Source of the DNA: Botryllus schlosseri
Taxonomy: Eukaryota
DNA: 60,000 nucleotides
Direction: 5' to 3'
NCBI GenBank assembly: GCA_051294905.1
Contig: CM119372.1
Location: 7,380,001 to 7,440,000 of the forward strand
Shown here: piece by piece, positions 1-60,000 of the stretch
How positions within the stretch are numbered: position 1 is the stretch's first letter
How the letters are laid out: every line of letters starts with the position of its first letter
Notes under the pieces: generated by a model
What the model was told of the DNA's origin: nothing
Database searches by the model: none
The model's input: the letters and a program-made list of their open reading frames with translations, nothing else
Translations under genes and position numbers: made by a program

Positions 1-1287
1 GAAAACTATTGTTCACATGCGTACGTGCTACCAAAAGTCGATGCCATTTCTTTTGCATTGTTGTTGAAGCTGGGATGAAGACCCATTTCAAGAACGTACT
101 CTTTGTCAAAGTCATTCGGCGATATGCTCTTTGTATGAAATTTGGCATTCAATTCAACTGCATCGCATTTCAAATGGGCCCATTTGAAATTTTGTGACAA
201 TGGTATTGGCGTCCACATTAAACGGAGTAGGCCTACTGAGTAGTCAGAATTTATTTTTTACAGAACGAATGTCGGAAAAGCGGGTGGAAATTCAGTAATT
301 AAATTTCGTATATCACAGTTACAAATGTTTAGTGCTGGTACTAGGTTTAAGCCTATACTCTCCTCCAGTATAGGAAAGTGAGCATATAATTTTCTTTGTA
401 CTTTTGACTTTCCCGGAGTCACAGTTTTGTTTCGAATGCGTCTCAACATCTCATGTATTTAGTTGTTTCCCCCTGAAGTTGCAAATTCAATATGTTTTGA
501 TGTGATGTTAAATGTCCTACGAAAGCAAGATTAGATACCCATTTTCGATGACAAGATTATGAGTCGGCGATGTTTGTATTTTCAAGGGAATTTGCTATTT
601 AATTTCTCAGTTCATAGGCTACACTCGTGCAAGCATAGCTTCTCGACTTTAATGCGTGAACAAAGACATCACCATATTGATGCTCTGCTTCTAGTAATAT
701 CTGAGGTAGGCTAACTGTCGGTGATTCAGTTTGTGAGACAAAATCAGCTTTCACCATTGTGTCCAAAACACTATTCAGGTTTGTTGTCTTGGCGTAAAAT
801 GTCTTCTGGTGAATTAAACTACATATGACTAACATACGGAGGCTAGTTATCTATGATGAAACAGAGAAAGTTTGAGATTTTATCATTGCGTCTGTGCAGA
901 GGAACGGCACCTTTATTGTCGCACCCTATCTGAGTGGCAAACCCTAAAAAAGTATGGTATACCTTCGGTTGCGCGATACACCCGCTTGATAAGCACTGGT
1001 CTAGTCTACTCTACAGACATTCTCCATCTCCTACTTTTAGTACGAGATAGGCTACTAGTCGACCGCCTTCGCACCAGTTTTATGGCGTAACAATTGACTA
1101 CAACGACGTAGGATACTTTATATCGGAGCGATGCCGCATTCTTTCCAAGCAGTGCTGCACTGCAGATTGGAACTCATTACGAAACGGCGGGCCGTGTTCT
1201 TGTGATACCTAATTATTTCGTCGCGGGCCGGACGATTTCGCTTGGCGGGCCGGATCCGGCCCGCGGGCCGTAGGTTGCCGACCCTTG
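1..1287 (-). mobile_element. Decayed hAT (Charlie/Buster/SPIN, GTF2IRD2-like) transposon with transposase pseudogene (1-840) and one terminus
   Basis: Fragments CSLIHQ (CxxH motif), QYGDVF, YAHFP and ASTFGSTYACEQ* (hAT C-terminal FGSTYxCE motif) in broken frames; GGGCCG arrays and terminus gttgccgacccttg at 1274-1287. Confidence 0.85.
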
Positions 1288-2345
1288 ATCTATATATTTA
1301 AAACCTCACTGGTAATAATCCGACGACTATTGGTAAATGCTGCTATTCCACCTATTTTTAGAATGGGCTCGCGGGCTACTCATCTAGTCCTCGCGGGCTA
1401 CCTGGTGCCCGCGGGCACCGGGTTGGTGACCCCTGCTGTAGACGTAGTCAGCGAATGATGCTATTCAGCCAATCAATGAAATTGATATCATTGTCTGATG
1501 CAAAAAATCTAGCAGGCGTACGAACCCAACAGCGATTGCAGGAGAAACCCGTTTTACACTCTGCTCAATATCAACCTAGCAATACTCCGACGCCGAATAC
1601 ATTGCCCGGTCTGGCCTAGACCGTTAACGTGTAAGCTTATATTCCCTTAGAAGTCCTCGTCGAAATTGTTGGCAAAGCGACGGAAGATTTCGATTTAATG
1701 GGATTGTTATATCATTTGATTGCCCCAGTTGATACATTCGGCTACGTTCAAAACGTCAATATGTATTTTAGCATTATGGCATTATGTGGCCCGAGTCGTC
1801 GCTAGGTATCAATTCTACATTAATATAGGCTATCACTTCACTGAAATGTAGGGTTGGAATTAGCAATATGACGTCACGCGACGTCATGAGGTGCACGTTC
1901 GCGTTCACGCAGGACCTTTCAAGAAGGTTCGCGTTCACACGAACCTGAACCTTTCAGAGGTTCACACCATCCCTACTATTTAGCAGTAGAAATAATATGA
2001 ATAGCTATTTCACAACCCATAGGCTTATAATCGTACTATATAGAGTAGGCCTAAATCTGCATCTTCAACCCATACCTTATTCGATGTGGCCTATTTATCG
2101 CGTAACATAGGCTACACATCTGAAACGCCGACAACCGACCACAAATGGCTATAAAAGGGTGCGTCGCCTGGTTTAGGTAATTGTTAACTGTGTAGAATAG
2201 TGCAATTGCGGGACTAGGTGCCACATATTTTACCTTACGTCGACCACATCGTGCAAACCTCCGCCAGCAATAGGGTATCGCATCGCTTTCCTAGGATGAT
2301 GAATATGTGAGGCTATCAATACGATCTTACATTTTCTCTTCGCAG

Positions 2346-2707
2346 GATTTCGCCTAACTACTTTACCGAATGGAAACCGCGCTTTGAAAGTAATCGGAAA
2401 CACCAGCGACACAATTCACCGCTACGTCGTGGCTGACGGGCAAAATGAAGGGCTGCGCATTTGCGAAGCGGCGAGCGCTGGCGCCTGCGAAGAAATAGTG
2501 AACGGCAGAACTGTCAGAACGCCTGCCTTAAGATTTCATCATTTCACTCCCGGGCCAGGGGTACTTCTCCCGTACCAATGGGGACTAGCGTTTCAATTTG
2601 GAGGCACCGAAAAATTCTTGAAAGTCATGGACGCGACCGGACAAACTACGTTCAGTAACACCGAAAACGAGAGCACCAAGTTCAATATATTCTTCAACGG
2701 GGAATAG
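2346..2707 (+). CDS. Probable terminal coding exon (about 120 aa) of an unidentified gene
   Basis: Strong acceptor ttttctcttcgcag at 2345; open frame to TAG at 2705-2707; protein-like composition. Confidence 0.6.
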
Positions 2708-3260
2708 AAACTTTGAGAAATCCGGCGTGACGGAGATACAGATATTTCGGTTTCGCGCGCTAAGCGTGCGCATTTCGCTGTGGGTCATATAGACGTAAAA
2801 TATTGAATTTCCACCGTGTGTCTGACGGTGCATTCCGTTGTTAAATAATTTGTGATACTGCTAGGGTTGCGTCAAAAACAAAATCTATTTAAGCATACTT
2901 TAAAAAGGTTTTAAATAATGGTAATTAAAAAATTATTTCATTTGAAATACCATGTAGCATGATCGTGATCTCTACTTGGTATGGTATGCGATATGAAACC
3001 CCGTCTCAGACGGTATATCAGCGGTACCATCGCCCATGTTCTATCAGTAAACAGCGAATTTCCGTGAACAGTAAGCCTATTTCACGCGCTGGAAACAATA
3101 CCGAGATCTGTAGATAGTAGCAAAATATTTGGTGTCTCGGCCAAAACCGCTAGTCATGGTTACTGTTTCGGGAAAAGACTATAATTTGTTTACAATTAAT
3201 AATGAGTTTCAGCTACCACATTCGATTATGCTTTGGATGTCGTACGTACTGATTTATCTA

Positions 3261-3565
3261 CTAATTATTGGGAATTGAACAATGAATAATGATTGCGGTA
3301 TTGTGCAGCAATGATTCATTGGCATTTGACCATTTGGAAATGTAAGCCGAAACAACAACGTATCCAGATCCAGTCGTATCACGTCTGGGGGGTAATTGGG
3401 GAAATGCAAGCTTGGATTCAATAAATTCGCATACCCCATTGCGGCATTGCCTCTTTGTCCAAACCTCCTACTTACGCGAAGTAACGTTTCAATCTGGCGT
3501 TGGGTATTTTTGAGTCGGCTTCGAACGTTTGTGGGGGACAGATTGTACTCCACAAGAGGTTATCA
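3261..3565 (-). CDS. Probable last two exons (3476-3565, 3261-3384) of an unidentified gene
   Basis: GC|gtaagt donor, 91-nt intron, ccccccag acceptor; joined frame DNLLWSTICPPQ..GYVVVSAYISKWSNANE..IIIHCSIPNN*. Confidence 0.45.
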
Positions 3566-3768
3566 CTAGATTGATTAATAAGGACTAATTATTATTTTTA
3601 CTCGATGCTTTTTTGTGCTGCACCATGTCACTACGAATCACTATGAACCGAAGTTTCAACCTGATATCGACATGCGTAAAACATATATATTGGGACACTG
3701 TATTTGTACATGACAGGCAGGTGATTTCATCATGATATTCAATACATTGAACCGCTATTTATCTAGAC

Positions 3769-4959
3769 CAGAGGTCTCAAACACGCGGCCCGCCAGAACA
3801 TTTTGTGCGGCCCGCGACGATATTTTAGATTTTTAATAATTTGACAATATATGAGTGTCTCATATATCTTTTCGGGTTATAAAATGAAAATTCCCTCTTA
3901 AATTGCTCCGAAAGCCTGACACTATTCATCAAACTTCACAATCGCAACAATTGCAAACGCGACCATGCAGTGGAAGATTCACTTATTTCGCCACATTTCC
4001 AATTCATGATGACATAACCCGACCCTTAGACGATTCGGGACTGAAATTTGTGAGTAGGACTTCGACGCGACCTTTCTTAGAATTACTCAGACTCGGGCTA
4101 ACTCGATGGCAAAATGAAAATGACTCGAGTGGACTCGGAGTGACTCGGAATGCCGTGAATTTGTTAGAAGCATGGACGCAACAAACTAATCGTGTATCAG
4201 GGGAATTGTAATAGATCAGAACGTCGCAGCTTGATATTTCGTTAACTAAGCAAGTAATTATGGCAACCATTGGTAATCTGTCAGTTACATCTTTTGTCGC
4301 TAAACCATGTTATTAGGGCCACTTAAAGTTGCCGAGTACCGTAGTGGTACGCTTCAACGATGTAACAACAATGGGCCGTTCGGCGTTACGACATTTCAAT
4401 CACTAGGACACATTCATTAATATATTTATATTATATTTATATTTTTTCTGCTCCTATATTTGAAGATATTTGGCCACAAGATTAATAGCCTACTTATCAG
4501 AAGTATACCCGAATCCTGGATTGGAATTACAATGCTCAACCTAAAGATGTTTTGATATCAGATCAGTGTCTATTATCATTCTGTTAAATTCAACGTATTC
4601 CTAGTAGCTGCAAAATTATAACCCGATAGCTTTCATGATGGCACCATGAATTTGTCCGCCCATATGGCGTATATATCTTAAAATTATTATATATCAAGTA
4701 CGACAACAATTCTATTCAAATAGCTATAAATTGATGACTCTTTTTGTGCCAGGCCTAAATTGATACAAGAGTAAATCACAGTTTGACGACGTGTGTTTAT
4801 TGTCGGTCTGCTGGATCGGCTCACTTTCAGTAGGACGATTCATTCCCGCCAAATAAGGCCTACTTGGATATACATAGAATACCCCTATAATGCTGCGGCC
4901 CGCGGCGTCGTCAAAACTGGAAAACTGGCCCGCGAGCACATTTGAGTTTGAGACCTCTG
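3769..4959. mobile_element. Non-autonomous hAT (Charlie-type) element
   Basis: TIR cagaggtctcaaac / gtttgagacctctg; perfect TSD ATCTAGAC (3761-3768, 4960-4967). Confidence 0.93.
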
Positions 4960-5270
4960 ATCTAGACGCATTATTACGTACAAATAAAGTTCACGGTTTT
5001 CACTTCAGAACTTGTTTGACATTAAATTACCAGGCCGTGTTTGCCACCATCGGAACATGCTTGGGCTACACACATACTATCACATATGTACTGTTTAATA
5101 GGCAGGCATGTGGTCATCGTTGCTTCATGATATATTGAGCCTAACAATGAACTGCTATGTTGTTTGGGGCATTCATCTAAAGCTGGGAAGGCCGGGCAAC
5201 ATACGGCCCGTGAATAAGCACACACATTCCGGTTTTATATCATAATGTGGCCCACGGCCACAGTCTACAG

Positions 5271-5878
5271 TAGGGTTGTTCAAAAAAAACTTTTTTTTCC
5301 AAATCTCACTCGCCTACTGACTAAATCGTCAGGTTGTCCAAGAAAACGATGCACACCAAATTTGACTCAATTCCAACCAGTCAAGGCCGTGCAATCTTGA
5401 ATTGAAATTTTTAATTTATTAAAAAAAATTAAAAAAAAAATTTCTCTACTTTTTCTGTCAACCCCATGAAATTGTTGAGCTGTCTTCAAAGACGATGCAA
5501 AACAAATTTGAGTCAATTCCGACTTGTAGAAGCGGAGTTATTCGCGTTTTTCGTTGATATTTGACGGATTATCCTTGATCCGGGGATTATCAACGAAAAA
5601 CTCAAATAGCTCCGCTTCTATAGTAGTCGGAATTGACTCAAATTTGTTTTGCATCGTCTTTGAAGACAGCTCAACAATTTCATGGGGTTGACAAAAAAAT
5701 TTGAGAATTTTTTTTTTTAATAATTTTTAATAATTCAAAAATTTCAATTCAAGATTGCACGGCCTTGACTGGTTGGAATTGAGTCAAATTTGGTGTGCAT
5801 CGTTTTCTTGGACAACCTGACGATTTAGTCAGTAGGCGAGTGAGATTTGGAAAAAAAAGTTTTTTTTGAACAACCCTA
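5271..5878. mobile_element. Palindromic (fold-back) hAT MITE with TAGGG termini
   Basis: Whole element is a near-perfect inverted repeat with ~300-bp arms; TSD GTCTACAG (5263-5270, 5879-5886). Confidence 0.95.
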
Positions 5879-7674
5879 GTCTACAGCAGATCTGGGCAAA
5901 GTGCGACCACGGACGCAACAAACTATCAAACTGTCATGAGGAATAGTAATATATCAAAAGGTCGTAGCATCCGTTGCTTAGCGTATAAAGTTATCTAATC
6001 AGGTCGGTATGGAAACCACTGGCATTCTGTTGCCCCCATGATGTATAGTTAGTTACGTCCTAATGTTTGGTTTCTTAATCCATGTTATTATCGCCGGTGA
6101 CGAGTAAGGTAATGGTGCGCTCCACAGCTGTACCACCAATGGATTCTTCGGCAATTGGACATTTCTATTCCAGGGGTTCTTAACCTTGTATTCGTGGTAC
6201 GAAGCATCAGGGGGTACGAGATGAATTATGAAATTAGACCTATCTGCTTTGGAATATTTTCTGGGCCAATTTATTCAACTGAAAACTAGTTTTCGCCATG
6301 CGCGCGATTTTAGGTGAATATGCTTTTTGAGTTTAACATTGGTATTATCAGAAATTGTGTTGAAAATAGACAGGGGGTACGAGAAATATTATTGAAAGCA
6401 CAAGGGCTACGATCGCTAAGAAGGTCAAGATACAATGCTATTACTATGGCCCAATAATGATTATATTTAAGTTGTTTTTGATCTGTTCCAAATCGAAGGC
6501 AAATATAACGCTGATTTAATTTGACTTTGGCAATGACATGAACAATTGCCTACTTATCAGGGCTGTATCAGAAACCCGGATTAGGCTACACTACTCAAAT
6601 GCTCTGATATCAGATCAATATTTAGTAAATTCTAAAATATTCTACGTATAACCGTGGCACGTCAAATGTAGTACGCTAGCTGCGTATTATACCGCGACAG
6701 CTTTTGCGGTGTCATGATGCATTTGTCCCCATGAATTGCGTCTAGCACTCATTATTTTAGCAAATTATGCCAAGCACAAAAACAATTTTATTCAAATATT
6801 TTAAAATGTGATTTTGTTCGTGCCATGCGTGAATAGTACAAGAGAGAATTATATTTCACGATGTTTGTGGAATGCCTGCGTGCAAGATCGCGTCAAATAA
6901 GGCCTCCTTGGAGATGATACATTAAATACCCCTATTATTGATGCTGCGGCCCGCGGCGTCATCAATAACTAGGAAATTGGCCCACGAGCACATTAGAGTT
7001 TGAGACCCCTGCATTAAACGAAGAACAGGCGGGCTTGTCAGAAAAAAAGTGAGGCGGTAAGATTCGGAGCAGGAGTCAGTGGTGAACCCGTCTTTTTAGT
7101 TTGTGGCCAGCAGGTCGCCGTGGAGTGTAATTGAGGTTGGTATTATGACAAAAACACAAAAACAGACACTCGGACAAGGGCGAGGTTAGCACTGCTAGTT
7201 TCCATCATCAACAAGGCTATTTCACCAAGCAGCGACCAATACAAGCTTTGTAGTATCCTAAATACATTCTAATATATTAATAGAAAAACGTGTCTGTGGG
7301 TTAAAAAGAGTTTATTTACCATTCTTCTGAACCAGGGGCGGGCAACATACGGCCCGCGGGCCGGATGCGGCCCGCTACGGGATTTTTTCCGGCCCGCGGA
7401 CAGTTTCCCGTCATACATGATAATGTGACCCGCGGCCCCAGTCTGCCGAGATTCCAAACTTCTTGCTTAAACGTCAAATTTTAGTGACTGTATGCAAAAC
7501 CGTAACTTCCGCACCCCAAACCCCCGAATTGGAGGGAGCCGAGCTCGAAGGGGGCAAAAATTATTTCGCGAATGTAAATGAATCATGAAGTATTTCTTTA
7601 TAAATTTATGCAATTTTTTCAAAAAAATTTTGCGCTGGGCGCGATTTAATGTTGATAATTAACTTCATTATCGG

Positions 7675-9606
7675 CAACGTTCCCTCTAAGCTGCGCACGT
7701 GCGCAAATGCGCAGTGCTGAAACGGTCTCTGCGCACAAAAAATCCAAATTGATGACTATTTTTTATTCGTTTCGCACTGTTGTCCAAAGGACCGCGCAGG
7801 CGCGCAGACTTGTGAAAATTAGAGGGAACATTGCCAGGAGCAAATACTGCTATCGCTGAAGTCTGAAACCGAGGTACAAGTGCTGCCTGCAAAGGTAGAT
7901 ATTGCGCTCCGTGAGAATTTGCAATCACGTGCGCCTCACGAAAGAGATTTTTCTTTTAGCATGGTCCCGTGCGCGTGAGCGATACTGATATCATTTCAAT
8001 AGCGCAATCTTTTCTGGGAATGGCGAAATAACATGGTTTGACAAAGTTATAAATAACAATGGGCTAGCTCGAAGTTAATCTGCGAGAAACTAACGAATAG
8101 TCTTTTCCGCGTGGCGTGAGCATTGCTTAAGATTTACTGTGCAATTACATGCCGTGAATTTTCGAAGTCATCACTTCCAATCAGGCGAATTTGATCACGT
8201 ACGGTGAGATATGATAATATGCAGAATATGCAAGTACAAGCACCAATATTATTTAAAAATCTATCTCTTTGCAAACGTTTATCGGGAAATGCTACAACTG
8301 TGTGCTGAAGGGCGTTGAATTACATCAGCTTCTCAGCAGCACAAATTTTGGTTTATTCGATTCGTTTGAACGGGAATCTTCCGTTGATAAGGCCATACGC
8401 TTATATTGTTCTTGCTTCAGTCAGACTTGAATATACGTATCATTATATCTGACTCTATGTCTTGATAGTAATGACCGCATATTGCCGGTATTAAGACGTC
8501 ACATCAGTGTTAACGCGGTAGGCCTACATAGATCGCGTTATTGATTTGAAGTGCGTACTCGTGCGTGTATGTCTACTAGTAATCTATAGTAGCCTATAGG
8601 TCACCATTTACACGGTTTTATTGTTACGTCGTAGATTATCGCACAAAATTCCGATTCGCTGTCTATAGTACTTGCGGTTACAGGCGTCCATTCGTGTCGC
8701 TACTAGTATTTTGGCTATAGCTGCTTGCCTGTCTGGCCAACGTTGAGTGAATATTCGCTAATTCTACACTGTTTATACTGACCGCTTTTGATAATGGCAT
8801 AACGAATGGGTAATTTCTCATCTACTCACCAAGCCAAATTAGCAAAAAAGTGCGATTCGTTTAACATGGCTGTTGTCGGGGCATGTGAAAACGGAAGAAA
8901 AAACTGTAAAATTAGGTGAGAGTTTTTCTTTTTCAAGCGATAAAGGTGTGCTTTGCAAAATATGAAGAGGAGCGAAATATGGAAAAGAATAGCGGCCCGA
9001 GCTCGAAGGGGAACCAAAATTATTTCGTGTATAAACATAAATCATGGAGTAATTCTTTGGAAATTTATGCAACTTTTTCAAATAAAAAATAACAATTTGA
9101 AATCGTATACGTCTTAGTTTAGTACGTTTGGGCGATTTCAATATCTTTTGACACGGCAGATAGGAGGACACGAAACAGCATCATGTACCGAAGTCATTAC
9201 TAACGGGTACGTCCGAAGATATATGATTATTATTTAGGGGTCCTACCATTTCCAGCACACCTTACTTGATCAGCTCTACCGGTAAATCTGGTTACGTGAG
9301 CAGAGAGAGGATAAAAATTGTTAGCAATATATATGCAATTCCCGATCACATTGACCGATTCAATCATGAATTATATAATGTTTTCGCGCTTGGCGCATCC
9401 AGGCTATACACCCACTAAACGGACACCCAATACAGATGATAAGTAGTGTCAAAAAACGTAAGGCTCGAGGGGGGTCTGGGGGGCGAAGCACCCCAGAAAT
9501 TAGGCTTATCACCATGTGGGGGGCCTGGTTGCGCACTGTTGTCTATGGGCCTGCGCAGTGAGTTGGCGTGTTTGCGCAGACTCATCAAAAATTAGAGGTA
9601 ACATTG
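7675..9606. mobile_element. hAT element nested in 7333-11063
   Basis: Ends caacgttccctctaa / ttagaggtaacattg; TSD ATTATCGG (7667-7674, 9607-9614); an extra internal right end near 7833. Confidence 0.82.
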
Positions 9607-9846
9607 ATTATCGGGTACCCTTGCCCCAACAAAAATACGCATGATTTATAGAAATGGACACTTCGGCATCGGCCATTACCGTGCCCCGACGCACCAAGAC
9701 ATCTGAAGTTATAGGCCATGATGTAACATGCGAATCCGAGAAATGTGCCAGAAAGATCAGCAGCGAGAAAACCTTGACAGAAACCTCGATGTATATATAT
9801 ATACATTATACAATTACAATTAAATAGTATATTCATATTGAAATGA

Positions 9847-9880
9847 ACCCGAATATTTTCGGCTGACACTCGTCAGGGGT
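9847..9880 (-). ncRNA. Minimal type I hammerhead ribozyme motif (inverted copy)
   Basis: Exact reverse complement of 10027-10060. Confidence 0.8.
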
Positions 9881-10026
9881 AATCGTCAGCAACTAGTAGA
9901 GAATTGGAAAGAACATTGTATATCAACAATCGTATCACAAAATATGACGTCACCAGCAGTCATATTTTGTGATACGATTGTTGATATACAATGTTCTTTC
10001 CAATTCTCTACTAGTTGCTGACGATT

Positions 10027-10060
10027 ACCCCTGACGAGTGTCAGCCGAAAATATTCGGGT
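10027..10060 (+). ncRNA. Minimal type I hammerhead ribozyme motif
   Basis: ACCC-CUGACGA-G(UGUCAGC)C-GAAA-AUAU-UC-GGGU: stem I ACCC/GGGU, intact core, palindromic stem III loop; predicted cut after C10056. Confidence 0.8.
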
Positions 10061-11088
10061 TCATTTCAATATGAATATACTATTTAATTGTATATTGAAG
10101 TTCTGTACCTCCAAGAAGCTCTTCAATTATACAATTATATCTACATGTTTAAATGTCCATTGGCGCCTAAATGGCTGGCGCCGAATGTTCCTGTCCTGGC
10201 GCTCTGAACCTCACAAGACAAATGCCATACGGCAGGGAAAAATTATTAGCTAGTAAAGAAATATCAATTTCAAATCGTTTGCGTCATTTAGTTTTGTAAG
10301 TTTGGGAGATTTCAAGCAGATAGGAGGCCAAGAAATAACATCATGTAACGAAGTCATTATACCAACGGGTCCGCCCGAAGATGTTTAATTATTATTTAGG
10401 GGCCCTACATTTTTCAAGACACCTCACCAAGCTCTATTACCGGTAAATATGATTACGTGAACAGAGAGAGGATAAAAAATGATAGCAATATATATGCAAT
10501 CCCCGATCATATTGACCGATTCAATCATGAATTACAGAAATTTGTGCGCACTTCGCTTATTTAGCGTTTAGGGGGCCAATATCAACATTTTTGGGGAAGG
10601 GCTGACGTAGTGCTGTTACGTTCCTGACTGTATGTTATTATATACGTGTGTTCGCAGCATACGAGAGTGGAGCTTACGCGTAAGTTCGTCGAAGCGAGAA
10701 GTCTTGCATTATCGGCATTTGCGCTGTACTCAACCCTAATGAATTGATATCTTGGTAACTTTGGAATTGGAATACCGGGCTTATCGAACGCCTTGAAATC
10801 TTAATCAAGGATTGTATCGTGTGTTAATTGATCCGAGAGAAGCATACATGGAGGCGCCTGCTGACAATGCTGTTCTCAAATCTCATCTTCGTCATTATCG
10901 GCGAGAAATGGCTTTGAAATGACATTGCTGTCGCTTAAATACATTCATTAAATACGACTTATTCCTTGTATATGTGGATAATGTATCGATTCAGCAATCC
11001 GGCCCACCAAGTACCTAATTTTCCTATATCCGGCCCGTCGACTGGAGAAGTTGCCCACCCCTGTTCTGAACTATGACGACGAAAAAAT

Positions 11089-11672
11089 CAGGGTTGTAAC
11101 CAAGTCACAAGGCTCCGAGTCACAAGTCAATCTCACTTTTAGATTTTTGACTCGAGTCAAGTCGAGTCATTTTCAATTCCCACCGGGTCAAGTCCGAGTC
11201 CAAGTCAGCGAACAGAGGATCGAGTCCGAGTCATGGTATTATGACCCGAGTCCGAGTCCAAGTCATTGTTTTGACTGCTCAGTTTCCAGTTAAAGTCTTC
11301 CTAAACCCACTTTTTTAACTCTGTTTGGTTATATTGAATGATTCGCATTTATAATATATCAATTTTCCTCACTTTTAGCAGTTTCTGGTCGCATTTTCAA
11401 GCACCAGTACCAACAAACGAAATCCCAATAGTGTGTTGGCTTCGAAATTACAATGAAATGTCGGTCTTGGCCGTCTGAATCTGGAGTCAATGACTTGCTT
11501 CGAGTCATGCGCAATGACTCGAGTACAAGTCGAGTCAATACACAGATTGACTCGAGTCGAGTCGAGTCATTTCCGTATTTTGAGAAAATGACTCGAGTCG
11601 AGTCGAGTCATCCGAAAATCGTGACTCGAGTCTGACTCGAGTCGAGTCATGACTCGAGTCATTACAACCCTG
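11089..11672. mobile_element. hAT MITE with GACTC/GAGTC subterminal arrays
   Basis: TIR cagggttgtaa / ttacaaccctg; TSD GAAAAAAT. Confidence 0.92.
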
Positions 11673-13957
11673 GAAAAAATATTATTTTTTGGTAATTAAC
11701 CGTCACTATCTCATATCCTAATACCAAAACATCCACTGAACAGAATGTCTTAACAATGAAGTTCACTGATGTCCATTTAGAAATACAATAAATACGCCGC
11801 AGAATATAGTTGAAAATTTTGACTCGACCCGCCAACATATTTTCTGCTTTTCATTTGACCCGCAGGAAAAATAATTGCCCACCCCTGGTCTACAGCAATC
11901 CCCAACTATACTTGCTTACAGCGTCAAATTATAATGACGGTAGGTTACTCTTGGTGCTTACTATAGCCTCCTACGTCCGACACGCGGCCAGAAAACTTGT
12001 CGAAAAGTTTGTTCGGCCATGGATGTCTCATTGACTTCAACTGCCATTGAAGTACATTACGTTAATAAATTCAATGAATGCTGCTTTGGTCTCAATGCCT
12101 TGTAATCTTAAAGTTTACGTTAAATACGATTCGTTCCGTTTTATTTAGTTTCATAAATAGCCTACACGATTAATGTATCGATTCAGGAATCCGGCACGCT
12201 AAGTAGCCTACATCATTTTTCCATATCAGGCCCGCCAACCACAGAAGTTACCCGCCCTTGATATGTAGCCTAGTGGTCGTCAAACGTTTGTGAAGTGGTG
12301 CACCCTTTGATCCTTGCACCCAATCATCACATACCAGTTGCCATATGCGATGAACAATGCTATTAACATAAAATAATTTAAATTCCCAAACATAAAGTTT
12401 ACCGCAGGTAGCCTACGGCATATGGCTATGTTTTGGCAGTGGTTATGAAGCACTGTGGCGATCCGTGTCGACTTTTCTTTCCGGTCCGCCAAATATTTTA
12501 CTATTTCAATTACAGCGAATGCCAGAAGTTTGAAAGTTTTTCATTAATTACAGAATTCATGGATAGCTAGAACTTCTAGATATCCCTGATAGAAATTAGA
12601 CAGCATTTTGACTGAGTTGCATTTAAAACAAACGGTGTTTTATAACACTTTGTTTGATCAGTGTTTTAAACAAGGTCTTTTAAAAAAAATGTTTTTTTTT
12701 TCAAGTTGTAAAATTATGCCATAATTGTGTAAATACTTTCCAAAACATATGTTGTATGAGCCTATACGGACAATTACCACCCGATATAGCCGACGTATAT
12801 CGATACGGAATGGTTGGAACCCTCAAAATAGTCGATTCAACATTAATAGTACTGATATATTCGTCGGAGGAGCTATATTTACCCTATATTTTCAATTGTC
12901 AATGTCAATTCATTATGACGTCACAACTGAATATTCGTGACGTCACGGCTCAAAAAACAATTAAAAACATGTTTTAAATTAGGGCTTTGTTTTATACATG
13001 TTTGTTTTAAGTTGATTTTTGTTTTAAATGCAACCCTAGTTGCATCACTGCATGTTTCATTTATTTTTAAATTTTTAACGTATTTTTCTGTATCGTGTCT
13101 TAATATAGACTTCATGGTCTACTATACCTGGACCGGGGCCTACGATATTCATGAACGTAGAACCTGGACTTAGCGTACCATCCCCGGGTACGACAGACGC
13201 GGGCGGTTTTGTCATTATTCCCCAACGCACAGGCGAGCCACGCAAGTTTTTCAAGGAAAGGATACTTATACTTCAAAGGAAGTGGCCGTAGTTCCTTGTG
13301 AGAGCAAGACACGACTTGAGTCATGACTTACACAGAGGCGGTATTTTCCGAAGGGGCACTCGGGTGAAAAACGGTATAGAAAAATGCTACAGCAATACTA
13401 TAATTTCTATTGCATGTTGTAGTTCAGTCCAGCATGGAATCGAGCGACTTGACTTGAGTCAAAATGTACATTGTACAATGACTCGAATCTCGAAAAGCAG
13501 TGACTTGATCCTGACACTGGTTACCAATAAATTCGGCATCGATGAATTTGTCATTAGAAATGTAGCAGCTATTATTACCATGAAAGCGATGCATCAGTAT
13601 TGTGTTAATTCGAATATGGCAGAATATGTACGGCACTTGGTTTATTTGTATTAATGTCTTCCGGTTAGGAATTACGAAAACCAGCCGCGAAGTGGAGAAT
13701 CCACTGTTAACTTCGGACGAGGGTGCAACCACTTTGGATTTTGATATCCGACGATTATTATTATTGATATCGCTGCGTAGCCGTCTCTAATATCCTTGGA
13801 AATTTCGCCGCCACATCTTTATGAAAGTGCGAATCCGAGCCGCACGACGGTCTGAAGCGACACCGTAAAGAATCGCTTCACGAAATTCACGTACTTACCA
13901 TCCCTACTTCCCGCACAATCAAGGTCGCACTTCGTGATTATGTCGGGCAACCGTAAA

Positions 13958-14204
13958 CGGTCCGTGGACATATGAGCATGCGACATTACAGCATGCGAGA
14001 TTTCGGCATGCGACACACGAGAATGTGGGTTAAATTGCGGGTTAGGGTTGGATTTATGGTTGGGTTAGGCTTTAGGTTAGGTTAGGTTCTATGTTTCGGG
14101 TTAGGGTAAGTTTTTGGGTTATACAGTCAGTCAGTCACATGCTGATGTGTTCCATGCTGAACTGTCGTTTTCCATTGTGTCGCATGCTCATATGTCGGGC
14201 AACC
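13958..14204. mobile_element. Small MITE-like element with telomere-like GGTTAG core
   Basis: 19-bp inverted repeat gacatatgagcatgcgaca (13967-13985 / 14178-14196) around degenerate GGTTA(G) repeats. Confidence 0.7.
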
Positions 14205-16367
14205 AGCGTAAACAACACATACCACAAAGTTCATCGCTTCCCATAACACACCGCCATTGTTTATCATCCGCATCGCACGCGACTGGTGCCCTGCAGCTAC
14301 TGAGACCAGCTGCCAATACCGCAAAAGTCGCGCAGTCCTACACCGCAAACACGCGACAGACACCTATCCTCGCGTCAGGCAAACAACTCCGCACGTAAAA
14401 TAATAGGGAAAATTGTATTGGACAACAAAGAAGCGATAACGCACCGGAAAAACAACTACACTCAAAGTAACCGAGTTTGATCGTCAATCACGCCGCAAAC
14501 CCGATCGTTCAGCGAGTTTACGCGCGGGGCTAATCAAGTCTCCGGACGCAGAAACACGAGACATAACACACACACAAATGAAATCACGTGTACATTGCAA
14601 ATAACAAACGAGGAAAATAATGCTTTCCGACGGACGGTAAAAACTCGCCGATCGCATGAAATTACAAAAAAAACCTAATCGACTTATACTGTGAAGATTT
14701 TGAAAATTCAAAGTGATGAGACTGTAGCGGGCCGGACAAAGAAATATCAGTGTTCGCACAATGATAAAACAAGCCCGGACCCAACATAGCATTTGCGATT
14801 TGAGCGCAAAAGCTCGTGTGGACATGTAAAGATTTTGCCGTTTCAACGAACTCAGTATCGACACCGTAAGTCCTTACCAGCTCATCGCCAGTACGAAAGG
14901 AATACAAGGGCGTAACATTATCCACGCCTACGATATAACAGCAGTTCTCAATCCATGCTATCACAGTGAGTATCGATTCGTTTCGGTTTATGGTAAACCT
15001 CTTCCCGGAGCGTGAAATAAAGACACACGACAGACATCGTAACCATACCGCAACACTTGCGTACCTGGACGTTATCGAGATACACACGCTGTCATTAAGC
15101 CGTCGCGTCGAACACTACCAGCAATTAGCGAAGGAGTAAAACTGTCCGCGACCGCAGACGATAGAAATAATAAATTAGGCGAACAAACACAACTATACGC
15201 GGAGTAGCTTTTGAAAAAGTGATCGCGCACACTGGGAATCTCTTCGTACGGACGTTAACAAAAGAGCGAAAGTAAAACATGAGAAAGAAAGAGCGTAAAG
15301 AAGACACCGTCTTTCCGTCTCAGACGACGAAAATCAGTCGGACGCCCAGCAGCGGAGTCGCAGCCAAGACCGCGCACGCTTCCAGCCGCCGGGGACATAT
15401 TGTAGCCGCGCGCCCGCCACAAATATTCGGAAAACGGGACGGGCCGTGCGCGCGCTTTGCTACTTTTGGCACAAGACTGCAAAGGCGTCGACTGCCCGAG
15501 ACGGGGAAAAATTCGCAGTTCTCGTGAGCGACGAGAGATAAATAGACGAGGAGTACGCGCGCGTAGCCGACGCGCCGATAACGTTAATAATCGTACACTT
15601 TTTTTATTCATTTTTAAACATTTTCAAATCGGAAAAGAGAAGGATGAAACCAGAAAAGCTAATCGAGAGAAAAAAAGAAAGAATAAACCCACAGAAACCG
15701 AACGCGCGCGCGCGCGCCGTAATCCATCCCGCGACACGATCCAAAACCGCGCGTCAACAAACGGAGATGAGCGCTGATTTGAAACAACCGGATTTGATGA
15801 TTTTCACCCATTCGGAGCAGATTTGAAGCCGATTCGAAGATGCATTCGGATTTACAGTAAGACACGAAATTTCTTGAAACTTTCCATTTCCATTCAGACT
15901 TATTCCGTCTGTGACTGTCAATTGGAAATTAAATTATACGGCAGGGTACATACGCGTGCTATATCTGTATTGAATTTATTTGGGATTCAGATTAACATTA
16001 TTTGCCAATGTACGTGAATACAGACTTTGTAAAGTGTAACGTCGTCGCGGACGTGACACACAATCACTTCCCGATTAGAACTCGGACACACATTTGAATC
16101 TTGAATCCTGAACGAGATTCCCGTTCTAAAGCATCAAATCAGCTCATCTCCGCCGCAAAAACACGTAAAAAGACGGACACCAATCGTTTTCGAGATCGGG
16201 AATAGCGCGCAAAGCCAGTCTCGTTCAATTCGAAAGAGATACGCGCGTTCGGCCACATGATTCGGAAAGCGCGCGCGCGACTCAATCAATGATCAAATCG
16301 CGCGCCGCAAGTCAGAAAACGCGCGTAGCAATCAAGGCATCAGCCGCGCAGAGCTCGAAATAGAAAC

Positions 16368-16834
16368 CTATCTCTTCCTTTGCGCCGCGTCCCCCGCGCC
16401 CAGAGGCTGCCTGTCGTTATTAAATCCGTTGACCTTATCGCGCCCACTCCCGTAGCGTCCGCCGCCACGTCCGTACCCTCCACGTCCTCGGCCCCTACCG
16501 CGACCCCCTCGTCCGCGACTGCTCGGGTGGGGTCCGCCGTGGTCGCGGTCGCCCCTATGGCTTCTCTTGTTTGGACCCGCGCTTTCCCAGGGTTTTTCGT
16601 CGCCCTCAGATTCGTCGCTCGGGGCGCTTTTTTCATCCGGGCCCGCCTCGCCGTTCACGGCGGACGCTTCGGGGTGTTTCTGGGTCTGTTGCGGGCGCGG
16701 TTCCGCGGCCGAGGCTTCCTCGGCGGCTGCAGTGTCTGTGCCGAGTTCGGTTTTGTCAGTCTCGCTCATGGCCGCGGGTCTGCCGGCCGTTTTCTTCCGG
16801 AGCATCTCGGCGTACGACAGTTTTTTCCCGGCGT
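16368..16834 (-). CDS. LARP4: LARP4 terminal exon with KLSYAEML motif and RGG tract
   Basis: ttttctacag acceptor; LARP4 KLSYAE motif; stop TAG at 16368-16370. Confidence 0.92.
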
Positions 16835-19800
16835 CTGTAGAAAAAAACAACACGTCTCGTCGTATTATCAGTGTTGCGCGCGTCCAATTAGGCGATCAGC
16901 GACAAGCGTGTTGCCAATAAGCGAGTTTCGTCTGCGCACAATGTTAACGCGGCGCGGTATCCCGCCGAGATGATCGCGAAATTAGGCAATTGATGGCCGT
17001 GAACTGGGCAATCGTCGCTGGCCTGATTTACCGCGTCTCCAATAATCCTAGTTCAGCTGGCTTGAAGAATCGCATCTGCGATAGGCCCGGTGCGCACTAT
17101 GCCATCGCTGGCATGCACATTTGCTCAATCGCATCGGCATTGGCACGGTGCGCACGATATCATCGCTAGCTCAACTATCGCGTCTAAGGCCTAGCATGCT
17201 TCGTCTCCTATCTCTCGATGGCTTGAAGACAATGCGGTTAAGTGTATCCTTATGTGCGATTGTGATTAAAGACATCGCGAAACTGAAGGACATCGAATGT
17301 CTGCAAATAGTCCGTGCGTACAGTACAATCACGCGTAATTGATTTCCGTTAATCCTTAAACTTAACCCTCCTCAGAAGATGTGTGCCAAGTCGAGGCTTG
17401 AGTTATAAAAGACGAGAACGGTCTGAGCCACCTGAAATCGGTGTCATTATAGAACAGATTCGACAACAACTCGGGACATTTTGACTCACGCAAATCGTCG
17501 CCGAGGCTACGTAATACGCGTCGATGAGCGCGCGCGTTTTTAATTGTTCACTAGAGATCAGGAACTCGCTAATTGACAGCACTTCCGGACGGGTTGGCAA
17601 TCTTATCATACCCGCAAGTTCGTCAACACGAGGAGATTGTATAATGTATAATCATCATTTACGCATGGAGTTAACCCTAATGAATTGATGCTATATTAGT
17701 AAAATCGGCCCCGCTCTCTTTTTTTATTTCGGAAAGAACTGTAGCTAGCTATAATTCCAATACTAATCTAGCTCGGAAAAGCTGAACATTTCCTAATTGT
17801 CTTACCAGTGTCGGCAGTGGGCACAGTGTTCTTCTCGTTCGCGCTCCCCTTGGAAGGTTCCGCCACGGTCTGTAACAACAACGATTAGTTTGCAGGGAGA
17901 TTACATTACATTAGAGAGCACCGAGATAAACTTTGTACAGACGCATGAGAGGATGTTGTTCAACCTTGTACAATAAGCCGGGTTAAAAAGGTACGTTTTT
18001 CTCAACTTTCACTGGCTGCTTCATAAAATTGTTGGATTGCCTAAAACAACGATGCACACGAAATTTAGTTCAATTCCAACCTTTACAAGCTTTGCTAGTC
18101 AAGAATAAAGTCTTGGATTCATTACATAACAATAAAAAAAAAATTCAAATTTCACTGCCTACTACATGAAATTGTTAGGTTGTTTAAAAACGTACATAAA
18201 ATTTTGACCAGTGAAAAAGGAGCTATTGCAGTAGAAAATCTTGGATTCCAAAAATATAGCATTTAAGGTGGCAAATTCTTTCATTATTTGTTATAAATTT
18301 AGCCACTGTCAAACTAATATTTTATTTTCGAACAGTCCTATCGTACAGAGTTCGTACGAGGTTCTGATTTATTTTTTTTATAATTCTGTCATTTCCAAAC
18401 GCCACGAGACTGGCGCTACAGCAGTCTTCCAGTCAGACAACCCCCTCGACCTGGAACTTGTGAATGAGAGGCTAGCAGAAGATAACGCGAAATGACAAGC
18501 ATGTGGTGTCACGTGTCGGTCGGCAGGTAGGCTGCGTCCAACTAACTTTTTTTAGCACGGGCCCTAAATTAATTTGGGTGGTCGCGTGGGTCCCTGAAAT
18601 TCAAGGTACTCACACAAAATTTGAGTAAAAATTTGAAAATCACCCTATCCCAGTGGTTCTCAAATACTTTTTTACCGCAGACCGCTAAATTTTTTGGGCA
18701 GTTGCATGGACCTCTTAAATTCCAATGTACTTCCACAAAATTCCGACTAAAAGTTTGGGAAGTTGATCACCAGAAGCAAAAACGGTCATCATTTCCCTCA
18801 ACGGCACCTCATTTACGTATGAACTAGCTGCTCTCCTCAAGGTCAACTCAGATAAAAACAAGCACATATTTAATAAATAAAAGACAATGCGCTTTTATAG
18901 TTGTAATTTCGACAAATTGCTTAAAACTGGTCCCTCGACATGGTAAATAAAGTCAAAAATAAGCACAGATTTTATAAATAAAGGACAAAGTTTAAGTTAG
19001 ATAGGTTACCGTTGTAGTTTCAACATTAGGCTTTCATGGAACGTTTAAAACTAGTTCCTTGTCACAATCAATCAAGTCAAAAATACGCACAGACCTTAAT
19101 ATATATATAGACAAGGTTCAAGTTTTATAGTTTACTGTCGTAGTTTCAGCAGTTAGCTTCCACGGAATGCCTAAAACTAATACACACACCCCAGTGTAAG
19201 TAAGAGACTTTCCCTATCCCATCCACAAACCGCCCCGAAACCACACTGACCTTCTGGGGGCTGTCGCTATTCCCCTTCGATTGCTTCTGTTGCGATTTCG
19301 CGGGCTTCTCCGCCTTTTCGGTATTGCGTTTTTCGGCGGGCGGTGGCGCCGCCGGCCTCCGCTGGTCCGGCGTCTTTGAACTTTTGAGCGCCGGCTTCGC
19401 CGGGGCATTTGCCGGTGGCGGGCCGGCCGGTTTCTTCTCGACCGGACACTCCGTTTTTGTTGCTGGCTCTGAAAGGCGGCGGGGGCGAGTGACAAATAGC
19501 AACAGCGACTTATACTCATAGCTGGGGCTGAATTGAGTGTTTCGAGTACTTAAATCAGGTATTAATCGACAATGATTTGAGTTGTGAGCACACCCCTTTG
19601 CGCTAACTGTTGTAATATCGACGAGATTGATAGTTTGTATACTGTTTTAGACACCGTGGAATCCCTGAAACCTTGATTGATACTCGTGTATTGATGCGAA
19701 CAATTCCAGTCGAGTAGCGTCAGACGTTTTTTCAAGTACTAACATCATAGTCTCTTCGCCGCAAACAGTAGATGTATCAACGAGAATTATAGTTTGAATA

Positions 19801-22800
19801 CCATTTTCCGTCGTGAAAGCAGTGAAATATCGCACGTTGGTTGGAACGATTATGTGTCAAATCGCGGTCGACAATGAAATAAGTCTCATTTCTCTTCTAA
19901 TGCGAGACTTAAAAGTGTTATATTTCAACTTTAAAAGTCCATACTGTTATGACGACGCGAGTGACACTGCACTTCTCCATTTCACCCCACTCTACACGAC
20001 ACTATGGAATTAAAAAGAAAATAAATATTATAATTAAAATTCAAGCTTGAATCACAAGTCAAATCAAAACCACGATAGAACAGGTAATTCTAACGTCATC
20101 GGTCATCGTATTACAATTCACAGATTAAAAACTGGGACCAGACAGCCGGCACCATACGTCAAGTAAGAGGACAGAAACGCGTCCATCAGCGAGGTGAGAT
20201 TTTCCACCGCAAAAACTCGCAGAGATTACAAAAAATGCGACAGATTAAGATAAAGCCTGACCGGCACTCCGTCAACGCCACAAGCGGTTATACATCAACA
20301 AACATTTCTCCAATATACATCAACAAACATGATCACAAGGTTTACAAGTGCGCGCGACACGGTAATCGGCAATGAGCGATGTTTTCAAATGTTGGCTGTC
20401 GGGCAGAGCAGCATACCGTTCGTTGCAACACCAGATAGAGATCTTACTGCTTTGTTGACCGGGAACGTTAACAACAAACAACTTGAGTACGGCACGTAAA
20501 AATATAGAGGTGGACACGACGATTTGAGCACACGAATCCGAATTGAGTTTTAATTCTAACAATTCAAGACGAGTAAGGGAGATTGTTTTTGGAGCATTGA
20601 AATTACACACTCCCGGTCAATAGCAGTTAATTTGTCAACTAGAACTACGTTTTCAAGAGCTTCTCGTAGGTACAGAACTTCGATATACAATTATTAGTGT
20701 ATTTATATTAAAATAAACCCGAATATTTTTGACAGACACTCGTCAGGGACAATGGTCAGCAACTAGTATGCATATATATTCTATATCAATGGGCCTCAAC
20801 CTTTTTGTCTTCGCGGACCCCCTTTGGACCGCCACGGACCCAACCCGGTCCCCCTCAAGTTTTCGTTCCAAATTAGCTTAATTATCGTGCAACCCTCATC
20901 TGTCTCATGCAAATATCGATTGTAGGCTAGTGATAAACAGCCACGAAATGACTCTTGAAAATAAAATCACAATATACGTAGAAATTGGGCAGACTTATAT
21001 TATTTTGAAACGAATTTTGCAGCTGTATTTACGAAATCAAAACATCTCATTTCAACTAGCTAGCCACTAAGATTTTTCAAGAAGTCAACTCAAATTTTAA
21101 AATATAGCATGTCACACTTCAAACTGGACATCATGTTATCTGATTCTATATCAGTCCGTGGGAAGCCTGGCAGTGCGCATAGCCCACACCACTGTACTTT
21201 TCCGTGTCAACAAGGCATCAAAAGTTTGCTGCAGTCTGGTGGGCTTTGAGGTGAAGGTCATTTTGCGGTGTTACAATTTCAATCTTCAACTGTTCAGCAT
21301 CCCGACACGACAGATTTCATTATACCGGACAGCAGCAACGATTACACAAAGTTAGAAACAAGGCACTGAACTGCATTGAGTGTAAGAGAGACAAGCCGTG
21401 TCAAAAGACGCAATACGTAATGGGCATACAGATATTGAAAATCTGCTAGTACTTCACGGCTATCTGCTACCAAATAGTGGTGTTGTTTACTACTTTGGCA
21501 TTGTCTTGGCTGTCGAGCTACCATAACGGAACCCTCGCCATTTCAAGAAGACCGTGGATGGCATTCCGTCATATGGCCTGTATATGCAGTGCGCCATATC
21601 CTACGTCTTCAATATCTTGTGATTCTATCACTTGTTGGCATAATACAAATTGTAATTGAGGATATTTGATATCATCATTTCAAGTGCTTCCATGCATGTA
21701 TTGTCATTTGTAAGTTACATGTCAGTGTGATTTAAACAAGAATAGCTAAATCAATCATTCTATATATTTAAAAGCTTACTGGTAATAATCTGACGAATAT
21801 TGGTAAATGCTGCTATTCGATCTGTTTCTAGAACGGGCACCATGTTGTTGACCCCTGCTATATTCTACTCAATTATGGTTTCCACTGTGTTAGGCTGTAA
21901 ACTCCGATTGGTTGTGTTGTAGCATGCGTGGAAGCATCTGTGAAATCGTGATCAACCCACAGCATCGTCAAAAAGTGCAATGAAATAAGTATAACAATAT
22001 GGTTGAAATAAATACCCAATCATTTTTATTGTGATGTAGAACACTATATTGTATTCTTTGTGGTCGCATGAAAGGTACATATTTGAACTTTACAGTTTGT
22101 TCATAGTGTTGTGACGTCGTATGCATTATACTCGAACACTCGACTCACAGTCAAAATCACTATTCACGAAGGAATCAGTCAGTTACAAGATTTTTCCCAA
22201 CCCTAAAGAAATACTCAAAAACCAAAAACACGTCCGCGATAACATCAGCGCGCAGTTACCCGCAACGAACGCCACCATACCTCTGTGTTCCGGTTGCATA
22301 GGTTGTTCTTTCTCGTTGACGGGATGGGGGCTGACGGGGGACGGTTGCGTGGGCGGCAGATTGGGCACGATCTGGGCCGCGGGCTCCAAATTCATTTTCA
22401 GCGAGTTTTTGTAAGACTGTAAACAGAGAAGGGTATGAGATTACGATACGACGACGGCCGCAGTGGCCATGCATATGTAAATAAAAGTTTCGATTTGCTC
22501 CACGGAAAGGTTCAGTCGACATAGGTTGATGTATTGACTCTTGGGACTGACAACAAAAAGGTTTCTGCGACTGAAAACATAACGTCCTTCTGGGATTGTA
22601 GTTTGTCACGATGCATTCGACGATAACACAAATAACACCGCAGCGAGCATGAACGATTCTTACTCCAACCTTGGGCTGATAAAATCGTACAACATGCCTT
22701 ATAAGCTAGGCGGATACGTCCGCAGAAAACTGTGATATCGGTGTCATGTATTGTATACGGACGTACACCTGTGAGATTGGGACAGTGTTAGAGAAACATT

Positions 22801-25800
22801 CGGCATCAGCGTGTTCTATTTGAAACGAAAAATTCAACTGCAGCCACTAAAGTCATACAAGTTGTGACCACGGTAACAAGACACAACCGACATAGCACAA
22901 AAACACGCTCGGTTGTACAAATTGCCGGAAATATAGCACCCAAAACACAACCCAACCTAAACTTCACCCCGTCTCGTCGAAATGAACCGTTTACGTAAGC
23001 GCGCGCAAAAGCTGCGATACCATCCCGATTCAAGGTAAAAAATATGACCCCGCACCAGAGCAGGGGAGAGATGAAAAACAGGAAAAGGAGCATTTATGAA
23101 AAGTCAGACTGATTCAGTGAGTACAATGATGCATTTTCGTTGTCCTGTATCAAAGAATTCACAATTTGGAAGAAGCATACTGATCAACAAAGACCACAAA
23201 ATTGTTGCAGTCCAGTGGCCCAACAATATCAGTTTTGATAGTGGCATACAACGCATTACCAAAGAGATATATAATCTGATGAATTATCTCAGTTCTAAGT
23301 AAGCATAGGCTCAACTGATTAGTTTTGCTCCTAACATCACGACCCCCATAAAAGAAAACAGTACAGAAACCTTCGGCCTACCTCGGTTACTGGTGGTTTT
23401 TTAACAGAAGTTTCCGCAGGCGCCTGAATCGGATTCGTACCGGCCTGAAAAGGAACAGGTGGTCAGACAGTAGCCAATGAAACAACAGTCCATATCAGAC
23501 CAATATTACACAAGGAAAATATCACGCAACAACACCTAACCGTCTTCAGGAATCCACCATAATTTCATGGGATGATCAAAACGCCGCAATGCAGCGTGTG
23601 GACAATCTATTTCATTTTGAGAGAGGGCGACAGTCATTTCAAACACCTGCGTATTTTTAGTCAATCTACCCGGGCCTTGAGGTTGTTTGTTGCTTTTGAG
23701 TAAATGATTTATCGTAACATACCGACTTGTTGATAAAATGGGATTTTCAAATATTACATAAGCTATTCAGGACCCGTTGCATAACAGAAAACCCATGCAT
23801 GGTAAGGAAAAATGATTCGTGGGTAAATAACCCATTGCTTTGAGTTTGGCAACTAAAATTCAGTTTAAAACCTAATCTATCATCCTGCGATGTTTCAGGT
23901 TCGGAAATTTGAAAATGCCGCTCACAGCATAATTCTGTGACGCCCGCTGGGAAGTAAGACTAAGTCGCTCGTTTTCATCACCATTCAATTATTGTTACAC
24001 GTCACCTTGTTCTAGGTACGTACACGTACATTTTAGGCCCTGCACCCCATTTCCCAGCCTTTCAATAGATGCGGTCACTGTTCCCGCTAGTGGGTCCTCC
24101 CGACATCATGTCAACACTGAGGGATTCGTGGGGTCACAACATTTAGGTCTCCTGATTACTGTTGTCGTGGCAAGTGTTGTACTATCTTCGTGGGGATGTC
24201 CAGACATTGAAAACAGAACCGTTTCAATTTTCTGGCATCGTCCAACCAGCCAAGCTGCCAATCACCACAGCCAGACGCGTAGCCAGAGGGGGGGTTTGGG
24301 GGTCGAAACCCCTGCATTTTGAAACTCCCTCCTTAACCGTTTGGCACCGGCGTGTCTATTTTTCGACATGCCGGTACGAGAGAAGAGTACCGTAATTGAA
24401 ACCACGACATATTACATATCAATCGTGCTAGGTCGTTGCTGTTCATTTCTGTGAATAGATATTGTTCGTACAAGTTCATTGATACCTTGCTATTTGATAT
24501 TTATTATATCGAAGACGTCAAAATCGTTTATCAAACACCGTAGATAAATATGTTGCAAAATCACTGTGTCGGCAATTCGTCATTGACCAGTGACCACTCT
24601 CAGATAACGTTCTGTATGTTTCGTTCTAGCCGTCTTCGGGCATAGTTGTTTCATTATGTGAATAGCTAGTGTCCATACAAGTCCACACGTATCTTCATAT
24701 CTGATATTAGTTACATCTAAGCTGATCAAAAGCTAGGTGATAGGCCGAGTGACAAAAATATCCGCCGAAGTATCATTTCGCAGACACGGGCCTAGCATGG
24801 TTTTGCTCCTATCTCTCGATGGCTTGGAGACAATGCCGTTAAGTGTGTGCTGATTAGCCATTGTGATTAAAGAGTGACATCACAAAACTGAATGACATCG
24901 CATGTCCGCAAACATGTGCTAAGTTATAAAAGTGGACAGGTTTGAACCACCTGAAATTGGCGTCATAACAGCACATATTCCATAAAAACTGAGACATTTA
25001 GACTTGCGCAAATCGTCGCCAAGGTATCGTAAGACACGCGCGTATTCAATTGTTCACTAGAGATCAGGGAGTCGCTAATTAACAGCACTTCCGAACTCGT
25101 CGACAAGCTTATCATACGCGTACAATCGTCAACACGGGGAGATTGTATAATCGTCAGTTATGCATGTACTTGACCCAAATGAATTGATACTGTATTGGTA
25201 CTATATTGAAACCCCTCCCTTTTATTTCAAAATCCCCTACACGCCTTACCACAGCCATTCGGATGACACAAGAAAATGAAATAGAGTGCCATAATTACGG
25301 CTTTGACTACAATATCATTACAGCCACCATGAAATTCTTCAATTCTTTATTCAATAAGTAATTTGTGGAGTCAGCCTAGAGCTCAAGTCATACAAGCTTT
25401 ATTACCTCATGGGCCGTATGAGGAATTGTAAATGAATAGGATTTACTAGCACCAATAATGGAATGGCTTTAGAATAGCGATGTACGTTGCAGTTGAGAAA
25501 CACCGAGATAAATCTTACGTTGGACGCGGCGGCGGCCCCGGGCAGCGGCGGGAAGGACGTTTGCTCTAAGTTGAAAGTTTCCACCGGATATTGGTCGGCA
25601 CCGTTTCCGACCGGAGCCGGCGGAGGAGACGGCCTCGCGGACTGCAAAATAAAGAAAACGGTCGCAAACGAAGACTTCAGCGTTGGCGGGCGTGTGGGTA
25701 CTCACACTACTACGCGAGTCTCCGTTTCTTCGGTGCCTGGGAAGGCGTTTAGAAGCCATGCCAGTACGATAGCTGAAAAAAAGCACGGATACCAATGACT

Positions 25801-28800
25801 GTGCCGGGCGTCCGGGCTAAAAGCACTAGAAAATGACTAGGAAACGTTGTGTGCGTGATTTCAGCCGGCAATTGATATGCGTCAAATTTCATTGCACATC
25901 GACTCGAGACAGGGCTAGCTACGCGTGAAACCCATGCCGAATCAGAGACACATATTAGTTAGCGAATAATGCGCTGATCATGCCGCGTTTCTTGTAGAAA
26001 ATGAGTAAATTCAAATCGCAGCCTATTTAAATAGGACTGCAATATCAGCAATCACTTAAAGTTAACAGAAATAGCATACCGGCGTCTTCAACGGAGAACA
26101 TATTCGTAGTTTATATGCTTGCTCGCATGTGCAATGCATTCAAGAATCGAAAGAACTTAGTGACCAGATTACATCATTACTAGTAGCATTCAGTGAAAAT
26201 TGCTTTGACCAATGAGATTTGAGAAAACAGTATACTAAAACTGAATGATCCTTCTCGATTAGGACATTTCAAAATAGACCGCTTTTAAAAGTGCATGGAT
26301 TCGTTTTGCCTATCCCAGACAGTAGTTGATGACAAAGGATTGTTATCGCAAAAACATAACTTTGTTTAATAACCAGTGTTACTCATGGAATAGGCTATTA
26401 GCCCCATAAGGCCACCGTTAGTAGTGGTTATGACAAACAAACACAATAAAAATCTTCAAAGAGATTGGCCTAAGCACAATCATACAACGTATCAATCGGC
26501 ACTCAACCTAAATCAACCATACGTGTCAATTGACATATACACAGGATTACACCACATAAAGTGCAGCACACTCACTCAAAGGCAGCATTCTGCACAGTGT
26601 CATTGAAATTTTGCCCCTTGGCCGCATTGTTATTGATGTCGCTCAAGGTACCGGAGCCCGCTTGGCCGTCGGTAGCGTCTAAAAGCAGAGCACGCGTAAG
26701 AACTGCGCCTAGCGTCACAAACGTAACCAGTAGGGTTGTCCATAATTTGGAAAATCTCTAAAAAGATGCGTATCCATGTCTCATTCTGTAGATTATTGAT
26801 TAAAAACGTCAATGAACTTGCAATAAGCTCATAGGAAATTCGTTAACATTTGTCTAAATGCGTTTGAAAGTAGCTGCCGTAGAGTGGGCGTGTTAGCGAC
26901 CATAGAACGGCGAGAAGACTAATAATCACGAAATCACGTCTCTTGATTGGTTTTTCAGCTATGCTTGAATGATCACGACCACAGCGGCTTGCTGATTATG
27001 TGCTTTTATTAGTCCAAGGAGATCGCTAACGGCAATGATTCTGTAAGCGCATTGTACATTGGTGATTTAATAATAAAATGAGACATCGGTTCATTGAATG
27101 TTTTAGTGTTAAAACTAGGTAGCGATAGGTTTAGAGCAACGATAGCCTCTTACAGGCATGACAGAGGTGAAACAGCGAATGATTGTGAACTTATAGAACC
27201 AAGTATAGATCCAAGAAATACCTATATGATATGCTTGAGATTACGCCAATTGGTTCTGCTTTTCTGGGTGCAGGTATGGCATATTAGACATCACCAAACT
27301 GGTGCAGCGTAACATGTGAGATGGATGCTGGACACAATCCTGTATGCTCAGAAGATATGTGGACCGACTAGGTAGCCCACATTGGATTTCTGAAGAGTGT
27401 AACTACCACACCGCTTCAATCCATCCTTTTTTGTCCATGTCTGATTTGATTCAAGCATTAGTCGTTATGCAGCCGGAATGATCTAACATTCATTAAGGAC
27501 ATGCTAAGCAGTGCAAGCAAACTGTCTTTTTGCTGGCCCTACCAGCATAGTCTGTGCTTATCTTTAGACCTCTTTGCCCGGCATCATTGATGACTTTGAC
27601 AGCACTTGCGGGTATGATTCATTATGCTGCAAGAATCTGACAAGTGGCAAGCGTAAACGACTGATTCATCCAGCCCTTACAGCATTCAAGACTTCAATTA
27701 TGTACCATGACAACAGCCTAATAAGATCAGACAAAGTAGTGTCAATGTCAAGCTTTATATTTGTATTCAATGATGGTACATCCCCTCTGAAACTAGAAAT
27801 TCGTTTGCCACTTGCATGAGCGCCTTTGCACTATTTTTTCGCATATTTTTGTGCTTTCCATCAATGAAATCAAGGCATACAGGCTACAACGGTTACCTTC
27901 ACAATAAGCCATCCAGTCATGTATTTAAAGATATTGTGAAGCAGCTGTTCTCAGTTCATCATGTCTTCCGTAACTCAACATGTTCTGAATTAATCCTAAA
28001 TCATTAGTTGCGGACCAACCTACAATCCACGTACAGAATCACCGCCGTCAGCCGACTCCTTGACCAGCTGATCAACAAGCCGCCAACCAGACATGGGGTG
28101 ATTACTTCGGGAATGTAATCGATTGCGATTACGATTACTTCTGAATGACACGATTACGATTACAGCAAAATCAGGAAGTAGTCGATTACGATTACGATTA
28201 CACTGGAAAAGTAATCACGATTACTCACGATTACATTTATTTCGCATCTTAAAAGTTATATTGGAAGACAATATATGGATTGCGCTGAAATGCCTAATGA
28301 TATAACAACTTCCTTTAAGCAAGATGCGACATTTGTTTGCTACGTCTTAAAGTATCCATTGCCCATTTTATAGAGGACGATTTATCGCACCCAACGATTT
28401 GCATTCTCGCTACGTCCACATCTGCCGCACCCAAAATTTCCTAATAGGGTGGAGACCGAGCTCGAAAGGGAATCGAAAGTATTTCGTAAACCAACACAAA
28501 TTATAGACTATTTTCGAGAGATTTCATGAACTTGAAAATTGTCTACGAGCATCGCGATTTAAATATCTCTATGTAGCTTGATTTTGAAATACATATGTCT
28601 CCTCAAGAAAAAAAAGCATGCATAATTTATAGTAACAGGCATTTAGGTGCCAGTAAATACCGCGCCACGACACACCAACAGACATATGCAGTTTCGGCCA
28701 ACATGCGAATCCACGAAGTGTGTTACTAATGAAAGCCATTGACCGAAACGTGCGGTATGTGTCCATTGTCAATAGCCGCGCTGGGTGATCCCACAATGCA

Positions 28801-31800
28801 AATGCTACCCGGGCACCCACAGAGTATTAAAGACATGGCAATTTGTGCGTGCGTCTCACGCAAGTATTTCTTTTAGTCTGCTACGTCCAGTACAGTCCAC
28901 TAGGGCTGGGCACAATGATTCGAGTACTCGAATCTGAATCGAGTAATTATTTTAATGATTCGAGTCGAGTAGCAAAATACGATTTTTTCGAGTAATGAAA
29001 TTATACGCTCCTCGCAACTGAAAGTTATTTTATCAACTAGAATTTTGGTTTGGATGCTATTTTCCACTGTGAGAGCCTTGAAACATTGATTGGGGGTATC
29101 GCAGCATACGAAACATATAATACAAAGTTACGACCGTTACTGGAAAAACATTTCTGAAGTCATTATCCTACAACATTGTCACAAAGTGCAATGAAATCGG
29201 TAGGGTCGAAGTAATACCAAAAGTATCTTTAATATGCCAGATAACAGGCATTATATTCTTTGTGGTGGCACAAAAGGTACATATTTGAACTTTGACATAT
29301 TGATTTTGTTGTGACGTCATAATGAGTGATACTCGATTACTCGACTCGAAGCATATTTCGTGATTCAGAATCGAATCACTCAGGTACTCGATTTTGCCCA
29401 GCCCTACAGTCCACTAGTCCACTACAATATCCCTTTGATTATATAACAGACCGGAGGTCACGAATTAACAACACACCCTAAAGTAATTATTACAAGATAC
29501 CAGATGTTATAACTATGAATTTCGTGCCCCCAGCTCATGAGGTAAATCTGACCATCGGGGGGGGTGAGAGAGGATTAAAAATGAATAGAATGCATTTACC
29601 AATATTATTGACGAAATTAAATCTTCAACTTGAAATCTACTATACCCTATGGGGGCCCAAGACCAACGTTTGGAGTGGGCGACGATTTGCTGTTTTGATC
29701 CTTATTCTAGCTATAAGCCACACTGACATTGTATATAAGTCGATGGCTATGGCGGCAGGTCCAAATGTTGAGTAAAGAATTGTGAAATAACGATTGACGC
29801 CCGTTTCAAGTAGAATCATATGAGAATAAGAGAAAGTGAACATAAAATCCTGCCTTCAACATTATACAGATAATGTAATACAAGCGGCCATTACGAGGAA
29901 CGGCTCGGTTTTGATATATATCAGCAGCTGTTGATTTTTAATGCTTCATCGTGGAAGCCGTGATGTTTTATTTGACGAGTAGGCCTACAAAATTTCAAAT
30001 CTTTGTCCGGTGTACGTTCGTGCTACATAAGCCTACTGCTCGCCAAGCAGCAACGGTCAAACTGCGTAAGTATAACCAAACATCAATACAAAAATTACTA
30101 TTTTAAACTAGGTAGAGTGGTGATTAACTATCCTGATATCCTGATATACAGCAGAGTTAGTGTTCTTACAATCACACCAATGTACAATGTACATCGAATA
30201 TCTATTCACTGTGTGTGGATAGCTGGATACTTCATACCTCCGCAATGCCGATTGACGAGCAAAGCTAATAGGCCACTTCTGACGTAATAATGAGCAGTGT
30301 CATTTGGAAATCTGACGTTTTTGCTATCACTAACTGGTATATACTGCTTGTTCACGAATGTTCAGTTTATGTCCTGTACAAATAAAAAGTAATCGTTCTT
30401 TCACAAAGAAATCGATTAAATATGGGAAGTAGTCGATTACGATTACTTGGGAATTTTTTCGAATGTAATCGATTGCGATTACGATTACTTGAAAATGCTG
30501 TAATCGTCGTAATCGATTACGATTACTAATCGCGATTACCCCATGTCTGCCGCCAACGTCGTGATCATTGAAGCATAGCAGATTAGTCAATCAAGCGCAG
30601 TAATTTCGTGATTACTAGTCTGCTTGCCGTTCTATGGTCGCTGACACGCCCACTCTACGGCAGCTACTTTCAAACGCATTTAGACAAATGTTAACGAGTT
30701 TCCTGTGAGCTTATTGCAGGTTCATTGACGTTTTTTAACTATAATCTATAGAATGAGACATGGATACGCATAAATTTTGAGATTTTCCAAATTATGGACA
30801 ACCCTAGTAACCAGTCCCTACCGAACTTGCTGTTATTAAAACCGGTCCGGTTTCCGAATCGGGCTCCGTTGTTGGCAATTGCATCGGCGCCATTGCTTCT
30901 GGCCTGGTACTGGAAAATTGAAACACATGACAACTCCATTTGAATCTGCATACGCCTCTACAGCAGGGGTTCTTAAATTAGAGTCCATAGATTAGACAAG
31001 GGGTGTCAAACTTAATTCGGATCATGGGCCGGATTCGACCCATTTGATCCCTTGCGGGCCGTACCGGTCAAATAATGACCAAATATCACATCCAAATTCA
31101 TACCTTACTTATCACTTACAATGCTACATTATCAAGGCTATACAAAATACATTCATTCTAGGAACAAACAATTGACAAAATTTGATGATTGGCCGATTTC
31201 ATACAGTTATAAGCCGGTAATACGGTGACTGTAACGACGATATGAGTTACGTGAGGCAGCATAAATGCGTTTTAAAGATGACGAGAGATTTGAATATGAC
31301 AGTAAAAAGTTATAGAGCAGTAGGACCATACACATTTGCATTTCTTTCTTTGTGTAATTACTATGTTGTCTGTTATTTGCATGCAACGGCTGCGCATTGG
31401 CTTTTTCGCCTTTGTATATAAAGTAGTTCTATCTTTTGTTCAATTTTCAAGAAAACCCTAAATTGAGTGTGCACTTTGTTCCCTTTTCGGAATTTAGTGC
31501 CGATGTCAGACAGGCCTGAACTGCATCTGAGAGGTCCATGAAAGGCCAATAAAAATCTTGTGATCAAGGCCAAAAAGTCGAGTAATTAAACCCCGGAATA
31601 TACGGCCAATTCGTGGATTGATCAATCCAGCAATTAGAAAGTAGAGGATCCTCTTGCAAAAAGCAGGATTTTCGATAGCGACCAGCAGATATTGGAATCC
31701 GTGGATGAGAACCCTAATCTGTGGATTACGCACAATGACTTGAGCGTTTTCCTCTTGTTGCCGACATGCTTCTCCAGATTTAGTCCCTTTCCTGAAGGTT

Positions 31801-34800
31801 TCTCTGTCGTGTGAATATATTCTTCATAACATATTGAAAATAGAAGCCACTCATGGTTAGACAGTGAAGTTTTTGTGTGCAGAACTGCCAGCAACCCTTT
31901 GTCACGATTAACAGTATTGTGATCTATGCGGAATTTGTACACGCATATCTAATGGACTATGCATATGTTCATGCCATCAGTAAACATTTCACTGTTCTGG
32001 AAACGTTAGCGCTAAAAATCGCCTTTGTCAAATGTTATCAAGTAATTATAATTTTTTGTGTATGTCAAATCATAAATGCAGTTTGAAAAGATTGTCAGAT
32101 ACTCACGGCAGCCGGGTAAGAGTCGTGCACGCTAATCGGGCCGTTACTGTAATGGTGCCCGCCGTCGGAATTGCTCCTGCTTGTGTAATCGTGTTGCTGA
32201 TTGCGAGACGCGCTGTACCGCGGATGTGGTATGCCTTGAAACGTAAGAACAGACATTGTCGTACACCGCGCCGGTCGGAGACACGTAAAACAGGTGTGAA
32301 TTGAATTCTAATTGCTAACGCCGGAACGACAAACAAAGTGCATCAGGTATGCAATCGACCGACCGGGCGGTAAAACAAACTCTGACCAGAAGAGAATCAA
32401 CAGTAAAGTTGAGTCAACATCGCAAACAAAAGATTAATCGCGACAGCCGATGTCAACTGCCAATTACACACAGACGACGGAATTATACTTTACACACTGA
32501 CCATCCGCCCTGCCATTTAATATTGAACCCAAGTAGTAAGCATAGGCGATCACTAAAATATAATTCCTGGTCGGATATCGTTACGTACCAACTGTGGCGA
32601 ACATACCGTTTGGTCAAGAAACGACTCACTGGTAACTTGACTGAATGAATGCACGATATCACAGACACCATCTAGGAGTGAGCGGGATATCGAACTATAT
32701 CATCTGTTCACAGGCGTGATCAACAGAAGATTTCGTTGTCCGTGCTCAAGTTTTCAAGTTGAAAGTTCAACCCGCGTGTACGTCTTACAGCCAAGATCAA
32801 CAACGGCTAATTTCTGTACCACTACCAGTCAATTGATCATCACGTCATGGTGTTTCGACATTGACACTATTACACTGGGCCAATATTCGTCCAAAATCAA
32901 TGACCTGGCTAAATTTTCAACATTTCAAATATATATCGGATTGGCGACATGGGTCGGCCTATTGGTACATCACACCATTGCAACACAGCCTTATGTCACC
33001 ACAAGGTGCGAATCTTGGAGAAAATGTTGATAATGGAGAATTTTTACGACGATACCATGTGAAGAATCCAAAAAATGGGGTGTAAGCCCAACGCACCATC
33101 GCACAGACAATGGATGTCGCTATATACTTCAGAAAAAGAAATCACTCTACAGTAACGCGAGTACAAAGCATGAAACGCACCTTTCTTTTGAAACCTCGGA
33201 CTTATGTCGTTGTCGTAATGATTCCTGTTTCCGTACCGGTATCCAGCACCGTTCGGTATGCTACCGTTCTAAATTAAAGTGGAACAAATGATCAGCACAA
33301 GTAGATTGGCAAACAAAATTTGAGTTGGATGCCAAACAAAAGCATGTACGGGCACGACAAAGTCAACTTAACACGAACACACGTGGCTTCCTATATCTAC
33401 GCCTTGATGTCTTGGGTGCCACAAGTGCGGACAAAGATAAGCCTCATACGAACAACAGAAAGTTTGTTCGAGGCTAGGGAGCTAGGAGCTGCAGAACTTC
33501 ATCTCAACTCGAATAGTACATGATCAATCAATTCACAATCCTTGTTTCCATAGCCATTGTGAAATTACTTTCGAATTGCCGAGATTAAATTTATAGATTT
33601 ATAAATTTATCGGACACACAAAGTCAAATTTCAGTTTTATCAAGCCATGCGCCGAACATGCTGGGGTTTACCAAGCGTCAGCTTGACCGCACCACTACAG
33701 TTAGACCAGAGATTCTTAAACTGGGGTCAGTGAGCCCCCTGAGAGCCCGCGCACCAGTTTCAAGTGGTCTATCAAAGGCCAATGAAAATACAAATAAATG
33801 CTGTGGATATCATCGCATTATGATGTCACGTGCGTCTGTTACATCACTATTTTAACGTCGAAAAATCGTATCAGTTAGGATAGATGTGAACAAGGCCAAC
33901 TTGGGTCATGAATTAGTTTCAGTTCAGTCGAGTTGATTTCATTTCACGTGGCTCTCTCATCAATTTTTTTGCGATATGGTATGAAACTGAATATTTTCGG
34001 CTGACACTCGTCAGGGGTAATCGTCAGCAACTAGTAGAGAATTGGGAAGAACATTGTACAATGTACATCAACAATCGTATCAGAAAACAATGACGTCACC
34101 GGCATGATATTTCGAACATACTATTCAATTGTATATTGTTCTGTAACTCCAAGAAGCTCTTCAATATAATTTTAATGCCTCGTGTCCAATTAGTGCGTAT
34201 CAAATTATCCCTTGGACTTAATGACAATTGGGGTCCCCACACGCACCAAAAACTAATTTCATTCCATTTTAATTTCATTGCGTTGTGTCCAATAAGTGCA
34301 GATGAAAAAAAGTCTATATAGGCTAAATCACAAAGTGGGTCTACACACACACACACCTAAAAACAAATTCAGGGGTTCACGATAAAAAAAGTTTTACGGA
34401 ACCATGAATCATATGGAAACCAGACTAGCCAAACATAAATAGCCTACTACACCCACCGATCTGTTATGCTTGTTGTACGACGGCTGACTCTTATAAAACT
34501 GCTGCCCCGCCATCATCGTTGTGGGATACAAATTTTGCTGGGCCGCCATCGGCATGGTCTGCACGTAACGACGGCCTTCCGACACCTGAGTGTTCACTGC
34601 AAAGTAACCGCGCGTTAAACGACCAGACGTAAAGAAAATCCTTGCCGTAACGTACCTTGCAAATGCACGAACCGTCCGTCGGGTGGCACGCCCCTGCCCG
34701 GTGGATAATCACCTGTCATGTAACTGCTGCCTACAACGTTACCTTTTCCGTGATATCCTCCCCTGTTTAGAAAAAGCCTTGCTATCAACTTTGACTTGTG

Positions 34801-37800
34801 TTAAAGGGCCACTGCGCCCTAAATATGATGTGGTCTCAGATTGAAGTTGAAGAGTGTGAAAGAAAATTTTGACAGCAGCCGTTTTCCTCAGAAAGCCACC
34901 AAAATAAAACTTTGGTTAAAATATTTTTCCAAAAATACAACAATCCACTCATCGATATCTGTGGTTCTTGCAGTGTTGTAATGACTTGAGTCACGATTTT
35001 CTGACGACTCGACTTGACAAGAGTCATTTCCTCAAAATACGGAAATGATTCGACTCGAGTCAATCTGCGTATTGACGCGACTCGGACTCGAGTCATTGGG
35101 CATGACTCGAGACTAGGACGGCCAAAACCGACATTTCATTGTAATTTCGAAGAACAGTGAAGTAACCACCCTACTGGGATTTCATCTATTGGTACTGGTC
35201 TTGAAAATGCGTCCTGAAACTGCTCAAAGTGACGAAAATTAGTAGAAATATATACTATAATATTATTAATTCGAACCATTCGATGTCACCGATATATATA
35301 TATATAACGTGGGTTCAACAAGACTTTAACTGGAAACTGAGCAGTCAACGCAACGACTTGGACTCGAGTCACAATACCATGACACTGACTCAACTCTCTG
35401 CGGACTTGGACTCGGTGGTGAATTAAAAATGACTCGACTCGACTTGACTTGAATCAAAACTACGAACATGAGAATGACTTGTGACTCGGAGCCTTGTGAC
35501 TTGGTTGCAACCCTGGGTTCGTGACCACTCGTGATAATGATGGCACGTGTTCCTTCACCATTGCATGTTCTCGACAGTAGCGAGCAGTCACCCAGTGTTG
35601 TTAGCTAGTCCGGAAAGCGTAGCACTGAAGACACGCATGTCACAATTTGGCAAGTGGTCAATAATGATGCGTGCGCAGAGATAGACGGAGTGGAATTGTA
35701 CATTTCGCTGCAGTTCAGTATGGCTGCTTTCCGAAAAGATTGATGGCCGCCGCCAAAATGCTTTCCATACTTGCGACTCTAATATGAGACTGTGTGCCAT
35801 ATCTAGAGCGCTGCGCCGCTTTAGACAGTAGGAATTACCTTTTGTGTGGAACGTAGTTGCCGGGAGGTATGTGAGCAGGAAAAACTCCGTTCGGAGGGAA
35901 GCCGTGATTCGCAAACTGAAAAAGAGACGGCGTCAGACAGCGTTACGGATGCGGATATTTAAAAAGTCGGTGACAAAGTTAAAAGTGAGACGTCCGGGAA
36001 GTACAAGACCGTATTTGTGACCGCGGTCGATAACATCGAAAACGCGGACATATTCAAATATACCGTAATATATTCCGTGACTAGAGGTAGAGAAATTGAT
36101 CCGAACACTCAATGGGTTTTTAATTTATCCCAACGTCATACTAGTGCAGTGGTTCTCGACTTGGGCTAGTCACAATAGCTCACTTGACGTCAAGACACCA
36201 GACTTGCACTAACTACCCATTTAGTTGGTTGGCGGTGTCAACTAACTAATGTTATTTTGAGTACCGGTAGTTCTAGTTGCAAATGTAGAAAATTGAGTAT
36301 TTCTAGTTACGGATATTGTAAAGCGAGCGGTTCTAGTTTAAGTTACACATTTGAAAATAATATCAGTTGCGACACAACTAGAAAGCACGTGTTGTCATTT
36401 TGCGCGAATTGAGACGTCGGTGTTCTGTTGAATGTTTGTGAAGCCATTACTAGCTCAAAGTCATCACTACCAACAGCGGAGTAGTCGAGGGGTGTCTTTT
36501 TCGGTCGAAACCTCTCCCATTTCGAACTCGGAACCGCGTTCTTTTGAAACGTCGAATCGATGTCTGATATTTCCGAATTAATGCGATGCCTGGTAGAATG
36601 AAATCAAGTCGAAAACGGTCCTCAACATTCAATGACTTGGGAATCCCTACGCCAGAGGTGGGCAGTCATTTTTCTGGGGATGAGAAGCAGTAAATATGTT
36701 GGCCGGCTAAGTCATTGAGTTTGCGCAATAATCTGCGATGTATCTGTTCTTGAATGTCCTTAGTTCTAGTCGCGGGTTTTGAAAAGTGAGCGGTTCTCGT
36801 TGCGAATTTAGAAAAGGGAGTAGTTAGTTTTTTTAGTTCCATTTGCGAGTTTTGAAAAGCGAGTAGTTCTAATTCTAGTTGCGGATTTTAAAGAGTAGCT
36901 CTAGCTCTAGTTCTAGTTGCGGATATTGAAAAGTGAGTAGTTCTACTTCTAGTTGCGCTTTTTGAAAATCCAGTACATTGAACAAGTCTGCAAGACACAC
37001 ACCGTACTCCTACAGCAGATGTCGAGCTGATTTGCAGTAAAATTCATTACAATCTTTTGCTTTGTGTGAAACTGAAAACCATGTTTTTTCAATGGTTTTG
37101 TTCTTTCAGCACTGCTGTTGACGCACGGTTCACTTATGACCGGTATGCCGAAGTAATGTGATATGCAAAAAGGTTGCGTGACTAGGCGAAAATTTTGAGT
37201 TCTAATTTTGTAGCTTATTGAGGTATTTCAATATTGCCCTTTCCCCGGTTCAAGAACCCAGCTGCTATAGCGTAGTTGTTATGCAAATTCCACGGACAGA
37301 AATTATGCAACGTCTAAAATCTACTTTCCATAGAAACTAATTTTGCTCAAGGCGCTACTGATGAAACAAAGCAGCAAGCATCGCGAGTATCCTAAACGAC
37401 TTTTTAAGAGCATGAAATATCGAGTCTTCTAATCAATCAATCATAACGAGCAAAAAATAGCCAACGAGGCTTATTGTACACGCGCTTACAAACGCATGTG
37501 ATGTAAAACCAGCATGATGAATTGTTAAGAACCAAACGCATCACAATGAAATACAAGGACATTTGCAGGGAAATCTCGCTTGCACGACCTCATTTCTGGT
37601 TAGTGTCTGTCCTGAGATTACTACTGTGTTGTGACTTGAAATACAGTACAGCGTGCTGCCTATTAGTTATATGCAGAACCTAAAAAGGTCATAAGGGACG
37701 ACGTCATTTATACAAGCAATAAACAAGGGGGCGTTTGGCGCCTGGATTATTGGCCAAGAGGGCGCTGGAAACACCGACTTTGAAAAAACTGGAACATCAA

Positions 37801-40800
37801 TATGAAAAGCTTACCATATCCGGATACCACGCCTGCCCGTTGCTGCCGGGCACCACGTACACTTGCTGGGGTGGCGGGGCCGCGGTGGACACGGTCGAAC
37901 TGAGGGGACTCGTCGTGCCGGGCGGCGGGGGCTGCGTGGGAATCGCGGCTATGTACGGCGCTCCCTGTGCCCCGGGCCCAAACGGGGTCCCTGCCGCCGA
38001 GGCGGGAAACACCGCCGGCGAGACGTACGGTGGATTCATGATCTGTGAAACAGCAAGTGACGTAGTTGGCTTGCATGCGCCACGCATCAGGCAACCAGGG
38101 AAATTGGCACAGGTACATTTGGTATTAGAAATGTTATAGGGCAAGTTTTTGTTGCACTTAAAACCTGAGAAAGTTGCATTTATTTTTTAATTTTAACAAA
38201 AGTTGCAGCAGTTGCATTTTGACCACATTTTGCTCGGTTGACTAAAAAAAAGGTCAATTTTGCGGCACAGCTCCCGAAATACCCGTAAAAGCGTTACTTC
38301 GCTGCTGATTTACGGTGTTTCAGTCGAATTTGGCCGTGTATTCCGCCAAAATCGAAAATACTTTCATGAAAAATCGAGAAAGTTGCAAAATGTTGCAAAA
38401 AGTTGCATGAAAAAAATGGACAATAGTTGCAAAAAGTTGCACTATAAGATTCCTTCAAACAGCTTAAAACAGCATTCTACATATCTTACGAGTATTTAGG
38501 AAGCTGGCGGAAGCTGTAAAAAAAGTTGCAAAAGTTGCAAAAACTTGCCCTCGTCCATTAGTATTACAAGAGCTATGCATCAACATCGTATCAATAAATT
38601 AGAATATCAATGTTCCAATCAATGCGAGGGAGAATTATGATATAGGGCAGCAGTCATCTACCGGTAGTTCGCAAGGAGTTCGTTACTGGTCAGCGAAAAG
38701 CTTTTCGCATGTAGGTCAAGATCACTAATAAAAATTCACCACAGAGAATCAAGTTAAACACTCTAATCCAGTGGTTCCCAACCGGTGCGGAATTCATTGG
38801 TTTCAGATGGGGAAATAGGCGCATTTGTTGAACACTATATGCAAGGATAGTCTACATATTTACGGAGACACATGCGCGGTTGCCGTTACAAGTTAACTGC
38901 TCTGGAATGTATGTATCAAAAATTAAATTGAGTGCGGTTCACAAAAACTCATATGCACCTCTGGATAACCAATCATGGCATCACAAACGCATCCAGCATG
39001 ATGTGAAATGACGCTTTCGCTAAATTTCGAGGGTTATCAGTATAGGTTCACAATACGTTTCATGTGTCAGTTATAGGCGTGTACTCAAACAGGCAAATAG
39101 CTGCCCCGCAATGACAAAAGTTGAAAGGAAATACGACGATAGTTTTGGGTAGTGGGGAATGGAGACTCGGAATAAATCTCGAGTGGGGAATGACGAAAAA
39201 AAGGTTGGGAGCCATTGCCCTAATCAAAACATGTGTTACTGCCTTACTCTGCACCCTCTACTGACCTCATATTGTACGAGGTGCAATCCGTTTTCAACGT
39301 TGAACATTTGTGATTTTTAACAATGGCCCGCGAAAAAATTTCATTTTGAAAATGGTCCGCAGAGCATAAAAAGGTTACCGGCCCATGCTATAAGGCACTT
39401 GCCGGCTCCTGAGCCTGATCCTAACCGACCCCTAACCCGAACGCAGTAACACGTGCATACCACGTGCAAAATTCACCGAGTGATGCATATCAAATTTCAC
39501 GTTCATATTCAGTGAAACATTCATTTCCTAATTTATAAACACAATATTGGCGCATGATTTTCATTACAATAATAGCTGTTACATGCCATCATCGAGTGCC
39601 AATGAGTTATTACATCCCAAATTCATCAAGTGCCAAATTTTCATTGACATCAATTGTAAGAATATATAAATATTTAAACGCAATGACTTTCTGCGTACCT
39701 CCTAGCAAGAGTTATCAGCCCCTGAAGGCATTCAAACATTTTAGAACTTGAGATGCCAAATTCACTGGTATAAACACATCGAAACACTCCATACCTGTCC
39801 TGGTATCGCCGACTGCGGCTGCGGTCCTTTGGAATGAAGTGTGGACATGTACTGCGTCTTTGACTTGATTCGTGCCTGATCGCAGAGTAAAACAACGATT
39901 CTAAGACCATTGGCAGCAGGATTATAAAAGGTTAGTTCCTTACCATGATGGGTTTGCCGAGGAAGTTCTTCACTCTTTCGCGGAGATGCCGGTACGCCTC
40001 CTGGGCGTCGTTCTCCGACTCGAAAGTCACGTACCAGCTTGTGTTGGCGGCGAATTGGCACGACAGAAACTTTGGGCAATCGTCACCGTCGAAGAGACCC
40101 TTCACACTCTGAACGAGATTTCAGTCTTGTTCAATCGGTGTTCATTGGTTATCCCACAGTGCATTTTATAGGATGTCTGAACTTGCCTTCTAGAGTCACG
40201 CGAGAGGTTCTCAACCTTGCTCTAGTCAGGTCGGGACAACAAAATTGAATGGGTGACTGCATGGGGCCCCTACTATGATTAGGTCAGACATATTTAAAAA
40301 CTGCACAGCCGGGGCTAAATTCTACATAGCCCATCCTCGAATTTGGGCAGCTGATGACTGAAAAACGGTCATCGTTGTCCCTCAGCCCTCGTCACAACTT
40401 GATTACCGGTTGGAGTTCAACCTTATTAGTTTTTATATCGTCAGTGTGGCTATTGTGACTCGCGGCGAGCTAGAAAGGGACACAAGTCAAAAATAAGGAC
40501 AGATCTTGTAAACAAGGACAATGTGGTCAGTTTTGAAGTTCACAGTTGTAGTTTCAACATCGTAATATCGAGGACGCCATAAAACTAGTCCGCGTGCCCC
40601 AGATTAAACAATTTATGCATAGATTTAGTGTCGGGTGGATGCAATATTAGATATTAGCTTTGGCACACTGAATTGATCCCTTCAAAAGGTGCTGTAAAAT
40701 ACACCGTAGATATATGCAATATGCTTCCGTAAAACAAGAAAATTGATTGGGGAACTGTCAATTTGATTCATGATCATTACCAAGGGAGATCTGCCATGGA

Positions 40801-43800
40801 GATTTACAGATCATCATCATCATCATCATTGGTTTATTAGCAATTTTATCAGTTCAATACACCACAAAAAATGCGATACAATGAAGAGACAGGAAGATGT
40901 CGAAGCGACAAGGAGTAGTCTATGGAATCTGACACCCACCTTGGCCTAGGCGATGTAAAGAGGAGGCATGCACACTGAATGAAAGTAAAGAAGATAGTAT
41001 AGAAAAAGAAAGCGACAAGAAATAGGGCGGCATGTCATGGGAAGCGAGATCGATAGGTCAGCCGTGGTCCGGTAATCTTGAGGATGGACTGTATTTATTT
41101 AGTAGTAGTTGCTTGTATTTCGACTTGAATGTGGACATGCTCGTGGACTGTCGGATGGCCGGCGGGATACTGTTCCACACATCAGGTCCGGCATATTTGA
41201 TAGAGCGATGATCTTTTCGGTCGATCATATGATATTTGGACAACGTGGACGCGCGTGTGTTGTACTTGTGCGCTTTTGATTCCGAGGTAAAGAAGTCATT
41301 GAAATATTCGGGGCAACGACCGCAGTGGAACTGATACATAAACTTGGCGATTTCTAGTTTCCGTATATCTTCTATGTTTAGGACGCCGAATCTCTTCAGC
41401 AGCGACTTGTTGGATGGGCAGCCAGGCCCCTTTGGGGCCCTAGCTATGATTCGGAGTACTTTATGTTGTAGTTTTTGCAGTGACTTGAGTGCAGTTTTAC
41501 TGGCAGATGATCTGCGATAACGGGATTACATCCAACCAGGGAAACTAGGTCAAATGCATTGTCCATCAATCGGAACTATTGACCAGAGGACAGTAAGCTA
41601 GAAAACCTTGGGGCACTCAGCAGCAGTATAAGCCTGTACCGAATAAGGAGTAAAAAATCAGGACGAGCGTGGTGTGTCGATATGATAATCACACCCGGGC
41701 CGGGTGTAATGTGAATAAATGATTATTTCCAAGTGAAATCCACACGACAAACAATGGGCTAACAGTTGATAAGCCGAAATGTGATACGTGTACGCTACAA
41801 AGGAAGCAGCATAGCCGCTTACTCGCCAGAGGAATTTCCATAACGTTCACGCAATCCGAGCTTGCCATTGCTTTCCAAGTACACAATCTCAATAATTCAT
41901 CAGCACAACGGCAAAGTCGTACTGTCCAGTAGTAGTGAGGCCACCAATGATATCTCAGGCCAGCCACGGGCAACTTCTAACACAGTACTCCGTAACACGT
42001 TGCGTCGTGAATTGGACCGAGAGAGCGGCTTGTAAATACTCGCGCTCAAGCCCAGACGCGACCTCTCACCTCCACGGGTGTGTCCTCTGGGATTTCTCTC
42101 AGAATCAAGGCGGCGATATTCGTCTGGCTTTGTCGGACCTTCTCTCCTTTTTCGTCGACTTCTACGAGAGTCGAAGCTGAGAAATTAACGCAAATTGTAT
42201 TGTCACCATTCGCCACTAGGCCGTAGGGCGATTTTTCGCGGGGGACAGTCTCTGTTGGTAATCTAGTTATGGTTTGCTCGAGTGTTTTCACAACCACTTC
42301 CCTGTATTTTATTTCCAAATTATATGACCATCGTTTTATCCTAGCCATATCTATAAAGCTGACCGGTTTCCAGTAAATTAGTGTCATCATTGTTGTTATG
42401 AATTGACAATGTATCTGTAACAGGCTTCGTCTCTCTCATGGGCATGAATGCAAAACGATGGTTGGTCATGGCGCACTGGCGCAGTAACCAAATTTGGCCC
42501 CATAAATACTATTATTTTTTTAATGATGAAAATTTCTAGTTTAACCAAATTTTTTAAACCAACCCAAGAAAATGGATACTGGAATCTCCACATCAACAGT
42601 GCTTTATAAAGCACGCACATTTGATTTGTAATTTCCAATTGATAAATTCACCCACGAAAGCAGTGGTTTTCAACCAACGATACGCACAGCACAGGAGGCT
42701 TCCCAGTGGAACGCATCTACATTTAACAAATGACAGTTGTTAATTAAAGTAAACCCTCAAGTGTATTTATTGACTGATATTCGATGACGTCGTACAGCAT
42801 GACGCTCTGCTTCACAGCCTTATCTGTGAGCACCATTAAAACCAGTTTTAGGGTACAACACTTGGATTGAGTAAAACAATTCACCCTGAATTTGCATTGT
42901 GTCGACTTTGCGGCTGTTCTCAATTAAATCTAATCAACATTTCAGAGCGTGTAACAAAATTTACTGTCAGAGCGATACACGGGATTTTCGTAATGGCACC
43001 AGCCATGTTGACCAGTGAATGTGAGGTAACCTACGCTATTACCAATTGAATGAAATTTACAGATTCAGTTCACTCAAACTCAATTCATTTGAGACTTGGT
43101 GATATACTGCCATCATTAAAGTTACTACGTGGTGAGAAGCACTAATGTAGCGTCACTGGATGGGCAAGTGGGCCAGTCACAGCCAAAAGGGGCACAGCCT
43201 TCGGATTACAACTACAACTAACCGGGCAATGTAACGGGTCAATGCTGCAAGTTCCTACTATACAGATTACCATTTCCTAGTCCCGGAGACGATGTACTCA
43301 CATTTCAACACCTCCGTGATAAGATCGATGTCCGTAGTGAGTTTTTGGACGAGATTAAACGTGGCTATTGTCCGAATTGGCACGTACTGTTGTTCGTCCA
43401 TCTGATATTTCAAGTAATCGTCTTTCGCCAGGTTCTGACTGATAAACGCGAGAAGAGCGGCATGAGCAAACAGTAGAAAAGTAAACACAAAGCAGGCAGA
43501 CTCGGCCACAAATATGGCAGCTCAATAACTCGCACGTGTGAGGCATCAAGTCATTAGAAATGAGTTTGCGCGAATGCCTTGTTGAATAGCCACAAAATAT
43601 GCGCTTGGGATATAAATCTAAAACAGTTATTGGGGAAGTTAAATTTTGAAAAGGCATTATTCAGGAATATTCGAACGGGAACTTGCCTCAAAACTAGTAG
43701 TTCAAGCAGCCTTTGTACCAATCAACTGCAAACACAGTCTCAGTACTAATACCGGTAACAATTACAGTATCGCTAAAGGTGGCCACACATTTACAGGAAG

Positions 43801-46800
43801 TTGAACGCCAATCCCTATTCCTGTTTCAGGATGAGAGAATTCGAGTTGGTCACCACAACAGGAAGAAACTTCGCACGATGTTGCCTCAAATTCTCAAGAA
43901 CTCCTTGACAACCTAACTGCGTGTTTATAAGGCAAGTTGGTCAGACTGCACTAGACTAAAAACCGGTGCTGCACAACTAATACTAATTGGCAAGGTTTAA
44001 AATCACTGATCATCCACGGCTGATCGGCATAAATCACATTCATTAACATTTTAACGGGTCTAATCATGTATGCGGGAGTAGCAGACTTGTACTGATCTGG
44101 TACCATCATTTCAAGTGAGGTCGTACAGCAGTATTACATGATGTTGCAGAATAAGAAACAAGTTGCCGGCCACGGGCAATTCTCAGCCAGAAGTTGATCA
44201 TATTAAGGATTCCTATCCTAATGTTGCTGTCAATGCTTAATGGAAAACACTACACCAGGAATGAGCTTCTAGAAGCCCAGTGTCCATGGGCCATGTTTGA
44301 ATCAAATGCTTGTGGGTGAGTAGCAGCGTCGCACAAAAAGTAAATTGATTCAAATACACGTACTTTGAGAAATAATATTCAAGTTGGTGTCTTAGCCGTT
44401 CTTTAAGTTTGTCCATGTCTTCCTCGGGCTTCACTTCCAACCCCACATCTTCATCCATCCTGACACCAGACATATCGGCCATGCCAATTTCGTTGCTCGA
44501 GGACACTACATGTTCATCCACTGCAACACAAAAGACATCTAATGAAACACCATTTGAATTACGTGGTTATTATTAATTAGAGGAGAGGATGATAACTAAT
44601 GTCAGTAATGTGGGTCACAGACAGAACTGAGGACTATGATCATACGAGATAATCCTAGAACTAGGTTGATCAATACTCAACAGCAGGATTACAAAACAGA
44701 TGCATCAGAATGCCATTTGCCACACTTGGTTATTGGTCAATCAATAGAAGTACAATATCTATACCATGATGCATTCCAAGTACAATAGAAATGTGTTCCC
44801 CATGGTGATATTTTTCGTGACTTCAATATCAAAAAATGTTGCAGCAGGCCATCACTACCACAGTGAACAGGTGAAACACTAACAACACAGGGATTATTCA
44901 TGTAGAAGGGTGATATTGGCCTAACAAATCAATATTATCATCCTAGATATTTCTCGTTTCTCAGGCCTATCATTAATTGAACTGATCAGAATAACTCCTT
45001 CTCATGACAGTCACGCTTTATCTATACGAAGAAAAAATGGAAGTTTTAAATTAAGTTTTATCACAATATTTCAACATGAACTACAATGACGCAGAGCATA
45101 TTGGCAGCGCAGTACCACCAGAAAATCAGAAGTATTTAATGAAAAATTGACTCAATACAGTACGGTGCCTCAGGAATATTCAAACTCCCCAATCACTTTA
45201 AATCACAGTGCAAAGCTACTATCAAATGCAATGGTTCCTTACATGGCAGTGGCCCACCTTTCCGTTTCTAAAATATCCTGTGGCCCACCTCTCAAAGTTC
45301 TACCCAAAACATAGAAAGAACTAGGACATAATAGTGAGAATTGGACAACATATATGATATGATAACCCTTGGATTATTACATTGCTTTTCCCTTGGTTTC
45401 AGGTTAAGTAAATCTGCGCACATTCTTGTCACAAATAGCAAAGAACCCGAGAGCAGTCCTGTTTCATAACATCTGTCGATGCTGTTCGGGAGTTTGGGTT
45501 TGGTTGGGGAATACTAGTGCATGAAGTATGACAGCATGTGGATAGCCTCCTCTTCGCCTCGTCCTTACCCCACTAGGTTGATATTAGAATCAAGCTTGTA
45601 CGTATCACGGCATTCATTGTATATCAGCCCCTTTTACGAGCGGATGAAAGTCTCAAAATGAAACCAAATTTGAAAAATGGATATATTTTTGGTGGAATAA
45701 CCAGAAGAACTCGACTTAGGAGCTTTATAATTTTTCAAACTGGCTCTGTGGCCCATATTAAAACCCTCGTGTGGCACATCAGTGGGCCACGACCCACCAG
45801 TTAAAATCCACAGTTCCACTGAACGAGATATTACGCCAAATCCAGCAAGCAGGGAAGGTCAGGTAAGGTGTTTATACTCATGAAATCGCCAACTTTTAGG
45901 CCTTCTTCATATTGAATAGGGCATTCTGTATTGCGTTGAAACATTTGCCAGAAAAATAATTCAGGGCTTGTTGTTAAATAGTGTGCCTTGCCTTGTTTTG
46001 CGAGAAAACTAGGTTGGAGAGTGGACTCCCATGCTCTGCATGTTCTTTTTCATGCACTATTCATCATGAACACAATTTGTCATTGAGGACACGGCACTGT
46101 ATCAAAATCCAGTTTGACCCCATGACAACATATGCAATCTAATTGTCAATATCGAACAGCTTAAAACACTGCAGTTACAAATGCCAAGCTGAAATGACAG
46201 TCCCCATGAAAATCTACTGAATTTTATTACCAACAAAAGTCAACACCCTGACCATTACTATTCAATAATGTCTGCATTGCAATCAGATCAACTTCTTGGT
46301 GACACAATCTTCATCTAACCATGCCTAATTCGACAATAACCCTAGCAAACAGCAAACTAATTTTTAATCGATTAGTAGCTCTGATAATGCATCAGTTGGA
46401 GCAGTGTGAGCTAACACAGAAGGAAACGCTACCGAATAAGCGAAATACATTTACGCTGACTAGAAAGTTATGACTCAAATTACATCAGCAAAATCGAAAT
46501 TATTACAGAAAATCAAATACCATCGAACGCCACTAGAAATTTCGGGTTTGATATCAGATCGAGCAAGCGTTCGAAAACGCAGCAATTATGGTATAGAATT
46601 TCAATGGAAAAGCCTAGCTAGCTGCACATGTCGGAATGTAATAAGACACCTCAAATGGGATCAAAGGAGACTGGTCCCAGAAATCGGGAAAGGGCTACCG
46701 TCTTGCAAGTAAACCAGCAACAATACATCATTATTCCTACTGATGCACTGATGAGTGGCAAGCGTAGAATACCCGAGGAATCAATATTCCAACTTACAAA

Positions 46801-49800
46801 TGTTTTTGCACAAAGTCTCCCGTAAACAATTCATACCATGGTATATCTGCTATGAACTTCCTTCACATGAACAACGTAGCAACCCCCTAGAGAACGCCAC
46901 CACCCAGCACAATGACACGACGATCTCAGGTAGTCTAATTATATCCAAGCAGACGCAGCCTACCTAAATATGGTAGTTATCATCAAGAATTTACGCATAA
47001 TTTCATAATTACCATAACAGTTCAATTACCGTACACCACTACGACTTTAATAACTGAAACCTACTAACGGAACATTGGTGTAGTGTCAAAATCCCCACCT
47101 TCAACTGATCACATCCCACAGCTGTTAAGAGTCGTCAAGTGAAGTGACAATGTTCTATGGTGTCTATCAATCTATCTCGAGTCTCAATAAGAGGACAAAT
47201 CATTCAACTGACCAACAATACGAAATGAAACAACTTCGAAGAACTTGAAACAGGTCGAAAAGTCATCATTAAGACGAGGTGCATTTGTGAATATTATCTA
47301 TTTCATGTGGCAATAAAGTGGAAAAATTCAATTGTTTAACGCAGGCACATTATGCAATGTGGCAATATGGTGTCGAATCAGTACAACTAGCAAACCTATG
47401 CCAACTTAGTTCAAGCCACTCAATGATTTGTGAGCAAACAATAAGCGTAAAGTGATGCAGTACGAGGTTCCTGCTCTGGTTAATAAATACCTCCCAGAGA
47501 AACCATGTGACGTTCCCAAGCTGAGATTCCATGACACCACTACTTTACTCAATCTAGCAGGAACAGCGCACTAGGGCAATTGGCATGTATGCCATCATAC
47601 TGCTCCGAAATACCAGTGCACAAATTTTGAAACTTTAGTTAAAAGGAGAACACTCACCAGGCATAATTGGAATATGGGCTGCATTGGCTGTAGAAGTTAT
47701 GTCTACTTCAACTCCATTCATAATCTGCAAAATATGACGCAAGAAATATTAATTAATTCATTAGCATGATGCGATAAAAATCATCAATAGCAAAGTGGCT
47801 ATTGGCCAACATGTCAAGCAAAAGAATATTGAATCGCTGATTGGTTCGTTGATAATTCAGGTTTGAAAATTACATACCAGGAGCAAGTAATAATAAACAC
47901 CGTGAACATCAAAATGAAGGAGATGTGGGGTAAACACGGATATTCAGACATCTTATTTCACGACAGAATCTATTCAATTCGAGTTCTGGAAAACTTCTCA
48001 CCAAAACGTAAAGTGAGCTCCCGTTTAACCACATCACTTGTGATGCTGCGATTTCTGTTATGTAAATATCGACATGGCATACATGAATTTTGGACCGAAT
48101 CAAACATACATCATACAATCCATGAAATCTGCCTGCACAATTGCTATGGTTTAATCGAACTCAAATAATCTTTACCGCCCGAAGACTCTAGATTTGAACG
48201 CAGACATATGGTACACATAGCATGTGATGCTACACATATTAGATGAATACTAGAATGATAGTGGGATCTTTTCTACACAAAAACCTTCTGGTCAACTTCT
48301 GAGGACATCAACTGAGTAATATCAAAGATGGTGACAGGGAAATGAAATTGGTCAAATCCCAAACTAATCAATACTATACCAAAGAAACTCCACATGTCAA
48401 GCGATATTAGCCAGAAGCAAACAACTGTCTTGTCTCCTGCCTGGGGACAAATACACACCTCGAGGCTATTACGGTCAGTAGAATGATATGTACCTACTGT
48501 GGACTACTGTATTAACTGCTGTTGAATGGATTCCTAATTATGCAAGCAGAGTGCTATCTTAGTCATTAAGACGGAAATAGTTGCAGTATCACGAAACATT
48601 ACCCATTGATATGGAAATGTGGCCATTTCACGAGACACATCAAGGTTACTGGACTTTTCTAGTTAACCGCATGACAAACAGTCTTATAGCCTATACAGTG
48701 TGTTTTGAAGAAGCCAGTGGGCCTGACCATTGCGATGCGATCATAGAGTTACAGCAATGTGACCTAACACAGTTCTACTCCAGCAATGATTTTAGTGGAT
48801 TACAGGCTACTATCCCCCTAGCAGAACCATCAAAACATGCGATTGCTGAGTAAATCTTATCTGTGGAAACTTGAATGGTGATTTGATATATTAAACAACA
48901 AAATTCAAAGTATCCAGGAAGATCTCCTATATTGCTCACAACATATATGGCCAACACCCTATCACGAATGATAATACGAAGGAATCATAGAAATGTCTAC
49001 TTATATCGTTGTCACCAACGGGTTAGTGATTTATAACTATTCAATCAGCCAATCATAGCATTTTTATCAATCAGTTTGTGAAAGAAGGTGTTGATAGAAT
49101 AGATCCCTAATGATCCTTAATATATAACAATATACATATACAATCTATAGCCTAAGCTTAGAAAATGAAGCATCCGGCTATGAAACAAAGGTATTGACAC
49201 TTAGTTAACATTTTTGCCTTATTTGACTGTCAGGGTCACAAGCGCTCAAAATGTCTGAATCCAGTCCACACTACAGAGAGCCTATTCAATAGGCCTACTC
49301 CATAACTTATAAAAACTTACAACAATCCATGAAAAGAATTTGATTCAATCGGGCATTGTGACTCGATGTAATCATATGTGTCCAATAATGAATGGGTCTG
49401 TGCTACATGCTAGAATGCTACTTTATTGCATTGTTTTGACGACATGCAGTAGATGTCTATGCTTGAATGTCCTGATCGACTACTGTGCAAACTATTCAAA
49501 CGGGGGCGACTTTGGATTGTAACATGACAGTCAAATGTTATTACAGGTACAGACATAGTTAGACAAAACTAAAGTGGAGTGGTACTCTCCCTCGTGACAT
49601 CGATAGATTACATTTACTCTTAGACATATTGACATTATGACAGTAGGCTTATCGATTTTGAAACTAAAGTGAGAAACTAAACACAGACAATAATGAAGCC
49701 ACTGAGCCGGTGATTTTACGCACAACATGATTGAAAGATCAATGTAAAGTAATATTTACATTTACATGCATAGATAAATGACAGAAACATGAACGAAGTT

Positions 49801-50586
49801 ATCAAGTAGTGTTTAGTGTATGTGTAGTAGTGTTTGAGAACGGAACTGTGAACAGCAACAGCACCTGACAGCGGCAATGCTATATCATGAAGCATTATTC
49901 AAGTGAGTACCCCTTGCCCGCTTGCAATGATCAATCAAAAATTCGACACAGCAAGCCGAGACGCAGTAAACTAGCAGTCAGCATACATATACTAACGTTT
50001 CTTTCAGCAGTAAACGTAACATCGGTTTAAGCATATAATAGGTGCTGCAATTTAATGTTACAACACTTTTGACTATAATCGGTGCATGAAACAGGGTCAG
50101 TATCAGCAAATTGATAGCTTATCATGTGACTGATAGACTGAACATCACATAAGACAAAAAGGCAATGGTCAGGGATCTTAGATCACAGAATATAGTTAAC
50201 ATAGCAACAAATCTTGTAAAAAACGTGTTGACATTAACAGATATTTTTTTTACCAGATTTCATATATTTTACAGATACTTCCAACAGCTAGATCATATAG
50301 TATAATGCAAAGAAGCATCTTTGCATTCGAGCAAGGTTCCATTATTCACTAAACTGACTATAATAAATGTGAATATGTATTCACGGAACCCTGAGAGAAT
50401 TAAAAGAGCTTCAAGTAAGTTCTAAATAACTTTTACGTTACAAGGAATGTTAAATTCGATCAGATATTATCTTAAATTATCGCAAAATGCCGTTGCCAGC
50501 ATGTGATCTTCGACCGTTGTTCAACGTGTAATTTTGCGCAAGATACTTTTCGGATTTTTACCAACGAGTAACATATCACTCACCAT
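16368..50586 (-). CDS. LARP4: La-related protein 4 (LARP4/LARP4B-like), complete spliced CDS, 22 coding exons, about 937 aa
   Basis: Exons joined by hand, all GT-AG and phase-consistent: 50584-50586, 47658-47724, 44364-44520, 43302-43438, 42070-42176, 39944-40108, 39795-39875, 37815-38042, 35839-35915, 34656-34762, 34457-34596, 33181-33268, 32107-32234, 30822-30909, 26576-26678, 25706-25772, 25519-25641, 23382-23444, 22281-22416, 19251-19468, 17806-17869, 16368-16834. La motif [76 protein letters not shown] and KLSYAEML all match the LARP4 family. Confidence 0.93.
17806..17869 (-). CDS. LARP4: LARP4 exon [21 protein letters not shown]
   Basis: GT-AG, phase 0 to 1. Confidence 0.82.
19251..19468 (-). 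CDS. LARP4: LARP4 Pro/Lys-rich exon
   Basis: ctttcag acceptor, AAG|gtcagt donor. Confidence 0.85.
20652..20768 (-). mobile_element. Degenerate Penelope-like pLTR relative with mutated hammerhead core
   Basis: Reverse-complement similarity to 10010-10125; GAAA changed to AAAA. Confidence 0.65.
22281..22416 (-). CDS. LARP4: LARP4 exon [15 protein letters not shown].. (alternative in-frame donor extends it to 22260)
   Basis: tttacag acceptor; two phase-1 donors, gtatgg and gtaact. Confidence 0.8.
23382..23444 (-). CDS. LARP4: LARP4 exon [21 protein letters not shown]
   Basis: GT-AG, phase 0-0. Confidence 0.78.
24272..25247. mobile_element. Non-autonomous hAT-like element
   Basis: TSD ACCACAGC (24264-24271, 25248-25255); degenerate ends; interior 24790-25195 is similar to 17185-17700. 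Confidence 0.7.
25519..25641 (-). CDS. LARP4: LARP4 exon with conserved [13 protein letters not shown] motif
   Basis: Follows a 64-nt intron; LARP4-family FxL...FPPLPG motif. Confidence 0.9.
25706..25772 (-). CDS. LARP4: LARP4 exon [22 protein letters not shown]
   Basis: GT-AG, phase 2 to 0. Confidence 0.85.
26576..26678 (-). CDS. LARP4: LARP4 exon [27 protein letters not shown]..
   Basis: cttttag acceptor, gtgagt donor, phase 1 to 2. Confidence 0.82.
28088..30549. mobile_element. hAT element with CGATTA subterminal arrays, nested in 26731-30806
   Basis: TIR cagacatggggt / accccatgtctg; perfect TSD CCGCCAAC. Confidence 0.92.
28901..29406. mobile_element. hAT MITE nested in 28088-30549
   Basis: TIR tagggctgggca / tgcccagcccta; perfect TSD CAGTCCAC; related partial copies near 21970-22205 and 56221-56295. 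Confidence 0.93.
30822..30909 (-). CDS. LARP4: LARP4 exon [29 protein letters not shown]
   Basis: ttttccag acceptor, phase 0 to 1. Confidence 0.8.
32107..32234 (-). CDS. LARP4: LARP4 exon [17 protein letters not shown]..
   Basis: GT-AG, gtgagt donor, phase 1 to 0. Confidence 0.82.
33181..33268 (-). CDS. LARP4: LARP4 exon [29 protein letters not shown]
   Basis: GT-AG, phase 0 to 1. Confidence 0.82.
33985..34165 (-). mobile_element. Degenerate Penelope-like pLTR relative with hammerhead core but broken stem I
   Basis: Highly similar to 9851-9958 plus tail 10075-10125; minus strand reads ACCC CUGACGA..GAAA AUAU UC AGUU. Confidence 0.7.
34457..34596 (-). CDS. LARP4: LARP4 exon [15 protein letters not shown]..
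   Basis: Follows a 59-nt intron; phase 1 to 0. Confidence 0.82.
34656..34762 (-). CDS. LARP4: LARP4 exon [36 protein letters not shown]
   Basis: tttttctaaacag acceptor; supplies the required phase 2 to 1 transition. Confidence 0.78.
34971..35515. mobile_element. Second, inverted copy of the GACTC-array hAT MITE
   Basis: Reverse-complement similarity to 11089-11672; TSD GGTTCTTG / GGTTCGTG. Confidence 0.88.
35839..35915 (-). CDS. LARP4: LARP4 exon [25 protein letters not shown]
   Basis: Strong polypyrimidine acceptor, AG|gtaatt donor. Confidence 0.82.
36199..36990. mobile_element. hAT MITE with TCTAGTT arrays
   Basis: TIR cagacttg / caagtctg; perfect TSD CAAGACAC; sits inside an older cagtggttctc-type shell (~36147-37265). 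Confidence 0.88.
37815..38042 (-). CDS. LARP4: LARP4 Pro/Ala-rich exon
   Basis: tttcacag acceptor, ATG|gtaagc donor, 76 codons. Confidence 0.88.
38138..38551. mobile_element. MITE with AAAGTTGCA arrays
   Basis: TIR agggcaagtttttg / caaaaacttgccct; no clean TSD seen. Confidence 0.7.
38769..39217. mobile_element. Charlie-type hAT MITE
   Basis: TIR cagtggttcccaacc / ggttgggagccattg; TSD CTCTAATC / CCCTAATC. Confidence 0.85.
39795..39875 (-). CDS. LARP4: LARP4 exon [10 protein letters not shown]..
   Basis: Follows a 68-nt intron and completes the IMARIK motif. Confidence 0.9.
39944..40108 (-). CDS. LARP4: LARP4 exon, RRM ([55 protein letters not shown])
   Basis: 55 codons, phase 0-0, LARP4 RRM; this exon is absent from the ORF track. 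Confidence 0.95.
40810..41510 (-). mobile_element. 5'-truncated CR1/L2-group LINE (ORF2 C-terminus, 3' UTR, (ATG)n tail)
   Basis: Uninterrupted ~150 codons [45 protein letters not shown] at 40833-40838; (ATG)n tail at 40810-40829. Confidence 0.92.
42070..42176 (-). CDS. LARP4: LARP4 exon, end of La motif and start of RRM ([27 protein letters not shown])
   Basis: Matches the LARP4 [11 protein letters not shown] / VILREIPE pattern. Confidence 0.95.
43302..43438 (-). CDS. LARP4: LARP4 exon, La motif core ([45 protein letters not shown])
   Basis: Classic La motif sequence with GT-AG boundaries. Confidence 0.95.
44364..44520 (-). CDS. LARP4: LARP4 exon, start of La motif ([16 protein letters not shown])
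   Basis: tgttgcag acceptor, gtacgt donor, La motif helix 1. Confidence 0.92.
47658..47724 (-). CDS. LARP4: LARP4 exon [22 protein letters not shown]
   Basis: ttttgcag acceptor, G|gtgagt donor, phase 0 to 1. Confidence 0.75.
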
Positions 50587-50757
50587 AATACGTGGGTCTT
50601 CCCAAAAGAACTACTTTGCATATAATCCTGGCGAAATCAGCTCTTCCTTCGCGATCGCCAGTGCCTTCCACAAATCCGCCGTAAACGCCCGAAACTGTCC
50701 GCTCTGACCGCCAGTGTACCCAACGGGTAACCTCTTAGCAACGAGTGGTGGAGCTAG
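50584..50757 (-). CDS. LARP4: LARP4 start exon (5' UTR plus ATG)
   Basis: ATG|gtgagt at 50586-50578; phase 0 joins the exon reading IMNGVEVD. Confidence 0.7.
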
Positions 50758-50899
50758 CTTAAAATTGTAAAATATTGTAAAAATTTAGTCCAAATTGGCA
50801 ACATTAGCGGTATTATTTATATTATATTGTTTATAAACAAATTATGGATGTTATATCTCTTTCCAATCGAAAATTTCCTTCATCTGTCTTATGGCATTC

Positions 50900-51120
50900 A
50901 AATACCAATAAACGTCCATGCGCACATCGTAATTTCGAGCGACCCGCAATAATCAACGAACGGCCGCGACCACGCGGCTGCGCAGAACTTACGCCCAGCT
51001 GCGTGACGAGACAGCTCAGTGGACGAGACAGCTTTCAACGAAAGCTCACCAAAGCTACGCTTGCGCCGCTGCACCACCGCGCGGGAAATTATGTACACGT
51101 GTTTCGCCGCTAAATGAGAT
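50900..51120. promoter_or_regulatory. CpG-rich probable promoter of LARP4, possibly shared with the divergent gene
   Basis: Local CG-rich patch upstream of the first exons, with an E2F-like CGCGGGAAA near 51080. Confidence 0.4.
50993..51060 (-). other. Probable non-coding 5' UTR exon of LARP4 (upstream boundary approximate)
   Basis: Minus-strand donor GC|gtaagt at 50992 in a CpG-rich patch. An AT-rich intron leads to acceptor ttttaag at 50758. Confidence 0.5.
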
Positions 51121-53194
51121 CATGTCATCATAAACTGTTTTATCCGATCCTAGACAACTGAGCGAGGATGGCTTTTCTCCATGAATGACCCGTTGTCTAG
51201 CGTTGTTCACTCGCACTTCCCTGAAACGTTTATTATTTATAAGCAGTAACATTCATTTTCAATGACATTATGTCCCACTGCAGATATTTAGAGATAGCTA
51301 ACCAAAGTAAGCGGAACTAGCTTTCTCAAAGTGAAGTAGATTACTGAAAACAATTTATTTACTGACTTACCGATTGCATTACAATATTTTTGCTTCCATC
51401 GGTAACATTTTATCGTTGTCGATTATGAATTCGATTATTCCCGCGCGACAAATCATTCTAAACCTAGTGTCCATAGCGGTTTGCACTCGTGCGTACCAAG
51501 AACCGGGGATTGCTGAGACGGGGTGGGGTAAGGAAATCCAAACGTGAATCATTCATATCTGACCCTTCTTCACAAAATTCTCTCCCACAAATCAATCTAG
51601 TAAACAGGCTGAAATTACCGGTAGTGTATAATACTGTGTATTGTTAAAGATAGGTCAATACTTTCACCTTTTGCCGATGGCTTGCTAAGTGAAGCCAAAT
51701 GCGCTCCCTTCGGGCTACGTCTTCGGCGCGGAGATATGTTCGTAATCGCACAGTTTTCCTGCGATGCGAGATGTATTTGTATTATTAATAGGCTAGTTTC
51801 CGGCTAATATGATTTCAGTACACTGTATTTAACTATGATGGCGGACTTCCGTTTCCAGCATTTCATATCATTATCTATAACTTGTATATGTTATGTTACA
51901 TTCGATGGAGTATATAGAGTAGACAAGACAAAGACATAGATAGACAAACACGAGCTATAATCGTATTTCAGAAAGTTGTTAGCCAGGCATTGTATCGAAA
52001 CATGTCACTGTTCAAGTTATGTTTCGGATTTTGTTTCTGTATTTCACTAGCACACATGTGCACTGGAAATAGTTGTGATTTCGTATCTGGGGTTGTTGAG
52101 TAATTAGCCAACCGTCGTTTTACTACTCGGAGTTATTCAAAATGAGTCAATCTCAAGAGGTCTCATCTCGACCTGGCTTAAGTTAGGTTTGTATTCACAT
52201 CAATATTGACGTCTTCTGTATGTGAAGTAGGCTACTCTGATGCGTATTTCTCACAACATATTTATCAAGTTCGACAATACTACCGTTTCCTGATGTTCGA
52301 AATCAAGGGGTCGGAACGACCTGACCGCGGTTAGCTTCAGACCTCCGTCGCGCTTCCCGACGATTACTATAGAATAGCAATTCTAGCCATTCGACGATCA
52401 CTTGGCTCTGGTCTCGAGTTTCTGTTCTTAATTATCGGTTCTTTGGAGATACGGAAATCATTACGATCGCATACCCCCATTAACTGCGCAGTTACTGATA
52501 ATTAAGAGAAAAAATTATACGGTCTAACTGTACGAATATGGTTTCTCTCCTAAAGTTCTCCCGATTTTTCACTGTTTAGGCCTCTGTTTATGCAGATGTG
52601 GGTGTTAGATTATTAGCTTTGGCCAAGTCGACTCGACTATAATCCTAATCTATCATTACGTGGTTTCACTTGCAATCTAGCGGAGTTTGAAACTAATAGA
52701 AATCAGTAGTAACGCATATATTCATTTGGTAGGCTACTATTACACCGGTTGCTTATACTTGGCCAGTATGAGAATCCGTGCGTGTGACACAGGGCCTGCT
52801 ACTCTATGTCAAACTATTATATAAGTCAGTGGATAAGTAATTGTGCTTGTTATTGCCTGATAAAGGCATCTACAGGCTCGAGTGAGGTTGTATTCAGAAT
52901 ATGTAATATATAACCTTACTTTTTACTAAAGGCAGAAAGTCTTTAGTCTGAAAGGGCAATTAAAGATGCAAAGTGTCTGAGAACTGTGACGAGTGGCTTT
53001 TGAATCGGAACGCATATATATACTCGACTGGCGACACTACTTTGTCAATAAGAGTAACGTTTACGACGCATGGTCTTGCTACGACACAACGATCGCGACA
53101 AAAGTTTAAACAATGTAACGTATCAGTTACAGGGATATTGACCTGTTCAGAAATAATACCATCGATTAGTTACTCGTACTGATGAATCGTTAAA

Positions 53195-56100
53195 ATGCGG
53201 AGACATAAAGACGGAGAAACTCCGGACCTCCAACGGACCGTACGTACAAATCTTGAGGGAGAGGATGATATCAGTGGTTCTCAGAGTTCTGAATCTGTGT
53301 CGACTAAAATGCTGGAGGATGGTTTTCAAACCCCGAGCAAATGTCGTGAACACCGAGCCAACAGCTCGGTGATTCAGGTAAGGTACCAATTGAATAGGTC
53401 ATGGCTGAAATCGCGTTCGGTTACCGGTTATGCACGAATACACTGTCGTGTCGGGTTATACATGTACTATTTTTGTAGTGTGACTTGACGCACAAGTTCA
53501 ATTGAATCGCGCGATCAGGGTAAATTGCATGTACACTGGTCAGTATTGGAACATTTTCATTATCAAATATCATGTAAATTTACGGGTTGCAAGACTCCAG
53601 TGGGTGTGCGAAGTTCCGAATTCGATCGACCTTTCCGGTCACAAAGGGTGCAGACAATGTGGCAACACATTATATATGCTTTACTATATAGACCAGGGGT
53701 CACCAACACGCGGGCCGCATGCGGTCCGCAAGGTCATATTTTGCGGCCGCGAGCCGATATGAGATTTCGGAAGAATACTATAAGTAAAGCAATTTGAAAT
53801 GCTGAATTTGATTTCAGTTTCAAAGTATTGTCGTTGTTTCAAAATAAGCTATTCGCTTGTGCCCAACATCATTATTCTTGACTATTGCTGAAACGGCTAC
53901 GGTGATGGCAACATCATTCGATCGAGGAGAATCAGCTGTTATAAATAGACACATTGCATTGACCTGCAATTGTTCAGACAATGCCAAGACCGAGACGCTT
54001 AGAAAACGGCTAAGTGCTTCCCCACAAGATCAAGCTTTAGGGGGAGACAGTCTTTCAGATGGTAACGTGTATCGCACATCGCTAGCCCCAATATCGATTC
54101 TTTAGTCGCTGAAAATCGTAGTCAGGTATCGTGCGCAGCATTTGTACCGCTTTAATAAAATAATACTCATTTAGTGGTAGCTATGCCCATCGCTCATGTT
54201 AGAATCACACCGTTGTACCGGCGTAAAGTTTTTAAAACGTGGTTGCTCAACTGTGTGGCCTATTATGTCTCGACATTGCATTCTTGCGACCCGCGGCCTC
54301 TACAAAATTTTGAAAAGAGGACCGCGACCAGTTTTGAGTTGGCGACCCCTGATATAGACCAAACGTTTATCAACAATATGCGCCCAAATGGGCATCAAAT
54401 TACGTTTTGTTGTATTCTTGGAGTTTCGACTACCATGACCGTTTACGCCAGATATTTGTTATTGTGATTACTGATCGCCCGACTTCTAGCACGACCCACT
54501 TTCGTTCTATGCTTTTTAAATGACACCGCTTTCGCGGATCACATGGCGAGGAGATTAAACTACGTAACTTAACGCCCGCTTTTTTGCTTCCGACGGATTA
54601 AGCATCATGTTCTAAGACAGTGGTTCTCAACCTTTTTCGCCTCGCGGACCGGTAAAATTTCAAAAAGTGTCTGGCGGACCAGTGAAATGTCCAAATTGAA
54701 ATGAAGCAAAAATGTAAAGTATGCAACCGTTTTTTGCAATTATATTATGCTAGACAGGGACATTTGGAGGGTTTTGATCGTAATTAATTATAGTAATGAT
54801 GGCATCCATGTGATTGTATGGTAGTGAGTCTGCCGGGTCGAGGTAAAATTGCCTTTTCCAGATAAACGTGCTACTGCCGAGGGTCGTTTACAGTCTTTCG
54901 CGCTGAAGGTCGTGGGTTTAAACGGCCACGCCCACTCCAATAATATTCTTCTCTTTGACAATATCAAGAGAAGAAACGTGTCGGAGTCGAACCAATCACC
55001 TTGTCGTGCTACCTTGCTCATTGCCCACTGCCACCAGACGCATGCTACTCTGGAAATTACGAATAGGCCTACAATGCGTGCCGCAAGAATCCACATTACA
55101 GCAGCTATACCGGCCATCCGCAAATCCGGGCCGAAAAAGCAATTCGTCAGCCCACTCCAAAAACGTTGGTCTTGGGACCCCCACAGGGCATTAAGCCAAA
55201 CTTCCGGGGGCTTCGCCCCAAAACCCTACACTTGGGTGGATGTTTTCACCTTTACTTGTGATCACATCCATTCTACTCAGCGTAAGCAGAGAGTTTATGT
55301 AGTTTATCGCGACAATAGCGACAATTTTCGATCATTCACGACTGAAGCGGTCTTCTCGCGGTTGAATTTTTGGCCAAATTTCTGAGTCCCATATGTTAAC
55401 CTGAACGTCATTATGTGTGGATACGTCGTGGTGCGGTAATGCATATAAATCATGCGTATCTCTTGGAGAAGGGCACCTAATAAGCAAGACATTTAGGGAC
55501 ACTAAATCGTGCAAAGCCCGAAAAGAAATTGAAGAATACTGGGAAAAGTTTCAAATAAAACGTTATGATTTATGTTCATTTGCGAAATAATTTTGAGCCC
55601 ATTTCAAGCTCGGCCCCTCTCCAATTGGGCGGTTTGGGGTGCCCAAGTTACGGTCCTGCACAAAATAAATGATCGAAAACCATTGATCAAACTGCGCTGT
55701 TTCGCGATGAGTGAGCTCGTATCTGTTCTGTATTTGTCGCTCGCATGCCGTCAAATGAAACGTCTTGAGCTTCAAGTCAAGTCGAACATGTTTCCAGCCC
55801 TAATGTTACCTCACGAAGTTTTGAATCAGATTAAAATTATATGTTTTAATTACTTTATCAGAGGACAAGCCTTCAACATTGCATCTTAAAATTAAAGTAC
55901 AAAATTGTAATATACCTCGCGGACCGGCAGGAATGTCGTCGCGGACCGGTACCGGTCCGCGGACCGGCGGTTGAGAACCACTGTTCTAAGACGCCGAGGT
56001 GTTGAAGAAAATTCTGCTATTTTACCATTGGCATGTACCAGACCATGACATGGAACGACCCATGACCCGATATCAGCGCGATCGAGTCAATAAAGGATTG

Positions 56101-57903
56101 GTTGTTTAGAGTATCGCGCCGGTCACAAAGCCAAGTTTAATGAGTAATAGTTTACAGCAGATCCAAGCTCGTTAACACTCAAAAGAAGCAAACGCTCACG
56201 GGAAGATGACATCTTATTGCTAGGGCAGGGCGAAATCGAGTACCTGATGGGGGATACGATTCCGGGTAGAGTATCAAGCTTTGAGTCGGGTATGCCAGTC
56301 TCTCTTATTATAACAGTGGTTCTCAGATTTTTTCGACTTGTGGCTCACTAGAAAAAAAACTCTCGCGGCACACTTGGGCCGAAAAAAGATGCTTTAAAAG
56401 ATCGATGTTTCGTAATCACTGCATTATAACGTCATATCAGTAAGACAGACGTAAGCAATTCAAATACGTATATTATGCGACTTTGCACTGCAGTAAACTA
56501 AATTGTTGATTTTAATAAAAGCGTATTTTCAAACTCTACTACGACATATGTGGTTCGGATACAACCCCACAGGTCAAACTACTGCACAGAAATGTCGCTG
56601 CCTTTAACGTGCGTAGCATTTTCTATGTGTCTTGAAAGAAATCATGCAAACAAATGAGCTTTAATTCCCCCGCGATGGCATGCACGTCTCAAAGCGATAA
56701 TTCTCATTGTGCCTATAGTGGCAAGAGCCGTGACGTTTCGGTACTTGAAAACATCGACTTTCACAAATCGACTCAAATCATGGAAATTGATACTAGAAGA
56801 TTCGGATTTCAGTAGCCTACTGGAATTGGTTTGCGTTATTAATATTCCGTATTATGCTTCTGTGCGATAAATAGTCCACCATTAACCACTTGCAACCACA
56901 TATCCTTATAGATTTCGTGATGTGCTATATTGTTCTGCGTCGATCGTAATCATTTCAGTATAACAAAATAAGCTTTAAATATTCAATTACAAATCGTAAA
57001 CGCTTTGAGTCAATCAATCATCAAATACGCCGCCCCTCAAAAGATAAGACGGGGTAACTACAAAAACGGACACAATGTACATCAGTGGTACGAAATGTGG
57101 TTATGTAACAGGTCTGTTGTCCGTGTTCGATATCAATCGATATAAACCAAATCCAACAAGTAACCTATTCCATGGGCATCGCCCGCATTTTCCACGCGTA
57201 TATACTCTCGTTTTCTCATGCCAATATTAGCCAATGAAGACATGTCACATGAGATGCGTGGTTATGGTTATTTGTACTCGGATTTTCTAGGGTGAGAATA
57301 TAGAAGATATCATAGGCGACCGAGGGTGTGATATAGTGAACGCCTCTTAAGACGTGGTTTTCACTATATACTATCTGCAGAGCTGTTTCCTCGAAGTTCA
57401 TTCATAATCTGTAGAGTGCGCACTGCGCATGCATTTAAAATCACGTATTCAAATTCATATCGTTCGTACATTGGTCTTCTCGCCATGAGTATGCAGGTGA
57501 AGTGTTTTTCAGACATGCGGATATTGCACTGGGTTGTATGGGAAGACAGTATAATCGTCAGTGTTCGATTATTAAGTACCATTCGATACTTCAGGTTGTT
57601 TTGGGTGCGATGAAGTTTGGTCGTAAAAGAGCCACAAAAGCGGAAGCCCCCGAAGACGGTTCCGAATCAAATCCCAATTTAGGAAAACCGTCAAAAAGTC
57701 CGTCGACGAAACGACAGCTGTGGGGTAAATCTCGCTCCGACGCTTGTAAGTGGGGTGATTTCTTTTTATTGCGATTGATTCGTGATTGATCTTCATATTA
57801 AATTGCTGAAACAGTCCATACAGCGATGGCAACCTCTCCCAAATCTCCAAGTGAAGCTGTTATGATGTGCAGTATCTCGGACGGCCCGAAATACCTTTTC
57901 AGG
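53195..57903 (+). CDS. Unidentified protein, 5' exons 53195-53377, 57595-57745, 57815-57903; continues downstream
   Basis: CAG|gtaagg, T|gtaagt and AGG|gtaagc donors, a 69-nt intron, and a phase-consistent open frame MRRHKDGETP..VVLGAMKFGRK..SDGPKYLFR. Confidence 0.7.
53694..54351. mobile_element. Charlie-type hAT MITE
   Basis: TIR caggggtcaccaac / gttggcgacccctg; perfect TSD ATATAGAC. Confidence 0.92.
54618..55983. mobile_element. Charlie-type non-autonomous hAT element
   Basis: Perfect TIR cagtggttctcaacc; GCGGACC arrays; perfect TSD TTCTAAGA. Confidence 0.95.
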
Positions 57904-58964
57904 GTAAGCTATGCCTTGATGTATATTATAAACCATTATATACGATTAAACTTACCCACAATTGTAGCTCGTAATAGTTCTATACGAACTGCGTGTACAT
58001 TTTCATGCTTTAAGTTACATGAATGCGACTCCGAAGACTATAATCTACGTAAATGTCTTCTATGATCTTTAAGTTTATCCCCATCGCATTTATGGCAGGG
58101 TATAGTCGTGATTACGCAGAAAACTGATCCGGTAGGCTACACGCCGTGGTATAGTCAGATCATGACAGATTGCGCGCTGCATCGTGTTACGTACCGTTGA
58201 TGGCGTTGCACAATATACGTACGCGCATTATGCAGTGTAGGCCTACTCTGACAGGACAGTCGTTTGTTTCCAACGGTATTCAGCGATTTCGTATTGCTTG
58301 ATTTGTCAACGATTTTTGGTATAGATTACACCTGTTAATGAGTTATCTCATTATACCTTAATTGCCGTCTATAATGTGATATACCGATGTGTACGAATCG
58401 AGTAGCGTCGAAAGCTAAATAATTAAATTCTGGATTTCACATGTCAAGACATCCCCGTTCAGACGTAGGTTATGCCCGTTCCATTTAGTTTAGTAATATG
58501 AATATTTTAGCATTGTGTTGATCCGATATGCATAACTTTGTGAGTGACCAATATATAGTATTGACCGAAATAAAATTATAGCAAACGTGCGTATGTTCCA
58601 TCAACGCAAAATCTAAAGCTGTTTAGACCTAAGTATGGACCCATATATTATCATCGGATATTACTACCCGCAGCCAAAAGATTGCAGACTCCAGAATGTG
58701 GCCATTTTTGCGTAATTCGATACTCTCTATATGTTTAATGCCGTATAGTTTTCGAAATAGCGCATTAAAATTTCATACTTTTTCAACTTATAGCTCGGTA
58801 ATATATACCTGGCACGTCGACATTTATATAATCAAGTAGTCGCACAAAAATTACCTTGGCGGTGCCGATTCATAAGGTTACACATGTCATTTTCACCATC
58901 AAGTGAGACGAAAGTAATGCGAAAGGAAATTCGCTCACGGGGGGTGCCTTTATTTTGTACATGC

Positions 58965-59338
58965 AAGCTAATGAAAAGCTAATGCAGCTAATTAAGCTAA
59001 GGAAAAGCTAATTAAGCTAATGAAAGGCTAATTAAGCTAATGAAAAGCTAAGTAAGCTAATGAAAAGCTAATGAAAAGCTAATTAAGCTAATGAAAAAGT
59101 AAGCTAATGAAGAGTAAGCTAATGAAAAGCTAATGAAGCTAATTAAGCTAATGAAAAGCTAAGTAAGCTAATGAAAAGCTAAGTAAGCTAATGAAAAAGT
59201 AAGCTAATGAAAAGTAAGCTAATGAAAAGCTAATGAAGCTAATTAAGCTAATGAAAAGCTAATTACGCTAATGAAAAAGTAAGCTAATGAAAAGTAAGCT
59301 AATGAAAAGCTAATTAAGCTAATGAAAAGCTAATGAAA
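58965..59338. repeat. Minisatellite of GCTAATGAAAA / GCTAATTAA / GCTAAGTAA units
   Basis: About 370 bp of tandem 9-11-bp AAGCTAA-based units. Confidence 0.95.
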
Positions 59339-59593
59339 CCAGCGAATGTAAAAATGAAGCCAATGAAGCAAGGAAGTAAGTCCAGGTTAGTATTTCGCTC
59401 ATATGATTCTGGATGTATCAAATCCGAAATTTTAAATCCAAGTTTAGAATCTGGATATTCGATTCTCAATAGGGATTTTTGAATTATGATTGCAATAGTG
59501 CCAATTCAGACTTAACTGCACCCTGCAAACCGGAAGATTTGACGGCACCGCCAGGTTTGTTTTGAGGTGTTCATGGTGTGTCTCGACCAGCAC

Positions 59594-60000
59594 CGTAACT
59601 GCCGCACCCCAAACCCCCAATTGGGGGGGGCCGAGCTCGAAGGGGGCCCAAAATTATTTCGTGAATTAGCATAAATCATAGAATATTTTTTGAAAATTTA
59701 TGCAATTTTTTCAAAATTTTTTCGCGCTGCGCGCGAATTCAAGTAGCCTTTTATCTATATTATTGGGTATTGGCCATTACCGCGCCACCACCCACCAATA
59801 CATACAATCAAGACATGAGACTCCAAGAAGTGTGCCAGAACGATCGGCAGCGAGAAAAGCTTGGCCGAAAAGGTCTACGCCCTTATGCAGACCGAAGACT
59901 TCATTATATATACAAAATACATATAGGTTTAATTGTCCATAGGCTCCTAAATGACTGGCGCCGAATGTTCCTGTCTTTGCAATCTGAACCTCACAAGACA
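59594..60000 (+). repeat. Copy of the internal module of the 7333-11063 element family
   Basis: Collinear similarity to 7501-7650, 9665-9790 and 10145-10222. Confidence 0.8.

Follow-up and report, generated by a model that had tools for sequence, protein, structure and literature searches.

We analysed a window of 60,000 nucleotides from Botryllus schlosseri (contig CM119372.1 of assembly GCA_051294905.1, positions 7,380,001 to 7,440,000 of the forward strand), in which all positions given below are counted. The window holds an insertion with two inverted-repeat arms of 134 nt each (9815-9948 and 9959-10092; 100% complementary, 10 nt between them), a tail of 33 nt on one side only (10093-10125) and a 12-bp target-site duplication, ATTATACAATTA (9805-9816 and 10126-10137). 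Alignment of the arms and of the duplication confirmed the inverted repeat, tail and direct repeat reported in the original prediction. The duplication cannot be extended on either side, its left copy overlaps the inverted arm by 2 nt, and the 12-mer occurs just twice in the 60-kb window: the chance of a common 12-mer, estimated from random pairs of zones, is 1/20000. The features of the insertion and its host repeat are as follows.

9805-9816, plus strand: left 12-bp target-site duplication, which starts ATT and shares its last 2 nt with the inverted arm
9815-9958, minus strand: inverted, 5'-truncated, tail-less element end, made up of the 134-nt arm and the 10-nt spacer (9949-9958)
9959-10125, plus strand: direct, 5'-truncated element end (end of the pseudo-LTR, pLTR) with tail
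10071-10124, plus strand: putative first 18 codons of the RT and GIY-YIG frame of a Penelope-like element (PLE), ended by the element's end
10093-10125, plus strand: one-sided 33-nt tail, lying between the inner 3' end and the outer 3' end of the family
10126-10137, plus strand: right target-site duplication
59763-60000, plus strand: host-repeat paralog without the insert, a proxy for the empty site

The two element ends are unequal in reach. The 10 nt between the arms had been described as a spacer; the length stands, but the segment is no neutral loop, since in reverse complement it matches what the element has further upstream. In 4/4 runs the loose ends before 9959 finish in this reverse-complement sequence; the 10 nt therefore belong to the element, whose left copy reaches 10 nt further. 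The same sequence is carried by a second copy of the element in the window (copy 2, below). The left copy has 10 nt that are absent from the right, the right copy has 33 nt that are absent from the left, and a minority base at 10085 is common to both arms. A palindrome, TGACGTCA, at 9945-9952 adjoins the turn, and at the left junction target and element are alike over 9 nt, with a 6-nt tandem repeat in addition. Within 9801-9825 this repeat is CAATTA twice in tandem, as if a primer had slipped back once; alternatively, slippage may have accompanied a duplication of 6 bp.

The host is a dispersed repeat, with more pieces at 7499-7652, 28422-28722, 55444-55660 and 59592-60000, and a direct repeat of ~290 bp (9084-9373 and 10256-10534, 80% alike) flanks the host region. 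The paralog at 59763-60000 had been taken to show the empty site. It does align across the site without the insert (49/61 aligned letters on the left, 71/83 on the right), but it is diverged, has a different AT-rich stretch at the site itself and is not an empty allele. In run X1, 147 contigs of host-repeat paralogs pass from the right flank into left-flank-like sequence; among contigs aligned to 9940-10270 neither a true empty allele nor a contig spanning the whole insertion was recovered.

A long inverted repeat free of mismatches, enclosed by a short duplication, and the lack of a spanning contig among those aligned would suit either a DNA transposon unit of MITE-like or fold-back type or a fold-back artefact of assembly. 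Both are highly improbable. The inverted repeat is not terminal, there being 33 nt of tail on one side; other copies of the element are differently shaped and have variable breakpoints; the sequence is that of a PLE end with a hammerhead and an ORF start; and an artefact would not yield a target duplication or ends typical of the family. MITEs and fold-back DNA transposons were rejected as a class for the one-sided tail and for the absence of a fixed structure across copies.

Elsewhere in the window, both ends of the segment 5294-5855 match 17996-18176 in opposite directions, as in a MITE-like inverted-repeat element, and a frame of 155 aa at 41058-41525 (minus strand), with no Pfam match, presumably resembles the C-terminal end of a LINE protein. 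Exon-like frames occur at 16368-16895, 19146-19646, 37723-38139 and 42046-42435 (one RGG-rich, two proline-rich), with no Pfam family assigned to them; these possibly belong to a host gene, in which case the insert could lie in an intron or close to a gene. A Pfam search with six ORFs of the window gave nothing for 5/6 and one weak match, to DUF4100. A minisatellite at 58965-59337 is built of units resembling AAGCTAATG and shows higher-order periodicities of 100 and 151.

The right end of the insertion links it to a protein. The peptide read from 10071-10124 aligns to residues 1-18 of proteins of 828-850 aa (P0159, 12/18; P0166, 11/18; P0016, 9/18), the comparison proteins having been reached via a metagenome locus (L076), then by a profile search and then by a search with P0016. 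Against 40 PLE N-termini the peptide scores 47, a value attained by 0/867 other ATG peptides of the window and by 0/1000 shuffles; this null test covered the 40 N-termini, and the closer P0159 and P0166, which came via P0016, stand outside it. With P0016 omitted the score is 33, inside the null range. P0016 itself contains RVT_1 (E 5e-9) and a weak C-terminal match to GIY-YIG (E 0.003, below the cut-off), and a custom GIY-YIG-like pattern is present in 18/40 of the comparison proteins. Of the DNA variants listed within the frame, both common ones (10080 and 10085) leave the protein unchanged, but a rarer one (10078) does not. The exact N-terminus of the family was found in none of 256 long proteins, an N-terminal search with P0003 returned only P0003 itself, and upstream of the ribozyme no frame resembling a PLE C-terminus was seen by eye.

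A related arrangement is found at L076, where a ribozyme of the same form lies between a GIY-YIG-type C-terminus and an ATG that matches the N-terminus of P0004; relatives of the L076 protein are 814-825 aa long and contain RVT_1; the L076 frame itself gave no Pfam match. At our locus the element end (pLTR and tail) overlaps the start of an ORF for RT with C-terminal GIY-YIG. PLE pLTRs, taken together with the tail, have been found to include the initial 12-22 codons of the ORF (PMC3846280); what is new here is that, judged by sequence comparison, the final 54 nt encode residues 1-18 of an RT and GIY-YIG PLE protein. The Penelope-like origin proposed earlier is thereby borne out, the 3' end of the insert being the start of a PLE coding frame. 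The proposal of an ORF-less, retrozyme-like family was not supported: an ORF start inside the insert disfavors an ORF-less retrozyme, and a search for tandem arrays, suggested as a check, found none of the family in the 60-kb window.

Two further copies of the element lie in the window.

33981-34164, plus strand: copy 2, older; an inverted part plus a direct tail, with the same outer end and different breakpoints
20652-20768, minus strand: copy 3, simple, 5'-truncated and decayed; 100/115 aligned letters

Copy 2 retains the reading frame, with an in-frame loss of 3 nt. In copy 3 the GAAA box is broken and the frame interrupted. No clear target-site duplication was found for either. A fixed 5' end common to the insertion and copy 2 was considered and rejected, as copy 2 runs ~12 nt further.

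Read data were examined for 4 of 24 listed runs, aligned to 9940-10270. They comprise 111730, 43870 and 7794 contigs plus 4416 RNA reads, with most of the depth on the element; although these contig counts are not copy numbers, the family is very abundant. Since 20647 contigs of run X1 are at least 99% alike, part of the family is young, as had been proposed. The insertion itself is a recent one. Exact patterns of the family had no match in the metagenome or viral contigs scanned. Among the matches listed, downstream loose ends cluster in 4/4 runs at 10079/10084 and at 10123-10126. At 10079/10084 the clipping is premature, being caused by frequent variant bases (10080 and 10085), and the real inner end appears to lie near 10089-10092; two of the listed joints also fall there. 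Copies of the family stop, then, at two places ~35 nt apart. Joints to the opposite strand show many differing breakpoints (14/15 joints among those listed). Because breakpoints vary between copies, the fold-back is made anew at each insertion and is not a trait of the family.

All of the window copies (3/3) have less than 200 nt per arm and the window contains no PLE coding body, as expected if the template were a short non-autonomous derivative (a retrozyme-like or pLTR-only RNA) that the hammerhead cuts to unit length and a PLE enzyme moves in trans. Retrozymes have been proposed to derive from PLE pLTRs (bioRxiv 10.64898/2026.07.22.740005), and pLTR sequences are reported to suffice for mobilisation in trans (PMC3846280). 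Such a template is nevertheless improbable, given that copies continue upstream of 9959 (621, 468 and 132 contigs and 284 reads), that copy ends do not coincide with the predicted cut site at 10056, that no pile-up of RNA ends is seen in the 4416 aligned reads, that the window has no tandem array, and that the end carries an ORF start in which the common variants are synonymous.

We consider it very probable that the insertion consists of two 5'-truncated Penelope-like ends, placed head to head within one target duplication and derived from two start points ~35 nt apart. Since neither arm is contained in the other, each was likely primed on its own; separate priming is, we infer, the simplest reading of the unequal reach of the arms. 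The arms end at the two end clusters of the family and the duplication starts ATT. According to this model, an enzyme of the element would cut both strands of an AT-rich site, 12 nt apart, and thereby generate the 12-bp duplication. One strand would be primed at the outer site, giving the arm with the tail, and the other at the inner site, giving the arm without it; both cDNAs would stop after ~145-170 nt and be joined at their 5' ends. The hammerhead would be cargo from the pLTR of the parent. Within a tandem transcript of the parent, cleavage would likely proceed by dimers formed through the palindromic stem III, with a pseudoknot of loop II holding the dimer ribozyme in place of a long stem II.

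The 9-nt likeness and 6-nt tandem repeat at the left junction would suit annealing of a folded-back cDNA, and the arms are identical, with a palindrome adjoining the turn. A single cDNA might have primed itself at TGACGTCA (self-priming has been proposed for PLE palindromes; PMC3846280), been copied as a hairpin, annealed through the 9-nt likeness and later lost the central 10 nt. This sequence of events requires an extra deletion, as neither arm contains the other; moreover, the turn offers no pairing for priming, and the inner end fits the family-wide cluster of ends rather than a site-specific homology. A metagenome locus, L089, carries its tail on the inverted arm, which also speaks against it. 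We regard fold-back of one cDNA as quite unlikely and favor separate priming of the two ends. L089 is an independent head-to-head pair, with arms of 109 nt, a ribozyme on each strand and a 10-bp duplication; its segment 209-600 is a PLE insertion of another family, in which the last codons of the ORF lie between the arms.

Each arm contains a hammerhead motif, for which the features are these.

10027-10060, plus strand: type I hammerhead; stem I 10027-30/10057-60, core 10031-37, predicted cut after C10056
Within it, plus strand: 1-bp stem II G10038-C10046, GAAA 10047-50, palindromic stem III 10050-55
10017-10023, plus strand: strand complementary to loop II (10039-10045), a candidate 6-7-bp pseudoknot
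9847-9890, minus strand: hammerhead together with its upstream pseudoknot strand, core starting at 9876

A descriptor for type I hammerheads, run on both strands of the 60 kb, gave two matches (core 10031 on the plus strand, 9876 on the minus), in agreement with the earlier expectation of a cut after C10056. The claim of two hammerheads holds insofar as each strand has one core, but the cores lie on opposite strands, so that no transcript carries both. The motif has the CUGANGA core, GAAA, UH, a 4-bp stem I and G10.1-C11.1; stem III, AAUAUU, is palindromic, as had been noted, and unstable. It is located in the pLTR near the ORF start, the core (10031) and the ATG (10071) being 40 nt apart. Rfam, put forward as a check, returned no match to a hammerhead model, either at the gathering score or at E up to 10; its sub-threshold miRNA matches were dismissed, as they reflect the hairpin alone. 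Among only ~9 listed sites with DNA variants of at least 5%, none falls in the core. Folded in isolation, the motif is predicted to adopt a wrong structure in which loop II pairs with the core. Self-cleavage is a prediction from the motif.

The unusual part of otherwise ordinary PLE biology is stem II, a single base pair with no extra base after A9. A very short stem II had been given as the established PLE form, a statement at odds with the alignments of PMC4209133 (Fig. S3), where helix II has at least 3 bp (3-8 bp) in 56/56 motifs; the usual description of minimal PLE hammerheads (3-8 bp in helix II and, as a rule, an additional base following A9) does not fit this motif. The original prediction overlooked a pseudoknot that likely props the 1-bp stem. 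Loop II (10039-45) is complementary over 7 nt to 10017-23, and by sequence complementarity a pairing of 6-7 bp with this upstream strand is likely: the predicted duplex energy is -9.6 kcal/mol for loop II with the upstream strand vs -4.7 kcal/mol for loop II with the core. The upstream strand (10017-10024) also repeats the core heptamer 10031-10037; it nearly does so in L070, and does not in L066, L076 or L089.

A relaxed pattern that left the upstream strand unspecified was run on 59/64 parts of the metagenome and gave at least 120 matches in at least 119 loci, besides 2 loci in viral contigs. Where stem I has at least 4 bp, 5/14 matches (4 loci) show six Watson-Crick pairs at the same offset of 13-14 nt, as compared to 1/106 of the remaining matches; 115/120 of the metagenome matches were judged chance-like and set aside. 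In an alignment of seven motifs, which represent only three sequence types, 3/7 knot pairs change on both sides, the compensatory changes being found in PLE relatives from the metagenome, and knot pairing falls from 92% to 20-44% when the strands are slid. The covariation score beat 500/500 shuffles, but the count of two-sided pairs did not, 348/500 shuffles reaching it. With only three sequence types, and with two knot pairs broken in the decayed copy 3, the knot is likely but unproven. The ribozyme closest to that of the window (L070, 33-78; 80% over 55 nt) lies at the beginning of an animal-like contig, where no PLE frame adjoins it.

It is possible, although we hold it doubtful, that one group of PLEs uses a hammerhead subtype absent from the alignments of PMC4209133, in which a 6-7-bp knot of loop II with a strand located 13-14 nt upstream of the core takes the place of a stem II reduced to 1 bp. 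Because such a knot would also prevent loop II from pairing with the core, it may serve as a folding switch and speed up dimer-type ribozymes. The word pseudoknot does not occur in the main text of PMC4209133, and the literature searched yielded no dedicated paper on a PLE hammerhead pseudoknot. If the subtype is real, then descriptors that require a longer stem II would miss a whole group of ribozymes, and its members may be fast, in contrast to the minimal PLE motifs, which are sluggish. Should the pseudoknot and its one-pair stem II be confirmed, and not be covered by Lunse et al. 2017, they would constitute an additional subtype of ribozyme, one that might account for the useful cleavage rates of some PLE hammerheads.

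At the locus itself the ribozyme is predicted to be silent. The insert folds into a single hairpin (-240.8 kcal/mol, predicted), in accord with the earlier suggestion that transcription from either strand would sequester the ribozyme. Whichever strand is transcribed, the antisense arm precedes and the RNA carries just one sense ribozyme, which makes dimers in cis impossible. In RNA run X23 (~6% read, fragmented) reads are about equal on both strands, in a library not known to be stranded; 99% continue into unrelated sequence, none covers 10132-10143, and there is no pile-up of ends. These reads look like read-through of dispersed copies and are weak evidence on cleavage.

Taken alone the insertion is of little import: it is a clean textbook example of PLE integration. 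The family, being young and very abundant, would make a good data set for a genome-wide test of the mechanism.

Opposite-strand pairs of hammerheads, 100-700 bp apart, are described in metazoan PLEs (PMC4209133, Cervera and De la Pena 2014). The motif resembles these in its core, G10.1-C11.1, 4-bp stem I, palindromic stem III and placement as an opposite-strand pair in a truncated PLE, and differs from them in the 1-bp stem II, the absence of an extra base after A9 and the likely loop II pseudoknot. Pseudoknots between stems I and II, and 1-bp stems II, are known from other hammerheads (PMC3088659, Perreault et al. 2011), although the 1-bp example there is a type II ribozyme from a metagenome and not a dimer-type PLE motif. 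Like the non-LTR retrozymes of animals (PMC7229834; bioRxiv 10.64898/2026.07.22.740005), the insert is a short, AT-rich, hammerhead-bearing repeat related to PLEs. Retrozymes, however, form head-to-tail arrays of non-coding 150-450-bp units with canonical hammerheads (PMC7229834), whereas the insert is dispersed, head to head and equipped with an ORF start; assignment to them was rejected, the window having no head-to-tail tandem units and the insert carrying PLE codons.

By every feature tested the element is a member of the canonical endonuclease-bearing (EN+) PLEs: it has an adjacent inverted 5'-truncated copy, a 33-nt tail at one end, two end clusters and a 12-bp duplication in AT-rich DNA. 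Insertions of canonical PLEs often comprise an inverted 5'-truncated copy and a tail of 30-40 bp at one end (PMC8557442, Craig et al. 2021), the anatomy to which the inverted copy and short one-sided tail had been likened, and correctly so. Pen2a_Av, for example, has a 9-bp duplication, a 31-bp tail and a pLTR with the first 12-22 codons (PMC3846280, Arkhipova et al. 2013). The insertion shares with these elements the head-to-head copies, one-sided tail, short duplication of an AT-rich site and initial codons (18 here), and departs from them in that both copies are cut to ~145-170 nt, with no RT or endonuclease body.

A close mechanistic comparison is with Poseidon of Anolis carolinensis (PAc; PMC11167929, Frangieh et al. 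2024). In vitro, PAc cuts and extends both target strands with a preference for ATT, and reverse transcription starts at two sites, the tail corresponding to the distance between them. PAc, too, has a hammerhead at the junction of pLTR and ORF and no RNA-seq ends at the cut site (PMC11167929). The two systems differ in detail: the ATG lies inside the PAc ribozyme and here 14 nt past the cut site; the start sites of PAc are >110 nt into the ORF, the ends in our family ~20 and ~55 nt; and PAc is reported to prime without homology (PMC11167929), whereas the left junction here has a 9-nt likeness to the target. The insertion nonetheless fits the two-start-site mechanism, in an unrelated animal.
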